In this document: positions 1 to 64,000 of the stretch, one piece after another | How positions within the stretch are numbered: position 1 is the first letter of the stretch | Layout: the number at the start of each line of letters is the position of its first letter | Assembly: GCA_028344675.1 (NCBI GenBank) | Contig: JAOMBT010000002.1 | Location: 830-64,829 of the forward strand | Length of the DNA stretch: 64,000 bases | Source of the DNA: Acidimicrobiaceae bacterium | GTDB taxonomy: Bacteria > Actinomycetota > Acidimicrobiia > Actinomarinales > Actinomarinaceae | Reading direction: 5' to 3' | Notes under the pieces: model-generated | The model's database searches: none | What the model saw: the letters and a program-made list of their open reading frames with translations, nothing else | Told to the model about the DNA's origin: nothing | Translations under genes and position numbers: made by a program

Positions 1-1389
1 AATCAAATTTCTTTCCTCTTCATTTAAATCACCATTGAAATTGATATATGACACCTGAGGGACACTTTCTAATATTTTTCTTGCTCTAACTTGTGCATAC
101 TGAATATATATGCCCGTTTTACCATTAGTTTCAGTAAATTGATCAATTTCAAATTTGTAATTCTGAGTTCTATTTGGAATCAGGTCAGAGTAAGTCAGTA
201 TTGTGTTTGTAAGTATTTCTAGGCTATTTTCTTCAGAATTCTTTTTTTTCAATTCATTTTTTATGTCATCTCTTAATGTAGTTAATTTATAAACTCCTCC
301 GTCTCTAGTTTTTAAAGGTTTATTATCGACTCCATTCATAGTTCCATAAGAAATGTGTTGAAATTCTTTATCTGATAAGCCAAAGTAACTTACAGTTGAG
401 AATAGTTGCTTAAAATGATTTGATTGTCTTTGGTCTACGACATAAAGATATTTATTGAAAGCTTGTTTTTCTTCTCTAAAATATATTGTTCCTAAGTCAG
501 TAGTAAGGTAAAGAAAAGACCCATCTGATTTAATTAATATTATTGGAGGTTCATGCTTTTCTTTAGAAACTAAAGCCCCACTATCATCAACTACTTTTTT
601 TTGGATTTTAGCATTTGCGATTACTTTTTTAGTTTCCTCTACAACATCACTTTCACCGTAAAACCAGTCAAAACTGTGCCCCATCTCTTTTAATAATTTC
701 TTGATTTCTGTTACGGATGTTTTATAGATTTTTCTCCAATTGTTCAAAGTTAATTTGTCACCGTTATTTAGTTTTTTAGCAATCTTTTTAGCATTTTCAT
801 AAAAGACTTCATCAGATTTTGCTAGATTATTTGCATCTGGATAAATAGATTCTAGATCTAAATAGTTTACTGAGTTGATATCTATCTTGTTCTTTTCAAT
901 GAATGCCAATATCAGAGCAACAGGCATTCCCCAGTCTCCAAGGTGTATATCGGAGATGATCTTATTACCAGCTAGTTTGTTTGTATTGTAAATAGATCTT
1001 CCAATATTAAGAGTTCTCAAATGTCCAACGTGCAGAGCTTTGCCTATATTAGGACCACCATAGTCAATTATTATTGATTGTTTATTCTCATTTATTTGCT
1101 TGATTTCTGTATTTAAGTTTTCATTAAAGTACTTAATACTTAGTTCAATATTTATAAAATTATTTTTAGCTAATGATACTTTATGAATATATTCATTTTC
1201 GCTTAGAGTATTTTTTAATTCTCTTTTAATTTCTTCAATATTTGAATTTTTAGCATGTTTAACAAGATTATTACACTGAATGTCAACATTTTCAAATTGT
1301 GAGTAGCTTAGTTCTACTAATTCAATAATTGAATATTTTTTTAATACCACTTTAATATCACTAATGATATTTTTAGTTCCAACTATCAT
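1..1389 (-). CDS. argS: Arginyl-tRNA synthetase, N-terminal ~463 aa; the 3' end lies beyond the window start
   Basis: Hand translation of the minus strand from the ATG at 1389 gives MIVGTKNIISDIKV... and then IIDYGGPNIGKALHVGHLRTLNIGRSIYN...DIHLGDWGMPVALILAFIEKN. This aligns with E. coli ArgRS [25 protein letters not shown]...HVGDWGTQFGMLIAWLEKQ (class I HIGH motif region). The ORF is absent from the track because it has no in-window stop. Confidence 0.85.
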   Translation of the reverse strand, partial: MIVGTKNIISDIKVVLKKYSIIELVELSYSQFENVDIQCNNLVKHAKNSNIEEIKRELKNTLSENEYIHKVSLAKNNFINIELSIKYFNENLNTEIKQINENKQSIIIDYGGPNIGKALHVGHLRTLNIGRSIYNTNKLAGNKIISDIHLGDWGMPVALILAFIEKNKIDINSVNYLDLESIYPDANNLAKSDEVFYENAKKIAKKLNNGDKLTLNNWRKIYKTSVTEIKKLLKEMGHSFDWFYGESDVVEETKKVIANAKIQKKVVDDSGALVSKEKHEPPIILIKSDGSFLYLTTDLGTIYFREEKQAFNKYLYVVDQRQSNHFKQLFSTVSYFGLSDKEFQHISYGTMNGVDNKPLKTRDGGVYKLTTLRDDIKNELKKKNSEENSLEILTNTILTYSDLIPNRTQNYKFEIDQFTETNGKTGIYIQYAQVRARKILESVPQVSYINFNGDLNEEERNLI

Positions 1390-1484
1390 GAAGTAATTTT
1401 AATAACTAATAATTTGATTAAATACGATTAACAGATAATTTTAAAAAAAATATTTGTTGATATTGAGCTTAATATAATGTTTAA

Positions 1485-2948
1485 GTGAGAACTGTTAGCT
1501 TATTTTATAAAAAAGAAAATGTGACTATTCTTGGTCTATCATTAATCTTTCTCTACAATCTTAGGGATTTATTGTTTCCCCTTAACTATCAGCAAGATGA
1601 TATTACTGAACTAGAACCTACTTATCTTGAGAGTTTTATGTGTGCATTTGGTTGGGGAGACCAGCACCCTCTATTTTCAGGTATAATTTGGACTCTTTCA
1701 AGAATATTCGAAAGCCCAGAACATGCTGTGTCTATTTTAGTTCTTTTTTTTGGAATTCTAACTATTGTCATATTTTTCAACACTCTATCAAACTTATTTA
1801 ATTATTCTTATGCAGTTTTAGGAACTGTTTTTTTGATAACCTCACCCATTTTTAATACCTACTCAGTTGGACTTAAGCAGTACAATTTTGAAATACTGAC
1901 CTCAGTAATATGCCTGTATTTTTTACAGAAAAATTCAAAAGCATTATTAGTAAAAAAAGATTACATAGTACTTTCAGTATCATCCCTGTTTTTATTTCTC
2001 TTGAGTTTTGTAAATATTCTTATGCTGTTTTTATTATTGTTATTTTTAATAAATAAAATCACTTTAAAACAAACCACTTATTTTGCTACTTTTTTTGCAT
2101 CGGTAGTGATATTCCAAGGTGAACTTATTAGTAAAATTCAAAGAGTTTCTAATGGAGGTTATTGGGATAACTTTTTTATAAATACAACATCAGGTTATGA
2201 ATTTTTTGATTCTTTTTATTTTTTAAGTCAATTATTTTTTAAATCTTTATTTCCTATTGTATTGCATCCAATATCAGTATTTTTGTTATTTATTTCAATA
2301 GTATTTGTTTTTATACGAAATGATTTGATTGTTTTCTATTCACTTTGCTCGATATTCTTACTTTATGTTTTATCAGCTCTAAAGCTCTATCCCCTGGGGG
2401 GAGGAAGAACAGATCTTTTGTTTATACCATTTTTGATAATTATAATTTTAAATTTTTTCAAGTATATTTCAGAAACTATTTTGATTGTAAAAGGTAGTAA
2501 CTCTTTTTTTATTTTAGCTGTGTTGTACTTATCAATAATTTTGTTATTAACTCAGCCGTACTATAAAAATGAAACAATAAATCCTATATTAATTGAGATT
2601 GAAAATACTTATAACAGTGAAGAAGTAGCAATAGTGGTTACAGAAGAACAGAGTCATTCATTTCTTTACTATTCTAAAAAATTATACGGCTTTAGTTATA
2701 AATCTTCTCAAACCTGTTCATTTGAATCAAACATTAATAATTTGTTTATTCAGCGTAATGATGAAAAGATAGAGCCTATAAAAGAAATTCAAAATTTTCA
2801 AGAAATCATATTGGTTGGAATCGAGCTACCAAATACAAGTGGTCAACTAAGGCTTATAACAAATCAATTAATTGACGAAGGTTATCATGTAAAAGATGAA
2901 AAAACATATTCTGGATATCTTAAGCTACTATATTTTACAGAAGGTTAA
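1485..2948 (+). CDS. Polytopic membrane protein with a C-terminal soluble domain; candidate GT-C-fold (ArnT/PMT-like) glycosyltransferase
   Basis: 487 aa with at least 10 predicted hydrophobic helices. An acidic motif (QQDDITELEPTY) follows the first helix and a ~130 aa hydrophilic C-terminus follows the last. Uses a GTG start. Function is inferred from topology only. Confidence 0.35.
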   Translation: MRTVSLFYKKENVTILGLSLIFLYNLRDLLFPLNYQQDDITELEPTYLESFMCAFGWGDQHPLFSGIIWTLSRIFESPEHAVSILVLFFGILTIVIFFNTLSNLFNYSYAVLGTVFLITSPIFNTYSVGLKQYNFEILTSVICLYFLQKNSKALLVKKDYIVLSVSSLFLFLLSFVNILMLFLLLLFLINKITLKQTTYFATFFASVVIFQGELISKIQRVSNGGYWDNFFINTTSGYEFFDSFYFLSQLFFKSLFPIVLHPISVFLLFISIVFVFIRNDLIVFYSLCSIFLLYVLSALKLYPLGGGRTDLLFIPFLIIIILNFFKYISETILIVKGSNSFFILAVLYLSIILLLTQPYYKNETINPILIEIENTYNSEEVAIVVTEEQSHSFLYYSKKLYGFSYKSSQTCSFESNINNLFIQRNDEKIEPIKEIQNFQEIILVGIELPNTSGQLRLITNQLIDEGYHVKDEKTYSGYLKLLYFTEG

Positions 2949-2950
2949 TT

Positions 2951-4093
2951 ATGGAAACCGAAGTCTTTATAATTTCGACATCTTTATTTACAGGAGGTGC
3001 AGAGCGTCAAGCTATTTGGCTTTCTAATTCATTAAGTAAAACAGGTTATACAGTCAACCTCTTGGTACTAAAAAAGGGTGATGAACTTAGTCATTTAGTA
3101 AACAAAAAAGTAAACATCTCAAGATTTAAAATATATTCATCAGACTCCAAGTTAATATTCAAATATTTACGACTAGCAAGACTCGCATTTCTTACCATTC
3201 TTAAAATTAATAAGATGCTTAAAAAGAGTGATAAAAAAAATATAGTAGTAATTTCTTATATGTTTCATTCCTATGTTTTTGGGTTCATCACGAAAATTTT
3301 AAATCCTAAAATTAAACTTATTTATTCAGTAAGAAGTGATCGCTTAGGAAGAAGAACAAGTAAAAAGTCAAAAACTAGACATTTAATATTTAAATTAATA
3401 TCTAAAAACACATACGCAATCTTATTCAATTCAACTAAAGGTATGAATTCTTTTAAAAAAGAATTAAACAAAAAAAGTAATCTTCAATTTATTCCAAACG
3501 GAATAAATTCTATAGATAAATGCGATGATGATAAAACCTCGCAAATAATAAAAGAATTCCTAGGTGATAGTAGTCTGAATTATGTTGTATCAGCGAGAGT
3601 AGACCCCTTAAATAATTATTTTAATCTGATTAAAGCTTTGAGTATTCTTAATCAGAATGGGTGTGATTTTAAATGTGTAATCTTTGGAAGGGGAGTTGAA
3701 TCGGCAAAGATTCAACTACAGATTAAAGATTTAAACCTTTCTGACAAAATTTTGATGATGGGAAATGTAAAAAATGCGTCTTCATATTATCACTTTTTCA
3801 ATCTGTTAATCCATCCCGCTTTTCACGCAGGTTTCTCTAATTCAGTCACTGAAGCTATTCAGATTGGTCTAAATGTTGTTATTGGCAAAGTTGGAGATAC
3901 AACAAACATATTTAATAAAAGTAATTTAGTTTTTGAACTATTTACTGAGGATGCAATATACAAATCAATAAATAACTTTAACAATCTTGAACCACAAGAA
4001 AAAGAAATGTTAATCATAGAATCACAAAATAAACTTTATAGTCTCTTAAACAATGACAAGACTATAAAAAAGTGGGTGGATATTATTGAATAA
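2951..4093 (+). CDS. Glycosyltransferase, GT-B fold (GT4 family)
   Basis: N-terminal FIISTSLFTGGAERQAIWLSNSL is typical of a GT4 N-terminal domain. The length and C-terminal domain are consistent with retaining GT4 enzymes. Confidence 0.7.
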   Translation: METEVFIISTSLFTGGAERQAIWLSNSLSKTGYTVNLLVLKKGDELSHLVNKKVNISRFKIYSSDSKLIFKYLRLARLAFLTILKINKMLKKSDKKNIVVISYMFHSYVFGFITKILNPKIKLIYSVRSDRLGRRTSKKSKTRHLIFKLISKNTYAILFNSTKGMNSFKKELNKKSNLQFIPNGINSIDKCDDDKTSQIIKEFLGDSSLNYVVSARVDPLNNYFNLIKALSILNQNGCDFKCVIFGRGVESAKIQLQIKDLNLSDKILMMGNVKNASSYYHFFNLLIHPAFHAGFSNSVTEAIQIGLNVVIGKVGDTTNIFNKSNLVFELFTEDAIYKSINNFNNLEPQEKEMLIIESQNKLYSLLNNDKTIKKWVDIIE

Positions 4094-5159
4094 GTTGTAT
4101 ATATTTCTTCCAACTTTAGGTTACGGAGGAGCTGAAATTTCCCTCTCAAGAGTTGCAGAGTTTTTGGCAGATACTTCTGGAGTTGAAATTAAGTTGATAG
4201 TTGCAAAAAAATTAAAACACGACCCCGAACTAAAGATTACAAATTCATTAAAAGTTGAATACTTAAACTCTCAAAAAACTTTTTTTTCATTATTTAAATT
4301 ACTTTTATTAATAAATAAGGAAAAACCAGATGTAATTATTAGTACATTGCCTACACCAAATTTTATGGTTACTATTTTAAAAAAATTACGATTAATTAAT
4401 TCTAAAATTGTTCTAAGAGAGGCAAATTCCAACTATTTAAATTGGAACAATAGTTTAATTAATAAAATTAAAGGAAAAATGTCAATTTTTTCATTTAATA
4501 ATTCTGATGCCAACATTTTTATATCTAAAGAGTTAAAAGAAAATATTGAAAAGCATCTTTCAAATAAAAAAAATATTGTAATTTACAATCCAGTTTTTAC
4601 TGAAGATTTTTTTCAAAGAGCTAATGAAAAAGTTTCAGAAATTAATTTTAAAAATAAAGAAATATGGATTACTACGTCAAGGCTTGAACACCAAAAGGGT
4701 TTAGATCTTCTCTTTGATGCAGTTCATGAATTAAAAGATGTTAAAAATTTTATCCTACTAGTAATTGGTGATGGGAGTTTGGAAACTGTTTTTAAAAATA
4801 AATATTCTAAATTACCAATAAAGTTCCTAGGGAATGTTCAAAATCCCTTGAAGTATTTAAATTTAGCTGATATCTTCTTCTTTCCTTCAAGAAGAGAGGG
4901 GCTAGGAAATTCATTAATAGAAGCTCAGATACTTGGCAAAAATATAATTTCTTCTGATTGCCCTTCAGGTCCAAAAGAGATTGTTAACTTTTTCAAAAAT
5001 GGTGTATTGTTCGAATCAAATAATCTAAATGATTTAGTCAAATCGATTTTAAATATTGAATTAAAACAAGGAAACACAGTTTCTAATGATTTAATTAATG
5101 AGTTTTCCGTAGCAAGAATAAGCGAACAATATTATGACTTAATACAAGAAGTTATCTAA
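4086..5159 (+). CDS. Glycosyltransferase, GT4 family
   Basis: N-terminal LPTLGYGGAEISLSRVAEFL. C-terminal SRLEHQKGLDLLFDAV...FPSRREGLGNSLIEAQILGKNIISSDCPSGPKEIV matches the GT4 E-x7-E nucleotide-sugar binding signature. Its start overlaps the previous stop by 4 nt, suggesting an operon. Confidence 0.8.
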   Translation: MNKLYIFLPTLGYGGAEISLSRVAEFLADTSGVEIKLIVAKKLKHDPELKITNSLKVEYLNSQKTFFSLFKLLLLINKEKPDVIISTLPTPNFMVTILKKLRLINSKIVLREANSNYLNWNNSLINKIKGKMSIFSFNNSDANIFISKELKENIEKHLSNKKNIVIYNPVFTEDFFQRANEKVSEINFKNKEIWITTSRLEHQKGLDLLFDAVHELKDVKNFILLVIGDGSLETVFKNKYSKLPIKFLGNVQNPLKYLNLADIFFFPSRREGLGNSLIEAQILGKNIISSDCPSGPKEIVNFFKNGVLFESNNLNDLVKSILNIELKQGNTVSNDLINEFSVARISEQYYDLIQEVI

Positions 5160-5208
5160 TAAATAAATATGCCCAATTTGATTTATATACAATTATAATT
5201 ACAAACTA

Positions 5209-5772
5209 ATGGACCAAATTGATAAATATCTCAAAGAATCAGCTGATGTAGCTCTTGAACAAATAAAACTAAAATCAGTATTCTTTGATATTGCCGAACA
5301 AGTTCTTCATAGAGTTCAAAATGGAGGGACTGTGTTTTTTTGTGGTAATGGAGGTTCAGCAGCCGATTCTCAGCATTTGGCTGCAGAGTTAATAGGAAGA
5401 TTTAAAAAAAATAGAAAACCAATTAGCTCTATTGCTCTGACTACAGATACTAGTATTATTACATCTACAGCAAATGATTTTTCATACGAAGAAATATTCT
5501 CCAGACAACTACTAGGGCTAGCTAGTGATAAAGATGTTTTAATTGCAATTTCTACAAGCGGTGAAAGCCAGTCAGTACTGAACGCAGTGAATGTTGCAAA
5601 TGATATTGGTATGCTGACTGTTGGTTTTAGTGGAAAAAATTATAATAAGCTATGTGAAATAGTAAAGTATAAGCTTCAAATACCATCAAAGGAAACTGGC
5701 ATTATCCAACAAGGACATATTACATTTGGTCAATTACTCTGTTTGTTCTTAGAAGAAAAATTATTTAATTAA
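5209..5772 (+). CDS. gmhA: D-sedoheptulose-7-phosphate isomerase (SIS domain)
   Basis: FFCGNGGSAADSQHLAAELIGRF followed by ISTSGESQSVLNAV is the GmhA/SIS signature. The length (187 aa) fits. Confidence 0.85.
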   Translation: MDQIDKYLKESADVALEQIKLKSVFFDIAEQVLHRVQNGGTVFFCGNGGSAADSQHLAAELIGRFKKNRKPISSIALTTDTSIITSTANDFSYEEIFSRQLLGLASDKDVLIAISTSGESQSVLNAVNVANDIGMLTVGFSGKNYNKLCEIVKYKLQIPSKETGIIQQGHITFGQLLCLFLEEKLFN

Positions 5773-5791
5773 TATTTGAATTTTTAAAATC

Positions 5792-6988
5792 ATGGTATTC
5801 AAATTAAAAGAGTTTCAGAAAAACTCTCCAGGCATCATAATATTTTCTCATAAAGAATTCGTTAAATATTCACAATACAAAACATTCAACAAAGTATTAA
5901 AAAGATATAAGAATAACTATTTTTTTGCTGTTCATTGGGGAGCTTCATATGAAAATACTTCAGAATACAATTTTGAAAATATAGATATAAACTTTTGTTA
6001 TCCTGAACAACTCCCAGACTTAGAAAATCAAGAGATATTATCTTATACGACTAGGTCTTTTATACCAAGTACAATTTTTAATAATGCAACAAGCAAAGAA
6101 AAGGAAATCGATCTAATAACTGTTACAAGAAAAGTTAACGCAAAATATAATAGGGATATATTTAATATCAGCAAAGAGTTGATATTAGTCAATCCCAATA
6201 TAAAAATTACAATACTTGTTGCTAATCCTAATTATGTAAAGTCAAACTATGATCACCTATTTAATGAAAATTTCGAAGAAATTTTGGGAGCTTATAAAAA
6301 TAAAAATGTAAAGCTTATTAGGTTTGATGAAATTCCTAAACAAGAGATTGTTGCAGATTATTTAAAAAGATCTAAATTATTTTTATTCACATCTAGAAAA
6401 GAAGGTGTGGCTAAAGTAACTGCAGAAGCAGCCTTGTGTAACCTGCCAGTTTTAATAAATTCAAATTTTTTTGGGGGAGCAAGAGCAGGCATAAATACAA
6501 AGTTTTTACTTGAGTATGATTCAGTTAAAACAGCCGTAATAAAAATTAATCAAATATTGAATCTACAAAAATCTAATGCTAGAACTTCTGATATAGAAGT
6601 TGCAACTGAAAGTTTAAATGATATTAAAAACCTCAGAAATTTACATAAAGATTTACAAATCTATTTTGAACGAAAAGGTAAACCTTATTTTGGTGATCTA
6701 GATGAAAATAATCTAAAAAATAGGATGAATAGTTTTTTGAAGGAACTCCCTGATTTATACGTTGTCGAGAACAACGACCTAAAGTCAATATTTGCACTTG
6801 CAAAATATTTTCAAAATTTGTGTATTGGTGATTTTAAACAATCTAAGAGCGGACTATTATATGATAGAATTTTAAATTTTCGTTTAAATTTGAATATTAA
6901 AGATATTATTTTTAAATTAAGTCCAGTTTGGTTTATTAAGATTATCAGAAGAAGAACAGTCTTGAAAAATGAGCTTTCGTATGAATAA
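5792..6988 (+). CDS. Hypothetical protein with a GT-B-like C-terminal segment; possible divergent glycosyltransferase
   Basis: FTSRKEGVAKVTAEAALCNLPVLINSNFFGG resembles the GT4 FPSxxEGFGxxxLEAmaxGxPVI motif. The N-terminal half is unrecognised. Confidence 0.3.
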   Translation: MVFKLKEFQKNSPGIIIFSHKEFVKYSQYKTFNKVLKRYKNNYFFAVHWGASYENTSEYNFENIDINFCYPEQLPDLENQEILSYTTRSFIPSTIFNNATSKEKEIDLITVTRKVNAKYNRDIFNISKELILVNPNIKITILVANPNYVKSNYDHLFNENFEEILGAYKNKNVKLIRFDEIPKQEIVADYLKRSKLFLFTSRKEGVAKVTAEAALCNLPVLINSNFFGGARAGINTKFLLEYDSVKTAVIKINQILNLQKSNARTSDIEVATESLNDIKNLRNLHKDLQIYFERKGKPYFGDLDENNLKNRMNSFLKELPDLYVVENNDLKSIFALAKYFQNLCIGDFKQSKSGLLYDRILNFRLNLNIKDIIFKLSPVWFIKIIRRRTVLKNELSYE

Positions 6989-8432
6989 TAAAAAATTTAG
7001 CAACATAACGCTTAACTATTTAATATCTAATTTTTCACCCAGATTAGCAAGTTTAATACTTTTACCCGTTTTTTTAAGGCTTATGGAGATTAACATATGG
7101 GGAGAAATATCCTTGTTGCTAGCTTTTCAAATACTGTTTGTAAATATTTTTTCATGGGGACTTGATTCATTAGGACATAGAATATTTCAAGATCTTGATT
7201 CGAATAAAAAAAGCGAATTCATTAAAAGAACCACTAAAAAATTTTTTATATACAATTTATTTTTTTTAATAATCCTAGAATTTGTTTTAAATACTAATCT
7301 CACAAATTTTTTTAAAGTTGATTATGGTGTTCCTTTCAGGCTGGCAGTCTTTACTGGTATATTAATTTCATATACTAGATTACTAATAAATCTTTATAAA
7401 TCATTGAATGAATCTACAGTTATTAGAAATTCAATATATATTGAATCTCTTCTTATCCCAATTTTTCAGTTATTACTAGTCACATTAGTTATCTATTTTT
7501 ATGGTTTTGAAGATAGGATGATTGTGAGCTCATACTTTATAGGACAATTTTTTGGGACTTTAATTAAAACCGTGTATCTTAAACGTAAGTCGAATATTTT
7601 GTTTTCTACATTCCACGAAAAATCATTAAACATAAGTAAAAAAATGCAAGAAAATTATTCAAACTTAAGCTATATTTATGCAATATTCGCAATGTTATTA
7701 GCTTGGCAAGATAGATTTATCTTATCAAGGTTGTATACCTTGGAAGAAGTTGCTGAATATTCAACTGTCTACAGACTTGCTGATTTACACGGTGTATTTA
7801 TAGGTGCTTTTGTCTCAGCAATTGCTCCAATATTATGGTCAGTAAACAATAAAAATAAAAATAAAAGCTTAGAATTGTTTAAATCAATAATATCAATTTC
7901 AAGCCTACTTGGTTGTTTGGGAGTTTGTATCTCGGTAATAATCGGACCAATTTTACTTCCTCCAAAATATCAAAGTGCATTAGCAATTATTCCTTACCTA
8001 TCGGTAGGTTTTATTTTTTCAAGCTATGCTTCATTGTACGGACTTCTGCTTGAAAAAAAATATAAATTAAATATACGACTGGTCTCAATGATTTTTGGCG
8101 CAGTAATTAATTTTTTGTTAATTTATATAACAATTGACGAACTTGGAATACTTGGTTTAGCAGTTTCAACCATGGTGGGTTATTTCGTAGTATTTCTTAT
8201 AAATTACGCATACGCAGAAAAAGAATATAAATATTTTTTACTTAACAAAGAATTAATTTTTTCTATTGTAATTATTATTGCATTTAAAATTTTGTACAAA
8301 GATGTATGGTTTTTTAATTTATTTTTTTTAGTACTATCAGTGTTAATATTAATCTTAATGTTCAATCAATTTAAAAAATTATTACATATTCAAAATGATG
8401 ATTTTTTTAACATCGGTGAAAAAAATGATTAA
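6969..8432 (+). CDS. Wzx-like polysaccharide flippase (MOP superfamily)
   Basis: 487 aa with ~12-14 helices. The N-terminus NITLNYLISNFSPRLASLILLPVFLRLMEINIWGE is typical of O-antigen and polysaccharide biosynthesis flippases. Confidence 0.6.
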   Translation: MSFRMNNKKFSNITLNYLISNFSPRLASLILLPVFLRLMEINIWGEISLLLAFQILFVNIFSWGLDSLGHRIFQDLDSNKKSEFIKRTTKKFFIYNLFFLIILEFVLNTNLTNFFKVDYGVPFRLAVFTGILISYTRLLINLYKSLNESTVIRNSIYIESLLIPIFQLLLVTLVIYFYGFEDRMIVSSYFIGQFFGTLIKTVYLKRKSNILFSTFHEKSLNISKKMQENYSNLSYIYAIFAMLLAWQDRFILSRLYTLEEVAEYSTVYRLADLHGVFIGAFVSAIAPILWSVNNKNKNKSLELFKSIISISSLLGCLGVCISVIIGPILLPPKYQSALAIIPYLSVGFIFSSYASLYGLLLEKKYKLNIRLVSMIFGAVINFLLIYITIDELGILGLAVSTMVGYFVVFLINYAYAEKEYKYFLLNKELIFSIVIIIAFKILYKDVWFFNLFFLVLSVLILILMFNQFKKLLHIQNDDFFNIGEKND

Positions 8433-9216
8433 ATCAACTGCTTATTTTATTAATTCAATTGTTAAAGAAATTTCGGATGTATTTTATTGGTCAAAATTAC
8501 CGAATAATGAATTTACTAATAAGGGATTTGTAATTATAGAAAATTTTTTAGATAGTGATTTATGTGATGAGTTAGTTCAAGTTGGAATTCAAAATACAAA
8601 AGAAAAGTCTCAAATGATTGCTGATAATGTTTGGATAAATGTTAGAGCTGAAGCTGCAGATGGTAAAGACAGTAAGGTAAAAAATATATTTAATTTTAAT
8701 TTATTAAATAAAAAGTTAGATGATTTAATTAATTCAAATGTTTTAACAGAAAAATTAGAAGAACAACTAGGTGATAAAGTAATTCTAAAAACTTGTTCCT
8801 TACAAATTGACGAGCCAGATATTAGAACTAAGAGGAGCTGGCATGTTGATAGGAACCCCCCTCCTACTTTTAAAGCATTTATCTACTTAACCGATGTAGA
8901 TTCTGAATTAGAGGGACCATATTGTGCCATTCCAGGTTCACACAAATGGAGAATTAAAAGATTATTAAATATATTCACAAATCTAGTTACTGGAGCAAAA
9001 AGATCTGATATGCATAGATATATTGGCGAAAGGGATGATTATTTTCTTGCTAAAAAAGGTACATTAATTTTTTCAACACAGACTTTATTTCACCGTGGAA
9101 GTCCTAAGCATGAAAGTAAAACTAGATACATGTTAATAAACTATTTTAAGGCTGAAAAATTTGATGATGGTAAAGAATTCGAATTAGGAAAACCAGAAGA
9201 ATGGATGATGAACTAA
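8395..9216 (+). CDS. Phytanoyl-CoA dioxygenase (PhyH)-like Fe(II)/2-oxoglutarate oxygenase
   Basis: SWHVDRNPPPTFKAFIYLTDVDSELEGPYCAIPGSHKW and a later FHRGSP give an HxD...H facial triad in a PhyH-like arrangement. Confidence 0.5.
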   Translation: MMIFLTSVKKMIKSTAYFINSIVKEISDVFYWSKLPNNEFTNKGFVIIENFLDSDLCDELVQVGIQNTKEKSQMIADNVWINVRAEAADGKDSKVKNIFNFNLLNKKLDDLINSNVLTEKLEEQLGDKVILKTCSLQIDEPDIRTKRSWHVDRNPPPTFKAFIYLTDVDSELEGPYCAIPGSHKWRIKRLLNIFTNLVTGAKRSDMHRYIGERDDYFLAKKGTLIFSTQTLFHRGSPKHESKTRYMLINYFKAEKFDDGKEFELGKPEEWMMN

Positions 9217-9222
9217 GCTATC

Positions 9223-10020
9223 ATGTCAAAACACAAGGCGGCGATTTTAACAGGAGGAAGCGGATTTTTAGGTAAGCACTTTATAAATGGACTATCAAAA
9301 AACCACCAAACAATATATATTTTGGATACAAAAGAGCTCAATAAAGAAATTAAAAACAATTTTAGTACCATAGATATTCAATTTTTTAATGTAAATGTTT
9401 CTGAAGAAAAAGAGGTTGTAAATTTTTTCAACTCTATTGTAGAAAATGAAATTCCATTAACTACATTATTAAATGCCGCAGCAAGCAACCCCTCAATTAA
9501 TTTAGATGGCATGATGGATAGTTCAAAATTTGAAGATTTTAAGGTGTTGAATTTTAACTCTTCATTGATTAATTCACTAACAGGAAGTGCGCTAATGTGT
9601 AGAGAGTTTGTTAAACTCGCTTCAATTCAAAATAATGGTTATGAAAAGTTGATATTAAATATAGGATCAGATTTATCTGTAATTGCTCCAGATAATAGAA
9701 TTTATGAAAAAGAAGGAAGCAGCGAAGAGATGTTTAAACCAATAGAATATTCAATTTCAAAACACGGCATCTTGGGTCTTACTAAGTATCTTGCAGTTTA
9801 CCTTGCTGATAAAAATTTTAGAGTAAATACACTGTCTCCAACAGGAGTATTTAATAATCAAGACAAAGAGTTTATAAAAAATTTTTCAAACACTGTTCCA
9901 CATGGGAGAATGCTTAATCCTGAAGAGTTGGTATCACACGTATCATATCTTACAAGTGAAGATTCTAAATTTTTAACTGGTCAAAATATTTTGGTTGACG
10001 GAGGAAGGTCAATCTGGTGA
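9223..10020 (+). CDS. Short-chain dehydrogenase/reductase (SDR)
   Basis: N-terminal AAILTGGSGFLGKHF (TGxxGxxG Rossmann motif). Catalytic YSISKHG (YxxxK). Confidence 0.7.
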   Translation: MSKHKAAILTGGSGFLGKHFINGLSKNHQTIYILDTKELNKEIKNNFSTIDIQFFNVNVSEEKEVVNFFNSIVENEIPLTTLLNAAASNPSINLDGMMDSSKFEDFKVLNFNSSLINSLTGSALMCREFVKLASIQNNGYEKLILNIGSDLSVIAPDNRIYEKEGSSEEMFKPIEYSISKHGILGLTKYLAVYLADKNFRVNTLSPTGVFNNQDKEFIKNFSNTVPHGRMLNPEELVSHVSYLTSEDSKFLTGQNILVDGGRSIW

Positions 10021-10728
10021 GAAAAGGTTCTGGCCTCCATCTAAAATAATTTCTGTGTTGACAATATTTTTATTCTCAATTAAAAACCTAATAGCTTTAT
10101 AAATATCCTCGGGAAAAATCCAAGTTTTGTTAGGCATTGTATTATTTAAAAAAGTAATTTCTTCTTTTTTATCTTTGAACTTTCTATTCCACACTGAATT
10201 TTCGTGCATTATGTTGCCCGGCAGAATTGAGTTTACTCTTATCCCATACTCAAGAAAATCTTTTGCTAAAATTCTAGAATAGTTTAATAATGCTGATTTT
10301 GTTTGTTTGTATTCCTCAGAACACTTAAAGTTTTCAAGTGCACAAATAGAATTTATAAAAATAAAGTTTTCAACTATTTGAAGCTCCGTAGGGTATTCTT
10401 TTAAAATTTCTATAAAATTTTTGGAAGTATATAAGTTTTGTTTCATAAGCTCTTCTTTTCTGTCCTCAAATTTTTCTTTATTTGAACTACCTTGACCTGC
10501 ATTAAAAATTATGTTTTTCGGCATAATTTCAGAGCTATGAAATAATTCAATCAATTTTTCTACCTCATTTTTGATGCTAAGATCACATAAAAAATCTGTA
10601 GTATTGCTTTCAGTTCTTGCAACTCCTAAGGAATTTAAATTATCTGATTCAAACAAGTTGTATAGATCCTTACCAAGACCCTTTGAACTACCTAAGATTA
10701 AAATGTCACTAATTTTAGAGTATTGCAT
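10009..10728 (-). CDS. SDR-family oxidoreductase (divergent)
   Basis: ILILGSSKGLGKDL glycine-rich N-terminus, and IRVNSILPGNI typical of the SDR C-terminal region. Convergent with, and overlapping, the previous SDR by 12 nt. Confidence 0.5.
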   Translation of the reverse strand: MQYSKISDILILGSSKGLGKDLYNLFESDNLNSLGVARTESNTTDFLCDLSIKNEVEKLIELFHSSEIMPKNIIFNAGQGSSNKEKFEDRKEELMKQNLYTSKNFIEILKEYPTELQIVENFIFINSICALENFKCSEEYKQTKSALLNYSRILAKDFLEYGIRVNSILPGNIMHENSVWNRKFKDKKEEITFLNNTMPNKTWIFPEDIYKAIRFLIENKNIVNTEIILDGGQNLFSPD

Positions 10729-11515
10729 TTTCTACAAATGTTTTATATTTAATCATTACATCTTTATCTTTCATGCCAGGTATTCTTGCAGCTTGAAGTA
10801 TTAAATTCTTTTCATAATTGAGTTTTTTTAATTCTTTCAATACATTTGTGATACTTGCATCTCCCTCTCCTAAAGGCACTGTTTTCCCTTGGAATAACCT
10901 ATCTTTAATATGAATATTTTCTATTAAGTCAAAATAATCATCAAATTCATTTTGAAAATTGTAGCCTTCGTAAGCGCTATTTCCAATATCATAATTTATT
11001 TTAAATATGTTTTTGTCGATAGAGTTAAAAAGCATTTTGATATTTTCAGAATTTAGATCAGATTCAATACATATTTTTATATTTTTTGGCACAATTTTTT
11101 GAATTTGTTCAAATATATGTATTTGATTTTTTATTTCAAGATTTTTTAAAGTCATTTTTTCTAGTAATGGTAAAACATAAAGTGAAGTCTTTAATTGTGA
11201 CATTTTCATAAAAACACGCTCCATATGTTCAAGTATTTTCCCAGATAAAATATCAGACCTTTCATGTTGAAGAAAAAAGTCATCTGACACACTTCCAATG
11301 ACTATATTATTTTCATGTAAAATTTTATTTACATAATCATGGTTAAACAAGAATGGATTTGTTTTAATACTTTTTTTATCAAGTACCCATTCAATTATTT
11401 GGAAATTAAGTTTTTTTGCATAAACTAATTCCTCTTCCCAATGTTTGGATGGAAATTCTTGTATTTGCGCATGTAAAGGCTTCACCATCCTTCCTTGCAT
11501 AAAACCAATTTTCAT
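10715..11515 (-). CDS. Hypothetical protein; possibly a TIM-barrel sugar-phosphate isomerase/epimerase
   Basis: 266 aa. The N-terminus MKIGFMQGRM resembles xylose-isomerase-like TIM barrel proteins. Not verified. Sits inside the NeuB/NeuA block. Confidence 0.2.
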   Translation of the reverse strand: MKIGFMQGRMVKPLHAQIQEFPSKHWEEELVYAKKLNFQIIEWVLDKKSIKTNPFLFNHDYVNKILHENNIVIGSVSDDFFLQHERSDILSGKILEHMERVFMKMSQLKTSLYVLPLLEKMTLKNLEIKNQIHIFEQIQKIVPKNIKICIESDLNSENIKMLFNSIDKNIFKINYDIGNSAYEGYNFQNEFDDYFDLIENIHIKDRLFQGKTVPLGEGDASITNVLKELKKLNYEKNLILQAARIPGMKDKDVMIKYKTFVENAIL

Positions 11516-11811
11516 AAATCTTTAAAAAATATTTTATCGGAAATTCCCTTATCATCAACAAATATATCAGCGTCAGGTTTGCCAAATATTAATTCATTAT
11601 ATTTGACTCCCCAATCTTTTAACTGCTGTTTTGTTAGTTCAGTCCAATCAAGGTTTGTAGTACTACCTCTTGCTGTGAACAAAATTATTTTATGATCTTC
11701 AATGTATAGTTTGTTTACTAAGTTAATTCTGTCGACAAAAGGTTCAGCTTTTTCATAGTCTCCATTTGTATTTGTACAAATCGTTCCATCAATGTCGAAA
11801 CAATAATTCAC
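11512..11811 (-). CDS. Small capless HAD-superfamily phosphatase
   Basis: FDIDGTIC (motif I, DxDGT), FTARGS (motif II), GKP (motif III) and FVDDKG (motif IV) in only 99 aa. Translationally coupled to the neuB-like gene. Could be a sugar-phosphate phosphatase (GmhB-like, or a nonulosonate-9-P phosphatase). Confidence 0.55.
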   Translation of the reverse strand: MNYCFDIDGTICTNTNGDYEKAEPFVDRINLVNKLYIEDHKIILFTARGSTTNLDWTELTKQQLKDWGVKYNELIFGKPDADIFVDDKGISDKIFFKDL

Positions 11812-12671
11812 AACCAGTATCTTAATTTTTTAGCAATTATTTTTTCTTGATCGGTAATTAATTTAACACCATTACCAAGAACAACTGGTAATTTTTTGAC
11901 CATATCAACTAAGTTTTTGAGTCCAGAGCCTTCCAGTGAAGCTGCTTGGTCAGATCCATAAGAAGATCTATCTTTTGTAATATGTCTTTCAATAGCTGTT
12001 GCACCTAAGCATGCCGCAACTAATGATGGAGATACAGATGGCTCATGACCGGAGTAGCCAATTGGAAGGTCAAATTTTTCTTTTAACGTAACTATACAAT
12101 TCAGATTAAGATTTTCTTCAGGAGAGGGATATTCAGAATTAGTGTGCATTAATGTAATGGGGCAACTATTTTTTTTAAAAATATTTACAACATCTTCTAT
12201 TTCTTCAAGAGTTGTCATTCCAGTTGAGACGAAAGTTGGCTTACCTTCTTTGGCTACATGTTCAACAAACTCAAGATTAGTTGCCATTGCGGATGCAATT
12301 TTGTTATAAGGAACATTGAATTGCTTCAAAAAGTCATGACTTGGAATATCCCAAGCAGACGCAAACCAGATAATATCAATTTCCTTTGCATAAGAATCTA
12401 TCTCACGGTATTCTGACTCATTAAACTCAAGCCCTTCTTTTTGTTCTCGCTGGGTTGTACCCCAAGGGGATTCCCTACTCTCCTTTAGAAATTCTTTGGT
12501 GTAAACAATATCAATAGTTCTTTTTTGAAACTTTACAGCATCACAACCAGAATCTTTAGCCATCTTCATCAACTCTTTGGCTAATTTTAAATCTCCATTA
12601 TGATTTATCCCTATTTCAGCAATTATAAATATATCATGTCCAGTTGTTGAATCGTTATCAAACCCAATCAT
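11808..12671 (-). CDS. neuB: NeuB-family nonulosonic acid synthase (N-acetylneuraminate / legionaminate / pseudaminate synthase family), lacking the C-terminal SAF domain
   Basis: IFIIAEIGINHNGDLKLAKELMKMAKDSGCDAVKFQK is the hallmark NeuB TIM-barrel N-terminus. At 287 aa it is shorter than canonical NeuB (~340 aa), so the antifreeze-like SAF domain appears to be absent. Confidence 0.8.
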   Translation of the reverse strand: MIGFDNDSTTGHDIFIIAEIGINHNGDLKLAKELMKMAKDSGCDAVKFQKRTIDIVYTKEFLKESRESPWGTTQREQKEGLEFNESEYREIDSYAKEIDIIWFASAWDIPSHDFLKQFNVPYNKIASAMATNLEFVEHVAKEGKPTFVSTGMTTLEEIEDVVNIFKKNSCPITLMHTNSEYPSPEENLNLNCIVTLKEKFDLPIGYSGHEPSVSPSLVAACLGATAIERHITKDRSSYGSDQAASLEGSGLKNLVDMVKKLPVVLGNGVKLITDQEKIIAKKLRYWL

Positions 12672-12677
12672 AGATAT

Positions 12678-13796
12678 CTAGTTTCTTTCATTATTTTCTT
12701 TAATTATATGCGCAATAATATTTTTAGCACTTAAATCAGAATCTATATTTATAAATTTTTGTGCACCCAAAAGCTGCATGTCAAAAAGATTTCTCTGGTA
12801 ATTTAAATCATTATTTAATTTTGATATCTTTTTAAATAACTCATCGACATTCTTTACCAAGCTTTCGGGAGATAGGTACTCATTTTTATAATCATCAAAT
12901 GGCCAAATTACAGCATAAATTCTTCCTATTAATGAAACCTCATGAATAGATGAAGAAGGACCAGAGATAATACAATGATTTTCTCTAATATCACTTTCAA
13001 TATCAGTTTCATGTAATATATTTACATTTTTTAAACTTTTATATTTTTCGTAATCGCCAAAATTGTCTCTAGGGTGCACTTTTATATTTAATATGTAGTT
13101 ATCTGAAAGTGAGGAATTTATAATTTCCTCAATTATTTTTGACTGCCAAGAACTTTCCCAATCAACTTTGTGATAAGAAGCAGCAGAAGTCAAGAAAAGT
13201 AAGTTATTAATCTTTTGTGACCGGTGATTACTTGATGTTTTAAATGATGCAACAATGTTTGTATATCTTGGCACCCCATAATTGAAGATGATATTTTTTT
13301 TATTAGTAAAATTTTCGAGTTTAATTTTTGGACTTTCCCCAGTAGTAAAATATCCGTTTACATTATCCAGAAAGTTTTTCTTAGGTTGAAGTTCCTTTTG
13401 TGAGTTAAGGTATAAATAAATTTTCGCACCAGCTTCAATGAAGTATGTTTTTTTTGAGTTGTTTCTGAATTTTTTTGTTAAACGACCTTCATAAAATCCT
13501 CCAGGAGAAAATATGTATACATCAAAATATGTTCCGTAATATTTAATTTTTAAAAATTTAAAAAATAAAATTATTAACTTATTAAGTTTATTTAATTTTC
13601 TTATATTTTTAAAAACAGAACGCTCTTTGATTACTTTAATATTTTTCGGTATTTCTAAATTTGAAATTGGTTGGGCGTACATAGATCTTAAATCAAGCAA
13701 AGCTACTTCATTTATTTTATTTTCTGATAATAGTTTTGCAATGGGAAATATGTTTTCCAATCCTTGTTTGTTATGAAAGCTAATTAAATACTTCAT
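12678..13796 (-). CDS. Hypothetical protein; candidate GT-B-fold nonulosonic acid (sialic-acid-like) transferase
   Basis: 372 aa, no TM helices. Contains KVHPRDNF, an HP motif characteristic of bacterial sialyltransferase-like GT-B enzymes. It lies immediately upstream of neuB in the same operon. Weak evidence. Confidence 0.25.
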   Translation of the reverse strand: MKYLISFHNKQGLENIFPIAKLLSENKINEVALLDLRSMYAQPISNLEIPKNIKVIKERSVFKNIRKLNKLNKLIILFFKFLKIKYYGTYFDVYIFSPGGFYEGRLTKKFRNNSKKTYFIEAGAKIYLYLNSQKELQPKKNFLDNVNGYFTTGESPKIKLENFTNKKNIIFNYGVPRYTNIVASFKTSSNHRSQKINNLLFLTSAASYHKVDWESSWQSKIIEEIINSSLSDNYILNIKVHPRDNFGDYEKYKSLKNVNILHETDIESDIRENHCIISGPSSSIHEVSLIGRIYAVIWPFDDYKNEYLSPESLVKNVDELFKKISKLNNDLNYQRNLFDMQLLGAQKFINIDSDLSAKNIIAHIIKENNERN

Positions 13797-13834
13797 TTTT
13801 TTAATACTAATAGGTGTATAGTAAATAATATCTA

Positions 13835-14542
13835 ATGAACAATATTAACTCTATTGCGATTATTTTGGCTCGAGGTGGCAGTAAAGAAATTCCGAATAAA
13901 AATCTTGAGACTATCAATAATAAATCTCTTTTAGAAATTACAATTAATCAAATCAAACAAGAGGTAAATATTGATATATTTGTTTCTTCAGATTCAGAAA
14001 ATATTCTTGATCAAGCTTCCAATTTTAATTGTTTTCCAATTAAACGTCCTGATCACTTATCTGGAGATGAGAGTTTGTCAGAGGATGCAATACTACATGC
14101 TATTAATTTTATTGAAAAAAATTTTAATATTGAATTTAATACAATATTATTTCCACAATTAACTTCACCGCTTAGAAATAATAAAAATTTTAAAGAAGCT
14201 CTTGAATTATATGAAAATAAAAATTATGATTCTCTTTTTTCATCTAATGATGCAAGTGACTGTCTTTTGTGGAGTAAAGATAAAACCGGAAAGCTCATTG
14301 AGGTAAATTTTAATAATAAAGAGAGAACAAGAAGACAGGAAAAAGATTTACAATTAATTGAGAACGGCTCTTTTTATATTTTTGATAAAGATAAATTTAA
14401 GATTCATAAAACAAGATTATTTGATTCAATAGGTGAGTACAGGATGGAATCATGGCAAGTATTTGAAATTGACAATTTTGATGATTTAGAATTATGTAGA
14501 CACATATCTAAAATAAAGAATATTGATGGGATTTATGGATAG
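13835..14542 (+). CDS. neuA: CMP-nonulosonic acid synthetase (acylneuraminate cytidylyltransferase family)
   Basis: IAIILARGGSKEIPNKNL matches the CMP-NeuAc synthetase P-loop-like signature IPARGGSKGIPxKN. 235 aa. Confidence 0.8.
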   Translation: MNNINSIAIILARGGSKEIPNKNLETINNKSLLEITINQIKQEVNIDIFVSSDSENILDQASNFNCFPIKRPDHLSGDESLSEDAILHAINFIEKNFNIEFNTILFPQLTSPLRNNKNFKEALELYENKNYDSLFSSNDASDCLLWSKDKTGKLIEVNFNNKERTRRQEKDLQLIENGSFYIFDKDKFKIHKTRLFDSIGEYRMESWQVFEIDNFDDLELCRHISKIKNIDGIYG

Positions 14543-15512
14543 TAAAAGAAAAGTTTGGATAAATGGGCAACTTTTACCTGAGTCAGAGGCAAAAGTACCA
14601 ATTTATGATTCAGCACTAATGTTTGGTGATACAGTATTTGAGATGACAAGATCATTTAATAAAGAACACTTTCTATTAGATGAGCACATAGACAGGCTTA
14701 ATGCTTCTGCAGAGTTTGTAGAGATAAAAATGCCTTATACTAAAAATCAGATACTTGATGCAATTGAAGAAGTTACGGAATATCACAATAATATATTCAC
14801 TTCTGACGATGAACATAGGTTAATGATCAACCTTACAAGAGGTTTGTTGGGAATATATGAAAATAATGTAGATTTTCCCGTGAAAGGTCCTATTTTAACT
14901 ATTGCTAACTTCCCTCTAAAGTGGACTGTATCTGGAATGTCAGATTATTTTTTTAATGGTATTCATGCAGTTGTTTCTAATCAAAAAATGATTCCAGATT
15001 TTCTGCTTAATGCAGCAGTAAAAAACAGAAGCAGACTTCATTATATGATGGCAAATATTGATGTGTCTAAAATGAATTTAGAGAGAGCGTGGGCATTATT
15101 AGAAGATTTAGAAGGGAATATCTGCGAAGGGACTGGTTCAAATATTTTTTTTGTTAAGAATGACGAAATTTTTACTCCAAAACCAAAAAATATGTTGAGA
15201 GGGATATCTAGGCAGTATGTTATTGACTTGGCCAGAAAAAATAATATCAACGTATACGAGGAAGACATAAAAGAAGAAGATTTTTCAAGTTTTTCTGAAG
15301 CTTTCTTTACTGCTACACCCTTCTGTATGGTTCCATGTTTTAAACTAAATGACCACATTTTAGACTTTCGACCTGAAGGTGGAATATACAATAAGGTGCT
15401 TTCTTTATGGTCTAATGAGGTTAGTGTAGATATTGAAAAACAAATAGTAAATTGGAATAAAGAAAAAGATTATTCTGGAAATAACTCAACCCCCTATAAG
15501 TTTAAAAACTAA
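14523..15512 (+). CDS. Aminotransferase class IV (BCAT / D-amino-acid aminotransferase fold)
   Basis: WINGQLLPESEAKVPIYDSALMFGDTVFEMTRSFNKEHFLLDEHIDRLNASAEF is a fold-type IV PLP enzyme N-terminus. Overlaps neuA by 20 nt. Confidence 0.65.
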   Translation: MMGFMDSKRKVWINGQLLPESEAKVPIYDSALMFGDTVFEMTRSFNKEHFLLDEHIDRLNASAEFVEIKMPYTKNQILDAIEEVTEYHNNIFTSDDEHRLMINLTRGLLGIYENNVDFPVKGPILTIANFPLKWTVSGMSDYFFNGIHAVVSNQKMIPDFLLNAAVKNRSRLHYMMANIDVSKMNLERAWALLEDLEGNICEGTGSNIFFVKNDEIFTPKPKNMLRGISRQYVIDLARKNNINVYEEDIKEEDFSSFSEAFFTATPFCMVPCFKLNDHILDFRPEGGIYNKVLSLWSNEVSVDIEKQIVNWNKEKDYSGNNSTPYKFKN

Positions 15513-16711
15513 CTTTTTACATTTTTAAATCTTAAACTACAAACAAAAATGATTACTAGAAAAGGTTCAATTAAAACTCTAGTTCTTGAATTCCCAAATG
15601 GTAATATTGATGAGACCACTATATATCCAACCGTTATTAGCAAAAGGCTCAATAAAAAATCACTTTTATTTTTACTAAGAACCATCCTCAATAATGAAAA
15701 ATTGATTAATGATACATAAATTAGTGAAAATAATCTAATAGATAAATATACGTAATTGTTATCACTAATACTTTCCCAATTTGATCCCCTAATTCCGAAC
15801 ATATTCCATACAGTACTTCTTGATATTGAAAGTAACTTACAGTGAACATTTTTAAAAAATCCAATTTTGGAGTCTAGTTTTAATTTATTTATCAAAATTT
15901 TAGAATCACTTTGCTTAGATAAGTTATTTTCTAATAGCCAGTTTTCAAAAACATACCCCGGTTCTGAAACTTCTAACTCATTAAAATCATAATTTTTGCA
16001 AATATTATTACTTGCTGTATTGAACCATTGCATGTGGAATGAACTGCTAGTTGAGTAAAAACTAGTTTCATACTGTATATAATTATTCACATAAACAGAA
16101 CCAATTAAAATTACAGGAAATAAAGCAATTTTAAAATAGTTAGTCAGTTTTTTATTTCTTCTAAGAATTAAAAGTATTAAATAAAAAAACACCACATAAA
16201 GGCCTAAGGGTTTAATTATTCCAAGCAAACCTACCGAAAGACCACTAAATGTATATTTTTTTTCATCAAAAAAATAAAAAGATGTAAACAATAATGTTGT
16301 CGATATACTTTCTGTCATGATTTGTGTAGAGCTAATTAGAGAATTTGGATTAATTAAAAATATTATGCAACCAATGCAGGCAATAGTTGAATCATAATAT
16401 TTGAATAAAATTTTATAAATTAAGTATAGAGTCAGTAAGTCTGCAATAAAATTTACAAAAATTAATAGGTTAACATCAAAGATTTTATGAAATATATTTA
16501 TAAGTAGTGGGTAACCAGGCATTCTAAATGTACTTAGCCAATAATCGTTAAGATTATCATTTAAAAAGTAATATGAAATATTACTGGAAAGCTCTAAATA
16601 GTGATCTGAGTCTTTAGTAAGATATATTTTTTCTAATTTAGAAGCATAGATTAGAAATAAAAATCTAGAAAAAATCAGAAATGATATAGAAGTTTTTGTA
16701 ATTTTTTCCAT
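15509..16711 (-). CDS. Polytopic membrane protein; candidate O-antigen polymerase or GT-C-like glycosyltransferase
   Basis: 400 aa, ~10 helices. First-loop motif DSDHYLELSSNI resembles the ArnT/PMT DExxY..I pattern. Confidence 0.35.
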   Translation of the reverse strand: MEKITKTSISFLIFSRFLFLIYASKLEKIYLTKDSDHYLELSSNISYYFLNDNLNDYWLSTFRMPGYPLLINIFHKIFDVNLLIFVNFIADLLTLYLIYKILFKYYDSTIACIGCIIFLINPNSLISSTQIMTESISTTLLFTSFYFFDEKKYTFSGLSVGLLGIIKPLGLYVVFFYLILLILRRNKKLTNYFKIALFPVILIGSVYVNNYIQYETSFYSTSSSFHMQWFNTASNNICKNYDFNELEVSEPGYVFENWLLENNLSKQSDSKILINKLKLDSKIGFFKNVHCKLLSISRSTVWNMFGIRGSNWESISDNNYVYLSIRLFSLIYVSLINFSLLRMVLSKNKSDFLLSLLLITVGYIVVSSILPFGNSRTRVLIEPFLVIIFVCSLRFKNVKS

Positions 16712-16816
16712 CTAGTAAGTATAAATTTATACATAAAAATTCTCCTATAAAAATGAATACAATATAAGTAAACAACCTTATAGTTTTACGGTTTTAGTAC
16801 TAGAATTACCAAAATA

Positions 16817-18478
16817 ATGAACAAAATTTTAAAAATTGCGATTATTGTTGATGATTTGTTTATTTCTGACTACATTGCTGATTTAATTACCTGGTCAGAA
16901 AATATTGATTGTATTGATATCTCAAACTTCGTATATCTAGTTAATGATAAAGAAGATAGATTACCAAAGAAATCCAGACTGCAAAAGATACTCTCTATGG
17001 ATTTTTGGAAACAATATCCAAGAAGAAGACTTAAAAATTTTATTGTTTCACTTGAAAAAAAGAGAAATTTAAAAAATAATAAAATTCATCAAAATTCAGT
17101 TGATAAACATAATTTATACAATTTTGGATTGAAAAAGATAGAAGTACATCAGGAACCAACAAAATCTAAAGTGTCATTTAGAGCTACCCAAAAATCTTTA
17201 GATCTTTTAAAGAAGGAACAATTTGATCTTTTTATTCGATTTAATAAAAAAATAATAAGAGGCGATCTTTTGACGGTTTCAAATTTTGGCATTCTTTCAA
17301 TGCATCATGGAAGCGATCTTAACTATAGAGGTGGCCCATCAGGTTTTTGGGAGGTTTATAATAGTGATAATAAGTCTGGATATATTATCCAACAACTTAC
17401 TGAAGAGCTAGATAATGGAAATATATTATTTAGAGGTTTTATCCCAACTCAAAAATCTTGGCTATTAAATAAGTCAGAATTAAATATAAGATCTTTTTTC
17501 TATCTTAAAAAAATAATTTTTGAGATAAGCAAAGCGCACGAACTTCCTAATTTTTTGGTCAATGTTCCATATTCAAAGAGTTTGAATAAAGATCCAACAA
17601 TTTTTGTGATGATCAAGTATTTATTTAAAAAACTTAAAAACAAACAAGACTCAAAAAAATTTAAAAATGCTGATAATAGATATCTAGTTGGTTATCAGGA
17701 GGGAGAGTGGGGAAGCTTGAACTATCGAAATGCTAATTTTATCAAGAATCCAGATAACAAATTTTTAGCTGATCCATTTATAATTTCAAAAAATCATAAA
17801 AACTATTGTTTTTTAGAATCGTACGATTACTTTTTGGATAAAGGAACCATAGATGTTTATGAACTCACGAGCGGTAATAGTGAATTTTTAGGCACTGCCA
17901 TTGAAGAAGAGTTTCATTTGTCATTCCCATATTTGCTTGAGACAGAAAACGAAATATATTTAATTCCTGAAAGTTCAAAAAATAGGGATATAAGAATATA
18001 TAAGTCAATTGACTTTCCACTAAAGTGGAAATTGGAAAACGTAATAATAGATGATATCGATGCTTCGGATTCTATAATTTTTCACCGAGATAATTTATGG
18101 TGGCTACTAACCAATGTTGATGAACTAGGTTTAGGAGATCATAATTATCAAATGAATATTTACTATTCTGATAATTTATTATCACAAGATTGGAAACCAC
18201 ATAATTTAAATCCGATTATATTAAATCCCTCCTATGGACGTAATGGAGGTTTTTTAAAAAAAGGCGATAACTTGTATAGGGTTGCACAAAAATATGGCTT
18301 CAATCAAAAGTATGGCGAAGGAATTTCAATTAGAAAAATTCAAGAGATAACAAAAAATTCTTATGTGGAGGAAGAAATTGCTTCATATGTTGATTTTTAT
18401 GATGACAGTATTCTTGGAACTCATCATTTGTCATCAAATAATATTTTTACAGTATTTGATATCTGGAAAAGTCCATAA
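16817..18478 (+). CDS. Formyltransferase-domain protein fused to a ~300 aa C-terminal domain of unknown function
   Basis: ILSMHHGSDLNYRGGPSGFWEVYNSDNKSGYIIQQLTEELDNGNILFRG aligns with the PurN/Fmt core LNIHPSLLPKYPGLHTHRQAL...GTSVHFVTDELDGGPVILQ. The catalytic Asn is replaced by Ser (SMH instead of NIH). The C-terminal 300 aa are unrecognised. Confidence 0.5.
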   Translation: MNKILKIAIIVDDLFISDYIADLITWSENIDCIDISNFVYLVNDKEDRLPKKSRLQKILSMDFWKQYPRRRLKNFIVSLEKKRNLKNNKIHQNSVDKHNLYNFGLKKIEVHQEPTKSKVSFRATQKSLDLLKKEQFDLFIRFNKKIIRGDLLTVSNFGILSMHHGSDLNYRGGPSGFWEVYNSDNKSGYIIQQLTEELDNGNILFRGFIPTQKSWLLNKSELNIRSFFYLKKIIFEISKAHELPNFLVNVPYSKSLNKDPTIFVMIKYLFKKLKNKQDSKKFKNADNRYLVGYQEGEWGSLNYRNANFIKNPDNKFLADPFIISKNHKNYCFLESYDYFLDKGTIDVYELTSGNSEFLGTAIEEEFHLSFPYLLETENEIYLIPESSKNRDIRIYKSIDFPLKWKLENVIIDDIDASDSIIFHRDNLWWLLTNVDELGLGDHNYQMNIYYSDNLLSQDWKPHNLNPIILNPSYGRNGGFLKKGDNLYRVAQKYGFNQKYGEGISIRKIQEITKNSYVEEEIASYVDFYDDSILGTHHLSSNNIFTVFDIWKSP

Positions 18479-18515
18479 ATCAGTGAATATTGTAGTAAGT
18501 ATATTTCTATACTGA

Positions 18516-19470
18516 ATTAGGGGGTATTATTTCTTATTTAAGTAGAGCTATTATTTTTGAAAAAGAATTATTAAATAGTTTTGGAGTAAACAATATTAAT
18601 TTAATTGATGTTGGTTCTTCATTTAACCTTTTTGAGCCATTTAACCATATTGAATATAGTTGGAGGAAAGATTTAAAAATCTTATGTTTTGAACCAAATG
18701 AAGAAACTGACATAGTATCTTCAAAAGCAACAAGAATAAATATTAACAATGCCTTATGGAGCAATGAGCAAAAAATTAATTTCCATATTGCTAAAGAAAA
18801 AAGTAAGTCATCTGTTCACCCTCCTAATATTGAACTAATCAAAAAATTTAGTGATGAAAATTGGATTGAACGTGTGACAGATAAAACTGTTGAAATTGAT
18901 GCCGTGACTTTAGATAGTGTTATAAATCAATATAAATTTGAAGCGGATTTTATCAAAATTGACACACAGGGCTCGGAGTATGAGATCTTAGAAGGAGCCA
19001 AGAAATCAATATCCAAAGGTATTTTTGGAGCTTTACTTGAAACATGGTCATATCCATTTCACCAGGATCAAAAACTTATTTATGATGTTATGAAAATTAT
19101 GGATGATAATGGATATTTTCTTGTTGATTTGAATAAAGGTGGTTACTATCGTCGAAAAACAGTTCAAAATTCTACTTTATTTCTTGGTCAGATAGGTCAA
19201 CTTGACCTACTCTACTTTGAAACTTTTGAAAAATTTACGTCTACTGATAAATCGAATGAAAAGATAGTTAAGGCTGCATGTCTAGCTGACTTATATGGAA
19301 TGACTGATTATTCAGTTGAGTTACTAAATCATTACGGTAATTTTACTGAGCTAATTGAACAAATTTTAAAAAAAAGAAAAACACTCATAAAAAATGTTGA
19401 AAATCAATGGAGAGTTGAAAAGATAAAAAATCTTTTAAAATTTCAACCAAGAACTCCACCACTTCATTGA
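18516..19470 (+). pseudogene. FkbM-family methyltransferase, apparently frameshifted near 18597-18606 and lacking a canonical start
   Basis: Frame 0 reads ...FEKELLNSFGVNNINFN* and frame +1 continues (T)ILILIDVGSSFNLFEP...NALWSNEQKINFHIA...DFIKIDTQGSEYEILEGAKKSI. Together they give a typical FkbM N-terminus (LL..G...I.DVG) and the IKIDVEG motif. There is no ATG/GTG/TTG between the upstream stop (18513) and the motif. The listed ORF 18874..19470 is only the 3' part. Confidence 0.45.
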
Positions 19471-19698
19471 TTTTACAATTTTTGGTTCATTTCAATTTCA
19501 AATTAGCATCTATTTGTGGCATTCGTTGCAAGTTCAACATATGTAGTTGTGTTCGATAGAGACTCTTCACCTAACTCTATATAGTAAGGATCAACTGTTT
19601 CCAATCCTTGAACTTACATTTTTATTTGAAAAAAACACCTTCAGAATTGGCTAAGGAATCTAAATTTCCAGCTATTCTGTAATTTTTTGGTATTTAAT

Positions 19699-20160
19699 TT
19701 ATTTCTGTACACAAATATACACCCATGGCTTCAGACTGTCGTCATTGTTTCTTGCTTTGCCATTTATTTTATAAGTTGTTGCACCTAAGCTTTTAAATAA
19801 GTTTTCTAATCCAATAGCACTAATAGCAATTGGGTCAGTTTCAGATACTGATTTAAAATTTTTAGGATCATGTGACGCTGAATGATTTAAAATCAAAATG
19901 CCATCGGTTTTTAAATGTGATAACCAATTTTTAAACATACTATTAGGATTGAATGAATGGTCCCAAGAATTACTATATATAAAATCAAACGTATTTTTCC
20001 ACTCCAATTTATCACAATTCATATCGAAATTAATAGTGTTAGGATATTTTTCAAGATTTGGACCGATGTCAGTTCCAAATACATATGAATCATGGTTTAA
20101 AAATTTATTAAACCACTCTTGTTCTTTTCCTGTTCTAGTACCGTGACAAACACCACTCAA
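19699..20160 (-). CDS. Class I SAM-dependent methyltransferase, probably 5'-truncated (TTG start directly after an in-frame stop)
   Basis: FDFIYSNSWDHSFNPNSMFKNWLSHLKTDGILILN matches the post-motif-I/II region of Methyltransf_11/23 enzymes. The reading frame begins (K)LSGVCHGTRTG immediately after a TGA, with no room for the usual N-terminal ~30 aa. Confidence 0.45.
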   Translation of the reverse strand: MSGVCHGTRTGKEQEWFNKFLNHDSYVFGTDIGPNLEKYPNTINFDMNCDKLEWKNTFDFIYSNSWDHSFNPNSMFKNWLSHLKTDGILILNHSASHDPKNFKSVSETDPIAISAIGLENLFKSLGATTYKINGKARNNDDSLKPWVYICVQK

Positions 20161-20430
20161 TTTTCAATGAAAGCTATGTTTCCATAAATTTTTTAAATAA
20201 TTTTTATGATATCGATTTTATTACATGGGATAATATTCCCAATATGGAGGCAGAGCAAATACCAAACTTTTATAAAGATTATGACTTCGTTATATTTGAA
20301 TCTTCTATTGATTCTTTTTTTGAAAGTAGAATATTAAAATTTTCAAACTAAAAATTTTGAACAAAAGTGCAGTTATGTGGGCAGTTTTGATTAGTTTATT
20401 TGTGAAGACCAATATAGCCTATGTTTATTG

Positions 20431-20503
20431 TGGCCAGAGGCAGAATCGAACTGCCGACCCCTTGTTTTTCAGACAAGTGCTCTACCGACTGAGCTATCTG
20501 GCC
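20431..20503 (-). tRNA. tRNA-Phe (anticodon GAA)
   Basis: The reverse complement folds as GGCCAGA-TA-GCTC-AGTCGGTA-GAGC-A-CTTGT-CTGAAAA-ACAAG-GGGTC-GGCAG-TTCGATT-CTGCC-TCTGGCC-A. Full cloverleaf. Loop CT-GAA-AA. No encoded CCA (followed by CAA). Confidence 0.9.
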
Positions 20504-20579
20504 AGTTAGATTATTATATTACAAACAAAATAAAGAAGTAATAGAAAATTTTTCTTATTTTGTGAGGTAATCTATTTTT

Positions 20580-21356
20580 GTGAATAAAAAAATTACCATA
20601 ATTTTAAATTCTCTAAAATTTCAATCATTCAGTTTTTTAAAATATGTTTTTTTTAAGAAAAAAAGAAAACGTATTAAAAGACATGCCACAGATTATTTTT
20701 ATAATTTACCATGTATAGATTTTGATAATTGGGCTAAAGAAATAGATATAAATTTATTTAATGAGATGCAAAAATTCCAAGTACATTTTCAAGAGTATGA
20801 AACAAATTTTAATTTTACCTATTTAGGAGGAGCTCGTGGACTTAATCAGTACGGCGCACTTTATTTCTTAACAAGGTTGATAAAACCCCAAAACACTTTA
20901 GAAACGGGAGTTGCAAATGGCTTCTCATCCTATAGTTTTCTGAGTGCTATTGAAAAAAATAATTTTGGAAGATTAATTAGTAATGATTTGCCGCCATTGG
21001 ACATAGAAAAGAAAAATTGGAAATATATTGGCCAGATGGTTCCCAAAAAATTTCACAATATTTGGACATTGCATCTAGGCAGTGATCGAAAAAATTTGAA
21101 TTCAATTTGTAAAGAAAACACATTTGACTTGGCACATTTTGATAGCGATAAACTATCTTCGGGAAAAATGTACTGTATCAATACGCTATTGAAGTACAAC
21201 AAAACGTCACCTATTATTCTAATTGACAATTGTGCAGATGACTTTTTTTGGAAAAACTTAATAATAAAATCATATAAAAAAGTTGTTTTTGATCAAAACA
21301 CTAAAAGATTTGGAATCTTAATTCATAAAGATGACATTACAAATTTTCAACTGTAG
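20580..21356 (+). CDS. Class I SAM-dependent methyltransferase-like protein (Methyltransf_24 / CmcI-like)
   Basis: LGGARGLNQYGALYFLTRLIKPQNTLETGVANGFSSYSFLSAI resembles the E(I/T)G(T/V)xxGxS motif-I region of O-methyltransferase family 3. GTG start. Sits alone between tRNA-Phe and tRNA-Asp. Confidence 0.4.
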   Translation: MNKKITIILNSLKFQSFSFLKYVFFKKKRKRIKRHATDYFYNLPCIDFDNWAKEIDINLFNEMQKFQVHFQEYETNFNFTYLGGARGLNQYGALYFLTRLIKPQNTLETGVANGFSSYSFLSAIEKNNFGRLISNDLPPLDIEKKNWKYIGQMVPKKFHNIWTLHLGSDRKNLNSICKENTFDLAHFDSDKLSSGKMYCINTLLKYNKTSPIILIDNCADDFFWKNLIIKSYKKVVFDQNTKRFGILIHKDDITNFQL

Positions 21357-21360
21357 ATAG

Positions 21361-21435
21361 CGGGGACGACGGGATTCGAACCCGCGACCTCCTGCGTGAC
21401 AGGCAGGCGTGAACTCCAGACTTCACCACGCCCCC
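21361..21435 (-). tRNA. tRNA-Asp (anticodon GTC)
   Basis: The reverse complement is GGGGGCG-TG-GTGAA-GTCTGGAG-TTCAC-G-CCTGC-CTGTCAC-GCAGG-AGGTC-GCGGG-TTCGAAT-CCCGT-CGTCCCC-G. The anticodon arm is identical to the canonical bacterial tRNA-Asp. No CCA encoded. Confidence 0.85.
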
Positions 21436-21636
21436 GAAAAATTTATTCCACTTAATACTAATAGTTATTAACTATATTTAATTTATTAAAAAAATAATTT
21501 TACAAAACTGATTTTTTAATTGTTATGTACATAAGTAATCTATTTACAATTAATAGATATGGATACACAATAAAGAGGGTTATTAATACTTTCAAACTAA
21601 ATCTTTATATAGAAAAATTTATAAGATTAATATTTC

Positions 21637-22530
21637 TCAACTAGTATCTTTATTATTATTTATAAGATTTCCTAATATTCCAACAAAGATTGTCTGAATA
21701 CCAAACAGAAATAAAAGGCTAATTAGATTATCATTTTGAATAAATTTTTCATTTATGCCAGCATTAAAAAGATAAATTTGATATGAACTTATAAGAATTG
21801 AGATAAACATAAGTAAACTGCCTAATTTACCAAATGTAGAAAGTGGTTTTAATGAGGAGTAAATTATGAAAATTTGCCAAAACACTTTAAATGGATACTT
21901 TAAACTAACAAAACTGCTTCCATGAATTCTTTTGTTAAAAGTAATGGGTACCTGTTTAAATTTGTAACCTAATATAGAAGCCTCAATTAACACTTGTTGT
22001 GTGTAGTTATAATTACCTAGCATTCTAATTTTTCTTGCAAGATCTATTTTCATAGCAATGAATCCAGGTTGTGAATCTGTAATTTTATAACCCGTTAACC
22101 ATTTTGTAAGTGAACTAAAAAATTTGTTACCCACTTTTCTAATAAATTCCATTTTGTATTTTATTTCTCCATTAAATCTATCGCCATAAACTAAATCTAC
22201 TTCTTCATTTATTTCATTTAGAAGTAGGTCAATTTCTTCAAGATTATGTTGGAGGTCTGCGTCAACTTTAACAACATAATCTACCTCCAGTTTTCTTGCC
22301 TCATCGATACCGCTTTTTACCGCACTGGCTAGTCCCAAGTTTTTTTTATGACTTATTAAGAGATGATTAAGATTTGCTGTTTTAAGAATTTCGAGAGAAT
22401 TATCTTGTGATCCATCATTAACAAATATAAATATAAATTCGGGCCGTACAATTTTTTCAATATTTTTAAACAAAATTGGTAAACTTTTCGCTTCATTAAA
22501 CATAGGTATAATAATTGCAGTTTTTTTCAT
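21637..22530 (-). CDS. GT2 polyprenyl-phosphate glycosyltransferase (GtrB/ArnC/DPM1-like)
   Basis: AIIIPMFNEAKSLP...FIFVNDGSQDNSLEIL...VDADLQHN (DxD/DADLQH motifs), plus two C-terminal TM helices. This architecture matches undecaprenyl-phosphate sugar synthases. Confidence 0.8.
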   Translation of the reverse strand: MKKTAIIIPMFNEAKSLPILFKNIEKIVRPEFIFIFVNDGSQDNSLEILKTANLNHLLISHKKNLGLASAVKSGIDEARKLEVDYVVKVDADLQHNLEEIDLLLNEINEEVDLVYGDRFNGEIKYKMEFIRKVGNKFFSSLTKWLTGYKITDSQPGFIAMKIDLARKIRMLGNYNYTQQVLIEASILGYKFKQVPITFNKRIHGSSFVSLKYPFKVFWQIFIIYSSLKPLSTFGKLGSLLMFISILISSYQIYLFNAGINEKFIQNDNLISLLFLFGIQTIFVGILGNLINNNKDTS

Positions 22531-23903
22531 ACTTCCTCTTTATCAATATTAGCTAGAAAAAGTACTGCTGGAATTAATAAATGTGTTGCATATCTTGGTA
22601 TAAAGTGAGTAAAAAAAGCAAAAAATCCCCAAAGAGTGATTAAAAACAAAGAAGACAACGAGACTTTTTTATTTAGTAAATTACTTAAAGATTTTAGTAA
22701 TGCATATGGAATAAAAAACAGTCTTAAAAATGATAATACTTCTTTTACAAATAAAGAAATATTTTCAGGTAATGAGTAAAACTCGGTAAATTCAAAATTT
22801 ATAGAAGGAAATATCCCCCTATACCCAAACACCGTGCTCAACAACAAATGTTGAGAAAAGTTTTCTTTAATCAAATCAGTCGAAACAGTATTTAGAATCT
22901 TTTGCTGTTCAGTATATGTTTTAGACTCAAAACTTACTATTTCTAATCTACTTCCTACAGCACCAGTCAAATTTTTGGCCATTTTATACGAAGAGTTTGA
23001 GTTTGACCTGTCGTAAAGTATATCAGATCCAGAATCTATAACATAGCTCCAGAGGCTACCTTGTATTGAACCAAAAATAAATGGTTTAGCCGGTGTATAG
23101 AATATATAGCCAGCGAGTATTTGTTCAAAACTATTTGTACTGTATTCCGCTCTAATTGATAAAACTTCTGCTGCACGTCCAGTAATTGAAAATTCATTAA
23201 TAGTTAAATAATTTCTAGTCATCCACATTAATGATGGAAGTAGCAAAACAAGCATGACAGCAAACCATTTTTTTAAAGATTCTTTTTTATGAAAAAAATA
23301 TATCGTAAACACAAACGGTAGTAAATATAAAAATACAGCGTTGCTCAATGGCAAAATACTAAAAATAAATAAACTCCAATTTTTTTGTTTGTAATAGTTA
23401 TGAATACTTGTAGTTAATAAGAAAACAGTAATCAAGTCTTTGTATTCAATGGGAAGCATTAATAATAATGTGATTGATAATAAAATACTAAAAAATGTGG
23501 AAAAACGGCGATTTAAATTTTTAAAGATCAAAATAACAATAGAAATTTTTAATAAATAAGCCAGAAATACCAAAAGTTCTACTTCTTCATCGAAAGCGTC
23601 ACAACGAACGGATAAACAATTTTCTATAGGAATATTATTTGAAAAGTTTTGAACTCTCATTATTGAGGCAATTATAAAAGGATAAACCGGCTCACCCCTT
23701 CTGTAGCCAAGTTCTAATTTTGAATTTTCATCGATGTTGCTATTGATAACTTCTCTTTTGTATTCTCCTGAATTAAAAATTCCATAACCAATTTCCCAGT
23801 ATTGGATTTCATCACCTTCATTAGGAATTGACGCTAAGTCACTTTGGTAATTTGGAATTAGAAACAGTATTGAAACAAAAATTATAAATACTAGTTGCTT
23901 CAA
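22527..23903 (-). CDS. Polytopic membrane protein, candidate GT-C-fold glycosyltransferase (ArnT / Gtr type-specific transferase-like)
   Basis: 458 aa with >10 helices. First periplasmic-loop motif GDEIQYWEIGYGIF ([DE][DE]xxYxxI, cf. ArnT/PMT DExRYAEIA). Translationally coupled (4 nt overlaps) between the gtrA-like and gtrB-like genes. Confidence 0.45.
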   Translation of the reverse strand: MKQLVFIIFVSILFLIPNYQSDLASIPNEGDEIQYWEIGYGIFNSGEYKREVINSNIDENSKLELGYRRGEPVYPFIIASIMRVQNFSNNIPIENCLSVRCDAFDEEVELLVFLAYLLKISIVILIFKNLNRRFSTFFSILLSITLLLMLPIEYKDLITVFLLTTSIHNYYKQKNWSLFIFSILPLSNAVFLYLLPFVFTIYFFHKKESLKKWFAVMLVLLLPSLMWMTRNYLTINEFSITGRAAEVLSIRAEYSTNSFEQILAGYIFYTPAKPFIFGSIQGSLWSYVIDSGSDILYDRSNSNSSYKMAKNLTGAVGSRLEIVSFESKTYTEQQKILNTVSTDLIKENFSQHLLLSTVFGYRGIFPSINFEFTEFYSLPENISLFVKEVLSFLRLFFIPYALLKSLSNLLNKKVSLSSLFLITLWGFFAFFTHFIPRYATHLLIPAVLFLANIDKEEV

Positions 23904-24259
23904 TTCATTTCCTTTGAAAATAAAATAATTCTAATTAGGTGGACAATAATACTAATAAAAATTGTTGAAAGTACCACATACGGAAAGTACTGGCTAATTA
24001 AAGAAAAAATAAAATAATCAATTAAAAACAAAATAATATTTAGTCTTAAAAATAAAAAAAATGATGAGCTATTAATACTTCTTTTAAGCGTAAACTTACA
24101 ATGCAAAAAGTAACTCTGAAAATAAATATATATTAAAATCAATCCATAAAATAATTTGTTACTTTGATTAAAAAAATCAAAAATTAAAAAAACTAATACA
24201 TTCTTTATTAAATAGTTGAATCCAGATACTGTCGTAATTTTGATTGATCTATTAATCAT
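23900..24259 (-). CDS. GtrA-like small membrane protein (polyprenyl-P-sugar flippase family)
   Basis: 119 aa, 4 helices. SIKITTVSGFNYLIKNVLVFLIF fits the GtrA pattern (F.KF..VG.......F). First gene of a three-gene module downstream of tRNA-Lys. Confidence 0.45.
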   Translation of the reverse strand: MINRSIKITTVSGFNYLIKNVLVFLIFDFFNQSNKLFYGLILIYIYFQSYFLHCKFTLKRSINSSSFFLFLRLNIILFLIDYFIFSLISQYFPYVVLSTIFISIIVHLIRIILFSKEMN

Positions 24260-24268
24260 AATTCTTTG

Positions 24269-24341
24269 TGGGTCGGGTGGGAATCGAACCCACGACCTTG
24301 AGCTTAAAAGGCTCCTGCTCTACCGATTGAGCTACCGACCC
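24269..24341 (-). tRNA. tRNA-Lys (anticodon TTT)
   Basis: The reverse complement is GGGTCGGTAGCTCAATCGGTAGAGCAGGAGCCTTTTAAGCTCAAGGTCGTGGGTTCGATTCCCACCCGACCCA, near-identical in layout to E. coli tRNA-Lys(UUU). Loop CT-TTT-AA. No CCA. Confidence 0.85.
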
Positions 24342-24392
24342 AATATATTACAAATTGATGGTACACGAAAAATAAAAATAAATTAAATAAAC

Positions 24393-24701
24393 TTACTCTT
24401 CCTCTTTATTTAAAAGATCTCCAACTTTATTTTTTCCATCTTCAATGAGTTCATTTAACTCATTACTTATTTTTTTTATAATTTCTTTAGTTTCTGATCT
24501 AATCTCTTCATCTTTAACAGTCTCATCTACAGCTGTTATTAGATTTTTAAGTATCTCTTTACTGTTTTCTAAAGTTAACTGAAAAGAGTCTTTAAGATCG
24601 TCAATTGAATTTTCACTTACTACCTTATCTTTTATTTTCTTTTTAATTTCTGATACATCATTAGATATCTCATCCCATGAATTATTTTGTTGGTTATCCA
24701 T
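24393..24701 (-). CDS. Small acidic coiled-coil protein, unknown function
   Basis: 102 aa, rich in E/K/D, predicted helical. No recognisable motif. Confidence 0.3.
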   Translation of the reverse strand: MDNQQNNSWDEISNDVSEIKKKIKDKVVSENSIDDLKDSFQLTLENSKEILKNLITAVDETVKDEEIRSETKEIIKKISNELNELIEDGKNKVGDLLNKEEE

Positions 24702-24722
24702 TATTTAATAATATCTATATGG

Positions 24723-25565
24723 TTAAAATTTTGCTTTATCTTTAAAAAGAAGATTTGGATTCTTATTTATCCTCTGTTTTGCCCATCTAGCTGGTGCGAT
24801 TAATCTAAAAAAAGGTGGCAAAAACGGTCTTGTATATTTTAAAAATGCAAGATTAAAACCAAGAATGAATGATTTTAATTTACTGTCTTTAACACTATAA
24901 AGTTCTTTAAATTCACTTGGGAGTGTATTGAAGGCTGTAAAAGCAATAAAAGGCCATATTGGTTTAATATGAGTTGGCACTGGACCTCCTGCAATAATTT
25001 CCTGAACATCTTTTGCTACATCGGTATAAATCAAATAGTTCCTAGTTTTAGACTTTTCAATAACCCAATTTTTTAAACCTTCATGAGTTTGTGGCATTTC
25101 TTTAATATTCACTAAAACTAAATCTGCAGAAAGCATATTTTCTTTGTGGTACTGATTTTTCTCTTCTTCAGTAAGCTTTTTTACTGTTTTTTCATAAAAA
25201 TAAATTGAAGAAATCTGTAAACAAGCATGAACCCAAAGTAACTGTTCATGATCTAAGGCATCATATATATCGCCAGTAATTTCATCAGTACCTTTAATGA
25301 CTTCATGTAATTTATTTATTCTATGAGCACTCTCATCCGCTTCTTTTTTGGTGCCAAAAGTAACAGAGTTTTGTAATGATAGGGTTCTAATTAATCTTTT
25401 CCATGGATCTCTTTGGTAAAAAGATGTTTGCCTAGCACCAGCCGCAATTAGTGGATGAGCAGCGTGCATTAAAAGTGCTCGCGCACCTCCAAAAAGTACT
25501 GTAATTTCTTTATTAACCTTCCACATCATTGAGTTTGGGCCAAAATATCCTGGATCACCATTCAT
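24723..25565 (-). CDS. DUF2236 / MpaB-family putative oxygenase
   Basis: FGGARALLMHAAHPLIAAGARQTSFY is the hallmark of the ER-bound oxygenase MpaB/DUF2236 family. Confidence 0.45.
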   Translation of the reverse strand: MNGDPGYFGPNSMMWKVNKEITVLFGGARALLMHAAHPLIAAGARQTSFYQRDPWKRLIRTLSLQNSVTFGTKKEADESAHRINKLHEVIKGTDEITGDIYDALDHEQLLWVHACLQISSIYFYEKTVKKLTEEEKNQYHKENMLSADLVLVNIKEMPQTHEGLKNWVIEKSKTRNYLIYTDVAKDVQEIIAGGPVPTHIKPIWPFIAFTAFNTLPSEFKELYSVKDSKLKSFILGFNLAFLKYTRPFLPPFFRLIAPARWAKQRINKNPNLLFKDKAKF

Positions 25566-25613
25566 ATCTTTAAATTTTAGGCTACTTTATAGTTAATATT
25601 GAATTAGAAAACC

Positions 25614-26741
25614 ATGGAATTAAATTATATAACTTATCAAGGTATTCCTAGTAATACTGCTCATGGAATACATACCTTTTCTTTAATTAAATACTTTGTA
25701 AAGAATGGATTAGATATAAAACTTGTATTTCCATTACGAGATAAGGGTGCAACTACTGAATTAACCAAGTTACAAAATCATTATGAAATCAATGAAAATT
25801 TTAAGATTGAAGCAACAAAACATTATCTTCCGTTTGGTCGAACAAAATTTCTTAAGAAATATACATATTTATTCAGTCATATTTTATGGTCTTTTTATAT
25901 TTCAAAAAAATACAAAAAAAACAGTAAAGATTTAGTTTTTACTTTGTCAGATTGGGTTTTCTATTTCTTGTCAAAAAAAAATATTAATGTAACTTACGAA
26001 TGTCACGACTTAACCGTTATTAGAAAAAAATTAATTAAGAAAGCCTTACTTTTCCCCAATTCAAAAATAATTTGCATTAATAAATTTGTCAAAGAGGACC
26101 TAGGTCTTGAAGAAAGTAAAAATGTTGTTGTATTGGAAAATGGATTTGATCATGAAGTATTTTCTCAAAAAATAAAAAAAGAATCTCCAATTAGGGTTTT
26201 GTTTGCAGGAAACTTAGAAAGATTCGGTAAAACAAGGGGTATTGAGCAAATTATCAAATATTTTTTAAAAACTAATTTTTCAAAAAAAGTCCAGCTTCAT
26301 ATCTTTGGAGGTCCTACATCACTAGTAGAAAATTTAAGACATAAATACAATCATGAGAGTTTATTTATTCATGGACATATAAAGAGATCAGAACTATCCA
26401 AAGAAATGGCAATATCTCATATTGGAGTGCTCACTAATATTGAAAGTACCCATTCACAAAGACATACTTCTCCACTTAAATTTTATGAGTACATTGGCTC
26501 GGGATTAAAGGTACTAGCTACAGATGCTTTAACACATAAATCTCTTCCGTATCAAGATTCAGTTTATTTCTTTGATTTAAATAATTTTGAAAGTTTTAAA
26601 AATTCAATTAGTTTAGCGATTGATAATATAACAAAAAACGAATCTTTAAATTATGAGAAGTCAACAATTGACTTTAGAGTTAAAGCGATTATAAAGTTTA
26701 TCTCTGCGCGCCCGGAAGGACTCGAACCCTCAACCCCCTGA
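25614..26741 (+). CDS. GT4 glycosyltransferase (WbuB-like); 3' end reads 35 nt into tRNA-Arg
   Basis: SPLKFYEYIGSGLKVLATDA matches the WbuB-type GT4 motif (PxKLFEYMAaGkPVI). The last 12 codons (ISARPEGLEPSTP) are antisense to the tRNA-Arg 3' half, so the native C-terminus may have been replaced. Confidence 0.55.
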   Translation: MELNYITYQGIPSNTAHGIHTFSLIKYFVKNGLDIKLVFPLRDKGATTELTKLQNHYEINENFKIEATKHYLPFGRTKFLKKYTYLFSHILWSFYISKKYKKNSKDLVFTLSDWVFYFLSKKNINVTYECHDLTVIRKKLIKKALLFPNSKIICINKFVKEDLGLEESKNVVVLENGFDHEVFSQKIKKESPIRVLFAGNLERFGKTRGIEQIIKYFLKTNFSKKVQLHIFGGPTSLVENLRHKYNHESLFIHGHIKRSELSKEMAISHIGVLTNIESTHSQRHTSPLKFYEYIGSGLKVLATDALTHKSLPYQDSVYFFDLNNFESFKNSISLAIDNITKNESLNYEKSTIDFRVKAIIKFISARPEGLEPSTP

Positions 26742-26780
26742 TCCGAAGTCAGGTGCTCTATCCAATTGAGCTACGGACGC
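26707..26780 (-). tRNA. tRNA-Arg (anticodon TCG)
   Basis: The reverse complement is GCGTCCG-TA-GCTC-AATTGGATA-GAGC-A-CCTGA-CTTCGGA-TCAGG-GGGTT-GAGGG-TTCGAGT-CCTTC-CGGGCGC-G. The acceptor has one G-T pair. Loop CT-TCG-GA. No CCA. Confidence 0.8.
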
Positions 26781-27912
26781 AAAAATCTAATAATTTTTTG
26801 TTTCTATATTCCCAAGAGTAGTTGGGTATATTCCTCTTAGAGTTTTCTATAAGTTGTTCTCTAATCTTTTTATTCTCTAGAAGATATTTTATTTTTAATT
26901 TAAAGTCTTCGTAGTCATCATGTTTGAAATACTCAATACCTAAACCAGAATCTTTTAGTTCTAGATTGCTTTTTATGTCTGAAGCAATAACTACAGTACC
27001 ACTTGCTGCGTATTCAAAAATTTTTAGTGGAGAAGCATAGTTTGACATGTGATAGTCATCTGGGTATGGAACTATTCCAATATCAAGGCTTTTCATATAA
27101 TCAGGAACTTCATATTTTGGTATTTTGTACAAATGGTCAAATTCGGTTTCATTATCTTGAAAATCTTCAATAATTTCATCAATTTTTTTACTAGGACCAC
27201 CAATTAAAGTTAATTTAAAATCAAAATCTGTGGAAAGTTTTTTCAATTCGTTAAATGCTTTTCTTACTCCTTTGTCCTTACCATATGTTTCTAGCATTCC
27301 AATGTATCCAATGTTTAATTTATTTGTTTTTTTTCTTGAACTTTCTTCTTTGTAGTCATTGATACTCACACCATTAGTTAAATATATTGTTTTCTCAGGT
27401 GAAAGCTTGTAAAGCTCTTTGAATGAAGTTTGTGAAGTACCAACAAAAATTACATTCTTATACTTAGAGAGTTTATTAATAACATATTTTTGAATATATT
27501 TTCCTGCTCCATGCTTTTCGTATATAAGCGTAGCTTTTGAAGACACCTGCCTAAGTAATATATTTGGGTTAGTTGACCATAGGTAATCTTCCATGCTTAT
27601 GTAGGAATTTAAATTTTTAGACCATAAATTGGCACCCAGATTCCAAATAATTTTTGTTATAAAACTCGGAAGAATTTTATAAAATCTATATTTAGTAAAA
27701 TCATAGTTTTCGACTTCTATGAAGTTTATTCTTGAATTTTTGTAATACTGTGCAGGAGATATTTCTATTGTCTTATCGTTGTTTGTTTTTGAGTAGTAAA
27801 CAGTTACAGTAGTTTTATTGTCTATAAACCCGTTAGCAATATCAATAATATGCGAACCGTATGCTTTTTCAGTTGGAAACCTTCCGTAAACTAACAGACC
27901 TATTTTTTTCAT
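26758..27912 (-). CDS. GT4 glycosyltransferase (WbuB-like)
   Basis: ASPLKIFEYAASGTVVIASD (WbuB-type motif) and GMLETYGKDKG (GT-B C-terminal domain start). Paralogous motif to 25614..26741. Confidence 0.65.
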   Translation of the reverse strand: MKKIGLLVYGRFPTEKAYGSHIIDIANGFIDNKTTVTVYYSKTNNDKTIEISPAQYYKNSRINFIEVENYDFTKYRFYKILPSFITKIIWNLGANLWSKNLNSYISMEDYLWSTNPNILLRQVSSKATLIYEKHGAGKYIQKYVINKLSKYKNVIFVGTSQTSFKELYKLSPEKTIYLTNGVSINDYKEESSRKKTNKLNIGYIGMLETYGKDKGVRKAFNELKKLSTDFDFKLTLIGGPSKKIDEIIEDFQDNETEFDHLYKIPKYEVPDYMKSLDIGIVPYPDDYHMSNYASPLKIFEYAASGTVVIASDIKSNLELKDSGLGIEYFKHDDYEDFKLKIKYLLENKKIREQLIENSKRNIPNYSWEYRNKKLLDFCVRSSIG

Positions 27913-27980
27913 TACATGATTAATACTAATTAATTCAATTAATTTAATAAGTTATTTATTTCCTAATTACAATATATATA

Positions 27981-29015
27981 GTGAAAGCGTTAATTACAGG
28001 AATAACAGGTCAAGATGGAGCCTACTTGGCCGAACTTTTACTTGAAAAAGATTACGAAGTTCACGGCACTGTAAGACGCTCATCATCCATAAATACAGAG
28101 AGAATAGATGGTTTAATTTCTAAATATTCTAATGATCATCAACTGAATCTTCACTATTCAGATCTTCTAGATTCCTCTTCAATAACCAACCTACTTAATA
28201 ATATTGTTCCAGATGAGGTATACAATTTAGCTGCCCAATCGCATGTTTCGGTGTCATTTTCGAACCCAATATTCACAACCCAAATCGGTACTCTTGGATC
28301 TATTTCAATACTTGAGGGTATTAGGCACCTTGATAAAGATGTAAAATTTTATCAAGCTTCCTCATCTGAAATGTTCGGAGGGACTAGTAAAGAAAGCTTA
28401 AATGAAAAATCTTTGTTTGATGCTAAAAGCCCCTACGGAGCTTCAAAAGTTTTTGCTCATGAAATTACAAAAATATACAGGGAATCTTATGACTTGTTCG
28501 GAGTAAATGGAATTCTATTTAATCATGAATCACCACTAAGGGGTGAAACCTTTGTCACTAGAAAAATTAGTAAAGCTGTAGGGAGAATATCTGTAGGAGT
28601 TCAAGAAAGATTGACTTTAGGAAATCTTGATGCAAGTAGAGACTGGGGATATGCCAAAGATTATGTTGAAGGTATGTGGAGAATGATGCAACATACAACT
28701 GCAGAAGACTGGGTTCTAGCCACAGGGATAACAAAAACAGTTAAAGAATTTGCTGAAGCAGCTTTTAATTTTGTTGGTTTAAATTGGGAGGATTATGTAG
28801 ATGTTTCTGAAAAATACTTTAGACCAAACGAGGTTGAGTATTTGATGGGTGATGCAACAAAAGCCAAGAAAATACTTGGGTGGAAACCTACAGTTGATTT
28901 TAAAGAACTCGTAAAGGTTATGGTTGAACATGATATTATAGAAGCCAAAAAAGATTTAGCTTTATTAAAGGACAATTTAATATTTCCAACCTGGGAACAT
29001 CCAAAAGAACTGTAA
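27981..29015 (+). CDS. gmd: GDP-mannose 4,6-dehydratase
   Basis: [45 protein letters not shown] is near-identical in pattern to E. coli Gmd ([41 protein letters not shown]). Catalytic SSSEMFG...YGASK. Confidence 0.9.
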   Translation: [344 protein letters not shown]

Positions 29016-29018
29016 CTC

Positions 29019-29942
29019 ATGAAAGTATTATTAGTTGGTTCCGAAGGCTTTCTTGGAGGATGGGTAAAAAAATTATTACTCAAAGATAATGAACATGAAT
29101 TAGTTGAAATCCGTGGAAAAAACGACTTAGATATAACAAATATAGAGAAACTTGATAAATTTTTCATAAATCACAAACCACAAGCAGTTATAAACTGTGC
29201 TGCTTTTGTTGGAGGTATCTCCTATGGCTACAAATTTCCGGCAAAAATGCTGTATGAAAATTCAAAAATGGCTTTAAATCTTTATCAAATTTCTAATTCG
29301 AACAAAGTTTCAGTACTAGTAAACCCAATTTCAAACTGCGCCTACCCAGGACATTTAAATACATATAAAGAAGATAATTTCTTTGACGGGCCTCCACATG
29401 AATCAGTTTATAACTACGCAATGTCAAAAAGAATGTGTGTAGATTTAGGTAACAGTTTTTTCAACGAATATAACTTTACTTCTGCAAATGTCATATTGTC
29501 GAACATGTATGGTCCCGAAGATCATTTTGATATTGAGCGATCTCATGCATTAGGTGCCCTAGTTAAAAAAATATCTGATGCAAAAATGAATAATGAAAGC
29601 AGTGTAGAAATTTGGGGTACAGGAAATCCAATAAGAGAATGGTTATATGTTCATGATGGTGCAAGAGCTTTGCTGAAATCTTTAAACCTAAAGAGCGGCC
29701 ACTATTTTTTTAACATTGGAGTAAAAAAAGGAATATCAATTATTGATTTAGCAAATATTATTAAAGAAAAGGTTGGGTGGAAAGGAAAATTTTCATTCAA
29801 TTTGGATAAACCTGATGGAGTTCTCGAAAAAAAAGTTGATGGTATAAAGGGTTCTCAACTTTTAGAATGGGAACCAGAGTTTGAATTAGAATACGGAATA
29901 GAAAAAACTATAAATTGGTATAAAGAAACACATGGAAGATAA
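29019..29942 (+). CDS. fcl: GDP-L-fucose synthase (GDP-4-keto-6-deoxymannose 3,5-epimerase/4-reductase)
   Basis: NCAAFVGGISYGYKFPAKMLYEN...SNMYGPEDHF...IWGTGNPIREWLYVHDGA parallels E. coli Fcl AAKVGGIVANNTYPADFIYQN...NLYGPHDNF...VWGSGTPMREFLHVDD. Immediately downstream of gmd. Confidence 0.75.
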   Translation: MKVLLVGSEGFLGGWVKKLLLKDNEHELVEIRGKNDLDITNIEKLDKFFINHKPQAVINCAAFVGGISYGYKFPAKMLYENSKMALNLYQISNSNKVSVLVNPISNCAYPGHLNTYKEDNFFDGPPHESVYNYAMSKRMCVDLGNSFFNEYNFTSANVILSNMYGPEDHFDIERSHALGALVKKISDAKMNNESSVEIWGTGNPIREWLYVHDGARALLKSLNLKSGHYFFNIGVKKGISIIDLANIIKEKVGWKGKFSFNLDKPDGVLEKKVDGIKGSQLLEWEPEFELEYGIEKTINWYKETHGR

Positions 29943-30357
29943 AAATATAAAACATATCACCCTAAATGGTGAAATATATGCTTCAATTTTTGACATAAGA
30001 AATATTCCAGAAGGTCTCGATTTTTTAACTAATGACAAATCTTTCATTCAAGTAGGCACTTGGAATTACAAAAAAGATAAGATTTTAGATGCGCATTTTC
30101 ATAATTACTTTGAAAGAAGCTCATACAGAACACAAGAAGTTGTATATGTCTTACAAGGAAAGATTAAATGTAATCTATACGAAGAGGATACGTCTTATAT
30201 TGATTCTGCAATTGTAGAAGCAGGAATGATGATTGTTCAATATCAAGGGGTTCACGAATATGAAATGATAGAAGATTCAAAAGTTTTAGAAGTTAAAAAT
30301 GGACCTTATCATGGACCAGACAAAGATCGAACACGAGTAAATGTTAGAAAAAATTAA
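29932..30357 (+). CDS. Cupin-fold sugar 3,4-ketoisomerase (FdtA/WxcM-like)
   Basis: 141 aa. ...DAHFHNYFERSSYRTQEVVYVLQGKIKCNLYEED carries the HxH pair (cf. FdtA RGxHAH) and the beta-rich layout of WxcM-like isomerases. Overlaps fcl by 11 nt. Confidence 0.5.
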   Translation: MEDKNIKHITLNGEIYASIFDIRNIPEGLDFLTNDKSFIQVGTWNYKKDKILDAHFHNYFERSSYRTQEVVYVLQGKIKCNLYEEDTSYIDSAIVEAGMMIVQYQGVHEYEMIEDSKVLEVKNGPYHGPDKDRTRVNVRKN

Positions 30358-31429
30358 TCAAGTAGAACCAAATATTTCTGGAGACGACATTCAGAGAGTG
30401 AATGATTATATGTCTAGTGGTGCATGGATAACTGAGCATGCACTAACTAAAGAATTAGAAGAGAAGATAGCCGATTTTGTTGGTCGAAAATATGCAGTTG
30501 CAGTACCTAATGGCACCATTGCTATCTACTTGTCATTGCTTGCTGCGGGACTTACTGAAGGTAAGCGAGTTGCAGTTCCGAATATAACTATGATTGCAAC
30601 AATTAATGCAATACTTTGGGCAGGAGCTGAGCCAGTAATAATAGATCTTAATGAGCGCTTATGTATGTCTCTCAAGTCATTACAAACAGTGGACAAGCTT
30701 GATGGAGTTATATATGTACCATTAAATGGTAGAACAGAAGACGGTATAGCAATAGAAAACTATTGTAATGATAAAAATATTATCTTAATCGAAGATTCTG
30801 CTCACTCTCTTGGTTCACGGTATCAAGATAAGATGTGTGGTTCACTCGGAAGTATAAGTGTATTTTCATTTACACCTCATAAAATAATCACAATGGGCCA
30901 AGGGGGTCTAGTCTTAACTGATGATGATAGTCTTTATGAGTATCTTTTAGATTTAAAAACGTTTAATAGATCAAAAGATAGAAGTGACTGGCATGACGGA
31001 TTTGGACTTAATTTTAAAATAACCGATTTACAATCTGCGCTGGGTCTTTCACAATTTGAAAAAATTAATGAATTTGTAAAAGTAAAAAGAGAAATGTTTC
31101 AAATTTATAAAAGTAGTATTGAAAATTATAATTTTATTAATTTTTTTGAATACGAAACTCCTTGGTTTGTAGATTTAATTTGCAAATCAGAAACAGAAAG
31201 AAATGATTTAAAACTTTCTCTTGAAGATAATAATATTTTAACCAGAGAATCCTATCCAGCTTTAAGTAAGCAAAGTTTTTTACAGAGTGTTGAGAAAACG
31301 AATCTAGAATTTTCTGAAAATGTTTCTGATAACATCCTCTGGTTACCGTCTTCTACTAATTTAACAAAAGATCAAATAAATGAAATCGTTGATCAAATTT
31401 CAACTTTATGGACAACAAAGTATTTATAA
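30341..31429 (+). CDS. DegT/DnrJ/EryC1/StrS-family PLP-dependent sugar aminotransferase
   Basis: VPNGTIAIYLSLLAAGLTEGKRVAVPNITMIATINAILWAGAEPVIID and SFTPHKIITMGQGGLVLTDD (the PLP-lysine region SFxxxKxxxxGEGG). Confidence 0.8.
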   Translation: MLEKINQVEPNISGDDIQRVNDYMSSGAWITEHALTKELEEKIADFVGRKYAVAVPNGTIAIYLSLLAAGLTEGKRVAVPNITMIATINAILWAGAEPVIIDLNERLCMSLKSLQTVDKLDGVIYVPLNGRTEDGIAIENYCNDKNIILIEDSAHSLGSRYQDKMCGSLGSISVFSFTPHKIITMGQGGLVLTDDDSLYEYLLDLKTFNRSKDRSDWHDGFGLNFKITDLQSALGLSQFEKINEFVKVKREMFQIYKSSIENYNFINFFEYETPWFVDLICKSETERNDLKLSLEDNNILTRESYPALSKQSFLQSVEKTNLEFSENVSDNILWLPSSTNLTKDQINEIVDQISTLWTTKYL

Positions 31430-31433
31430 AATA

Positions 31434-32114
31434 ATGAAAACACAAGACACTGAATTACATGATGTTTCCTTAATTATTGCAACATACAATGAAGAGGAAT
31501 CCCTTGGTTATGTTCTTGATGAAATAAAAGACTTTAACATAGGAGAAATTATTATTATCGACAAAAATTCAACAGATAATACTAAACATATTGCAGAAAA
31601 ATACGATGTAAAATTTATCACTCAGTCACAAGAAGGTTGGGGAGGTGCTGTTAAAGAAGCCATAGGCCTGTCTTCTAAAGAATATATAACATATATGGAT
31701 GGAGATGGTTCATACAATCCAAAAGCTTTACATGAAATGAAAAGTCTTATAAAAGACCAAGATGCGGTTTTTTGTTCAAGATATAAAGATGGTGCAAAGA
31801 GTCCTGATGATACATTTATTAGAGCAATTGGAAATAAACTTTTTACAAATTTTGTTAGATTTAGATTTGGTTGTGAAATTACAGATTCTCTTTTCTTTTA
31901 CCCGATGTTTAATAGAGATATTTTAAAAAAAGTTAATCTTCAATCTGACGACTTCACACTGTGTTTGGAACTTCCTGTAAAAGTTCATCAAAATAAATTG
32001 AAATATACTGAAATTCTCAGCGAAGAAAGAGAAAGATATGCTGGTAAAACAAAAGTCAATGCTTTAATTGACGGTTCTAAAATACTGAAAGGAATCTTTT
32101 CAATAACAAGATAG
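31434..32114 (+). CDS. GT2 glycosyltransferase (DPM1-like, soluble)
   Basis: VSLIIATYNEEESLGYVLDEIKDF...IIIIDKNSTDNT...YMDGDGSYNP (DxD and DGDGS motifs). The start is taken at the internal MKTQ (track ORF 31380..32114) to avoid overlapping the aminotransferase. Confidence 0.65.
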   Translation: MKTQDTELHDVSLIIATYNEEESLGYVLDEIKDFNIGEIIIIDKNSTDNTKHIAEKYDVKFITQSQEGWGGAVKEAIGLSSKEYITYMDGDGSYNPKALHEMKSLIKDQDAVFCSRYKDGAKSPDDTFIRAIGNKLFTNFVRFRFGCEITDSLFFYPMFNRDILKKVNLQSDDFTLCLELPVKVHQNKLKYTEILSEERERYAGKTKVNALIDGSKILKGIFSITR

Positions 32115-32115
32115 T

Positions 32116-32658
32116 ATGAAATTACATTTAGGTTGCGGTAAAAGGTATATAGAAGGCTTTACACATATTGATGTAGTCAAATACGATCATATAGATTTTG
32201 AAATACCGGTTGATAAGTTAGATATATTTTCCAACAACTCTATAGATGAAATTTACGCATCTCATGTTATTGAGTACTTTGATAGAGATAAAGTAAAGAA
32301 TGTACTGGAAGAATGGTATAGGGTACTAAAACCAGGAGGACTTTTAAGGCTTGCAGTTCCTAATTTTAATTCATTGATTAAAGTCTATGAAAAATCAAAT
32401 GATTTGAATAAAATACTTGGACCTCTATACGGTAAGTGGGATATTGGTGATGAGAGTATTTATCATAGAACTGTTTATGACAAACAAAGCTTAACGGATG
32501 TACTGCTAGAAGCTAAATTTTATAATGTTATAGAGTGGGACTGGTCAATAGTTTTCAAAGATTTAGTTAATTATGATGATCATTCTCAGGCATATTTTCC
32601 ACATATGGATAAATCAAATGGGATACATATTAGTTTGAATTTGGAATGTACTAAGTGA
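32116..32658 (+). CDS. Class I SAM-dependent methyltransferase (Methyltransf_11-like)
   Basis: MKLHLGCGKRYIEGFTHIDV...VIEYFDRDKVKNVLEEWYRVLKPGGLLRL matches motifs I and post-II/III of type 11 methyltransferases. Confidence 0.7.
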   Translation: MKLHLGCGKRYIEGFTHIDVVKYDHIDFEIPVDKLDIFSNNSIDEIYASHVIEYFDRDKVKNVLEEWYRVLKPGGLLRLAVPNFNSLIKVYEKSNDLNKILGPLYGKWDIGDESIYHRTVYDKQSLTDVLLEAKFYNVIEWDWSIVFKDLVNYDDHSQAYFPHMDKSNGIHISLNLECTK

Positions 32659-33860
32659 AGTCGAAACAAGATAAGAAACATTTTTATCTTGTTTCAATAA
32701 TACATCTAATAATTTTTGTTCCTTTTGTTATACAAAAAACAATTGGTCCAGATTGGGATTCATACGCATTAATTGGGACTATTACAAACTTGTACAAAGA
32801 TTCTCTGTACTTGCCTTCTAGGCCGCCAGGTTTTCCTGTTTATGAATTTTTCTTAACAGGTCTTTACTCAATTTCAAATATTATAAATATAGAATTTGAA
32901 GTCGTTTTTATTTTAAGTCAGTATCTATTTGTTCTTGCTAACAACTATTTGATTTATAAATTTTTCCTAAAATTAGATTATAAAAATTATTTACTTTATT
33001 ACGTAGCCGTTTTATCACCTATATATTTAATTAGCGGCTTATCTATTATTGATTATCATGCAGGTTTATTGTTTGGGTTCTTAGGAATATTTTTAGCGCT
33101 CTACAAACCTCATTCAATATATTTTGTTTCTGTATTCTTAGCTATCTCTTCTGGTATTAGATTATCTAATCTTTTATTTTTTATTGTTGTTGTAGGTATA
33201 TTGCTTGGAAATAAAATTGAATTTAGAAGAATTGCTTACTTTTCCGCTGTCACTTTATTTTTATCTTTAGTAATTTACATTCCAGGATATATAAATTTAT
33301 GGGATTCATCTCTTTCAGGCAAGTTAACAAATTATTTTGATATCGTATGTGTTTTGAACTTGACCAACATAGACCATTCACTACTTGATCGTTTAGGAAG
33401 GTTTGTTTTGAAACAGTTAGATTTTTTAGGCATTGTAGGTTCTATTATTGTACTAATCTGCCTAACTAAGATTCGAAAAGAGAATATATACAATAATTAT
33501 TATTTCTTTATGATTTTTATTCTTTTTCAAATAAGTTTTTTAAGACTACCCACTGAAGAGGGCCATTTATTACCAGCTTTTATAGCATTCATTTTTATAT
33601 TAAATTCTTTGAAAATTAAAAATATGTTCTTAATGATTATTCTCATCTCTACATTATTAAGCAACTTCCTATTTATAAGCATTTATGATGTAGATACCCC
33701 AGATCAAGCTACTGAAATCTATTTTAATTTTGAATTAGAGCAAGGCCTACTTTTTAAAGACTTTGAAGCTAGAGAAAATATAGGTAAAGATAAAAAATAT
33801 CATTATGAAAATTCTTATTACTCAATTAAAGATGTTTGGAAAGACGGGTGTCCTAATTAA
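32655..33860 (+). CDS. Polytopic membrane protein, candidate GT-C-like glycosyltransferase
   Basis: 401 aa with ~11 helices. First-loop motif GPDWDSYALIGTITNLYK (DxDxYxxI). Confidence 0.3.
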   Translation: MKSKQDKKHFYLVSIIHLIIFVPFVIQKTIGPDWDSYALIGTITNLYKDSLYLPSRPPGFPVYEFFLTGLYSISNIINIEFEVVFILSQYLFVLANNYLIYKFFLKLDYKNYLLYYVAVLSPIYLISGLSIIDYHAGLLFGFLGIFLALYKPHSIYFVSVFLAISSGIRLSNLLFFIVVVGILLGNKIEFRRIAYFSAVTLFLSLVIYIPGYINLWDSSLSGKLTNYFDIVCVLNLTNIDHSLLDRLGRFVLKQLDFLGIVGSIIVLICLTKIRKENIYNNYYFFMIFILFQISFLRLPTEEGHLLPAFIAFIFILNSLKIKNMFLMIILISTLLSNFLFISIYDVDTPDQATEIYFNFELEQGLLFKDFEARENIGKDKKYHYENSYYSIKDVWKDGCPN

Positions 33861-33867
33861 TTAAGAA

Positions 33868-34353
33868 TTAGTTTGTATTGAAAAGTATTGAAATAAAATT
33901 TTGTAGAAGTACAAAATTTTTAATCCTTGAAGTTAATTTATATCCACCATCAACTTTTTCTATATATCCTGTGTAGAGCTGCTCTTCAATTCTCTTGTCT
34001 AAAAAAGTATCATTATTTGTAATTTTTTTTATTTCATTTCTTAGTTCATCCTTTGTTATTACGGTATCCACTACTTCTTGCGTAAGATTATTAAGTAAAC
34101 TTACAGATACAGACCTCTCATAACTAACAGGGAATAAAACAAAAAAACCAAAATTCATAGAGAAAACCATAACTATAATCATTAATGTATTGACTGCCTT
34201 TTTTCTTAACAAATAATAATTAAATAATGACGAAATAAGTAACAAATAAATTCCATCGAAGAAATAAATATTTGTAAATTTCAAGAAATCAAATTGAAGT
34301 AAAATGATAAAAAGAACGGTTGTGAAAGTGAATATTTTTATAAAATTTTTCAA
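33868..34353 (-). CDS. Membrane protein (3 TM helices plus a C-terminal soluble segment), unknown function
   Basis: Hydrophobicity only. Translationally coupled to the upstream large membrane protein. Confidence 0.3.
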   Translation of the reverse strand: MKNFIKIFTFTTVLFIILLQFDFLKFTNIYFFDGIYLLLISSLFNYYLLRKKAVNTLMIIVMVFSMNFGFFVLFPVSYERSVSVSLLNNLTQEVVDTVITKDELRNEIKKITNNDTFLDKRIEEQLYTGYIEKVDGGYKLTSRIKNFVLLQNFISILFNTN

Positions 34354-36338
34354 TTGAAAACCTTTACTTTTTTTAGTAATTTTCTAATTTGTTCATCATT
34401 GTAAAGATTATTTAAAGATAAAAAGCAAAGACCTATAATAATGTGTCTTGGATAGAAAAGTTCTGGATCATAAATTAGAAATGGGATAAGATTCAATAAA
34501 CCTAGAATATAGAAATCATTTTTTTGAAAAGTTCTACTCTTGAGTATTGATATTAAAAAATTTAAATTAGATAATAGAAAAATACTGAATCCTATATAAA
34601 TTATTTCTGGTCCAAGCGTCATCAATATTTTCTCATTAAAAGGGTTGATTATTATATAGTTTAAATTTTTTACGAGGTCAAAATCTAAATTTCTACCGTA
34701 GTTCCAACCAGTAGTAATCAATACAAATTCTTTTCCAAAATATAAATTATGAATTAATGGAAGTAAAAGAATTAAAAAGAAAGAAGCCCCTTTCTTAAAA
34801 GTTATATTTTGTCTGTAGAAAAATAATGTGCCTAATGCAAATAAACCAGTTTCTGGCCTAATGAGTACACCAAGTGCAAGAACGAAAACTCCTATTGTTA
34901 TTTTATTTTTTTTCAGCATGTAAATTGATATTAAAAATATCATTAGCGAACTTGCTTCAGACATTCCATATAGAAAAATATTTCTTACATTATCTGAAAT
35001 TAAAAATATTACAAAGAGAAAGGAGATAGGATTAATATTTTTTGAACATAGAAATATAAGGTTTACACACAATGAAAGCATGGCAATCCATACAACATTC
35101 CAAAAATCCCCAAAAATTAAATGAAGTGAGTAAAGAAAATATCTGTAGCCAGGAGAATATAAGAAAACACTTGACCCCCCTCTAAGTCCATCTCCTTCAA
35201 AAATTAGTCTTGCTTGATTTTCATATGTTAAGCTGTCAGATCCTCCAGGTTTAACAATTAAATCAAAAGTATTCCATGGATAGTCAATGATTATGAATGA
35301 AAGGAGTATGAAAATTTGTACGAAATTAAAGTAGGAGAATTTTGAATTGTTGAAATAGAGGTAGATTAAAAGTAAGCATAAGTAAGCGTAAATTTTTATA
35401 AATCTACTCTGGGAAATATCAAAATTGTAAATTAAAGACAAAACAAATGTCAATATAAACAAAAACAAATAATTTCTATTTATATTTCTCGTTATATTTT
35501 TTAAATTAAAAATAACGAATGCACAAATTACTATAAAGGAATAAAAATTAGTACTTACTCTCGAACCCCCGTCTTCTGTTATTACTAATTTGGCAAATTT
35601 TTCATAAGGGTAGCCACTTTTTAATGTTGGTATATGCTTAATTTTCCACTCAAGATAAGAATATTTAATCATTACATGAGTAGCATCTTTTGGTACGTCA
35701 ATAGTAACTGTATTTTCATTCCAATATCTAGTTGGTATCCCGTAGCCAGTTGAGCCATCATTAAATTTTACAGTTACTTCTCCTATGTAATTAATTTCTA
35801 ACTGGGAAGTATTTTTATCTAGCTCTTTGTAAAGTTTCATTTTAAAAGGAAGCCAATCTCGTCTCAGTTCATAAATATTAAATTTTGAGTGATTTAAAAA
35901 ACCTAAAGGAAAATTTGAAGAGTTAGCACCCAGCCATTGATAATTTTCATCAAGAGTTTTAAATTCAATTTTTTCAACTTTGTCGGTAAAAATTGAATTT
36001 AAATTGTTAAAACTTTTCGCACATGTTGAGTCGTAGTATTCATATGTAAAACTATTTTGGACAGGAGTTGAGCTGTCATCTACACAAATTAACCACAAAT
36101 TTGGTGTGCTAACTAAAAAAAATACTTTTACAAAAAATAAAATTGAAAAAAATAGATAACTTATTTTTAAATTTTTTTGTTCTATCTTGTAAATACATAA
36201 AACTAACAATAATAATAATAAAAATGAAGTTTTTGAATTATATGGGATTCCAGATAAATAACCTAAACCCTTGACTGGAAATACAACAATTATTAAAAAT
36301 AATAATTTATAAATCATATTTTTTTTTATAAAACTCAT
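34350..36338 (-). CDS. Large membrane protein: N-terminal ~280 aa extracytoplasmic domain plus a C-terminal polytopic domain related to the 36421/38120 paralogs; candidate GT-C glycosyltransferase
   Basis: 662 aa. The C-terminal half has GGSDSLTYENQARLIFEGDGLRGGSSVFLYSPGYRYF (DxxxYxxxARLI, cf. ArnT DEARYAEIAREM) followed by at least 8 helices. Confidence 0.35.
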   Translation of the reverse strand: MSFIKKNMIYKLLFLIIVVFPVKGLGYLSGIPYNSKTSFLLLLLLVLCIYKIEQKNLKISYLFFSILFFVKVFFLVSTPNLWLICVDDSSTPVQNSFTYEYYDSTCAKSFNNLNSIFTDKVEKIEFKTLDENYQWLGANSSNFPLGFLNHSKFNIYELRRDWLPFKMKLYKELDKNTSQLEINYIGEVTVKFNDGSTGYGIPTRYWNENTVTIDVPKDATHVMIKYSYLEWKIKHIPTLKSGYPYEKFAKLVITEDGGSRVSTNFYSFIVICAFVIFNLKNITRNINRNYLFLFILTFVLSLIYNFDISQSRFIKIYAYLCLLLIYLYFNNSKFSYFNFVQIFILLSFIIIDYPWNTFDLIVKPGGSDSLTYENQARLIFEGDGLRGGSSVFLYSPGYRYFLYSLHLIFGDFWNVVWIAMLSLCVNLIFLCSKNINPISFLFVIFLISDNVRNIFLYGMSEASSLMIFLISIYMLKKNKITIGVFVLALGVLIRPETGLFALGTLFFYRQNITFKKGASFFLILLLPLIHNLYFGKEFVLITTGWNYGRNLDFDLVKNLNYIIINPFNEKILMTLGPEIIYIGFSIFLLSNLNFLISILKSRTFQKNDFYILGLLNLIPFLIYDPELFYPRHIIIGLCFLSLNNLYNDEQIRKLLKKVKVFN

Positions 36339-36420
36339 TGAGTTAAAGCTATCCTTTATGTTGAAGTCATATTATATAAATTTATAGTAATGCAAATAAA
36401 AAAATTTTTGAGGAAAGTAC

Positions 36421-38097
36421 GTGGTAATAAATAAATTTAAAGTTTTTTCAATTTTTTATTTTTTTTCTTCATTAATTTTTACTTTTAGTATTGGTGAAAT
36501 TTTTTATAACTCAATTGATGGAACTGATTTCTATCGTTATTTTCGATATATTGAATATTTTAAGGGGTCGATAGAAACTACGTCTAGAGAACAAGGTTTA
36601 TTTTATTTTTGGTTTATATCATTATTTATTGACTTCTACGATCAGTATTATATTGCCGATAAATGGGAGTTTATATACAGCTCTGCTATTCAGATGGGAA
36701 ATTTTATTTTATATTTAATTGGATTATTAGGTTTATTTATTTTTCTAAAAACCAAAAAGATAAATACGACAAAAATTTTTATTTCCCTATCCTTTTTAAA
36801 CTTTTTCCCACCTGTATTTGGTGCGAGGTTAATAATGAAACCTGAGATGCTTGCATTTGCAATATTTCCCTGGATTTTGATAGGTTTAGATAAATACTTT
36901 TTAAACAAAGAAATTTCACACCTTCTGAGTGTTGTCCCACTATTGGCAATTATTGCAACAAGTAAAGGAACAGTTTTTATTTTAATAGCTTCATCACTTC
37001 TATTTATTTACTTCAACAAGATTAGAAAACTGAAATTTTTCGATATTGGAATTGCCATTACAATTTTTACAATAATGTCATACTTTCTATATCAAGAAAA
37101 TCTAAATGCTAATTCTGTAAGCATGCTTTCTCATCCAGAACTAGAGTCATATCGATATAAAGCAAGCTTTTCATTTATTTATACCCTCAGTATTAGCGAT
37201 TTATTTTTAAAACCTTTTAGGAATGTTCACGCAGGGTCTCTTTTTGGAATTACCTTTATAGATTTATTCGGGGATTACTTTAATCGGTATTGGGATCATG
37301 AAAGAAGTTTATTTATTTCTAATAGAAGAGAGGTGGTTTCATTTTTAGATTATCCAAGACGAAACATCTCAGTAATTTTTTCAATTGTATTTTTTATATC
37401 AACTTTCATAAAAGGAAAATCATTTAAGCACTCTCCATACACTAAAGTCTATTTAGTTGGTATAGCAATACTTTTATTAACATCACTTGGGGTATTTGGT
37501 CTTCACTTTAATCCAAACAAAGGAGATACAGTAAAAACACATTACTACTTCTTTTTACTAGCTTTTTCATTCATATTTATAGTTATAAAATTTTTGAATG
37601 AAACAAAACAAAAAACACATGTAATTTTTCTTATTTTTATCTTCCTAGCTTTTTCATTTATAGTTGGCTTTCCTAAAAACTATGAAGCTGATTTTAACGA
37701 GACACTGAGTGAAAAAATTTCTACAACATTAAGTTGTCGTTTCGTCAGTTCTTATTTTGAGAATATTAAAGATCTTGATATTAAGTGCTTAACAAAACAG
37801 CTTGCTACTTGTGGCTCATTCAATCAATACAATAAACCAATTGAACACGAGGATGGGTACCTAATATTTCAGGCAGATGAATTTTTTCAAAACGTTAATT
37901 TACAAGACACTGATGGAAATACGGTAACAGTTACAGGATATGCAGAATGTTTACATTATCTTGAAGGAGGGTATTTCAAAAATCAATCAGTTGATTATGT
38001 GGATAGGACACCTCCGGTCAATAGATTATTTTTGTATTTAGCCATGCTTAGTATTTTTTACATACTTTATAACAGTAGAAATAGTTTCAAAAAATAA
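36421..38097 (+). CDS. Polytopic membrane protein, paralog A (candidate GT-C-fold glycosyltransferase)
   Basis: Shares four motif blocks with 38120..39445. They are DGTDFYRYFRYIEYFKG...TSREQGLFYFW, LNFFPPVFGARLIMKPEMLAF, FGITFIDLFGDYFNRYWDHERSLF and NPNKGDTVKTHYY. There are also ~150 aa of extra C-terminal extracytoplasmic sequence. Confidence 0.4.
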   Translation: MVINKFKVFSIFYFFSSLIFTFSIGEIFYNSIDGTDFYRYFRYIEYFKGSIETTSREQGLFYFWFISLFIDFYDQYYIADKWEFIYSSAIQMGNFILYLIGLLGLFIFLKTKKINTTKIFISLSFLNFFPPVFGARLIMKPEMLAFAIFPWILIGLDKYFLNKEISHLLSVVPLLAIIATSKGTVFILIASSLLFIYFNKIRKLKFFDIGIAITIFTIMSYFLYQENLNANSVSMLSHPELESYRYKASFSFIYTLSISDLFLKPFRNVHAGSLFGITFIDLFGDYFNRYWDHERSLFISNRREVVSFLDYPRRNISVIFSIVFFISTFIKGKSFKHSPYTKVYLVGIAILLLTSLGVFGLHFNPNKGDTVKTHYYFFLLAFSFIFIVIKFLNETKQKTHVIFLIFIFLAFSFIVGFPKNYEADFNETLSEKISTTLSCRFVSSYFENIKDLDIKCLTKQLATCGSFNQYNKPIEHEDGYLIFQADEFFQNVNLQDTDGNTVTVTGYAECLHYLEGGYFKNQSVDYVDRTPPVNRLFLYLAMLSIFYILYNSRNSFKK

Positions 38098-38119
38098 AAT
38101 ATTTTAAGTATTTTCAAAT

Positions 38120-39445
38120 CTAAATTAATAAATTATAAAAGTATGATAATTGGCTAAATACTGCAGTTTTTAAATCAATATTAAATGACCATGGAAACCC
38201 AAAGATAAATATAATAATCAAAAAGTAAAGTGCAAACACTGAGTAATTAAAAACAGGCTTTCTCTTTTGAATTAATTCAATCAGTATAAAAATAAATGAC
38301 AAGGCTAATAAATGTGAATAATAATGAGTTTTAAGGGTATCTCCCTTATCAGGGTTAAAATATGTTCCAAAAAACCCATATGCCGTTAATAATATTAAAA
38401 ATATTCCAAGAAAATATGATCTTGAATATAATTTAAACTTCTTACCTTTGCTTGCAAACAATGAAAGAATAATAAATGTTAAAGAAACTAATATAGATAC
38501 ATATCTACGAACCAAATTTAAATCATAATTACTTGATTCGATACGATTTTTAAAAAAAAGACTTCGACCATGGTCCCAGTATCTTTCAAAATAGTCTCCA
38601 AATAAATCTATCAACGTTATTCCAAAAAATGAATTTCTCATATTATCTCTAAATGGGTTATTAATTAATTGATTTAGATCAAAGTTATAAATTAAACTAA
38701 AGGTAGCTTTATAGTTGTATTGTTCTACTAGTTCATGATATAAAAAGCCCACGTTATTTATTTTGTAGTCATTATAAAAAATTAATAAACATAAAACTAA
38801 AGAAGGAATAATAAAATAAATTAGGTGCATTACATCAAATTCTTTAATTTTAGGAAGAAATTTTAATATTAGAAGTAAGCTTAAAGAAGCTGTAATAAAG
38901 GCTTTGGCTGTAAAACTTAATAAAATTAATGGAATTAGATAGATAAGTTTAAGAAGTTTCTTTGATTCCAGATAAGTTTCTAAAAAGTAAATAATCCAAG
39001 GAAGAAGTGAAAAAGCCAATATTTCTGGTTTCATTATTAACCTTGCTCCAAATATTGGTGGAAAAAAGTTTAAAAAAGCTAAAACCATATAGATATCTTC
39101 ACTTTGAAACTTATAAAACCTTAGTAGCTTAAAAAAACCGAATGCTCCAAACAAATAATAAATTGTATTTGAAATTTGAATTGATATATTAATTAGCGAT
39201 TGAAAGTCAGGTAAATTAGATAATACTGATCCTATCTCTGCAACTTTATATACTGTCCAAAAATAAAAAACCCCTTGTTCTCTGGAAGTATATTCAGCAT
39301 TACCCAAAAAATATTCAATATATCTGTAGTACCTATTAAAGTCCGTCCCATTAGTAGAGTCATAAAATGTCAAACCTAAAATTATTGAAAATAATAAAGA
39401 AGAGCTAAAAATAAATTGTGAAACTCGAGTTCGGTTTTTTTTCAT
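38120..39445 (-). CDS. Polytopic membrane protein, paralog B (candidate GT-C-fold glycosyltransferase)
   Basis: Has NGTDFNRYYRYIEYFLG...TSREQGVFYFW, LNFFPPIFGARLIMKPEILAF, FGITLIDLFGDYFERYWDHGRSLF and NPDKGDTLKTHYY. Convergent with paralog A. Confidence 0.4.
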   Translation of the reverse strand: MKKNRTRVSQFIFSSSLLFSIILGLTFYDSTNGTDFNRYYRYIEYFLGNAEYTSREQGVFYFWTVYKVAEIGSVLSNLPDFQSLINISIQISNTIYYLFGAFGFFKLLRFYKFQSEDIYMVLAFLNFFPPIFGARLIMKPEILAFSLLPWIIYFLETYLESKKLLKLIYLIPLILLSFTAKAFITASLSLLLILKFLPKIKEFDVMHLIYFIIPSLVLCLLIFYNDYKINNVGFLYHELVEQYNYKATFSLIYNFDLNQLINNPFRDNMRNSFFGITLIDLFGDYFERYWDHGRSLFFKNRIESSNYDLNLVRRYVSILVSLTFIILSLFASKGKKFKLYSRSYFLGIFLILLTAYGFFGTYFNPDKGDTLKTHYYSHLLALSFIFILIELIQKRKPVFNYSVFALYFLIIIFIFGFPWSFNIDLKTAVFSQLSYFYNLLI

Positions 39446-40260
39446 ATTATTACAATCTATATGTGATATTAATTACTAAATTAAAGATATTCATCGCAAA
39501 ATATTTGTTAATTTTCATAAGTTTTTTTAAAAATATAGACATCAATGAATTCACCCGTAAGGGGATAAAGTGGCACACTCCTCTTAATGATATCGTAGGT
39601 TTAAGTCTGTATCTTTTAGGAAGTTTTGAAAAGCATAATGTTAAAAAAGTAAGTAAGTACATAAACAATGGGACAACTGTAATCGATATTGGAGCAAATA
39701 TTGGCACATTTACCATTGGTCTTTTAAAAAGATGCCCAGAAAAGATTGAAAAAATAATTTCCTATGAACCTGAAAAAAAGAACTATAAGAATCTCAAGAA
39801 AAATATAAAAGAGAACAACCTGGAGTCAAAATCAGAAGCCTTCAACAAGTTTGTAGGGCTTGGCAACGTAGATAAAATAACAAGCAACTATCCTCTCATA
39901 CATAAAGGACCTAAGGTTCAAAATATTTACTATGGGCTAAAGGGAGACTATAAAGGTGTTCAATCTAGTAATTTGGATGAGATTAATTTCGATGCAAATA
40001 AAAATTATTTTATAAAAATAGATGTTGACGGATACGAAGCTGAAGTCATGTCAGTAATAAATAAAAAGTTAAAGTTTCGACCGACTATTTTAATTGAAGT
40101 TAATAAAGTATTGTTGGATGAAATAGAAGTAGAATATTTAGTAGAAGTGTTTGAAAAAAATAATTACAAATTTGTTTATTTTGGTAAACAACTTTCACCA
40201 AAAATTATATTAAATGATTTTCGAAAAATTGGATTAGATTTGATAGCAGTTCCTGTTTAA
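39418..40260 (+). CDS. FkbM-family methyltransferase
   Basis: VIDIGANIGTFTIGLLKRC (the DxGAN.G SAM motif) and NYFIKIDVDGYEAEVM (the IKIDVEG motif). Confidence 0.75.
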   Translation: MKLEFGFFSYYYNLYVILITKLKIFIAKYLLIFISFFKNIDINEFTRKGIKWHTPLNDIVGLSLYLLGSFEKHNVKKVSKYINNGTTVIDIGANIGTFTIGLLKRCPEKIEKIISYEPEKKNYKNLKKNIKENNLESKSEAFNKFVGLGNVDKITSNYPLIHKGPKVQNIYYGLKGDYKGVQSSNLDEINFDANKNYFIKIDVDGYEAEVMSVINKKLKFRPTILIEVNKVLLDEIEVEYLVEVFEKNNYKFVYFGKQLSPKIILNDFRKIGLDLIAVPV

Positions 40261-40311
40261 AAATTTAATAATTGTTTACGTATATATAACATGATTAATA
40301 TGGAAGTTATT

Positions 40312-42387
40312 ATGAAAGTTTTTAGATATATATTATTTATTTTCATTGTTTCATGTGGCAATAATAATGAAAGTGGACTAACAGTTGTCTCCACTTCATT
40401 ACCACCTGCAATTGACACACCCTCTACTTCATTGTCAACTACAACAACTTCAGTAACCACAACCACAGTTGTAACTTATGATGGCTGTATCCCCGAGGAC
40501 AATCAGAGTGTTAATTTTAATGATTTAAAGAATGTTCAAAATTTTCTTAATAGATATGGATTTGATGCTGGAACTGAGGATGGCCTATCAGGCAACCAGA
40601 CTCGAGAGGCTGTTAAAAGATTTCAAGCATACGTTGGCATCACAATAGATGGAGATTTGGGACCAACAACATATGGAAAAATGAATTCATACACTGGTTG
40701 TGAGGAAAGAATAAATGAGTATACTTCCTCTCCTACTTCAACTACTTCAACAACTATTATCAGTGAAGAGAATACAACCGAGTCAACTACTACAACAACT
40801 ACTACAATCCCCGTAACAACTACTACAACAGTGATAGCTACCACCTATGATTATGGATTTCAAGGCATGGTTTCTCCTGAAAGTGGGAACTTCGCTGATA
40901 TTTTAACTACTCAAAATGAAAACAACACCTTTTGTTCAAACATAGCACCGTTGTACGGTGAACAAAATCAACGAACTGATCTCGGTTTCCCTAGTATTTA
41001 TAACCTATACCCATCTCCACCATCTCTAACTTCGGGTGTTTCAACACAGATATCTTCGAATACTTCCTCAACATTCACAGTTGAAGTTAACGGAAATGGG
41101 GATGAAAATTTTAAGTTTTATTTTATTGAACCCTTTACTTCTTCATACAAAACTTTAGATCCAATAAGTATTTCAACCAGTAGTGGACTTACTAAGGCAA
41201 CTTTTAATAAAGATGGCCTGACTCAGGGTTATTGGTTCTACGGATATGCTGATAATGGTTCTGGGGGAATAGTTAAAGCCGATGGTTTACGAGAATTTTT
41301 AGCTGGACCTCCAATAGTTCAAAATGATGTAAATATTAGTTCTTTTGATAATGTTTGGCTTCACACCTCAGAAAATTTGATAAGTAACGGTGAATTTGTT
41401 GCAAATAATTCTGAAATGTATATTACTTATATTATGGATACAGGATTCAATTCATTTTCAACAGTATCTAACGAAATAAATACAACAACAACCTCAATAA
41501 CAGTTGTAAGTGATAGTAGTTATGCAGTTGGTGATATTGTATTACTTGATAACGAATTTATGTTAATTCAAGAGATTTCTAATCAGACTCTTACCGTTGA
41601 AAGAGGATATCGTAACTCTCTACAACAAATTCATGGTATCGGAACCGCTGTGCAGAAATTAATTACAGACACAGATATGAAAGCCGTGAGAGGTTATGCA
41701 CTTTTTAAAGGTGAGAAAGGATATAGTTTTTCAGTTTCACTTGGCAAGGAAGGTGTGCCAAATAAGTTTACAATATCTGACTCCTGTCCAAAAGATTTAT
41801 ATTCACTTGATTTTATAAAAGTTTATTCATGGAGAGAAAAGGGTGAATCAACAGCAAGATCTATTGATGCTGGTAGAGGTGATGTAAATATCGCTAATGA
41901 TAAATTTACTTTATATCAAGGGATTCAGGATTATATATTTCCCGACATATTTGCTTCAGATCCAAGTAATGGTCAGTTTTTAAATCTCGGACCTAGGGAA
42001 GCAACTTACTCTGCAGGAGATACAATTAGCTTTGATTTTGCTGGAATAGTCTCTGGAAGTAATGAAATTAAATATATTGAATTAGAATTCGACATGTTCC
42101 CTACTGGTTCAAAAGCAACAGCTTCAAGAAAAATTATTTTTACTCCAAATAATAATGAATATAAGTACACCTCATCCATCTCTTCAGTATCTTCGACACC
42201 AATATTTACTAACAATGTGTGGGAAAGTGGATATAGGTATGTTTTAAAGCATGTAAAGATAAATGATGGTGTATCTGAATTAATATTTAAAAATAATAGT
42301 GAATTAGAAAATGTAACGCTCGGAACCAAATCAACTCACAGTGTTTATTATCTTGACCAGTTTGCTTTTACAATCAGCAACAATTAA
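40312..42387 (+). CDS. Thr/Ser-rich lipoprotein with a peptidoglycan-binding (PG_binding_1) domain and a large C-terminal domain of unknown function
   Basis: The MKVFRYILFIFIVSCG signal carries a lipobox (IVS-C). LQNFLNRYGFDAGTEDGLSGNQTREAVKRFQAYVGITIDGDLGPTTYGKM is the PG_binding_1 consensus. It is flanked by SSPTSTTSTTII...TTESTTTTTTTIPVTTTTTVIATT linkers. The track start 40291 is probably over-extended. Confidence 0.6.
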   Translation: MKVFRYILFIFIVSCGNNNESGLTVVSTSLPPAIDTPSTSLSTTTTSVTTTTVVTYDGCIPEDNQSVNFNDLKNVQNFLNRYGFDAGTEDGLSGNQTREAVKRFQAYVGITIDGDLGPTTYGKMNSYTGCEERINEYTSSPTSTTSTTIISEENTTESTTTTTTTIPVTTTTTVIATTYDYGFQGMVSPESGNFADILTTQNENNTFCSNIAPLYGEQNQRTDLGFPSIYNLYPSPPSLTSGVSTQISSNTSSTFTVEVNGNGDENFKFYFIEPFTSSYKTLDPISISTSSGLTKATFNKDGLTQGYWFYGYADNGSGGIVKADGLREFLAGPPIVQNDVNISSFDNVWLHTSENLISNGEFVANNSEMYITYIMDTGFNSFSTVSNEINTTTTSITVVSDSSYAVGDIVLLDNEFMLIQEISNQTLTVERGYRNSLQQIHGIGTAVQKLITDTDMKAVRGYALFKGEKGYSFSVSLGKEGVPNKFTISDSCPKDLYSLDFIKVYSWREKGESTARSIDAGRGDVNIANDKFTLYQGIQDYIFPDIFASDPSNGQFLNLGPREATYSAGDTISFDFAGIVSGSNEIKYIELEFDMFPTGSKATASRKIIFTPNNNEYKYTSSISSVSSTPIFTNNVWESGYRYVLKHVKINDGVSELIFKNNSELENVTLGTKSTHSVYYLDQFAFTISNN

Positions 42388-42447
42388 AAGTTATCAGAGA
42401 GAATCTAAACTTTTAAATAATTTGTACGTTTTATGTGCGTTTGAGCT

Positions 42448-42623
42448 TTATGGCCCTCCAGGTAATGACTCACAAGGCTCACCGTCATTATCTCCATCTA
42501 GATTTGCAACATCTCCATAGTATGGAAAATAAGTATCGAACCAATTTTTAGCTTCTGAATAGTTAGCAAAGTCTCCACAATTTTTTGTATCTCCAATAGA
42601 AAGAATGACTTTAATGTTAGATA
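42448..42623 (-). pseudogene. Excalibur (extracellular calcium-binding) domain fragment without a canonical start
   Basis: The minus-strand translation ...SIGDTKNCGDFANYSEAKNWFDTYFPYYGDVANLDGDNDGEPCESLPGGP* contains the Excalibur DxDxDGxxCE motif and the CxDF start. The frame opens right after a TAA and has no ATG/GTG/TTG. Confidence 0.35.
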
Positions 42624-42779
42624 ATTATGGAGTAGATATGGTTTATCACGACATCATATCAATATTAATTTTTTCAACTGTCATCTATTTAGTTTATAGG
42701 CTTTACAAAAGGTTTTAATTTTTCTACAAAATGTGGGCTTGAGTGGTTTTTTGTAGGGTATATTTCTGAAAAACCCTTG

Positions 42780-42853
42780 TGGGCGCTACAGGATTTGAAC
42801 CTGTGACTTCTTCCTTGTAAGGGAAGCGCTCTGCCGGACTGAGCTAAGCGCCC
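42780..42853 (-). tRNA. tRNA-Val (anticodon TAC)
   Basis: The reverse complement is GGGCGCT-TA-GCTC-AGTCCGGC-AGAGC-G-CTTCC-CTTACAA-GGAAG-AAGTC-ACAGG-TTCAAAT-CCTGT-AGCGCCC-A. No CCA (followed by CAA). Confidence 0.85.
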
Positions 42854-42901
42854 TAAGTAAATCTATTATATTGTATGTCTTGAATTTATTTAAAATAATT
42901 T

Positions 42902-44332
42902 TTAATTATTTGAAACTTCTTCGTGATATTCGCCATCAATATTAACTTCCCAAGGATCAAAATTTCCATGACCCATTAGAGTCCTAGCGGCATACAACCC
43001 AGTTGCCATTGCGTGATCTTGATTATTATATTTAAACATTCCAGACCTTCCAATTGCAGTTATGTTTGGTAGTGACGAAAGCCATTCTTTAATAATATCA
43101 ATATGAACTTGATAACCTGTTTTAATGACAGGGTAAGCTTTGGGGCTTCTACTAATTGCAGAGTGGACTACATTAAATTCAACATCAAAAATACTTTTGA
43201 GTTCTTTTAACCCGTATTCAATTATTTCGTTATTTGGTTTATTCCATATTTCATCATTTTCGAAACAAAAGTATTCAAGAGTTAAGGGGTAGTTGCCTTC
43301 AACACTCATTTCTTCTGAAAAGTTAGTAAAGTCGGCAATCCTTGCCATAGTTACATTTGGTGAATGAATATATATCCAGTTGTCATCAAAGAGTTTTTTA
43401 TCAACAGTTATATGAACACTTATATGATTTCTATAATTTAAACTTTTTGCCGAATCTATAACCTCTTGTGGAACACTACCATCAAAGATATCTATAAACT
43501 CCAAAAGAGGATTACTAAAAAATATATTTTTTGCTTCTTCAGATTTTTCATTACCTTCACTGTCTTTAAAAGAAACAATGAAACCTTTATCTGTAGTTGT
43601 TACATCAGTTACAGTTTTTTCTTTTGAAACTTCTATATTCTTTTTTGTCACAATTTCTTCAAATTTCTCCCACAGCATCCCAGCACCCAGCTTTGGATAG
43701 TAAAACTTATCAACTAAAGTTTTTGGTCTCTTTTTACTGTTTGGAAATAAAGCAAACTTAATTGCAGTTGATAAACTTAGACCTTTTATTCTTTGTGCTG
43801 CCCAATCTGAGCCAATATCCTTACAATCTATACCCCAAACTTTTTCTGTGTAATTTTTAAAGAAATTATTAAAAAGCTTTCTCCCAAACCTATCAACAAC
43901 CCAGTCTTCAAAATTGTTAATCTTTGTAATACGAAGATAGCTTTTTAGTCTTGCAATTATATAGGAAAAACCAATTGTAATAGACTCAAAAACTCCTAAA
44001 CCAAATAAAGCATTCAGTGGAGTCAGAGGATAATCAAAGTAGCTATTTTTAAAGAGTATTCTGGTTTTTCTTTTTACTGCAACTGCATCATCATCAAGCA
44101 CTTTAAGGAATAAATCATAGACTTCTTTATTTTTAGTAAAAAACCTATGGGGACCTATGTCATATCTATAATCTCCATAGACTTTTGTTTCAGCAAGGCC
44201 TCCAACTCGAGGTTTTTTTTCAAGTATGAGTACTTTTTTACCAGAATCTGAAAGTTCATATGCTGCAGTTAGGCCAGCAGGTCCTGCTCCAATAATTATT
44301 ACGTCGTACATAATTCCTAATCTACCACTCAA
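42902..44332 (-). CDS. FAD-dependent oxidoreductase (amine-oxidase / UDP-galactopyranose-mutase-like Rossmann family)
   Basis: YDVIIIGAGPAGLTAAYELSDSGKKVLILEKKPRVGGL (GxGxxG FAD dinucleotide-binding motif) and IGPHRFFTKNKEV (cf. Glf GPHIFHT). 476 aa. The specific substrate is unknown. Confidence 0.55.
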   Translation of the reverse strand: MSGRLGIMYDVIIIGAGPAGLTAAYELSDSGKKVLILEKKPRVGGLAETKVYGDYRYDIGPHRFFTKNKEVYDLFLKVLDDDAVAVKRKTRILFKNSYFDYPLTPLNALFGLGVFESITIGFSYIIARLKSYLRITKINNFEDWVVDRFGRKLFNNFFKNYTEKVWGIDCKDIGSDWAAQRIKGLSLSTAIKFALFPNSKKRPKTLVDKFYYPKLGAGMLWEKFEEIVTKKNIEVSKEKTVTDVTTTDKGFIVSFKDSEGNEKSEEAKNIFFSNPLLEFIDIFDGSVPQEVIDSAKSLNYRNHISVHITVDKKLFDDNWIYIHSPNVTMARIADFTNFSEEMSVEGNYPLTLEYFCFENDEIWNKPNNEIIEYGLKELKSIFDVEFNVVHSAISRSPKAYPVIKTGYQVHIDIIKEWLSSLPNITAIGRSGMFKYNNQDHAMATGLYAARTLMGHGNFDPWEVNIDGEYHEEVSNN

Positions 44333-44594
44333 TAGTAAGGTTCAAATCTGACTTAATGATAGCAGAACAAGGGAGGACCTCATTTTTACCAATGTAAGCT
44401 ACAGGTTCATAAGTGTATTCAACTTCACCTTCATTCATAATAGTTCTACATGTACCACAGTGTGCCTCTTGGCACTCATATTCAATTTCGTAACCATTTT
44501 TTTCAAGAACACGAAGTAGATTTTCATTTTTATTACAAACGATTTCTGTTGAGTCGTTAACTTTGACAGTTACTTTTGTTTCATCGGACTTCAT
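44322..44594 (-). CDS. 2Fe-2S ferredoxin
   Basis: CQEAHCGTCRT (Cx4Cx2C) and a later LPCSAI give the plant/adrenodoxin-type four-Cys pattern. 90 aa. Confidence 0.7.
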   Translation of the reverse strand: MKSDETKVTVKVNDSTEIVCNKNENLLRVLEKNGYEIEYECQEAHCGTCRTIMNEGEVEYTYEPVAYIGKNEVLPCSAIIKSDLNLTIEW

Positions 44595-44599
44595 GCAAT

Positions 44600-45730
44600 T
44601 TAAAGCTCGAAGTCTCCTAAGTCTTCAACGTTAACTTCACTATCAACTTGTCCAACTAAATAGGAGCTTATCTCTACTTCTTGTGGCGCTACTTGAACTG
44701 TGTCACTAGCTAACCAGGTCTTCATCCAAGGAATAGGATTCTTTGTTATATTGAAGATTGGATCAATTCCAACAGCTTTTACCCTTACATCAGTAATATA
44801 TTCTACATATTGACACAAGATTTCCTTATTTAGTCCAAGCATGGAGCCATCTTTAAATAAGTACTCAGCCCATTCTTTTTCTTGTTCTGCACCCTCTTTG
44901 AACATATCAGCCGCATCTTGTTTACATTCTTCAGCAATCTCTGCCATTTCGGGATCATCTTGACCTGTTCTTATAAGATTAATCATGTGTTGTGTGCTTG
45001 AGAGATGTAATTGTTCGTCACGTGCAATTAGTTTTATGATTTTTGCATTTCCCTCCATTAAGCCTCGTTCAGCAAAAGCAAAACTACATGCGAAACTCAC
45101 GTAAAATCTTATTGCCTCAAGTACATTTACAGACATCAAACACATATATAGCTTTCTTTTTAAATCATGCATATTGATATCAAGCTCACCAACATCTGTT
45201 TTGTGCACACCCTCACCATGAAGGTTATATGCTTGCTGATAGTTAATTAAGTCGTCATAGTATCGAGATGTGTACTCTGCTCTTTCGACAATATCTTTGT
45301 TTCCGACAATATCATCAAAAATCAAGGATGGATCATTAGTAATATTCCTGATTATATGTGTATAGCTTCTGCTGTGAATAGTCTCACTAAAAGCCCATGT
45401 TTCTATCCATGTCTCAAGCTCAGGAAGTGAAACTAATGGTAGTAAAGCTACATTGGGTGACCTTCCCTGGATGCTATCAAGAAGTGTTTGGTACTTAAGA
45501 TTACTAATAAAGATGTGTCTTTCATGATCAGACATTTTGCCATAATCAATTCGATCTTTTGATACGTCTATTTCCTCTGGTCTCCAGAAAAAACTTAATT
45601 GTTTTTCAATTAGTTTTTCGAAGATTTCAAATTTTTGTTGGTCGTATCTTGCAACATTTACTGGATTGCCAAAGAACATTGGTTCTTTGAGTGCATCATT
45701 TTTTTCTTGGCTAAATGTAGAATATGCCAT
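44600..45730 (-). CDS. nrdB: Ribonucleotide reductase class Ia beta subunit
   Basis: [39 protein letters not shown] is the di-iron/tyrosyl radical R2 signature. 376 aa. Confidence 0.9.
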
Positions 45731-45745
45731 TATTTCCTCGCTTTC

Positions 45746-48253
45746 TTATATTTTACAAGAATCTCCACAATCATCTGGATCTTCTTGTATGTAATCTACC
45801 GCTCCATATTTATCTGAAGTTGTTGAATAAGTATCTGATTGATCCTCATTGGTAGAAATCTCTTCTGTTGTCTCTACAACCTTCTGTTCAGCTTCTACTT
45901 CTTTTTCTGCTTGTGCATCGGTAGAACCATCTCTTGTATTGTGGTAGTAGAGTGTTTTAATACCTAATTTATAGGTTGTTAAAATATCTTGAATCATTTT
46001 TTGGAGTGGTAATTTTCCATCTTCAAATTTGCTAGGATCATAATTTGTATTAGCAGAGATAGTTTGATCAACAAACTTCTGCATAATTGCTACTAATTCT
46101 AGGTACCCTTTGTTGTCTGGAATATTCCATAACAATTCGTACTTATCTTTCAACTCTTCAAAATCCGGGACAACTTGTTTCATAATTCCATCTTTACTCT
46201 GCTTGACTGAGACATAACCTCTTGGTGGCTCTATTCCATTTGTAGCATTACTGATTTGAGCCGAGGTTTCTGCAGGCATAAGAGCAGTTAGTGTACTGTT
46301 TCTTAGTCCGTGTTCTTTAATGTCGGTCCTGAGCTGCTCCCAATCTAAGTGAAGTTTTTCATCACATATATCATCTACATCTTTTTTGTAGGTATCTATT
46401 GGCAAGAGCCCTTTTGCATAGTTTGTTTCGTGGAATAGTTCACATGCTCCTTGTTCTTTTGCTAGTTCGTTGGAAGCTTTCAGTAAGTAGTACTGGATAG
46501 ATTCAAAGAGTTTATGTGTTAGATTATTTGCTGAACCATCAGAATACTTAACATCATTTTTTGCTAAATAGTACGCATAGTTTATCACTCCAACTCCAAG
46601 GGTTCTCCTTCTTTTTCCAGAATTAATTGCAGCTGGAACTGGATAATCTTGATAGCTTAATAAGCCGTCTAGTGCCCTAACTATTAATTCGGCTGTATCT
46701 TCTAAGTCCTCTAAATCTTCAATTACCCCAAGATTAAATGCAGATAAAGTACATAGTGCTATTTCACCATCTGGATCGTCGACATTACTGAGTGGTTTAG
46801 TAGGAAGAGCTATTTCAAGGCATAGGTTACTTTGTCTAATTGGAGCGACAGATGGATCAAATGCTCCATGGGTATTACAATGGTCAACATTTTGAAGATA
46901 GATTCTTCCAGTACTCGCTCTTTCATTCATAAATAATGAAAAAAGTTCAACGGCTTTAATTGTTTTCCTTCTTATGTCTGGATCTGCTTCATAAATTTCG
47001 TACAGTTCTTGAAACTTATCTTGGTCTTCAAAAAATGCGTCATAAAGCCCTGGGACATCGGAGGGGCTAAACAGACTAATATCTTCATTTTTTATGAGTC
47101 TTTCGTACATTGTTTTATTAAATTGAACACCGTAGTCAATATGTCTAACTCTATTTTCTTCAACCCCACGGTTGTTTTTTAATACTAATAAATCTTCAAC
47201 TTCGTAATGCCAAAGGGGATAAAACAAAGTGGCAGCTCCTCCTCGTACTCCTCCTTGTGAACAACTTTTAACTGCTGATTGAAAATGCTTGTAGAACGGT
47301 ATGCATCCAGTGTGAAACGCTTCACCATTACGTATAGGGCTACCTATTGCCCTTATTCTTCCTGCATTAATTCCTATTCCCGCTCTTTGGCTTACATAAC
47401 GTACAATTGCCCCTGATGTGGCATTAATTGAATCCAAAGAATCACTAGTTTCAATTAAAACACAGGAGCTAAATTGACGTGTTGGAGTCCTGACTCCAGA
47501 CATAATAGGTGTTGGTAGAGAAAGCTTGAATGTTGATGCAGCATTGTAGAATCTCTCAACATAATCAAGTCTTGTTTCTTTTGGATATTTAGAAAAAAGA
47601 CAAGCACCCACAAGAAGAAAAATGAATTGGGGACTTTCGTAAACATCTCCATTTACTCTATTTTGTACAAGATACTTTCCTTCGAGCTGTTTTACTGCAG
47701 CATAAGTAAATTTCATATCACGCCAGTGATCTATGAATCCATCCATAGTTGAAAATTCGTCTTCGGTATAATCTGTTAATAGCTCAGGATCATACCTTCC
47801 TTCACTAACCATTTTTGTGACCTGTTCATACAGAGAAGGTGGTTTAAACTGCCCATAAGCTTTTTTTCTTAAATGAAATATTAATAGTCTTGCAGCAAGG
47901 TATTGATAATCAGGGGATTCAGTTGAAATAAGATCAGCTGCTGCTTTTATCATAGTTTCGTGAATTTCTTCAGTTGTAATACCGTCATAGAATTGGATTT
48001 GTGAATTTAGCTCCACTTGAGAAGGGGATACATCTAGATCTTCAGATGCCCAAAAAATTACTCTGTGAATTTTTTCTAAATCTATTGGCTCCTGCTTACC
48101 ATTCCTTTTCGTAATAAAAATAGTGTTTTTGGGATCCTCAAGATTAATTTCTTCTTGTTCTACTACTTCTTCTTTGCTTACACTTGTCTTTTCCACTTCG
48201 CTCCTTAACCCTGTTTCTTCTTCCACTTCTACTCCCATTTGCAAATAAACCAA
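45746..48253 (-). CDS. nrdA: Ribonucleotide reductase class Ia alpha subunit
   Basis: ATP-cone IFITKRNGKQEPIDLEKIHRVIFWASE. Catalytic NLCLEIALP / SCVLIE region. C-terminal CGDSCKI redox tail. The ~45 aa acidic N-terminal extension suggests the true start may be the internal Met at 48238. Confidence 0.9.
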   Translation of the reverse strand: MVYLQMGVEVEEETGLRSEVEKTSVSKEEVVEQEEINLEDPKNTIFITKRNGKQEPIDLEKIHRVIFWASEDLDVSPSQVELNSQIQFYDGITTEEIHETMIKAAADLISTESPDYQYLAARLLIFHLRKKAYGQFKPPSLYEQVTKMVSEGRYDPELLTDYTEDEFSTMDGFIDHWRDMKFTYAAVKQLEGKYLVQNRVNGDVYESPQFIFLLVGACLFSKYPKETRLDYVERFYNAASTFKLSLPTPIMSGVRTPTRQFSSCVLIETSDSLDSINATSGAIVRYVSQRAGIGINAGRIRAIGSPIRNGEAFHTGCIPFYKHFQSAVKSCSQGGVRGGAATLFYPLWHYEVEDLLVLKNNRGVEENRVRHIDYGVQFNKTMYERLIKNEDISLFSPSDVPGLYDAFFEDQDKFQELYEIYEADPDIRRKTIKAVELFSLFMNERASTGRIYLQNVDHCNTHGAFDPSVAPIRQSNLCLEIALPTKPLSNVDDPDGEIALCTLSAFNLGVIEDLEDLEDTAELIVRALDGLLSYQDYPVPAAINSGKRRRTLGVGVINYAYYLAKNDVKYSDGSANNLTHKLFESIQYYLLKASNELAKEQGACELFHETNYAKGLLPIDTYKKDVDDICDEKLHLDWEQLRTDIKEHGLRNSTLTALMPAETSAQISNATNGIEPPRGYVSVKQSKDGIMKQVVPDFEELKDKYELLWNIPDNKGYLELVAIMQKFVDQTISANTNYDPSKFEDGKLPLQKMIQDILTTYKLGIKTLYYHNTRDGSTDAQAEKEVEAEQKVVETTEEISTNEDQSDTYSTTSDKYGAVDYIQEDPDDCGDSCKI

Positions 48254-48426
48254 TTATAGGAATTGCACTTGGATCACTCCTGATTTATATTTGTGGTGTT
48301 ATTGGCCTGATACTAATTATCAATACATCAGTATCAAATGCAATCACTATAGGTGTTGTGCCGTTCATAATTGGTGATGTTATTAAATCCATAATGGCAG
48401 TAGCGGTAGCGTACAGACTGAAATAA
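48184..48426 (+). pseudogene. bioY: bioY (biotin ECF transporter S component) 3' remnant; only the last ~55-60 residues are homologous
   Basis: TSVSNAITIGVVPFIIGDVIKSIMAVAVAYRLK matches the BioY C-terminal consensus (...AaGvlPFlpGDliKavlAallap...). The upstream frame closes at 48145 and is antisense to the nrdA start. TTG start only. A full BioY needs ~110 more N-terminal codons, which would lie inside nrdA. Confidence 0.45.
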
Positions 48427-48428
48427 TT

Positions 48429-50126
48429 ATGAGTCAAAAAAGAATCCTTATCGCTAACCGTGGTGAAATTGCATTACGAATAATAAGATCTGCAAAAGAA
48501 ATGGATCTATATACCATAGCTGTTTTCTCAGATGCAGATGAGGATTCACTTCACGTAAAAAGAGCGGATGAGTCATACTATCTTGGCAGTTCCCTACCAG
48601 CTGATAGTTATAGAAATTTAAAAAAACTGGTAAAAGCTGCTGTAGATACAAAAGCAGACTTAGTGCATCCTGGATATGGTTTTCTTGCAGAAAATGCAGA
48701 GTTTGCCAAGGCTATTGAGAAGAAGGGTATATCGTGGATAGGCCCTAAACCAGAAACTATTAAATCCATGGGTGACAAAATAGAATCAAGAAAGTTAGTT
48801 ACAAAAATTGGATTGAATCCTGTTCCAGGTCAATTAAAACCTTCCCGTCTCAAAAGAGAGGCGGTAAAAGATGCAGAGAGTTTTGGTTACCCAGTTGCAT
48901 TAAAAGCAGCGCATGGTGGTGGAGGAAAAGGGCTGCGAATTGTCCATAATGAAAAGGAGTTGCTTGAAAATTTTGAGATTGTAAGAAGAGAAAGTGAAGC
49001 TTATTTTGGATCTGATCAAATCTACGTAGAGAAATTTATAAAACCAGCTCGACACGTAGAAACTCAGATTCTTGCTGATAAACATGGTAATGTTCTTTAT
49101 CTAGGTGAGAGGGACTGTTCCCTCCAGAGAAGAAATCAAAAACTTATAGAGGAAAGTCCTCCTGCATGGCTTTCAGATTATGGAAGAGAGAAATTAAAAG
49201 AATACACTTTAAAGATTGCCTCTAACTCTGCATATATAAATGCAGGGACTGTTGAATTTTTAGCTGATAGTGATGAAAATTTTTATTTCTTAGAAATGAA
49301 TACAAGACTTCAAGTAGAACATACTGTCACAGAGATGAGGTATGGTCTTGATTTAGTAAAAGAGCAGATAAAGATTGCCCTTGGACATTCTATAAAAGAC
49401 TATGAACTAGAAGCGCGAGGTCACAGTATTGAATTCAGAATAAATGCTGAAGACCCATCAAATAATTTCTTACCAACTCCAGGAACTATAACTGAATATA
49501 GAGAGCCAACAGGAAACGGTGTACGGGTTGACGGCTGGGCAAGAACAGGAACTCAGATTACTCATTTCTACGACAATTTAATCTCAAAATTAATTGTATG
49601 GGGAGTTTCGAGGGAAGAAGCTCGGTCAAAAGGAATTAGATGTTTAGAGGAGTATGTGATAGGGGGAATACCTACGACTATTAATGTGTTAGCTGATATT
49701 TTAAAAACTAAAGAGTTTATTAACAGCCAGATTCATGTTAAGTTTCTTGAGGAAAATTTTGAAATTAGAGAACTTGAAGAGGACGAAGTTAGTTCTGATA
49801 GGCCAAGTAAAGTAAATATTTCTCTTGAAGATTCTTCAAACCCTACTTTGGCACCACAAAGACCAAAAAAAATTGGAATGGATTTAACAGGGAATATTAA
49901 AAATCCTGGACTCATTTTTGCAGAAATGCAGGGAACTATTATGGAGACCATGACAAAGCAAGGGAAAAAAGTGAAAAAAGGTGACTCCTTATTTGTTCTA
50001 GAAGCAATGAAAATGGAAAATGTAATTACTTCACCAATTAATGGGGTAATAAAAGTATTTAATGTCACAAAAGCTCAAGCTGTAAAAAAAGGAGATCTTC
50101 TTGTTGAAATAGAAGTAAAATTCTAA
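48429..50126 (+). CDS. accC: Biotin carboxylase with C-terminal biotin carboxyl carrier domain (AccC-AccB fusion; acetyl/acyl-CoA carboxylase alpha)
   Basis: N-terminal ILIANRGEIALRIIRSAKEM. ATP-grasp GGGGKGLRIV. C-terminal biotinyl domain EAMKMENVITSPINGVIK. 565 aa, with no BT domain between the two. Confidence 0.85.
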   Translation: MSQKRILIANRGEIALRIIRSAKEMDLYTIAVFSDADEDSLHVKRADESYYLGSSLPADSYRNLKKLVKAAVDTKADLVHPGYGFLAENAEFAKAIEKKGISWIGPKPETIKSMGDKIESRKLVTKIGLNPVPGQLKPSRLKREAVKDAESFGYPVALKAAHGGGGKGLRIVHNEKELLENFEIVRRESEAYFGSDQIYVEKFIKPARHVETQILADKHGNVLYLGERDCSLQRRNQKLIEESPPAWLSDYGREKLKEYTLKIASNSAYINAGTVEFLADSDENFYFLEMNTRLQVEHTVTEMRYGLDLVKEQIKIALGHSIKDYELEARGHSIEFRINAEDPSNNFLPTPGTITEYREPTGNGVRVDGWARTGTQITHFYDNLISKLIVWGVSREEARSKGIRCLEEYVIGGIPTTINVLADILKTKEFINSQIHVKFLEENFEIRELEEDEVSSDRPSKVNISLEDSSNPTLAPQRPKKIGMDLTGNIKNPGLIFAEMQGTIMETMTKQGKKVKKGDSLFVLEAMKMENVITSPINGVIKVFNVTKAQAVKKGDLLVEIEVKF

Positions 50127-50500
50127 TGATATTTGGTATAGGTGTTGACCAAGTTGATCTAAATAGAGTAAGAAAGCTTCTAGATAAATCTCGAACAAAA
50201 TTTGAAAAGAGATGTTTCACAGAAAGTGAAATAATTTATGCAAATAGATTTGCTGATCCATCAAAAAGATTGGGAGCTAGATTTGCTGGTAAAGAAGCTG
50301 TAATGAAATCATTAGGTAAAGGATGGAGGCAAGTGAATTGGAGGGATATAGAAATTACAGGTGGTGGAAAACCAGAAGTTATCCTACATGGAAAAGCAAA
50401 AGACCTTGCTTCAAAATCAAAAATTGACAATGTACATATATCTTTATCTCATGAAAAAAATGCTGCAATTGCCTTTGCAATATCGGAAGTCTCAAATTGA
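50126..50500 (+). CDS. acpS: Holo-[acyl-carrier-protein] synthase
   Basis: MIFGIGVDQVDLNRVRKLL (cf. AcpS MIVGIGIDIVEIxRI). 124 aa. ATG overlaps the accC stop. Confidence 0.8.
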   Translation: MIFGIGVDQVDLNRVRKLLDKSRTKFEKRCFTESEIIYANRFADPSKRLGARFAGKEAVMKSLGKGWRQVNWRDIEITGGGKPEVILHGKAKDLASKSKIDNVHISLSHEKNAAIAFAISEVSN

Positions 50501-51405
50501 ATTGGGTAGCAATGTTTCCGGGACAAGGATCCCAACAAGTTGGTATGGGAGAAGAGCTACTTGATAAATACCCTGATTTATTAATTAATGAATTTGAAAA
50601 AACACTTAATTGGTCTCTTAAAGATGCGGTTTTAAAGAGTGACAAAGAAGAGATTACAAAAACTAATATTGCCCAACCTTACATTTTTGCTATTTCCTAC
50701 TGTTACGGGCTTGAAGCAATTAGGAAGCTTGGTAATCCAACTGTAGCAATCGGTCATTCTCTTGGAGAATACACTGCTTTAGCTTTAGGTGAATACCTAA
50801 CATTTAGTGATGCTCTTAAAATTATTTCTGTAAGAGGAGAAGCTATGCAAAGCGCAGTTGAAAACTCTGGTACAACAATGGCGGCAGTGCTGTCGTCTGA
50901 ATTAGAGAAAACTTTACAGTCAATTGAAGAGTTAAAATCCCAAGGTATTGAGATAAATATTTCAAACTATAACGATGCAACACAAATTGTTATCAGTGGA
51001 AAATATGAAGATATTGATTATTTAAAATCTAATTCGAACGCACTCAATGCAAAAAGGGTAATTCCTCTTGATGTAGCAGGGGCCTTTCACTCACCTGTTG
51101 TAGCTCCAGCCAAGGAAGCTGTTCATGAAATACTGGAAAATATAGAATTTAAACCTGGTAAGTTCGATGTTTACATGAATGTTGATGCCAAATTAGTTGA
51201 ATTAACTAATGTAAAAGAACGTCTTACAAGGCAGATAGACAGCAGTGTGTTATTCCATAAACAAATAATAACGATTGAAAAAAAAGAAAGTCCAGAATAT
51301 TGGTATCATATTGGTCCTGGAAATGTAACTGCTGGGATGGTTAAAAAGTCTATATCTAGTAAGGGAATAGGAATTATTAATTCGTTAGACTCTTTGAATA
51401 CTTAA
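50497..51405 (+). CDS. fabD: Malonyl-CoA:ACP transacylase
   Basis: FPGQGSQQVGMG and GHSLGEYTALA (active-site Ser). Confidence 0.85.
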   Translation: MNWVAMFPGQGSQQVGMGEELLDKYPDLLINEFEKTLNWSLKDAVLKSDKEEITKTNIAQPYIFAISYCYGLEAIRKLGNPTVAIGHSLGEYTALALGEYLTFSDALKIISVRGEAMQSAVENSGTTMAAVLSSELEKTLQSIEELKSQGIEINISNYNDATQIVISGKYEDIDYLKSNSNALNAKRVIPLDVAGAFHSPVVAPAKEAVHEILENIEFKPGKFDVYMNVDAKLVELTNVKERLTRQIDSSVLFHKQIITIEKKESPEYWYHIGPGNVTAGMVKKSISSKGIGIINSLDSLNT

Positions 51406-51417
51406 AAAGGAGTTATT

Positions 51418-52512
51418 TTGAAATCAACAATTACTGGTTGGGGGAAATGTTCACCTGACAATATTATGACAAATGATGATTTAGCTGTTTTTGTTGACAC
51501 GTCAGATGAGTGGATTCAACAAAGAACAGGAATTCAAGAAAGAAGATTTTGTCACGTAAACAATTCAGATATGGCATCTGTTGCAGGACAACATGCTATA
51601 GCTTGCGCTGGACTAACACCTGAGGATATTGATGTTGTAATTTTGGCAACATGTACTCCTGATAGTATTGTTCCTTCAGCAGCTGCACACGTACAAAGAA
51701 AAATTGGGGCAGTTAATGCCTCCGTCTATGATATAAATGCTGCATGTGCTGGATTTGTTTATGCACTCGAGCAAGGAAAAGCTTTTGTTGAAAGCGGACT
51801 ATATAAGAGAGCCCTTGTAATTGGTTCAGAACATATTACATGGCTATTAGATTGGTCAGATAGAAATACTGCGGTTCTTTTTGGAGATGGTGCAGGTGCG
51901 GTAGTTGTAGAGGAGAGTAAAGATCACTCTGAGGGTGAAATATACTCATTTGTTAATGGGATGAGTTCTGACAAATTAGATATCCTTGAAATCCCTAATT
52001 TTGGCTCAGCAATGGATAGGTTCAATCCAGATGAAGCAGCTAGAGTACATTGGACATTTGATGGGCCAGAAATTTTTAAAGGTGGTATTAGAGCTATGGC
52101 CAATTCATCTAGTGAGGTTATTGAAAAGTCTGGTTTAACTAAAGAAGACATTGATATTCTTATTCCTCATCAAGCAAATTTAAGAATAGTTGAAGGACTA
52201 GAGAAGTCACTAAAGCTTCCTAACGCTACAACTATAAAAAAAGTACATAAGTATGGAAATACTTCTGCTGCTTCAATTCCAACAGCATTAGTGGATGCCC
52301 TAGAAGCTGGAGAGATAAAGGGTGGAGAAACAGCAGTTTTTACAGCTGTTGGTGCTGGTCTCTCATGGGGAGCTTGTGCTCTTCGTCTTGGAGAAAGAAC
52401 AACCCCAATAAATACTTCCGATGCTAAGTTGCCCGATTTTGATGGAAAAGCTATAGACACAATAAGAAAAGCTATTGAATATCAAATTCCTGAAAAAAAA
52501 GATCTTATATGA
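51418..52512 (+). CDS. fabH: 3-oxoacyl-ACP synthase III
   Basis: ITGWGKCSPDNIMTNDDLA, AACAGFVYAL (active Cys) and GNTSAASIP. TTG start. Confidence 0.85.
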   Translation: MKSTITGWGKCSPDNIMTNDDLAVFVDTSDEWIQQRTGIQERRFCHVNNSDMASVAGQHAIACAGLTPEDIDVVILATCTPDSIVPSAAAHVQRKIGAVNASVYDINAACAGFVYALEQGKAFVESGLYKRALVIGSEHITWLLDWSDRNTAVLFGDGAGAVVVEESKDHSEGEIYSFVNGMSSDKLDILEIPNFGSAMDRFNPDEAARVHWTFDGPEIFKGGIRAMANSSSEVIEKSGLTKEDIDILIPHQANLRIVEGLEKSLKLPNATTIKKVHKYGNTSAASIPTALVDALEAGEIKGGETAVFTAVGAGLSWGACALRLGERTTPINTSDAKLPDFDGKAIDTIRKAIEYQIPEKKDLI

Positions 52513-53237
52513 AAACAGCACTAGTTACCGGTGGTTCTAGAGGCATTGGTAAAGCAGTATCAACTGTCCTGGGTAAAAATTATCACGTTGTAGTTGGATA
52601 TGTTACGTCAGAAGATAAAGCAGCTGAAGTTGTTAGTGAGATTAAAGAAAGTGGTGGAAGTGCCAGTAGTATTGAGGTTAATATATCAAGCAAAGAATCA
52701 GTTGATAAAGCTTTTGCAACTATAGAAAAGTCATACGGGTCTGTAGATATATTGATAAATAACGCAGGAATAACAAAAGATAATATATTACCTCGAATGA
52801 AGGAAGAAGAATGGATAAATGTAATCCAAACCAATTTAACAGGAAGTTTTTACACATCCCAACGGGCAATAAAACAAATGATGAAAAATAAATGGGGCAG
52901 AATTATATTTATTTCTTCAATTGTTGGAATGTCTGGAAACCAAGGCCAAGCAAATTATGCAGCATCAAAAGCTGGGCTTATAGGACTTGCTAAATCCATA
53001 AGTAAAGAACTAGGTTCTCGAAACATCACATCAAATGTTATAGCTCCTGGTTACATCGAGACTGATATGACATCTTTTCTTGATGATGAAAATAAGGAAA
53101 ATATTATAGAACAACTTTCAATTAAACGCATTGGAAAGCCAGAAGATATATCAAATGTGGTAGCTTTTTTATGTAATGATGAGTCAGAATATATAACAGG
53201 TCAAGTGATACCTGTAGATGGTGGTTTAACCACATAA
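52509..53237 (+). CDS. fabG: 3-oxoacyl-ACP reductase
   Basis: TGGSRGIGKAV, NAGIT, YAASKAG. 242 aa. Confidence 0.85.
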   Translation: MKTALVTGGSRGIGKAVSTVLGKNYHVVVGYVTSEDKAAEVVSEIKESGGSASSIEVNISSKESVDKAFATIEKSYGSVDILINNAGITKDNILPRMKEEEWINVIQTNLTGSFYTSQRAIKQMMKNKWGRIIFISSIVGMSGNQGQANYAASKAGLIGLAKSISKELGSRNITSNVIAPGYIETDMTSFLDDENKENIIEQLSIKRIGKPEDISNVVAFLCNDESEYITGQVIPVDGGLTT

Positions 53238-53249
53238 TGGGGGAAAATT

Positions 53250-53489
53250 ATGGAATTAAATGAAGTTTTTGAAAAAGTTAGAGGTCTTTTTGTAGAAGAT
53301 CTCGGTATTGATGAGTCAAAAGTTACTATGGAAGCCAAACTCGAAGAAGATTTAGAAATTGACTCACTAGGTATTGTTGAGGTAGTAATGGCCTTTGAAG
53401 ATGAGTTTGAAATAGAAATTGATGATGATGAACTAGCAAATGTTTCGACTGTTGGACAAGCTGTTCAGTTACTTCACTCAAAAATATAA
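53250..53489 (+). CDS. acpP: Acyl carrier protein
   Basis: DLEIDSLGIVEVVMAFEDEF (DSL phosphopantetheine site). 79 aa. Confidence 0.9.
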   Translation: MELNEVFEKVRGLFVEDLGIDESKVTMEAKLEEDLEIDSLGIVEVVMAFEDEFEIEIDDDELANVSTVGQAVQLLHSKI

Positions 53490-53497
53490 ATTAAATC

Positions 53498-54736
53498 GTG
53501 TCTAAAAGACGTGTCGTCGTAACCGGTCTTGGAACAATAAATCCATTAGGGAATAATGTCGCAGATACTTGGAATAACCTAATTAATGGTATTTCTGGAA
53601 TTGACTATATTACTTCATTTAAAACAGATGAACTTCCAGTAACTTTTGCAGGTGAAGTTAAAAATTTTGATGCTAACGAATATATGGGAAAGCAACATGC
53701 ACGTAAACTTGATCGGTCAGGACATCTCTCTATTTATGCAACCGAAGAAGCTCTTAAAGATGCGAATCTTGATACAGAACAAAGGTTGGGTAATGGAGTA
53801 GGAGTTGTTTTTGGAACTGGTATTGGTGGTATAGGTGCAACTGAACAAGCAGTGAGGACATACGATGAACGAGGTGCTTCTAGGATAAATCCATTAGCTA
53901 TAACACAATTGATGCCTAATTCAAGTACAGGACAAGTTGCAATTAAATTTGGTATCGAAGGACCTTCTTTGACAATCACTACAGCCTGTGCTGCTTCTGC
54001 TAATGCTGTTGGAGAAGCTAAAAATATGATTCAAAATGGAATTGTAGATATGGTGATTGCAGGTGGAACAGAAGCTGGAACAACTGCTATGACTATTGGT
54101 GCATTTGCTCAAATAAGAGCTCTTTCAACAAATAATAAAAACCCTAAAGGAGCCTGTAGACCATTTGATAAAGATCGAGATGGCTTCATAATGGGAGAGG
54201 GTTCAACAGTTTTAATTATGGAAAGTGAAGAATCTGCAATTAATAGAGGTGTCAATATATATGGTTATGTTGCTGGTTATGGTGCGTCAACAGATGCTCA
54301 TCATATTACTGCCCCAGCAGAAGGTGGTAAAGGTGCTGTTGATGCTATGAAGAAAGCACTATTTGATGCTGAACTAACATCTGATGATATTGATTATATC
54401 AATGCTCATGGAACTTCTACCCTAGCAAATGATAAAAATGAAACTGCTGCAATCAAAACAGTCTTCGGTGAAAAAGCATACGATATTAATATTTCTTCTA
54501 CAAAGTCAATGACAGGGCACTTACTTGGAGGTGGAGGTGCTTTTGAGTCATTAGTTTCCTTATTAAGTTTAAAAAATAATATTATTCCACCAACAATAAA
54601 TTTGAATAATCCAGATGAAGAATGTGATTTAAATTACACCCCAAATATATCCATAGAAAAAGACCTATCTACAGCAATGTCTAATTCTTTTGGATTTGGT
54701 GGTCACAATGGAGTTCTTGTATTTAAAAAAACTTAA
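53498..54736 (+). CDS. fabF: 3-oxoacyl-ACP synthase II
   Basis: RVVVTGLGTINPLGNN, active-site TACAASANAVGEA, and the HGTSTLANDKNE and GHLLGGGG motifs. Confidence 0.9.
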   Translation: MSKRRVVVTGLGTINPLGNNVADTWNNLINGISGIDYITSFKTDELPVTFAGEVKNFDANEYMGKQHARKLDRSGHLSIYATEEALKDANLDTEQRLGNGVGVVFGTGIGGIGATEQAVRTYDERGASRINPLAITQLMPNSSTGQVAIKFGIEGPSLTITTACAASANAVGEAKNMIQNGIVDMVIAGGTEAGTTAMTIGAFAQIRALSTNNKNPKGACRPFDKDRDGFIMGEGSTVLIMESEESAINRGVNIYGYVAGYGASTDAHHITAPAEGGKGAVDAMKKALFDAELTSDDIDYINAHGTSTLANDKNETAAIKTVFGEKAYDINISSTKSMTGHLLGGGGAFESLVSLLSLKNNIIPPTINLNNPDEECDLNYTPNISIEKDLSTAMSNSFGFGGHNGVLVFKKT

Positions 54737-54822
54737 GATTTCAATTACTTTAGATTTAATAATCATTAAAAATATTTACTAGAATTAAGTTTTAGAGAGA
54801 ATTAGAAATAAAGTCGTCTTTT

Positions 54823-55605
54823 TTACTTGTTAGGCAACATTGATCCACCAATAGAATGTACACCCCCATCAGCATGGATAATTTCACCAGTAACCATTTC
54901 AGAAAAATCTGAAAGTAAAAAACTGACTACCTTTGCGACGGGTTCAGGATTTTTTGTATCCCAACCAAGAGGTGCTCTGTTGTTCCACTCTTCATTCATA
55001 TCTGAAAATCCAGGTATATTTTTAGCTGCTGTGGTAGCAAGTGGACCTGCGGCAACAGCATTGACTCTGACTCCACTTTCTCCCATGTAGTATGCCAAGT
55101 ACCGAACTATTGACTGCAGACTAGATTTTGCTACCCCCTGCCAGTCGTAGCCTGGCCAAGCTTGTGTATTATCAAAATCTAAAGCAACAATAGATGCTGG
55201 TTTATTAAGTATTGGCTGAAATGAAGTAGCTAAAGTTTTTAATGAAAAAGCCGATATTTCAAAACTCTTAACTGCATCGGAGATATTAGTATTTAAAAAA
55301 TTACCCCCCATAGCTTCAGTAGGTGAAAAAGCTATTGCATGTAGAATTCCATCAATACTTCCAAACTCTTTTTTTATGCTTTCTACTGCAGAATTGACTT
55401 CTTCTTGATTTTCAATATCCATTGGAAATACTTTTATATCTTCGGAAAGTCTTTTAACAGCTCTTTCTGTAATTCTAAGTCCTTTACCAAACCCTGTAGC
55501 TACAACGGTTGCACCATTTTCTATAGCAATTTTTGCAGATGCATAAGCAATACTTTTGTCTGTAAGTATTCCAGTGATTACTAAGGTTTTATTTTTTAAA
55601 ATCAT
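54823..55605 (-). CDS. fabI: Enoyl-ACP reductase (NADH), FabI type
   Basis: LKNKTLVITGILTDKSIAYASAK parallels FabI [23 protein letters not shown]. 260 aa. Convergent with fabF. Confidence 0.75.
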   Translation of the reverse strand: MILKNKTLVITGILTDKSIAYASAKIAIENGATVVATGFGKGLRITERAVKRLSEDIKVFPMDIENQEEVNSAVESIKKEFGSIDGILHAIAFSPTEAMGGNFLNTNISDAVKSFEISAFSLKTLATSFQPILNKPASIVALDFDNTQAWPGYDWQGVAKSSLQSIVRYLAYYMGESGVRVNAVAAGPLATTAAKNIPGFSDMNEEWNNRAPLGWDTKNPEPVAKVVSFLLSDFSEMVTGEIIHADGGVHSIGGSMLPNK

Positions 55606-55667
55606 TTTTTCCTACAATTATTTGACTGAAGTTACTTTGCGTAAGTATCACAAAAAAATACTTTTTA

Positions 55668-56087
55668 TTAATCTTCAGTTGCGTAACCGTCAGAAGATTC
55701 TTCTTTTTTAATTTGAGATCCTGTTACAACTGCTAATCCTATTTCGACAAGACCAAAAGCTAAAAATCCATTAAATTCTGTGAATACAGCAAAAGTAATC
55801 AACCCTAAACCGCCGCTGTATCTTATTATGTTTAATTGTTTTCCATTTTCTGCATTACCCCCTAGTAGGAAAAAAGCCATTGCAGCAAAATAAAGGGGCA
55901 GGCCAATGGATCTAATAATCATTGCCTGATTTTCTGCTAATACAGCATTGAAATCAAATAAAAATAAACGGTAAACAACTTCTGGCATAATAAATCCGAC
56001 CAATACCAAAGCTAGATATACAAGCGGATCTAATCTATTTATTAATTTATAACTCATAGGGAAATTATATCCAATTAGGAGTATCAA
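55668..56087 (-). CDS. Small membrane protein (4 TM), unknown function
   Basis: Hydrophobicity profile only. Confidence 0.35.
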   Translation of the reverse strand: MILLIGYNFPMSYKLINRLDPLVYLALVLVGFIMPEVVYRLFLFDFNAVLAENQAMIIRSIGLPLYFAAMAFFLLGGNAENGKQLNIIRYSGGLGLITFAVFTEFNGFLAFGLVEIGLAVVTGSQIKKEESSDGYATED

Positions 56088-56128
56088 TTTGTTAATACTT
56101 AAGTTTTTTTTCAGACTTTTTGACTAAT

Positions 56129-58774
56129 CTATTTCATCAATTCAGCTTGAGCTGCAGCTAGTCTTGCTGCTGGAATTCTATATGGTGAGCATGAAATATA
56201 ATCAATATCCAAAGTATTTAGATAAAAAATTGAATTAGGATCTCCTGCATGTTCACCACATATCCCAATTTTAAGGGATCTATTGGCTTTCTTTCCATTT
56301 CTTGATGACATGTCTACAAGGCTACCAACACTTGGTTGATCAATTGAAACAAAAGGATCTTTATTAAAAATCTTTTTTTCAACATACAAACTTAAAAATT
56401 TAGACGCATCGTCTCGAGAAAGCCCAAGTGTTGTCTGAGTTAAGTCATTAGTACCATAAGAAAAGAAGTCAGCTTCTAAAGCAATTGATTCTGAATTTAA
56501 AGCTGCGCTTGGGAGTTCAATCATTGTCCCCATTGTGTAGGTAAATTCTGTGTTAAGTTCTAGTTCAATTTCTTTAATCTTCGCAGTTAATACATCTTTC
56601 ATCTGACTGAACTCATTTGCATTCATTACTAAAGGAATCATAATTTCTGGACTCAAGGTAATCGCTTCTTTTTTGGCAATGTTGTGAACAGCTCTAAATA
56701 TAGCTTCTACTTGCATCTCGTATATTTCTGGATAGCTTAAACCTAGCCTGACTCCTCTATGGCCTAACATCGGATTACTTTCAGAAAGCTTTAATAATAT
56801 TTCAAGAATATAACTAGTTGTTACCCCTGACTCTTTAGCTAAATTTGATATCTCAATATCACTTTTTGGAAGAAACTCATGCATTGGAGGATCTAATAAT
56901 CTAACCGTGATGGGCTTTTCTTTTAAAAGACTGAAGAGGGATTCAAAATCATTAATTTGAAATTTTATTAGTTTATCTAAGGCTCTTTCTCTGCCATTTG
57001 AAGTATCCGACATAATCATTTCTCGCATTGGCATTATTCTTTCGCCTTCAAAAAACATATGCTCTGTTCTACAAAGTCCAATACCCTCAGCTCCAAACTC
57101 TAACGCTTTAATAGTGTCAAGTTCTGTTTCTGCGTTTGCTCTTATTGATAATTTTCTATATTCATCACAGTACTCCATTAGTTTTAAAAAACTTTCGGAC
57201 ATATTAGGTGGTTCTACTGCTAAAGCACCGGTATACACTTCGCCTAAAGATCCATCTAAAGATATAACATCACCCTCTTTTAAAATAATATCTCCATTTG
57301 AAATACTCTTATCTTCAATATTTATTGCAAGGCTTTCTGCTCCAACAACACATGGCTTGCCCATTCCCCTAGCAACTACAGCAGCATGACTTGTCATTCC
57401 ACCTCTAGTTGTAAGTATTCCAACTGATGAATACATACCATTTATATCTTCAGGACTTGTTTCATCTCTAACTAATATTATTTTCTTGCCTTTCTCTGCT
57501 TCCTTTTCAGCCTTGCCTGTATCGAATACAATTTCTCCTACTGCTGCACCTGGAGACGCATTAAGAGCTTTTATAAATAATTCCCTATCTTGATTTTCGA
57601 TAAATTGAGGGTGCAATAAATTTGTAATATGGTCAGCATCAACCATCATCACTGCTTCTTCCTTGGTTACAACTCCCTCACTCTCCATATCTATTGCAAT
57701 ATTGACAGACGCTTGGGCAGTTCTCTTGGCTTTTCTTGTTTGTAAAAGGTAGACTTTTTGATCTTGAATAGTAAATTCAATATCCTGAACTTCTTTAAAA
57801 TGATTTTCAAGAGTTGATGCAATATCAGAAATTTCATTATAAATATCAGGAAATTTTTCTTGAAGTGAGCCTTGTGTTGTTTTGTCTTTAGATATAGGTT
57901 TTGGTGTTCTAATTCCTGCAACCACATCCTCTCCTTGTGCGTTAAGTAAGTATTCACCAAAAAGTTCTTTGTTACCATCTGATGGATTCCTAGTAAACAA
58001 AACTCCAGTACCTGAATCATCATTTAAGTTACCAAATACCATTGTTTGAATAGTTGCCCCTGTGCCCCATTCATCTGGAATATTGTTAAATTTTCTATAA
58101 TTGATAGCTCTTGTATTAAGCCAACTACTGAAAACAGCCTTTACTGCACCATTTAATTGCTCAATTGGGTCCTGAGGAAAAGGAACATCTGAAAATCTTT
58201 CAATGGTATTTTTATATGCATCAATAATCCAATTTAATTGATCCGGAGTGAAGTCTTTGTCAGAAGATACATTGTCTATTCTTTTTTTATTTTCAATTAC
58301 AGCTTCAAATCTACTGTAATCAAGGCCTAAAACAACATTTGAATACATTTGAATTAACCTTCTATAAGAATCTAATGCAAAACGCTCATCATTAAACTGC
58401 TCCACTAAGGAATTGATATTTCCATCATTGAGTCCAATATTTAATATAGAGTCCATCATTCCAGGCATTGAAATTCGACCACCTGATCTTACTGATAATA
58501 AAAGCGGGTTTGATTTGCCGTCAAAACTTAGGCCTGAATATAACTCAAGCTTACTCACAGCATTGATAATTTCTGTCTCCAAAGTATCTGGCAACTCATT
58601 ATTCTCCATAAAGTAATTGCATGCTTCAGTAGTAATTGTGAATCCAGGTGGAACAGAAATTCCAAGATTACTCATTTCTGCTAGGTTTGCCCCTTTACCT
58701 CCAAGAAGGTTGACCATTGATGCATTCCCATCTGTATGATCTTTTGAAAATTCAAAGATAAGTTTATTTTTCAT
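56129..58774 (-). CDS. ppdK: Pyruvate, phosphate dikinase
   Basis: NLLGGKGANLAEMSNLGISVPPGFTITTEAC (ATP-grasp N-terminus), GGMTSHAAVVARGMGKPCVVG (phosphohistidine domain), and a C-terminal PEP-utilising TIM barrel. 881 aa. Confidence 0.9.
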   Translation of the reverse strand: MKNKLIFEFSKDHTDGNASMVNLLGGKGANLAEMSNLGISVPPGFTITTEACNYFMENNELPDTLETEIINAVSKLELYSGLSFDGKSNPLLLSVRSGGRISMPGMMDSILNIGLNDGNINSLVEQFNDERFALDSYRRLIQMYSNVVLGLDYSRFEAVIENKKRIDNVSSDKDFTPDQLNWIIDAYKNTIERFSDVPFPQDPIEQLNGAVKAVFSSWLNTRAINYRKFNNIPDEWGTGATIQTMVFGNLNDDSGTGVLFTRNPSDGNKELFGEYLLNAQGEDVVAGIRTPKPISKDKTTQGSLQEKFPDIYNEISDIASTLENHFKEVQDIEFTIQDQKVYLLQTRKAKRTAQASVNIAIDMESEGVVTKEEAVMMVDADHITNLLHPQFIENQDRELFIKALNASPGAAVGEIVFDTGKAEKEAEKGKKIILVRDETSPEDINGMYSSVGILTTRGGMTSHAAVVARGMGKPCVVGAESLAINIEDKSISNGDIILKEGDVISLDGSLGEVYTGALAVEPPNMSESFLKLMEYCDEYRKLSIRANAETELDTIKALEFGAEGIGLCRTEHMFFEGERIMPMREMIMSDTSNGRERALDKLIKFQINDFESLFSLLKEKPITVRLLDPPMHEFLPKSDIEISNLAKESGVTTSYILEILLKLSESNPMLGHRGVRLGLSYPEIYEMQVEAIFRAVHNIAKKEAITLSPEIMIPLVMNANEFSQMKDVLTAKIKEIELELNTEFTYTMGTMIELPSAALNSESIALEADFFSYGTNDLTQTTLGLSRDDASKFLSLYVEKKIFNKDPFVSIDQPSVGSLVDMSSRNGKKANRSLKIGICGEHAGDPNSIFYLNTLDIDYISCSPYRIPAARLAAAQAELMK

Positions 58775-58829
58775 ATTTTGATTTTGTGGGTTCCCCTTCT
58801 AATCTTTAATTATATAGGGAGGGAATAAA

Positions 58830-59876
58830 ATGTCTAAAAATGTATTAGTAATTGGTACGGGCACAATAGGGGAACCACTCATAGGTCTCTTAGCTGAACA
58901 TAAAGAAATACTAGGTTTAGATAATGTTATATTTTTTAAACGAACTCCTCTATCGGATGAAAGAGGGAAAGTTGAAGCTCTATTAAGAAAGGGAGCACAA
59001 ATTGTATCAACTTCAGATGTCTTATCAGATTTTACTGAACTAGGTTTTTCGAGTATTTATGATGTAGAAAAGGCATATCAGGATGCTGATGTAATTATTG
59101 ACTGCACACCAAGTGGAAACAATAACTGGGATAATATTTACTCCTCTCTTGATGAAAACAAAAGGTACTTAGCACAGGGATCTGAACATGGATTTGGTTC
59201 CTTTTTTGCTTGGGGAATAAATAACGAAATCCTTGAGAATCAAGCTAATAAATATTTAATTGCATCTTGTAATACTCATAACATTGCATCGATAGTTAAA
59301 GCTTTTGCATTAGACCAGAATCGTGAATTGGCAGAAGGAAGATTTGTGTGTTTAAGAAGAGCAAATGATGTATCTCAAAATGATTCTTTCTCTCCTTCAC
59401 CAACAATTACCAAGCATACAAATCAAGAATTTGGAACACATCATGCACGAGATGTACATGAATTGTTTGCACAAGAAGGAAAAGATTTAAACCTTTTTTC
59501 TTCAGCAATTAAATTACCAACACAATATATGCACACTCTTTGGTTTACGTTAAATTTTAATGATCAAATTCAATTTGAGGATATTATAGAAAACCTAAGA
59601 GGTAATCAATTTTTAATGAGTACAGAGAAAATGTCATCGAATAAAGTGTTTTCTTTTGGTAGGGATCATGGCTATCACGGTAGGCTATTATCCCATGGTA
59701 TTGTCGCAGAACAGTCACTTCATGTAAAAGATAATGTACTCACAGGTTATTGCTTTACGCCTCAAGACGGAAATGCATTATTGTCATCAGTCGCAGCAAC
59801 AATACAGTATTACTACAAAAACGATTGGCAAAAGAAAATGGAAGTTTTTGATCGTTATATTTTTAAAAATATATAG
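58830..59876 (+). CDS. NAD(P)-binding oxidoreductase resembling type II (archaeal-type) glyceraldehyde-3-phosphate dehydrogenase
   Basis: N-terminal VLVIGTGTIGEPLIGLL Rossmann motif. LIASCNTHNIASIVKAF matches the type II GAPDH catalytic SCNTT motif. 348 aa. Assignment is tentative (ASADH-like enzymes share the Cys-x-Asn arrangement). Confidence 0.4.
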   Translation: MSKNVLVIGTGTIGEPLIGLLAEHKEILGLDNVIFFKRTPLSDERGKVEALLRKGAQIVSTSDVLSDFTELGFSSIYDVEKAYQDADVIIDCTPSGNNNWDNIYSSLDENKRYLAQGSEHGFGSFFAWGINNEILENQANKYLIASCNTHNIASIVKAFALDQNRELAEGRFVCLRRANDVSQNDSFSPSPTITKHTNQEFGTHHARDVHELFAQEGKDLNLFSSAIKLPTQYMHTLWFTLNFNDQIQFEDIIENLRGNQFLMSTEKMSSNKVFSFGRDHGYHGRLLSHGIVAEQSLHVKDNVLTGYCFTPQDGNALLSSVAATIQYYYKNDWQKKMEVFDRYIFKNI

Positions 59877-60252
59877 TCAGACAAGATTATATTATAACAC
59901 ATACTTATTTCACAAACAACTATAGCTTGTGCATATTGTATATTTAAGATACAGCCTGTGCAAAATACCTCTAGAGTTAAATTAGCTACAAGGGGGAAAG
60001 CTGGATCATTTAGGAGAGTGTTACTAGACGTACGGTAACACTATAAAAATTTCAAGAGCCAGCCCAGAATCTTGCAAAGACCAAATATGAAATAGGGATT
60101 TCTGGAGCTGGTTCTTTTATGCAAAAAATGTATAAAAAAAGCTCTCAATTTTCACATTTACTACTTAACTGTGCTATTTTTTTTATATGCAAAAATTAAA
60201 CGTTGTGAAAGTGGTGGTTTACATACATATGTAATGCCCTTATGCAACATTT

Positions 60253-60283
60253 TTTGATACCGGGCAGATGCCCGGTTTTTTTA
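60253..60283 (+). terminator. Rho-independent terminator hairpin (CCGGGCAGATGCCCGG followed by TTTTTTTATTTT) inside the aceA 5' leader
   Basis: GC-rich inverted repeat ccgggca/tgcccgg followed by a 7-T run. It lies ~95 nt upstream of the aceA start and 377 nt after the previous gene. The position fits an attenuator/expression platform or an sRNA 3' end. Confidence 0.55.
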
Positions 60284-60364
60284 TTTTAGGAAGGAAAAAA
60301 ATGAAAGAACAAGAAAGTAGCCATAGAAAGACTAACAATATACATAAGACCAAGTCAGATCTTT

Positions 60365-61660
60365 ATGAGAGTCTTTACGATGGAGAATAATTTTTTAGAT
60401 GCTGAATCGCTAAAAAACGATTGGGATACTAATCCTCGATGGAGGGGTATTACTAGGAACTACAGTGCTGAAGATGTGATAAGTATTCGAAACTCTGTAG
60501 AAATTAAACATACTCTTGCGGAAAATGGTGCTCAAAAACTCTTTGAAGATTTAAACAAAAAGGATGAATGGATATCAGCACTTGGTGCTTTATCTGGTAA
60601 TCAAGCTGTTCAAATGGTAAAAGCTGGTCTCAAAGCAATTTATTTGAGTGGATGGCAAGTTGCTGCCGATTCAAATCTTGGCGAGACAACTTATCCAGAT
60701 CAATCACTTTATCCAAGCAATAGTGCCCCAACACTTGCAAAACGCATTAATAATGCCCTATTAAGAGCAGAACAAGTAGATCGTGTAGAGGGAAATAACA
60801 GTATTGATTATCTTGTACCAATAGTGGCAGATGGTGAAGCAGGTTTTGGTGGAACGCTTAATGTATTTGAATTAACCAAAAAATTTATTGAAGCTGGAGC
60901 TGCAGGTGTGCATTTTGAAGATCAATTAGCTGCGGAAAAAAAATGTGGACATATGGGCGGTAAAGTATTAGTTCCAACTAGTCAACACATTAGGACCCTT
61001 ACCTCAGCAAGGCTTGCATCTGACACCATGGGTGTTCCAACTGTAATAATTGCAAGAACAGATGCATTGGCAGCAAACCTTGTCACGAGTGATATTGATG
61101 AGATCGACAGTGACTTTGTATTAGGTGAGAGAACTTCAGAAGGATTCTTTAAAGTAAAAAATGGTCCAGAGTCTGCAATTAGTAGAGGTCTCTCTTATGC
61201 CCCGTACTCTGATCTTGTATGGTGTGAAACTGGAAAACCAGATATTGGGTTTGCAAAAGAGTTTGCTGATGCAATACATGAAAAATTCCCTGATAAATTA
61301 TTAGCTTACAATTGTTCACCTTCCTTCAATTGGAAGCAATCACTTTCAGATGATGAAATAGCTACATTTCAAGAGAAATTAAGCTCTTTTGGGTATAAGT
61401 TCCAATTCATTACTTTGGCAGGATTTCACGCTCTTAATACATCTATGTTTGAACTTGCAATGAAGTACAAAGGTGGAAATATGTCTGCATATGTTGAACT
61501 TCAACAGAAAGAGTTTGCATTAGAGAAAGATGGATTTACATCTGTTAAACACCAGAGAGAAGTGGGTGCAGGTTATTTTGATACAATCTCTACAATCATA
61601 AGTGATGGAGATGCTTCAACACTTGCTCTTAAGGGTTCTACAGAAGAGGAACAATTTTAA
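60365..61660 (+). CDS. aceA: Isocitrate lyase
   Basis: [16 protein letters not shown] (cf. E. coli PRWEGITRPYSAEDV) and the [11 protein letters not shown] catalytic signature. Alternative start ATG at 60380 (MENNFLD...). Confidence 0.9.
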
Positions 61661-63222
61661 TGTTTAAAATAAATGATTCAACAAACTCAGAAAGTGTCAT
61701 TAATGATGACTCACTAGAATTTTTTGAAAAGTTTATTATTTCTTTTGATAAAAGACGTAAAGAACTTTTAGAAAAAAGAAATAAAACCCAAGAGTTTATC
61801 TCTAATGGAGGGAGATTCTCCTTTCCAGAAGATACTTCTATTAGAGATAGTGAATGGACTGTAGTTCCACCGCCACAGGATGTAGCCAATAGAAATGTTG
61901 AGATTACTGGTCCTGTCGATCGAAAGATGATTATTAATGCACTCAATTCTGGTGCAGATGTCTTTATGGCTGATTTTGAAGACTCAACATCACCAACTTG
62001 GGAAAATATTGTGAATGGACATGTTAATTTAATAGATGCTAATAAAAGAGAAATATCTTTCGAGAATAAAGAAAAAGGGAAATCCTATTCTCTTAATGAG
62101 GATTCTACAACTTCACTTTTCGTAAGACCAAGAGGATGGCACTTAGACGAAAAAAATGTTACTTACAATAATGAGCCTGTATCAGCTAGCTTGTTTGATT
62201 TTTGTATGTATATATTTCACAATGCTCAAATAAGATTAGATAATAATATTGGAACTTATTTTTATATTCCTAAACTGGAAACAGCCGAAGAGTCTCAGCT
62301 TTGGGATGATGTATTTACACTTGCTGAAGAAGAGTTGAATTTACCAATAAGTACTATAAGAGCAACTGTTCTTCTTGAGACGATTTCTGCATCATTTGAA
62401 ATGGATGAAATCTTATATAGTCTTAAAAACCACTCTTTAGGCATGAATGCTGGTAGGTGGGATTATATTTTTAGCGCTATAAAGAGACACAGAGAAGTTG
62501 AAGGTGTGATATTTCCAGACCGTTCTCAGATAACTATGACCGTTCCATTTATGAAGTCTTACACTGAGTTACTAGTTCAAAGTCTTCATAAACGTGGTGC
62601 ACATGCAATTGGAGGTATGTCAGCATTTATTCCTGATAGAAAAAGTCCTGATATCACCGAAGAAGCTTTTACAAAAGTAAGAAATGATAAAATTCGAGAG
62701 GCTGAAATGGGGTTTGACGGTTCTTGGGTTGCACATCCAGATCTTGTAAAAATCTGTAAGGATATTTTTTCAGAACATCTTGGTGAAGCTGATAACCAAA
62801 TTAGTTATGTTCCTGATTATGTAATTACAGATGACATGTTACAAGACTTCAATATTAAAAATTCCTCTATTACTGAAGAGGGTATTCGTACAAACATAAA
62901 AGTAGGAATTTTATATATTCAATCATGGCTTCTCGGTCAGGGTGCAGCTGCTTTATTTAATTTAATGGAAGATGCTGCAACTGCTGAAATCTCACGTTCA
63001 CAATTATGGCAATGGGTACACAACAATGCCGTAACCGATAGTGGTATTGAAATAAATATTGAATTTATAAAAAAACTAATAGAAGAGGAATTAAAAGAAA
63101 TTAAAAATTTAACTCCAACTAGTGAAATGTTGGATGAGGCAGGTACTCTTTTTGAAGATCTAATTATAAATATAGAGTTTGAAGATTTTTTAACACTTCC
63201 TGCATATAAATTAATTAATTAA
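61660..63222 (+). CDS. aceB: Malate synthase A
   Basis: 520 aa. GRWDYIFS and the GGMSAFIP / WVAHPDLV regions are typical of malate synthase (A type). ATG overlaps the aceA stop. Confidence 0.9.
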   Translation: MFKINDSTNSESVINDDSLEFFEKFIISFDKRRKELLEKRNKTQEFISNGGRFSFPEDTSIRDSEWTVVPPPQDVANRNVEITGPVDRKMIINALNSGADVFMADFEDSTSPTWENIVNGHVNLIDANKREISFENKEKGKSYSLNEDSTTSLFVRPRGWHLDEKNVTYNNEPVSASLFDFCMYIFHNAQIRLDNNIGTYFYIPKLETAEESQLWDDVFTLAEEELNLPISTIRATVLLETISASFEMDEILYSLKNHSLGMNAGRWDYIFSAIKRHREVEGVIFPDRSQITMTVPFMKSYTELLVQSLHKRGAHAIGGMSAFIPDRKSPDITEEAFTKVRNDKIREAEMGFDGSWVAHPDLVKICKDIFSEHLGEADNQISYVPDYVITDDMLQDFNIKNSSITEEGIRTNIKVGILYIQSWLLGQGAAALFNLMEDAATAEISRSQLWQWVHNNAVTDSGIEINIEFIKKLIEEELKEIKNLTPTSEMLDEAGTLFEDLIINIEFEDFLTLPAYKLIN

Positions 63223-63265
63223 TTCCATACTGCTTAATAATAATATATGTTTATACAATGAAGTC

Positions 63266-63778
63266 ATGGGAGAAGTAATCGCAATAGGAGTACCCGCCTT
63301 ATTTGTAGTTGGTATTGTGTGGCTGATTATTTCATCAAATAAACGAATAAATAATGCACTTACATTAGCTTCTGAGGTACTAGGTTTTACACCTGTACTT
63401 TCAAAAAATATATTTAGGAAAAAAAAGATAATTGGTGAATTAGATGGATATAACTGTGAAGTGGAGGTCTATACAAGAAGTCACGGTAAGTCGTCAACAA
63501 CATATGTATCTTTCTTTGCTTATTTTCCAGAAAGTTTTGACATGGGATTAAAAATTAATTGGCGAGGTGAGTTTGATGGAGATGATGAACACCTAATAGA
63601 TTTGTTTATTAAGCGAAATGAAGAACTAGTTGAAGAATCTAAAAAAAACCTTCGAAGACTTAAAATAGAGGACAACTTTGTAAATTCGAGAAAAATACTA
63701 TTCAGAAAATACTACAAAGCTGATGAGATTGTAAAAACTATGAGAGATGTCCTTAACTTAGCAAAAGCAATTAAATAG
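63266..63778 (+). CDS. Hypothetical protein with an N-terminal TM helix
   Basis: MGEVIAIGVPALFVVGIVWLIISS is followed by a charged soluble domain. No motif recognised. Confidence 0.35.
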   Translation: MGEVIAIGVPALFVVGIVWLIISSNKRINNALTLASEVLGFTPVLSKNIFRKKKIIGELDGYNCEVEVYTRSHGKSSTTYVSFFAYFPESFDMGLKINWRGEFDGDDEHLIDLFIKRNEELVEESKKNLRRLKIEDNFVNSRKILFRKYYKADEIVKTMRDVLNLAKAIK

Positions 63779-63845
63779 CTTTTTTAGCTAACTCTCTTTT
63801 TGAAAAATAATCACCGTTAATCATGTATTCGGAGTTTAATTCTTG

Positions 63846-64000
63846 TTAGACAAGTTCAAAAGATTTAATAATATTTTCTAAACCCTCTTTTGCATCTGCA
63901 AAAAGCATTTTTGCATTGTCATTTATAAATAGTGGATTTGCAATACCTGCATAACCAGGTGACATAGATCTTTTTATCACGATGACTTGCTTGGCTAAAT
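63846..64000 (-). CDS. 3' end of an unidentified minus-strand gene that continues beyond the window end
   Basis: The minus-strand frame reads ...[50 protein letters not shown] with the stop at 63846-63848. Not identified. Confidence 0.3.

Follow-up and report, generated by a model that had tools for sequence, protein, structure and literature searches.

A probable three-component glycosylation cassette in a tRNA-bounded slot of the Actinomarina glycotype island

The general mechanism of multi-component transmembrane glycosylation has been described previously (PMC8035078). The closest described systems are the three-component systems of Gram-positive bacteria, namely CsbB-GtcA-YfhO, GtlA-GtcA-GtlB and CsdAB with CflA (PMC8035078, PMC7389260). 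They comprise a membrane-anchored GT-A/GT2 enzyme as the predicted source of the polyprenyl-phosphate sugar, together with a small protein of about four helices and a polytopic GT-C enzyme with an acidic motif in the first outer loop. The three-gene module analysed here, which lies between tRNA-Lys and tRNA-Asp in a window of 64,000 nucleotides (the whole stretch of DNA under study), shares these components as well as a probably monoderm host and a location amid wall-polymer genes. It differs from the Gram-positive systems in that its small protein gives no match to the GtrA family and its GT-C belongs to a clade that lacks a dedicated Pfam model and has only a distant link to PMT_2. In addition, the gene for the small protein comes first, followed by GT-C and then GT2, with all three translationally coupled.

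The phage and chromosomal gtrABC clusters for O-antigen glucosylation in Shigella and Salmonella share with the module a full-length GtrB homologue and a transferase that is more variable than the synthase, as is the type-specific gtrC. In contrast to these clusters, the module has no phage context, its gene order is different and the phage GtrA profile does not recognise its 119-aa protein; PMC7771536 suggests that its host also has no LPS or O-antigen. The mycobacterial PpgS (Rv3631)/Rv3779 and Rv3789 with AftA (PMC5964476) are of actinobacterial lineage like the module, and PpgS/Rv3779 similarly pairs a polyprenyl-phosphate sugar synthase with a GT-C that decorates wall polysaccharide. The PpgS model matched the GT2 of the window weakly (2e-16; 60 bits against an equivalog cut-off of 370 bits). 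Unlike the mycobacterial systems, Actinomarinales show no sign of arabinogalactan or mycolate, nor is the small protein recognisable as a GtrA. That the module is a new example of the three-component glycosylation systems already described, and that it lies at a known hot spot for cassettes, is well supported. The three genes probably constitute one extracytoplasmic-glycosylation operon of this type in the Actinomarina glycotype island.

The window corresponds to the cell-envelope glycotype island (fGI1/HVR) that has been published for Ca. Actinomarinales, and is of the Candidatus Actinomarina/OCS155 type. The nearest genome was the OCS155 SAG AG-426-D23, in which the order of genes and tRNAs was identical. 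The five tRNAs of fGI1 (Phe, Asp, Lys, Arg, Val) were present in the window together with sugar genes, the GC content of the island was about 28%, which the module matched, and the island around the module encoded GT4 enzymes, NeuB and sugar-nucleotide enzymes. In tRNAs, GC content, sugar genes and small cassettes at tRNA sites, the locus agrees with the descriptions of fGI1 and of the tRNA-bounded hypervariable region (PMC7771536; bioRxiv 10.64898/2026.04.03.716425). The swapping of cassettes at tRNA hot spots of this island is already published (PMC7771536). Recent insertions in fGI1 are reported to carry a partial-tRNA direct repeat, whereas the present cassette has none. GtrA is mentioned in the main text of neither source (for PMC7771536 by a term search), and the passages retrieved from them contained no account of this cassette or of any Lys-Asp slot census.

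The upstream boundary of the slot is tRNA-Lys(UUU) (24268-24341, minus strand), called by ARAGORN and by the Rfam tRNA model with 75.2 bits, while the downstream boundary is tRNA-Asp(GUC) (21360-21435, minus strand), called by ARAGORN and Rfam. The gap between them is filled by three ORFs on the minus strand, which encode a four-helix membrane protein of 119 aa (23900-24259), a polytopic GT-C-type protein of 458 aa that starts with TTG (22527-23903) and a GtrB/ArnC-type GT2 of 297 aa (21637-22530). The ATG of the 119-aa gene lies 8 nt from the 3' end of tRNA-Lys. The 119-aa and 458-aa genes overlap by 4 nt (AAT TTGA AGC, TTG start and TGA stop), as do the 458-aa and 297-aa genes (GT ATGA AA, ATG start and TGA stop), and a purine-rich stretch precedes each overlap. 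These ORFs and overlaps, which had been reported in an earlier sequence-only reading of the window, are read directly from the DNA. Homologues of all three proteins were found in 18-25 clusters with 50-99% identity and intact frames, and pairwise dN/dS values of 0.09-0.28 indicated purifying selection on all three genes. The possibility of chance ORFs was rejected on the basis of this conservation and the dN/dS values.

The spacer of 201 nt from the GT2 stop codon to tRNA-Asp (21436-21636, minus strand), which contains a recombination breakpoint, showed no significant fold and no terminator when its folding was compared with that of shuffled sequence. The promoter and terminator scan likewise performed no better than on shuffled sequence. 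Since the operon starts 8 nt past tRNA-Lys, transcription would probably proceed by read-through from tRNA-Lys or from farther upstream.

The 297-aa protein is clearly predicted to be a polyprenyl-phosphate sugar synthase of the GtrB/ArnC type. PF00535 matched at 4.7e-20 and covered residues 6-167, while PHROG 841 ('GtrB-like O-antigen conversion') matched at 4.9e-43, with residues 2-291 aligned to 2-289 of its 309 positions. The top PDB match was Synechocystis GtrB 5ekp, whose residues 29-311 aligned with 5-290 of the protein; ArnC came next, and then DPMS entries including 5mlz. The DADLQH motif occupies residues 91-96, of which D91-A-D93 aligned with the DAD of GtrB sll0501, and the C-terminal hydrophobic segments 229-255 and 267-291 aligned to the transmembrane helices of the same protein. 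The GtrB-like class, the motif and the two C-terminal transmembrane segments had all been named before any search, and each was borne out. The NCBIfam models of AglJ, ArnC, PgfS and PpgS matched the protein over its full length, with scores (60-83 bits) below every equivalog cut-off (325-529 bits). Orthology to ArnC, AglJ, PgfS or PpgS, and with it a particular sugar specificity, is therefore not indicated.

The 458-aa protein carries the motifs GDEIQYWEIGY (residues 30-40), RRGE, WMxRN and THFIPRY. It matched no Pfam or NCBIfam model, and 20 close homologues were likewise without a Pfam match. The AF2 model of the protein (pLDDT 84.7, pTM 0.86) contained about 11-12 long helices, and a Foldseek search of this predicted model against the PDB placed ArnT, STT3, AglB and PglB at ranks 1-4. 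The profile search recovered 440 relatives. When 61 of the relatives found by the family profile at E<=1e-12 were sampled, PMT_2 was matched by 19 of the 61, PMT by 6/61, and STT3 and GT87 by 1/61 each. The residue D31 in the GDE motif of loop 1, following helix 1, was invariant in 21 close sequences and conserved to at least 90% in the 61 distant relatives. The wide GT-C alignment used as a profile gave no meaningful match among PDB sequences. Taken together, the fold ranks of the AF2 model, the PMT_2-matching relatives and the conserved D31 support the assignment of the 458-aa protein as a probable glycosyltransferase of GT-C fold, in a clade unrecognised by Pfam. The middle protein had been proposed as a GT-C earlier, and the analysis supports that proposal.

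The gene neighbourhoods of distant homologues favour the glycosylation-operon reading. An Algoriphagus locus combines a GT-C homologue with a GT2, a methyltransferase and a true GtrA, whose PF04138 score exceeds the gathering threshold; in Thermoleophilia a GT-C homologue adjoins a GT2, and contigs bearing P0046 have a GT2 beside the GT-C homologue. The GT2 proteins found beside distant GT-C homologues aligned over their full length with that of the window. Judged from these gene neighbourhoods, the functional coupling of this GT-C clade with a GtrB-like GT2 is conserved across phyla. The window encodes two more PMT_2 GT-C genes but a single GtrB-type GT2, so this GT2 may serve several transferases; the PMT_2 protein at 15509-16711 was also matched by the 458-aa family profile (3.8e-09).

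The identity of the 119-aa protein was less in keeping with the earlier reading, in which it was called GtrA-like. No match to GtrA (PF04138) was obtained in Pfam or NCBIfam at E<=0.1, and among 18 members of the family the best match to PF04138 was a single one at E=0.11. The PHROG GtrA family did not match the protein, although it did match Shigella GtrA, used as the control, at 5.5e-70, and hhalign of the family against the GtrA alignment returned a probability of 0.6-0.7%. The AF2 model showed four helices (2-29, 35-57, 64-89 and 95-117) at a low-confidence pLDDT of 62; a PDB fold search with this model gave nothing significant, and its top TM-scores fell on a GtrA-like membrane domain (P. 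furiosus DPMS). The 25 clusters of homologues were all from marine metagenomes and none had a Pfam annotation. The protein has the size (about 120 aa), the three to four helices and the GtrB-type synthase and GT-C neighbours of a GtrA, together with a weak in-register likeness to Shigella GtrA (SYFLHCKFTLK/SFFANAKFTFK). Its likeness to GtrA is confined to its size, its four helices, the position of its gene and this one short motif, and the protein is regarded as a putative flippase of the lipid-linked sugar or a putative partner of the GT-C.

A rival to the flippase role, in which the 119-aa protein serves the GT-C as an obligate partner in the membrane (for anchoring, acceptor recognition or stabilisation) and flipping is left to another protein or to the synthase itself, is possible but doubtful. 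It is favoured by the missing GtrA profile match, by the 4-nt overlap with the GT-C gene, which is kept even in loci that have no GT2 (L092-L094), and by the breakpoint in L014 that splits the 119-aa gene from the GT-C/GT2 pair, which uncouples the 119-aa sequence from the synthase. Moreover, the mycobacterial GtrA protein Rv3789 was reported as an anchor that recruits the GT-C enzyme AftA (PMC5964476; PMC7389260). The size, the four helices and the stretch S-[YF]-F-x-[HN]-x-K-F-T-[LF]-K, however, are GtrA-like in register, the distant GT-C homologues in Algoriphagus adjoin a true GtrA, and the relatives of the P0046 lineage and of Thermoleophilia have no small partner called alongside.

On the preferred reading of a three-component glycosylation operon, the module most likely glycosylates the cell surface from the outer side of the membrane. 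At the inner face, the GT2, held by its two C-terminal helices, would load one sugar derived from a nucleotide sugar onto polyprenyl phosphate, an enzyme class assigned from the homology of the 297-aa protein. The lipid-linked sugar would then reach the outer face, for which the 119-aa protein is the candidate from its gene position and topology, unless it docks onto the GT-C. Finally the GT-C, given its predicted fold and its motif, would use D31 of loop 1 to pass the sugar to an already exported envelope polymer or protein. O-antigen, the target of the phage cassettes named in the sequence-only reading, is not the likely acceptor here, as the host is an actinobacterium.

Of these acceptors, protein alone is considered improbable. 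A protein O-glycosylation system like the actinobacterial Ppm1/Pmt pair, in place of a polysaccharide-decorating one, would agree with the actinobacterial host, with the PMT_2 and PMT matches of distant 458-aa relatives and with the match of the GT2 to the dolichol/polyprenol-phosphate-mannose synthase 5mlz. But PMT_2 also includes ArnT-like transferases acting on lipid or polysaccharide, the 458-aa protein itself matched none of PMT, MIR and PMT_4TMC, GtrB and ArnC stood ahead of DPMS among the GT2 matches, and the functions encoded in the surrounding island (GT4, NeuB, sugar-nucleotide enzymes) are of polysaccharide type.

The content of the Lys-Asp slot was compared in 49 informative related metagenome loci. 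This module was found in 7 of the 49, the slot was empty in 6, and the rest held unrelated envelope cassettes, so the tRNA-bounded slot described earlier does vary in content among close relatives. In the relatives with an empty slot, tRNA-Asp followed 46-48 nt after tRNA-Lys; in one of them (L015), whose flanks are 92.8% identical at the nucleotide level, tRNA-Lys led directly to a 100% conserved tRNA-Asp. In L013, whose MpaB is 99% identical at the amino acid level, a phosphonate cassette stood in place of the module. A two-gene version without the GT2 (119 aa and GT-C) filled the same slot in L092-L094, which indicates that the genes need not occur as a trio; the description of the module as self-contained is accordingly questionable. 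A Bac_transf gene (initiating phosphoglycosyl transferase) occupied the slot in other lineages, and no homologue of it was found in the window.

Divergence within and beside the module pointed to exchange. In L056 the flanks had a dS of 3.4 against 0.35-0.44 for GT-C and GT2, while in L014 the flank and the 119-aa gene had a dS of 0.42-0.54 against 1.7-2.0 for GT-C and GT2, which places the breakpoint between the 119-aa gene and the pair. L011 was 99.5% identical to the window until 33 nt beyond the GT2 stop codon and 74% thereafter, and it did not have the 84-nt spacer stretch 21520-21603. Between alleles, the amino acid identity was 52-86% for GT-C against 72-93% for GT2. On this comparison of sequences, the module content is exchanged independently of its flanks with breakpoints at the slot edges, and the slot content would be swapped by recombination breaking there.

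A second, neighbouring slot between tRNA-Asp and tRNA-Phe (20430-21356) holds a 258-aa methyltransferase gene on the plus strand (20580-21356; Methyltransf_24, 1.6e-09), inserted next to tRNA-Phe (20430-20503, minus strand). In most relatives only 2-6 nt separate these two tRNAs, and no gene intervenes. In L002, a duplicated tRNA-Phe of the kind described for fGI1 cassettes occurs outside the module.

No tRNA-derived or att-like repeats were detected within 18500-28000, where the repeats were AT-rich and at chance level, and Pfam, NCBIfam and PHROGs revealed neither integrase nor phage genes, whether in the slot or next to it, which for phage genes agrees with the sequence-only reading. Its term mobile applies to the exchange of cassettes at tRNA hot spots but not to an autonomous element, as integrase and tRNA-fragment repeats are absent. 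Its comparison with the phage gtrABC needs correction: the order is A-like, C, B and not gtrA-gtrB-gtrC, and no viral relatives of the 458-aa and 119-aa proteins were found by IMG/VR scans of both families, INPHARED tblastn or a BFVD fold search.

A further reading, also judged improbable, combines two proposals. The 119-aa family may be an unrecognised small partner (non-GtrA, or beyond the GtrA profiles), new and obligate with the GT-C clade, and the tRNA-Lys slot may be an expression dock, in which promoter-less cassettes are joined to the tRNA 8-10 nt beyond its 3' end and transcribed together with it into tRNA-mRNA co-transcripts. If this were true, tRNA 3' processing would free a nearly leaderless mRNA, and the dock would be like an integron platform in function, without an integrase. 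Descent of the module from a phage lysogenic-conversion cassette, as a true gtrABC relic of a prophage at a tRNA attachment site, is highly improbable: the module adjoins a tRNA, its GT2 strongly matches the phage GtrB family phrog_841 and PMC7771536 describes a prophage at tRNA-Val in another Actinomarinales genome, but neither an integrase nor phage genes nor an att-like repeat of a tRNA accompany it, no relatives of its GT-C and 119-aa proteins were found in IMG/VR, INPHARED and BFVD, its GC is that of the surrounding island and its order differs from gtrA-gtrB-gtrC.

For the three-component glycosylation operon, the likely pay-off would be surface (glycotype) diversification under phage pressure, a role which the presence and absence of the slot content among close relatives fits. 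Ca. Actinomarinales rank among the smallest free-living marine bacteria and also among the most abundant. The cassette is a fairly ordinary case within an already published variable island; it provides a concrete handle on one envelope modification and predicts lipid-carrier-dependent glycosylation at the outer face of the membrane. The GT-C clade and the small membrane-protein family are flagged as missed by current profile libraries. The slot census gives a single-site view of surface-gene differences between close relatives, and its pattern fits phage-driven glycotype diversification.

The three minus-strand open reading frames proposed by the sequence-only reading were all located between two tRNA genes of the same strand, and encode proteins of 119 aa (23900-24259), 458 aa (22527-23903, TTG start) and 297 aa (21637-22530). 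The set is bounded by tRNA-Lys(UUU) (24268-24341, minus strand) on one side and tRNA-Asp(GUC) (21360-21435, minus strand) on the other. The two junctions, TTGA and ATGA, are the 4-nt overlaps of start and stop codons that had been described, each with a purine-rich stretch 5' of it, and the motifs GDEIQYWEIGY and DADLQH were both found in the translated frames. The genes are real, as each protein has 18-25 homologue clusters of 50-99% identity in marine metagenomes and all three show pairwise dN/dS values of 0.09-0.28, and they form a cleanly delimited operon. The most plausible reading of this operon is a cassette for extracytoplasmic glycosylation, in which a synthase of the GtrB type and a GT-C transferase are joined by a small partner protein with four helices; the operon occupies a cassette slot in the glycotype island already published for the Actinomarinales. 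Of the three protein identities suggested earlier, two (GtrB-type GT2 and GT-C) are supported; that of GtrA is unproven.

Translation of the 119-aa gene starts at an ATG 8 nt past the 3' end of tRNA-Lys (window 24255-24345), which leaves no room for a promoter. The gap is similarly short in the related loci L002, L011 and L056, the module-bearing loci whose junctions were read, and scans for promoter consensus gave nothing beyond shuffled controls. Transcription of the module likely comes by read-through, starting at tRNA-Lys or at a point farther upstream. The short gap would imply a tRNA-mRNA co-transcript with a very short leader once the tRNA is processed.

The 297-aa protein is by homology a GtrB/ArnC-type polyprenyl-phosphate sugar synthase, on the basis of its GT2 domain (PF00535, 4.7e-20), its structure alignments and its full-length match to the phage family 'GtrB-like O-antigen conversion' (4.9e-43). 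The nearest solved relative is Synechocystis GtrB 5ekp (residues 5-290 against 29-311), followed by ArnC and then archaeal DPMS, and the 5ekp alignment spans both C-terminal membrane helices, in accordance with the two transmembrane segments noted before. The AglJ, ArnC, PgfS and PpgS models also align over the full length, at scores far under their equivalog cut-offs.

Neither the 458-aa protein nor its 20 close homologues gave a Pfam or NCBIfam match. With the family alignment as input, AlphaFold gave a confident model (pLDDT 84.7, pTM 0.86); the model's top four PDB matches, weak in absolute score, were all GT-C enzymes (ArnT, STT3, AglB, PglB), and AftA ranked seventh. Searching 1.84 billion representatives with the family profile yielded 440 relatives, and the 61 sampled matched PMT_2 (19/61), PMT (6/61), STT3 (1/61) and GT87 (1/61). 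The family profile also matches the window's own PMT_2 protein. The GDE-motif residue D31, directly after helix 1, does not vary in the close family and keeps at least 90% conservation in the wide alignment, where N231, R251 and R437 are invariant. This pattern fits the general description of GT-C enzymes (PMC8035078), which have a catalytic acid in loop 1 and residues that bind phosphate. We conclude that the protein is a predicted GT-C transferase of a clade outside Pfam coverage, in agreement with the class assigned to it at the outset.

The gtrA-like identity given to the 119-aa protein failed the HMM check. Searches against PF04138, NCBIfam and the phage family of GtrA gave no match, while a control, the GtrA of Shigella, scored 2.6e-13 with PF04138 and 5.5e-70 with the phage family. 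The best PF04138 result among 18 family members was a single one at E=0.11, and profile-profile comparison of the family with a GtrA alignment gave a probability <1%. Four helices are predicted (model pLDDT only 62); SYFLHCKFTLK aligns weakly and in register with SFFANAKFTFK of Shigella GtrA (pairwise E=0.003), and the GtrA-like membrane domain of P. furiosus DPMS had the top TM-scores among the PDB matches, all non-significant. GtrA identity is thus unproven, the likeness being confined to size and four helices, a short motif and a weak fold resemblance. Gene neighbourhood helps the GtrA-like reading somewhat: two Algoriphagus genomes carry, in order, a GT2, a true GtrA exceeding the Pfam gathering score, a methyltransferase and a distant GT-C homologue. 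In a Thermoleophilia genome, and in one further lineage, the GT-C homologue is likewise paired with a GtrB-like GT2, and the alignment of these GT2s with that of the window covers their full length.

The content of the tRNA-Lys to tRNA-Asp slot was surveyed in 80 metagenome loci retrieved through the conserved MpaB-like flank (82-100% aa identity), with tRNAs and genes mapped; 49 were informative. The slot had been thought variable, and it differs even among close relatives. The module is present in 7/49 (one cut by a contig end), the slot is empty in 6/49, with tRNA-Asp starting 46-48 nt past tRNA-Lys, and a Bac_transf phosphoglycosyl transferase stands alone in 15/49. Cassettes of other kinds occupy the remaining loci: a GT2 together with a 337-aa membrane protein, a membrane protein of 566 aa that is accompanied by a hexapeptide acyltransferase in some cases, a Wzy_C-like protein, a set of 7 kb that includes epimerases, and, in two relatives whose MpaB flank is 99% aa identical (L013 4941-11663; L012 9390-13048), a phosphonate pathway. 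The last, with a PEP mutase-cytidylyltransferase fusion, a TPP-dependent decarboxylase and an Fe-ADH, suggests a phosphonate-decorated envelope; a 629-aa membrane protein and a glycerophosphotransferase-like protein also belong to it. Among close relatives, the slot is empty in L015 (flanks 92.8% nt identical), holds the phosphonate set in L013 (MpaB 99% aa identical) and holds the module in L011 (99.5% nt identical). A two-gene variant, the 119-aa and GT-C genes without the GT2, occupies the slot of L092-L094. The variant (for example L092 1004-2754) has a GT-C of 464 aa, and its proteins are 49-61% aa identical to the window's; in L092, no GtrB-like gene was found in the ~8 kb downstream of it. 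Four loci (L036, L042, L048, L073) have no tRNA-Lys downstream of the conserved 102-aa flanking gene; the counterpart of the window's sugar-nucleotide gene block (27981-32658) follows that gene directly, in inverted orientation, an island rearrangement.

The phage and O-antigen framing of the module does not apply. No viral relatives of the GT-C or 119-aa protein were found in IMG/VR, INPHARED or BFVD, and neither an integrase nor tRNA-fragment repeats were found around the module. The simplest exchange mechanism would be homologous recombination, with the conserved tRNAs and flanks as its anchors. Identity between L011 and the window is 99.5% up to 33 nt past the GT2 stop, then 74% over tRNA-Asp, a methyltransferase gene and tRNA-Phe. 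The dS values are mosaic in L056 (MpaB 3.4, GT-C 0.35, GT2 0.44) and in L014 (MpaB, 102-aa and 119-aa genes 0.42-0.54, GT-C 1.7, GT2 2.0), so the module, or its GT-C/GT2 part alone, moves from lineage to lineage without its flanks. Between alleles the GT-C is the most variable gene (52-86% aa identity) and the GT2 the least (72-93%); this highly variable transferase recalls the type-specific gtrC.

The tRNA-Asp to tRNA-Phe interval (20430-21435) is a second polymorphic slot, since these tRNAs lie 2-6 nt apart in most relatives; here it holds a 258-aa methyltransferase gene (20580-21356, plus strand), whose L011 copy is 58% aa identical though the rest of L011 is 99.5% nt identical. L011 also lacks an 84-nt stretch of the GT2-tRNA-Asp spacer (21520-21603), 35 nt of which are 77% similar to 20323-20357 just beyond tRNA-Phe, a similarity that may be at chance level in AT-rich DNA. 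The locus L002 has two tRNA-Phe genes, a normal one (12371-12444) and an odd 80-nt copy (13030-13109), with a 127-aa ORF between; this looks like the tRNA direct-repeat signature that marks recent cassette insertions in PMC7771536.

Within the GTDB species set, a close relative occurs in one genome alone, 'OCS155 cluster bacterium AG-426-D23' (L002, Ca. Actinomarinales), which has the window's order of tRNA-Arg, MpaB-like gene, 102-aa gene, tRNA-Lys, three genes, tRNA-Asp and tRNA-Phe. GC is ~28% all along the window. Envelope sugar genes, including GT4 enzymes, NeuB, GDP-mannose dehydratase, aminotransferases and methyltransferases, fill positions 1 to ~42.8 kb; five tRNAs (Phe, Asp, Lys, Arg, Val) are present, and core genes such as ribonucleotide reductase come after tRNA-Val. 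This envelope-sugar region is the flexible 'glycotype' island fGI1 of Lopez-Perez et al., who describe five internal tRNAs as cassette-insertion hot spots (PMC7771536); a 2026 complete-genome preprint names the same island a tRNA-bounded hypervariable region (bioRxiv 10.64898/2026.04.03.716425). A term search of PMC7771536 gave no mention of GtrA, and the available passages of the two sources do not describe the three-gene cassette. Two additional PMT_2 GT-C proteins (1485-2948, plus; 15509-16711, minus) accompany just one GtrB-type synthase with membrane helices in the island, and this single synthase might feed lipid-linked sugar to several transferases. Both glycosyltransferase ORFs around tRNA-Arg (26706-26780) extend into the tRNA gene, one (25614-26741, plus) by a 36-nt antisense overlap and the other (26758-27912, minus) by 23 nt on the same strand; the overlaps recur in related loci. 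Two polytopic membrane paralogues (36421-38097, plus; 38120-39445, minus), mutually 44% identical, form a facing pair, and neither has a Pfam match. Their identity to a 547-aa protein from the L071 Lys-Asp slot is ~31%, and they may represent a further, as yet uncharacterised, envelope enzyme family.

The type of system and the island are both already known. What is new is a GT-C clade unrecognised by Pfam, a small-protein family failing the GtrA profiles, and a site-resolved census of the alternative cassettes.

Follow-up and report, generated by a model that had tools for sequence, protein, structure and literature searches.

The bioY fragment and its reading frame

Between the divergently transcribed genes nrdA and accA lies a short reading frame that resembles the end of a gene for a biotin transporter, which raises the question of whether this frame is a gene and how it came to be there. 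We examined it within the window, i.e., the whole 64-kb stretch of DNA analyzed, which belongs to a Candidatus Actinomarina genome. The bioY fragment is a dead leftover of either a very recent rearrangement or a chimeric assembly and not a new gene. Under either origin the feature is an ordinary one.

The fragment occupies positions 48238-48426 on the plus strand and consists of bioY codons 118-179 plus the TAA stop, as identified by Pfam PF02632, tblastn and alignment to the structure 4DVE. These codons specify a span of 62 residues, the C-terminal third of the 179-aa BioY. In the 80-aa ORF that contains it, residues 20-79 match profile positions 79-138 of 140 in PF02632 (47.9 bits, cut-off 25, E 1.7e-12), while the full 179-aa orthologue matches positions 1-138 with 129 bits. 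The profile match is significant, yet falls short of a full-length domain (about 180 aa, with the profile covered from position 1), and this partial coverage bears out the 3' remnant of the initial annotation. When intact Actinomarina BioY was searched against the window with tblastn, only residues 118-179 were recovered, at 48238-48423, with 98 % identity to the same residues in L099; residues 1-117 were absent everywhere in the 64 kb. At the nucleotide level the fragment is identical over 189/189 positions to the corresponding stretch of the intact bioY genes of L102 and L106, which places the match far past chance, and it shows zero sequence decay. In the alignment to the Lactococcus lactis protein (4DVE) it corresponds to residues 116-187.

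Compared with BioY as the S component of an ECF transporter (PF02632; 4DVE), residues 118-179 are genuine BioY, the same as in the full-length proteins of conspecifics, and they likewise lie directly upstream of a gene for a biotin-dependent carboxylase. The fragment differs in lacking residues 1-117 together with the start codon and the promoter; therefore, it cannot be a transporter, and the remnant no longer codes for one. Homology begins at codon 118, with neither an own start codon nor the native expression signals (co-transcription with pccB), and the window contains neither pccB nor its promoter region. A functional bioY is impossible at this locus, as had been proposed, with nrdA filling the space needed for codons 1-117. 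Taken as a whole, the bioY piece is very probably a non-functional 3' remnant at a microhomology junction private to this assembly.

The plus-strand frame is open from 48148 to its stop at 48424-48426, with TTG at 48184 as the earliest start codon, which gives the 80 aa. Translations show that the extension at 48148-48237 (+), including this TTG, is nrdA codons 1-30 read in antisense, in agreement with the earlier description of a frame antisense to the acidic NrdA N-terminus; its 30 codons have no similarity to BioY. Since GAA and GAG are reversed to TTC and CTC, which creates no stops, the Glu-rich 5' end of nrdA leaves the plus frame open. It is very unlikely that the TTG-initiated ORF encodes a genuine small membrane protein, whether a mini-BioY or half of a split transporter with a separate N-terminal partner. 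The frame is intact, the 18 added N-terminal residues are hydrophobic, and translation of the fragment could keep the coupling to accA, whose start lies 2 nt past the stop of the fragment. However, an intact frame carries no meaning at zero divergence, and the added codons merely mirror Glu codons. Additionally, the TTG lacks a preceding Shine-Dalgarno sequence, the N-terminus is shared by no homologue, the ORF covers no more than the last third of BioY, and the N-terminal half is not encoded anywhere in the window.

The 10 database matches contain no family of mini-BioY proteins of about 80 aa, and the complete orthologues are all 179 aa. Entries named BioY of 117 and 132 aa are ended by contig ends or adapters, and those of 83 and 86 aa have unrelated N-termini and are found on odd short scaffolds. 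With an N-terminus without homologue and no 80-aa homologues that are full-length, the novel mini-protein suggested as an alternative in the initial annotation did not hold up. The 86-aa entry on L003 was considered as a second truncation and rejected; we treat L003 as a chimeric scaffold. Its join sits on a shared ATTATAGGAATTGCACTTGG stretch at 48251, its upstream DNA has 30 % GC compared to 35 % and carries a NamZ gene, and its N-terminus upstream of the join is presumably LolE-like.

Native context of the two joined segments

All 17 related contigs that reach the region (11 at 98.8-99.4 % identity and 6 more distant) contain pccB, full bioY and accA, and those long enough also contain birA and the fab genes. 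The order birA, pccB, bioY, accA, acpS, fab genes is found in all long related contigs, which supports the earlier view that bioY beside the gene for the biotin carboxylase-BCCP protein is the ancestral arrangement. In all 17, homology to the window ends exactly at 48237, as expected from the rearrangement-type junction that had been postulated. To the right, accA (48429-50126, +) encodes the acyl-CoA carboxylase alpha subunit, a fusion of biotin carboxylase and BCCP (Biotin_carb_N, CPSase_L_D2, Biotin_carb_C, Biotin_lipoyl), which has no Shine-Dalgarno sequence of its own. It is colinear with L099-L108 at 99.2-99.4 %. A scan of genome contigs with AccA gave L004 as the only close relative; unrelated biotin carboxylases made up the remaining 79 loci. 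Neither pccB nor birA was found in the window by tblastn. Differences between the window and the conspecific contigs are substitutions with almost no indels, so the assembly is accurate.

To the left, the minus strand carries nrdA (45746-48238), the 830-aa alpha subunit of class Ia ribonucleotide reductase (ATP-cone, Ribonuc_red_lgN, Ribonuc_red_lgC), with acidic extensions at both the N- and the C-terminus. It is followed on the same strand by nrdB for the small subunit (44600-45730; Ribonuc_red_sm), a YfaE-like 2Fe-2S ferredoxin gene (44322-44594; Fer2), a gene for an FAD-dependent oxidoreductase of the amine oxidase type (42902-44332; Amino_oxidase, NAD_binding_8), and tRNA-Val(TAC) (42779-42853; ARAGORN). 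The conserved nrd block ends at this tRNA, which also borders a variable island, and L109 and L110 part from the window at 42776. The ATP-cone, all-alpha and barrel domains of NrdA, followed by NrdB and a Fer2 protein, are those of a class Ia operon. This resembles the nrdAB-yfaE operon of the E. coli type, which has the same order of nrdA, nrdB and a small Fer2 protein, and NrdA of the window is 70-76 % identical to gammaproteobacterial proteins. In contrast to that operon, the host here is actinobacterial, NrdA bears the acidic extensions, the FAD oxidoreductase follows, and nrdA of the window lacks its native promoter and an NrdR-box-like palindrome.

The left flank of the nrd block is native, as in L109-L118, and the exact ferredoxin protein occurs on 15 other contigs with unchanged gene order. 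On the right, L085, L086 and L119, with 95-97 % nucleotide identity to nrdA and an 830-aa orthologue called in L119, have a different, native nrdA upstream region; none of it is found in the window, which they match only up to 48249. Both segments are thus seen intact in conspecifics, each in its own arrangement.

The junction

Alignments place a microhomology of 13 nt, ATTTGCAAATAAA, at 48237-48249. This is the native bioY sequence, and the native nrdA leader reads ATTTACAACTAAA; the two match imperfectly, at 11/13 positions. The contigs of the bioY side align from 48237 and those of the nrdA side up to 48249, so the crossover falls within ATTT (48237-48240), an exact shared run of 4 nt. For random pairs of sites an 11/13 match has P about 4e-5, i.e., the microhomology exceeds chance, and simple concatenation of contigs is thereby ruled out; the exact run is too short for a k-mer or de Bruijn join. 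The ATTTGCAAATAAA motif occurs once in the window. Past the junction, the native sequence continues as ...CTCCCATTTACAACTAAATATTGTATG on the nrdA side and as ...AATAGGGAGATTTGCAAATAAACC on the bioY side.

The crossover strips nrdA of its native promoter but keeps its start and Shine-Dalgarno sequence. The start is ATG at 48238; GTG at 48226, the only plausible alternative, is preceded by GGGAG (48231-48235, -), a Shine-Dalgarno-like element of putative function that lies just inside the junction and is conserved in L085, L086 and L119. Use of this GTG would free 12 nt, which does not make room for an intact bioY. An exact TATAAT at 48253-48258 (-), within the bioY codons Pro-Ile-Ile-Gly and 15 nt upstream of the nrdA ATG, is a candidate for a fortuitous -10 element. 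It is the sole exact copy on both strands of 48100-48500, with a background of 4.8e-4 per nt, and a scan for consensus promoters gave no more matches than shuffled sequence.

The junction is private to one assembly. It was found in 0/11 conspecific contigs (11 assemblies), its pattern had 0 matches in JGI metagenome contigs, that of the junction and its reciprocal had 0 matches in viral contigs, and none of the database proteins crosses it. Separately, the end of L002 carries 33 odd bases without any match, which we disregarded since the contig has 2x coverage.

Origin of the junction

The best explanation, to which we give about an even chance, is that the remnant is the product of a very recent, strain-private illegitimate recombination in vivo. 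Microhomology of this size is typical for illegitimate recombination in bacteria. Like other bacterial remnants of short-homology recombination, the junction has an intragenic break and a 4-nt exact crossover inside an imperfect microhomology of 13 nt, and it is free of mobile-element sequence. The differences are that neither a reciprocal junction nor relocated partner genes were seen and that no other sample has the junction. In this process a single join guided by the microhomology would have attached the nrdA leader to bioY at the boundary of codons 117 and 118, bringing together two loci that are separately native, each with loss of its native inner flank. The accA-fab block would then have been inverted or translocated, with the junction as one endpoint. 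A plain inversion would leave bioY codons 1-117 joined to ATTTACAACTAAATATTG as its reciprocal product. Possibly, the 189-bp end of bioY was duplicated at the breakpoint, in which case an intact pccB-bioY may be present elsewhere in the genome. The 190 bp of the remnant now form the entire divergent spacer between nrdA and accA and would have to provide both promoters, and the TATAAT, read from 48258 to 48253, may be used as the new -10 element of nrdA.

Gene order in Actinomarina changes often, with a within-species adjacency Jaccard of 0.73, and illegitimate recombination has been proposed as a cause given the scarcity of repeats (10.64898/2026.04.03.716425). An origin in vivo also agrees with a further within-species structural difference directly after fabF, at 54791, and with the accuracy of the assembly. 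The same study reports that Actinomarina lacks BioB and that BioY is present in 84/84 complete genomes (10.64898/2026.04.03.716425). A simple inversion or deletion at this locus should therefore be lethal, and survival requires an added assumption, either the duplicated breakpoint or another importer. Further points count against an origin in vivo: nrdA and the accA-fab operon both lose their native promoters, accA is parted from pccB and birA, and the zero decay of the remnant is equally expected of an artefact. The flank identities (95-99 % on the left, 99.2-99.4 % on the right) would also fit two source strains.

The initial annotation did not include a chimeric artefact, which is a serious possibility because no other assembly has the junction. 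It may well be, though we lean slightly away from this, that the junction arose during amplification or assembly and that the real genome keeps the native birA-pccB-bioY-accA and nrdA loci, with no remnant in the cell. This could happen by a polymerase template switch during single-cell whole-genome amplification, or by an assembler joining contig tips on a short imperfect overlap with chimeric read pairs. The uniqueness of the junction in every search, the intact parental arrangements in conspecific contigs and the absence of decay agree with a chimera, as do the different identities of the two flanks to metagenome contigs. The implied physiology also looks implausible for a biotin auxotroph, with bioY truncated, pccB and birA gone from the locus and the promoters of both operons lost. 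Other assemblies have odd joins in the same bioY stretch (L003 at 48251, and L120), and a 64-kb contig that is accurate at the level of substitutions through a hypervariable region would fit single-cell assembly. Chimeras formed by multiple displacement amplification (MDA) start at 2-21 nt of complementarity in >70 % of cases and number about one in every 10-22 kb of product (PMC1855051), figures that speak for this origin. They resemble the present case in a junction restricted to one assembly, short complementarity and otherwise intact parents (Lasken and Stockwell 2007, PMC1855051), although MDA of the source DNA is only supposed. However, the parental loci are natively >13 kb apart, and between segments >10 kb apart only about 30 % of chimeras show complementarity (PMC1855051), so that it is rare in the class to which this junction would belong. 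A 4-nt exact run is also too short for a de Bruijn join to have produced a chimera. Moreover, the nrdA side of the junction looks filtered for function, as the whole nrdA ORF and GGGAG are kept and a perfect TATAAT lies 15 nt upstream. A blind artefact would need luck twice, roughly 0.05 x 0.014 if function-blind, an estimate judged post hoc, as is the TATAAT argument itself.

The initial annotation had instead suggested that the nrdAB-ferredoxin-oxidoreductase block, or all of the segment up to tRNA-Val, was inserted or rearranged into bioY. The operon does look horizontally acquired at some time, as NrdA shares 70-76 % identity with its gammaproteobacterial counterparts and no more than two closer relatives turned up, and tRNA-Val adjoins the variable island. 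However, an insertion should leave the bioY 5' part, pccB and birA beyond the insert, and none of them is in the window, so the proposed direction is not borne out. The block has unchanged left neighbours in ten other contigs, and in L085 and L119 its right neighbours are its own and differ from those here, which shows that it is at its native site. The junction coincides with the start codon of nrdA and not with an element end. Insertion of a mobile or transferred segment is thus highly improbable. We give still less credence to a programmed site-specific inversion state, or to the att site of an integrative element in bioY, with the 10-bp palindrome ATTTGCAAAT as core. The palindrome is perfect and lies at the breakpoint, and gene 3' ends are classic att sites, which become duplicated. 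Yet DNA with 35 % GC commonly contains palindromes of this length, and ATTTGCAAAT was rejected as a recombinase core for being too common and unsupported. The partner site upstream of nrdA matches at only 11/13 positions, no recombinase was identified adjacent to the site, and 0/17 related loci show an alternative state with this junction. Neither an intact bioY at the other end nor any second bioY copy, as att duplication predicts, is present in the 64-kb window, and the nrd block has its native left context.

Other topologies were also tried. A simple deletion between adjacent loci is not supported, as the native flanks of the nrdA side (8.4 kb in L119) and the bioY side (5 kb in L099) share nothing. 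An inversion within the window was rejected, as the 698-aa and 280-aa genes at 39.4-42.4 kb are unrelated to the two neighbours of birA in relatives, a 696-aa gene and the InoP gene, which they resembled at first sight; one encodes a PG_binding domain and the other an FkbM methyltransferase. A foreign source for the left 48 kb is not supported either: GC and tetranucleotide usage shift at about 40 kb, away from the junction. The low-GC part corresponds to the hypervariable region published for Actinomarina, which has a boundary of Phe/Asp/Lys/Arg tRNAs.

Significance for gene order and annotation

If the junction arose by illegitimate recombination and is real, it is a clean, datable case of gene-order change in a repeat-poor genome of 1.1 Mb, a question raised and left open by the 2026 Actinomarina preprint (10.64898/2026.04.03.716425), and a rearrangement at zero decay in a free-living genome that is among the most streamlined. 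The biotin supply of the strain would then need explaining, as BioY is otherwise universal in this auxotrophic genus. We tentatively suggest that, for such a real junction without decay, joins at microhomologies of 4-13 nt drive the rapid shuffling of gene order in Actinomarina, that a rearranged cell survives because the captured bioY -10 serves the essential ribonucleotide reductase operon, and that bioY is kept elsewhere through a duplicated breakpoint or biotin is imported without it. If the junction is a chimera, the contig is to be split at 48237-48249, and neither a loss of bioY nor an unusual divergent nrdA-accA promoter should be annotated for this genome.

Truncated bioY at the nrdA start

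The forward-strand frame preceding accA, the gene for the BC-BCCP subunit (48429-50126), is free of stops from 48148 to its stop codon at 48424-48426, and its earliest start codon, a TTG at 48184, gives an ORF of 80 aa. Residues 20-79 of this ORF align to positions 79-138 of the 140-position BioY profile (Pfam PF02632; 47.9 bits, E 1.7e-12), and an intact BioY orthologue of 179 aa covers positions 1-138 of the same profile with 129 bits. The intact orthologue aligns to L. lactis BioY (4DVE) across residues 20-187, and this alignment assigns the piece in the window to the C-terminal third of the protein. No BioY-like sequence was found in the three forward frames upstream of the fragment (48238-48426), where nrdA (45746-48238, minus strand; ATP-cone, all-alpha and barrel domains) fills the space needed by bioY codons 1-117, and the 30 codons at 48148-48237 are open solely because they lie antisense to Glu-rich codons of nrdA. 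The profile alignment, with only partial coverage, and the presence of nrdA in place of codons 1-117 confirm the initial annotation, which described a BioY 3' remnant overlapped antisense by the nrdA start. The feature is a dead gene fragment of a familiar kind, and the one-off junction at which it lies is of uncertain authenticity. As the fragment is identical to the intact bioY of two related contigs (L102 and L106) at 189/189 nt, the event has no measurable age.

The alternative that the ORF encodes a BioY mini-protein of about 80 aa was not borne out, as the database holds no family of such length. Database BioY entries of 132 and 117 aa come from full genes that an adapter or the end of a contig cuts short, and those of 86 and 83 aa (contigs L003 and L120) have unrelated upstream DNA. 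Several public metagenome contigs carry Nextera adapter at their ends, giving the peptide artefacts 'MCIRDR...' and '...VSYTHLTLPTILLV', and further public contigs resemble chimeric scaffolds joined within bioY; the regions with an adapter or chimeric look are L001 1-77, L084 1-60, the 3' end of L085, L003 1-1509 and L120 1-200.

Native context of bioY and nrdA

The closest genome match, a Candidatus Actinomarina single-cell assembly (L004), has the gene order carboxyltransferase (pccB-like), bioY (179 aa), BC-BCCP gene and acpS. An exact-protein look-up with the ACP of the window gave ten contigs from ten assemblies, and nine of these share 99.2-99.4 % identity with the window across 5.8-15 kb. 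Eight of the nine carry InoP, a 696-aa oxidoreductase, birA, pccB, bioY (179 aa), accA, acpS, fabD, fabH, fabG, acpP and fabF in sequence; the ninth, L103, ends inside the gene upstream of birA and is present from birA onward. The same order is found, within the reach of each contig, in L087 and L084 (98.8-99.0 %) and in the more distant L001, L088, L089 and L105. The earlier proposal that bioY adjoining the carboxylase is the ancestral arrangement was thus right, as seen in L004 and in all of these contigs, and the window homology of every bioY-bearing contig compared ends exactly at 48237 or 48238. A single compact Actinomarina cluster (L099 2445-11487 and equivalents) combines the genes of the carboxyltransferase, the biotin transporter and the BC-BCCP subunit with birA for biotin ligase, acpS and the complete FAS-II set. 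The accA start lies 2 nt past the bioY stop and has no Shine-Dalgarno sequence of its own, which suggests that accA is translationally coupled to bioY.

The RNR operon (44322-48238, minus strand) is of the E. coli type, with nrdA, nrdB and a YfaE-like ferredoxin, and NrdA has unusual acidic extensions at the N-terminus (~40 aa) and the C-terminus. For the first 259 residues of NrdA, only two proteins among 5.8 billion are closer relatives (97-98 %); the remainder are at most 76 % identical and mostly gammaproteobacterial, with 70-76 % identity to proteins of Aeromonas, Alteromonas and Vibrio. The operon looks as if it was horizontally acquired by a narrow Actinomarina lineage. The contigs of the two close proteins (L085 and L086) and a 12-kb contig (L119) are 95-97 % identical to the nrdA of the window. 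Upstream of nrdA, L085 and L119 differ from the window, and L086 retains just 23 nt of leader. In these two contigs the spacer (L119 3630-3739; L085 1863-1972) is 110 nt long and contains a promoter-like TTGAAA-17-TATAGT together with an NrdR-box-like palindrome; beyond it come a conserved gene for a 248-aa membrane protein and then acetyltransferase or glycosyltransferase genes. The near-consensus palindrome, ACACTACATTTAGTGT, overlaps the promoter-like site. The nrdA of the window has lost both the palindrome and the promoter-like site, and nothing else of this upstream occurs in the window either.

Ten contigs found through the ferredoxin of the window are 93-99 % identical to it, nine at 97 % or above, over whichever parts of nrdA-nrdB-ferredoxin-oxidoreductase-tRNA-Val each contig covers. 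The sole two that extend past tRNA-Val, L109 and L110, part from the window at 42776. Because these contigs share their left neighbours and nrdA has its own native upstream in L085 and L119, the nrd block lies at its own native site. No bioY 5' part, pccB or birA was found beyond the block within the window, and the proposed insertion of the nrd block into bioY is not borne out.

Structure of the junction

On the forward strand, the junction reads ...CTTCTACTCCC ATTTGCAAATAAA CCAATTATAGG..., the native nrdA leader ...CTTCTTCTCCC ATTTACAACTAAA TATTGTATG... and the native bioY ...AATAGGGAG ATTTGCAAATAAA CCAATTATAGG.... At the join, the parental sequences agree in 11/13 bases, and the crossover lies within ATTT. 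Since such a match has P about 4e-5 for random site pairs from both parental loci, the join is homology-guided and not a blunt concatenation. A k-mer misjoin would need a longer exact shared run than the 4 nt present here. The earlier reading as a rearrangement junction is right in part: two native loci are fused at a microhomology; the insertion into bioY falls away and the authenticity is uncertain. A programmed inversion or att site at the junction is unsupported.

The break strips the entire native nrdA promoter region and keeps GGGAG (48235-48231), ATG (48238) and GTG (48226); the GTG with its preceding GGGAG is plausibly the true nrdA start. A lone substitution at 48231 lies 6 nt from the junction; the window has GGGAGTAG there and the native contigs (3/3) have GGGAGAAG or GGGAGAAA. 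In nrdA it replaces Glu with Val at codon 3 or, with GTG as the start, modifies the Shine-Dalgarno-to-start spacer. It may be normal variation among strains or a side effect of the joining event.

Real event or artefact

We give an in vivo origin of the junction an even chance. That the junction is instead a chimera, and thus an artefact, is a serious possibility that falls somewhat short of even. Several findings argue for an artefact. A pattern search found the junction in neither JGI metagenome contigs nor viral contigs, it occurs in 0/11 conspecific contigs, and no protein in the database crosses it. Both operons have lost their native promoters. Further, biotin synthase is missing from Actinomarina, and 84/84 complete genomes have BioY (10.64898/2026.04.03.716425), so that cells in which bioY, pccB and birA were simply split or deleted should not survive. 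The junction and viability would be reconciled by an inversion that duplicated the 189-bp breakpoint, as an intact pccB-bioY would then be retained elsewhere.

Also in favour of an artefact, complementarity of 2-21 nt is where MDA chimeras typically begin (PMC1855051). Other observations favour a real event. The parental loci are natively >13 kb apart, and MDA chimeras between segments so distant seldom show complementarity (PMC1855051). The break also leaves nrdA and its ribosome-binding site intact. An exact TATAAT occurs just once within 400 nt, on the nrdA strand and 15 nt upstream of the ATG (background 4.8e-4 per nt), a placement that resembles a selection-filtered rearrangement, although it was noticed post hoc. 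In addition, frequent rearrangement and scarce repeats are reported for Actinomarina, with illegitimate recombination suggested as a cause (10.64898/2026.04.03.716425).

Composition and variable regions

GC is 26-30 % at 1-40000 and 33-37 % at 40000-64000, and tetranucleotide usage shifts alike. The tRNA cluster (Phe, Asp, Lys and Arg) at 20.4-26.8 kb and the low-GC left part of the window correspond to the right boundary that has been published for the Actinomarina hypervariable region (10.64898/2026.04.03.716425). A variable island at 29015-42776, with tRNA-Val at its edge, carries genes for an FkbM methyltransferase and a PG-binding protein; L109 has just 3.8 kb of other genes before it rejoins the window at its counterpart of the gene at 27981-29015, a 72 % homologue. 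A within-species structural polymorphism lies at 54791, just past fabF. Up to this point L102, L103 and L104 are 99.2-99.4 % identical to the window. Next in the window come adh_short, PPDK, ICL and malate synthase genes; in their place the three contigs have a gene encoding at least 648 aa, and the complete copies in L102 and L103 encode 1314 aa. At this position L105 carries ~4.4 kb of additional genes.

Follow-up and report, generated by a model that had tools for sequence, protein, structure and literature searches.

Here, we identify positions 60172 to 60390 of a 64,000-nucleotide stretch of DNA (the window) as, on the best reading, the conserved control region of an Actinomarinales-specific operon composed of a leader ORF, a second small ORF (ORF2), aceA and aceB. 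We propose that this region contains a leaderless, ribosome-mediated transcription attenuator that responds to Val (branched-chain) codons ahead of aceA-aceB, a proposal to which we give an even chance of being correct. The sensor is more likely a 15-codon, predicted leaderless ORF than an aptamer. Few free-living marine bacteria are as small or as abundant as Actinomarina, which are almost without intergenic DNA. We know of no cultured representative and, to our knowledge, gene regulation in the group is almost undescribed. If the proposal is right, the aceA-aceB attenuator would be the first regulatory device proposed for the group, and attenuation at amino-acid codons would then reach beyond biosynthetic operons into central carbon metabolism.

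The AceA protein encoded in the window is 98% identical to those of two single-cell Candidatus Actinomarina genomes. On the forward strand, aceA (60380-61660; isocitrate lyase, NF011645 at 726 bits versus a cutoff of 562) is followed by aceB (61660-63222; malate synthase A, TIGR01344 at 670 bits versus 594.5), and this order is kept in 20 of 20 Actinomarinales loci. The stop codon of the preceding GAPDH-like gene ends at 59876, and the non-coding spacer from 59877 to 60364/60379 exceeds every other tRNA-free one in the window, whose median gap is 7.5 nt. The median spacer in Actinomarina is 3 bp (10.64898/2026.04.03.716425); in a streamlined genome with such tiny spacers, retention of a ~200-nt leader implies function. 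The gene upstream of the leader differs between Actinomarinales aceA loci, and thus, the leader travels with aceA. In other Acidimicrobiia, the leader and ORF2 are both absent, the gene order is aceB-aceA and there is no spacer.

An earlier note on this DNA had described the whole spacer as a single structured leader of ~500 nt. The features listed in it are all present in the sequence, with coordinates a few bases off; the leader, however, is ~100 nt long (60187-60283, ~97 nt). Across all Actinomarinales aceA loci, which hold 25 distinct versions, conservation is limited to 60172-60390, where an extended -10 element, an ATG, the leader ORF, GCC(C), a stem-loop, a terminator, a ribosome-binding site (RBS) and ORF2 follow each other in this order. 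The comparison with related genomes that the note had suggested thus delivered a conserved block with covariation in the stem-loop (SL1), but it also showed that the part upstream is lineage specific. The note mentions neither the promoter (60172-60180) nor the 15-codon ORF (60187-60234), and it does not say that conservation begins only at ~60172.

The extended -10 element TGCTATTTT (60172-60180, forward strand) has the form TGnTAnnnT, which all 25 distinct leaders share without exception, the "n" positions being variable. A promoter scan gave TTCACA, an 18-nt spacer and then TATTTT with TG before it; the -35 region with the TTCACA box lies at 60149-60156 on the same strand, its boxes align between lineages, and in most lineages it reads as a tandem TTTCACAAnnKCACAA. 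As CRP/GlxR-type sites the TTCACA boxes were rejected, their orientation and spacing being a misfit to TGTGA-N6-TCACA. The end of the -10 hexamer lies 5 to 7 nt, mostly 6, from the ATG in 25 of 25 leaders (6 nt in the window). This distance predicts +1 at the ATG, which would make the mRNA leaderless. We know of no demonstration of leaderless translation in Acidimicrobiia. A search of the rest of the 64-kb window confirmed no further leaderless gene: the best candidate, at 44311 on the minus strand, has its own AGGA Shine-Dalgarno sequence and, therefore, lends no support to the leaderless reading.

Three sets of observations concern the leader mini-ORF itself (MQKLNVVKVVVYIHM, 15 codons, 60187-60234, forward strand). 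First, its ATG is invariant and its frame is open in all 25 distinct sequences, with lengths of 13, 14 or 15 codons, and the 8 to 10 nt after the ATG are unpaired and freely variable. Second, the Val codons GTG GTG at codons 9 and 10 (60211-60216) are invariant and always in frame (25/25). GTG is the second-rarest Val codon in the long ORFs of the window (9.8% of Val codons), and in no leader has GUGGUG drifted to synonymous Val codons; the extra Val codon of the L014 lineage, at a site without a pairing need, is GTA. Besides the two invariant GTG codons, one to three further Val, Ile or Ala codons lie nearby, and each leader peptide contains 3 to 5 Val codons. Third, despite the three lengths, the stop codon (60232-60234 in the window) ends 1 to 3 nt before the invariant GCC in every lineage. 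Variable sites are spread 7/7/8 over the codon positions, i.e., without a protein-type substitution pattern; this spread fits a leader peptide but does not prove translation, and the invariance of GUGGUG may be explained partly by base pairing alone.

Downstream of the ATG, SL1 (regions 1:2; 60198-60252, forward strand) has the same minimum-energy topology in every lineage. Its 5' strand comprises codons 5 to 11 including GUGGUG, its apical hairpin spans 60219-60234, and its 3' strand carries the invariant GCCC (60236-60239), with the GG of GUGGUG facing the CC of GCCC in the minimum-energy fold of every lineage. In the SL1 alignment, 87.7% of cells are paired versus 25 to 48% in slid controls, and both partners have changed at 10 pairs; these counts rest on an alignment fitted with a covariance model, which favors the structure supplied to it. 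From plain MAFFT alignments, RNAalifold recovered the terminator alone because the L014-type apical hairpin is misaligned there. The stability of SL1 exceeds that of shuffled sequence only modestly (z −3.1 to +0.4), and its pairing register slips between lineages. The same GCCC has a second partner: in an alternative antiterminator (regions 2:3; 60236-60266, forward strand), UGCCC at 60235-60239 pairs with GGGCA at 60262-60266 of the 5' arm of the terminator. This structure, of 4 to 8 bp and −8.5 to −13.9 kcal/mol, is thermodynamically weaker than the terminator; with the 5' strand of SL1 masked and the 3' arm of the terminator still to be transcribed, it folds in all lineages. As modeled, the pairing choices of GCCC amount to the classical 1:2, 2:3 and 3:4 geometry of an attenuator.

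The third element, an intrinsic terminator (regions 3:4; ACCGGGC-AGAT-GCCCGGT plus T-run, 60259-60283, forward strand), was identified by a terminator scan. It has a 7-bp stem (60259-60276) with 6 G-C pairs, all six invariant in 25 of 25 leaders, and a T-run to 60282, and no other terminator-like site in the 64 kb comes near it in strength, which bears out the strong terminator that the earlier note had placed at 60253-60283. Because only ~5 nt lie between the T-run and the RBS, RNA polymerase can reach aceA only by reading through the terminator. The gene lacks a promoter of its own, and the interval between terminator and RBS has no room for one, which makes an attenuator the natural reading.

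We suggest the following mechanism. Transcription would start at the extended -10 promoter, at or 1 to 2 bases from the A of the ATG at 60187, so that the RNA opens with the start codon, and a ribosome would translate the 15-codon leader with its rare GUG at codons 9 and 10. When Val-tRNA is plentiful, the ribosome would reach the stop codon at 60232-60234 and cover GCCC, and the terminator would form before ORF2 and aceA. If the leader is not translated, GUGGUG would pair with GCCC in SL1 and the terminator would again form. When charged Val-tRNA is scarce, the ribosome would stall on GUG GUG and hold the SL1 5' strand; the freed GCCC could then pair with GGGC of the terminator 5' arm, allowing RNA polymerase to read into ORF2-aceA-aceB. 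The scarcity that acts as trigger may extend to branched-chain aminoacyl-tRNAs generally. ORF2 would be translated from its own RBS, and aceA by translational coupling, its ATG being located within the last part of ORF2. The physiological logic of this scheme would be that amino-acid famine switches on the anaplerotic pair of isocitrate lyase and malate synthase.

Ribosome-mediated attenuators are classically known from trp, his, leu, ilvGMEDA and ilvBN in enterobacteria, and the leader of the E. coli leu operon uses the rare synonymous codon CUA. The Actinomarina leader shares several features with these systems. A short ORF carries adjacent codons for a single amino acid within region 1, and its stop codon sits where a ribosome that terminates there would cover region 2. 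Region 2 can pair, with modest energies, with either region 1 or region 3, such that the 1:2, 2:3 and 3:4 pairings are mutually exclusive, and an intrinsic terminator separates the leader ORF from the first structural gene. Like the E. coli leu leader, the Actinomarina leader also uses a rare synonymous codon. Unlike the classical leaders, it has only two invariant regulatory codons, is ~97 nt long, predicted to be leaderless and equipped with a weak antiterminator, and has no sequence homology to any Rfam leader model. Moreover, it precedes isocitrate lyase and malate synthase A, an operon that does not make or handle the amino acid presumed to be sensed, rather than the genes for its biosynthesis. 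Because the regulated genes are not those of valine biosynthesis, the reasoning that normally explains amino-acid attenuators cannot be transferred directly, and any link of the operon to valine would be indirect and is speculative. Among actinobacteria, leader peptides lie upstream of ilvB, leuA, trpE and aroF in C. glutamicum (PMC3890552). A closer parallel is the mycobacterial "Cys ribulon" described by Canestrari et al., in which a leaderless short ORF needs no more than two sense codons in a row for attenuation (10.1101/834739). Both systems are actinobacterial and place the sensory ORF, with at least two consecutive identical codons, at the 5' end of the transcript (predicted here) as the first cistron of an operon, and in both, a stalled ribosome remodels a downstream RNA duplex (proposed here). 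They differ in the codons (Cys versus Val) and in the targets (cysteine metabolism versus central carbon metabolism); furthermore, the characterized case of the Cys ribulon is translational, with the RBS being unmasked, whereas the competing structure in Actinomarina is an intrinsic terminator.

The strongest competitor of the Val-codon attenuator, which we nevertheless consider improbable, is a structured-RNA attenuator in which a ligand or an RNA-binding protein acting on SL1 sets the balance between antiterminator and terminator, with the ORF being incidental. The architecture of SL1, antiterminator and terminator and its covariation are independent of translation, GUGGUG without synonymous drift is what a constraint at the RNA level would produce, and the leader ORF lacks a coding substitution pattern. 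However, almost nothing is conserved beyond the AUG, GUGGUG, GCC and the terminator, and the sequences of the apical hairpin and of every loop differ from lineage to lineage, which leaves no plausible ligand pocket. An incidental ORF would also leave unexplained the AUG that never varies although the rest of the single-stranded 5' end does, the frame that is always open over three ORF lengths and the fixed position of the stop codon beside GCC. Finally, this structure matches no Rfam family: in neither the window nor 7 orthologous loci did any family attain its gathering score, and within 59800-60450, E values up to 10 brought only sub-threshold matches driven by the terminator. The best sub-threshold scores were those of rseX (26 bits, gathering 50) and Leu_leader (21 bits, gathering 50), in alignments that rest on the terminator. 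Where the earlier note had suggested a riboswitch or attenuator, a conserved cis-acting leader with a terminator before aceA-aceB stands, but the RNA is too simple and, outside GUGGUG and GCC, too variable to resemble a metabolite aptamer. A T-box leader was considered on account of GUGGU, which resembles the T-box core, and was rejected. There was no RF00230 match at E values up to 10 and the topology is wrong: a T-box leader has a Stem I with specifier loop and forms its antiterminator bulge with the T-box sequence (GGGUGGNACC), but the UGGU sits in SL1 and not in the antiterminator, and with only 24 nt before GUGGUG there is no space for Stem I.

Somewhat less probable still is that 60187-60283 is an independent gene for a trans-acting sRNA of ~97 nt, possibly with a dual function through the 15-aa peptide, and that aceA is expressed by constitutive leakage through the terminator. 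The element runs as a self-contained unit from promoter to terminator, its 5' end is single-stranded and rich in A and U, it carries a stem-loop, and the sub-threshold Rfam matches are sRNA models that share the terminator. Attenuator-derived RNAs that act in trans are known, e.g., rnTrpL of Sinorhizobium (PMC6614838), and the terminated leader transcript, predicted at ~100 nt and with a small ORF, could similarly accumulate as a stable RNA; unlike for rnTrpL, no trans target is known or predicted for it. Against an independent gene, the element is always fused to the RBS of ORF2-aceA, which follows within ~5 nt of the T-run, and no other copy was found. A metagenome scan for the leader in other gene contexts, with a pattern that is too permissive for GC-rich soil DNA, gave 5 genuine matches among the at least 120 loci listed, and all of them adjoin ORF2/aceA. 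The absence of a separate aceA promoter also speaks against an independent gene, and the pairing of GCCC with the terminator arm, kept in all lineages, would be purposeless in a plain sRNA. A role in trans could, moreover, coexist with attenuation instead of replacing it.

Downstream of the terminator, a Shine-Dalgarno sequence (AGGAAGG, 60288-60294, forward strand, as the earlier note had seen) precedes ORF2, which spans 60301-60390 with its stop codon on the same strand and encodes a 29-aa acidic micro-protein. In all loci, AGGAAGG or GAAAGGA lies 6 to 8 nt before the ORF2 start. The earlier note had reported this short ORF, overlapping the aceA start, as a uORF at 60301-60393; the ORF and its overlap with the aceA ATG at 60380 (11 nt) are real, while its end lies at 60390. 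ORF2 is conserved in all Actinomarinales loci, with lengths of 28 to 30 aa or 74 aa and the C-terminus IxxTKxD(L/I)YES(L/F)YDGE*. Its variable sites by codon position are 7/3/15, and it has 433 synonymous differences versus 85 and 63 in the shifted frames. This clear coding pattern marks ORF2, judged from sequence comparison, as a translated small-protein gene under purifying selection and not as a typical regulatory uORF. No Pfam, NCBIfam or PDB family was matched (the best PDB match, at E = 0.13, is spurious), and the 40 homologs found in databases are all unnamed marine metagenome ORFs. ORF2 represents a micro-protein family that is new and closely tied to isocitrate lyase. In current annotations, gene callers wrongly extend it through the terminator. 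An alternative ORF of 70 to 74 aa, which runs through leader and terminator into ORF2 in several database entries, was rejected: its frame contains stops within the leader region in 4 of 15 leaders, a TGA at 60255-60257 also interrupts it in the window, and its synonymous fraction is 0.05. Three contigs (L203-L205) carry the ORF2 C-terminus on unrelated upstream DNA; their junctions fall inside ORF2, one upstream part is GC-rich, and we judged them to be chimeric assemblies.

ORF2 invites comparison with E. coli, where translation of aceB-aceA is under the control of EttA and acidic nascent peptides, and with the MgtL leader (PMC11282234). Acidic residues are found in both species in the first ~30 residues of the cistron before aceA, and in both, aceA translation depends on that of the upstream cistron (an inferred coupling here). 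ORF2 is 29 aa long, has an acidic end and overlaps the aceA start, and its 74-aa variant has a very acidic N-terminus (MIDENTFYDEEYYEKDDEK). The upstream cistron in E. coli is AceB, however, whereas ORF2 is a dedicated micro-protein, and there is no homology between the two. In an elaborated version of our proposal, which we regard as a long shot, two ribosome-based sensors would be stacked without any dedicated metabolite receptor. The Val-codon attenuator would read amino-acid status through tRNA charging and gate transcription, and the ORF2 C-terminal peptide, acting inside the ribosome as an arrest or destabilization peptide of the MgtL or EttA-target type, would gate the coupled initiation at aceA. 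Famine would in this way be tied to an unconventional use of isocitrate lyase, possibly in reverse, from succinate and glyoxylate to isocitrate and 2-oxoglutarate. Citrate synthase and aconitase are reported missing in Actinomarina, and isocitrate lyase is always kept (10.64898/2026.04.03.716425); the leader could provide an experimental handle on why cells keep this enzyme.

Tripp et al. reportedly described in 2009 a glycine riboswitch upstream of the malate synthase gene glcB in SAR11. That riboswitch controls malate synthase (PMC5069720), and it would be a functional analog of the Actinomarina leader as proposed here, because in both cases, a streamlined marine bacterium has an unusually long spacer with an RNA device that links amino-acid status to an enzyme of the glyoxylate cycle. 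It differs in using a metabolite aptamer (RF00504), another amino acid and another gene, and we found no structural or sequence similarity. If our proposal holds, the parallel would mean that streamlined oceanic genomes have convergently come to couple the glyoxylate pathway to amino-acid status at the RNA level.

The SAR11 precedent also favors a single leader of ~500 nt that begins at 59877, takes in both upstream hairpins and functions as a riboswitch, either glycine-like or novel, as do the statistical reality of these hairpins and their ~90% conservation among the three closest genomes, but the comparative data largely refute this reading and we consider it very improbable. The hairpins form a block (59990-60122, forward strand) that only the window and its two closest relatives (L001 and L002) carry, at 90 to 91% identity among them, with only 53 to 58% identity in the adjacent 59937-59989. 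It is missing from all other Actinomarinales loci that keep the promoter, leader ORF and terminator. Hairpin A, reported in the earlier note as a 7-bp hairpin at 60020-60045, is real but has 9 bp (60017-60025/60034-60042, −10.5 kcal/mol, z −3.6; 0 of 200 shuffles were as good). Hairpin B, the note's second hairpin with a U tract, is likewise present (60054-60073/60095-60116, followed by UUUUAU; −25.7 kcal/mol, z −3.6) but falls outside the conserved leader. Both hairpins, and the "GGAGAGUGUU" element that the note had assigned to the leader, lie upstream of the conserved promoter and are confined to the window and its two closest relatives, and therefore, they are not part of the conserved switch. 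The block lies upstream of the -10 box, and its own terminator-like hairpin would stop transcripts arriving from further upstream. As the earlier note had suspected, the glycine aptamer is absent: RF00504 had no match at gathering score in the window or 7 orthologous loci, and neither it nor any other riboswitch was matched within 59800-60450 at E values up to 10. The hairpin block has no Rfam match, and it was rejected as a mobile or phage element since it matched neither viral contigs nor other loci. It is a candidate insulating terminator or orphan small RNA. Further upstream, a palindromic box, TTTCACAAAC...GCTTGTGCA (59908-59936), is seen directly in the sequence and is a candidate operator or weak hairpin. 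The 8-mer of this palindrome is not enriched in the window. In lineages without the hairpin-block insertion, the palindrome lies ~60 to 90 nt upstream of the promoter, and the TTCACA-N14-TGTGAA arrangement also occurs in six other loci (L009, L010, L012, L201, L206 and L209).

Upstream of aceA-aceB, the leader that starts at the promoter at 60172-60180 is, with good confidence, some form of cis-acting attenuator; the specific, ribosome-mediated mechanism at Val codons described below has roughly an even chance. The source is Candidatus Actinomarina, one of the marine OCS155 Actinobacteria in class Acidimicrobiia: two single-cell genomes (L001 and L002) encode an AceA with 98% identity to that of the window, and the best 20 genome matches in the AceA search are all Actinomarinales. 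The gene 3' of the spacer encodes isocitrate lyase (NF011645, 726 bits versus a cutoff of 562) and is followed by malate synthase A (TIGR01344, 670 bits versus 594.5). Spacers in published Actinomarina genomes have a median length of 3 bp, and coding density is about 97% (10.64898/2026.04.03.716425). The median gap in the window is 7.5 nt on a crude gene map, and the 488-nt gap at 59877-60364 is its largest without a tRNA.

All of the features listed in the earlier note for this gap, i.e., two hairpins, a strong terminator, an RBS and a short ORF, are present. However, the leader of ∼500 nt proposed there contracts to about 100 nt. When the spacer was used in blastn searches, only about 60172-60380 was conserved in all 20 Actinomarinales aceA loci, while 59877-60150 matched L001 and L002 only. 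The upstream neighbor varies by lineage (a GAPDH-like gene in six loci, other genes in the rest), whereas aceB directly follows aceA in 20/20 Actinomarinales species representatives; thus, the conserved block belongs to the aceA side. In other Acidimicrobiia (L021-L080), the order is aceB-aceA with a gap of 10 to 40 nt, i.e., essentially no spacer, and neither the leader nor ORF2, the micro-protein gene between terminator and aceA, was found in these loci. The whole arrangement is, therefore, an innovation of the Actinomarinales, which inverted the gene order and gained the leader and ORF2. Malate synthase (K01638) was scored in only 20/84 Actinomarina genomes (10.64898/2026.04.03.716425) versus 20/20 here; KO thresholds may be the source of this gap.

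The 20 genome loci, together with metagenome contigs found via a DNA pattern and ORF2 homologues, gave 25 distinct leader versions. All share a promoter that the earlier note missed: the specified positions of an extended −10 box (TGnTAnnnT, 60172-60180, forward strand, as are all leader features) are invariant. Likewise invariant is an ATG (60187) lying 5 to 7 nt, mostly 6, past the −10 hexamer, so close that the transcript would start at or near the ATG; the 8 to 10 nt after this codon are unpaired and freely variable. The ORF that it opens (60187-60234; MQKLNVVKVVVYIHM in the window) is intact in 25/25 versions, with a length of 13, 14 or 15 codons. It contains an in-frame, invariant GTG GTG flanked by further Val, Ile or Ala codons, and the last base of its stop codon lies 1 to 3 nt ahead of an invariant GCC(C). 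GTG makes up 9.8% of the Val codons in 36 long ORFs of the window; the third Val codon inserted in the L014 lineage is GTA. Downstream follows the terminator (60259-60276 plus a T-run), which has an invariant CCGGGC/GCCCGG stem; no other terminator-like site in the window exceeds three G-C pairs. Because the RBS (60288-60294) begins about 5 nt past the T-run, there is no room for another promoter.

In the alignment of loci, TTCACA-type boxes lie around the −35 region (60149-60156, forward strand), which is overlapped by a tandem TTTCACAAnnKCACAA. Such boxes recur upstream of the leader in the window, L003, L005, L009, L012, L201, L206 and L209, and in several lineages a TTCACA-N14-TGTGAA palindrome (59908-59936 in the window) lies further upstream, 60 to 90 nt from the promoter where the insertion described below is absent. 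These boxes are probably transcription factor sites; in orientation and spacing, they depart from the CRP/GlxR consensus TGTGA-N6-TCACA.

In every lineage, the minimum-energy fold consists of a long imperfect stem-loop (SL1, 60198-60252) followed by the terminator. The 5' strand of SL1 is formed by leader codons 5 to 11, and the GG of GUGGUG lies opposite the CC of GCCC. In an alignment fitted to the structure, 10 SL1 pairs have changed on both sides, including all six of the apical hairpin and four of the basal stem, and standard pairs occupy 87.7% of cells versus 25 to 48% when partners are slid by 1 to 3 columns. The pairing register slips from lineage to lineage; RNAalifold on a plain MAFFT alignment recovered the terminator only, and SL1 by itself beats shuffled sequences only modestly in stability (z from −3.1 to +0.4). 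The covariance model behind the fitted alignment drew on 11 sequences, none of them of the divergent L014, L017 and L168 types; it aligns these types as well and finds exactly one copy per locus, with no second copy in the window.

The geometry is that of classical 1:2 / 2:3 / 3:4 attenuator logic, as modeled by switch folding. With the 5' strand of SL1 masked, mimicking a ribosome stalled at GUG GUG, and the RNA folded to the terminator loop, the freed (U)GCCC pairs in all lineages with the terminator 5' arm GGGC(A) at −8.5 to −13.9 kcal/mol, reaching 8 bp in some; unmasked, SL1 and terminator form together. Region 1 holds the regulatory codons, and region 2 directly adjoins the stop codon. 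We suggest that stalling at GUG GUG would free GCCC for the terminator arm and that a ribosome terminating at this stop codon would mask region 2. Termination would then be conditional on ribosome position. The alternative of a metabolite aptamer, raised in the earlier note as a riboswitch with doubts about a glycine aptamer, is less likely: those doubts were justified, as neither the glycine riboswitch nor any other Rfam family was matched at threshold in the window or seven orthologous loci, and matches at E up to 10 were sub-threshold and terminator driven. Most likely, the sensor is a ribosome on the leaderless 15-codon Val-codon ORF. Mycobacteria are well known to translate leaderless transcripts from a 5' ATG (PMC4633059), and in these bacteria as few as two consecutive Cys codons are enough for a leaderless short ORF to act as an attenuator (10.1101/834739). 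In Corynebacterium glutamicum, leader peptides precede ilvB, leuA, trpE and aroF (PMC3890552). A search of the 64-kb window for other leaderless genes gave no independent support. By its proposed mechanism, the leader groups with leader-peptide attenuators and actinobacterial leaderless sensory short ORFs; the system differs in its target, a glyoxylate-shunt operon, its compactness and its extra micro-protein cistron.

The link to valine is the weakest part of this argument, as no valine pathway is encoded by the operon. Branched-chain amino acid ABC transporters are present in 82/84 Actinomarina genomes (10.64898/2026.04.03.716425). Plausibly, Actinomarina depends on imported amino acids, scarce charged Val-tRNA would signal amino acid famine, and this signal would turn on the anaplerotic isocitrate lyase/malate synthase pair. 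Because citrate synthase and aconitase are reported absent while isocitrate lyase is universal in Actinomarina (10.64898/2026.04.03.716425), the role of isocitrate lyase may be unconventional. The sole tRNA-Val in the window (anticodon UAC, 42779-42853, reverse strand) lies inside its largest spacer (514 nt); it would read the leader GUG by wobble, consistent with GUG as a "hungry" codon.

The 30-codon uORF of the earlier note is borne out as a conserved gene, ORF2, of 29 codons (60301-60390) that overlaps the aceA ATG (60380) by 11 nt. All Actinomarinales loci keep it, mostly at 28 to 30 aa and at 74 aa in the L014-L020 lineage, with a variable N-terminus and a C-terminus conserved as (I/L)xxTKxD(L/I)YES(L/F)YDGE*. 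Variable sites in its last 16 codons are distributed 7/3/15 over codon positions, and pairwise synonymous differences number 433 versus 85 and 63 in two shifted frames; this pattern shows that ORF2 is translated and its peptide under purifying selection. No family in Pfam, NCBIfam or PDB matches ORF2, and its 40 database homologues are all unnamed marine metagenome ORFs. Many are miscalled, with a start at an in-frame ATG ahead of the terminator and a product that reads through it and begins MPGFFILGRK…; public calls (39 to 74 aa, beginning MPGFFILGRK… or MLFFLYAKIK…) often extend upstream across the terminator and even across the whole leader. These extended calls are artifacts of the longest-ORF rule. 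Because the ORF2 stop overlaps the aceA ATG (ATGGAGAATAA), aceA is probably translated by coupling. In Escherichia coli, aceB, and by coupling aceA, requires the ABC-F factor EttA because of acidic residues among the first 30 of AceB (PMC11282234). The ORF2 product, short and acidic, occupies an equivalent position, and the N-terminus of the 74-aa variant is very acidic; the precedent is suggestive and raises the idea of a comparable dependence here.

Both upstream hairpins described in the earlier note exist, at 60017-60025/60034-60042 (9 bp, −10.5 kcal/mol, z −3.6) and at 60054-60073/60095-60116 followed by UUUUAU (−25.7 kcal/mol, z −3.6), but lie outside the leader. L009-L011 and L201 keep the GAPDH-like neighbor and lack this block, and their TTCACA palindrome immediately precedes the promoter; an insertion of about 200 nt (59937-60135) separates palindrome and promoter in the window, L001 and L002. 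Among these three genomes, identity is 90 to 91% over 59990-60122, which holds both hairpins, and 53 to 58% over the adjacent 59937-59989, while about 15% of aceA third codon positions differ. The block, thus, appears mildly conserved, although these relatives are too closely related for firm conclusions. No Rfam family matches it, and no copy was found in the other sequences compared, viral contigs included. Its role may be to shield the aceA promoter from upstream-gene read-through, or it may be an orphan small RNA. The upstream gene itself (58830-59876) encodes a divergent, putative type II GAPDH-like protein; its matches to type II (archaeal-type) GAPDH models fall far below their cut-off (84 bits versus 185).

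Three short metagenome contigs (L203-L205) join the last 12 to 25 ORF2 codons and aceA to unrelated upstream DNA, GC-rich in one. Chimeric assembly is the probable cause, and a GGAEK junction peptide is common to two of the three. Finally, G+C content steps from about 26 to 29% over 1-40000 to about 32 to 37% over 40000-64000, a step that may point to a genomic island of low GC or to a variable region.
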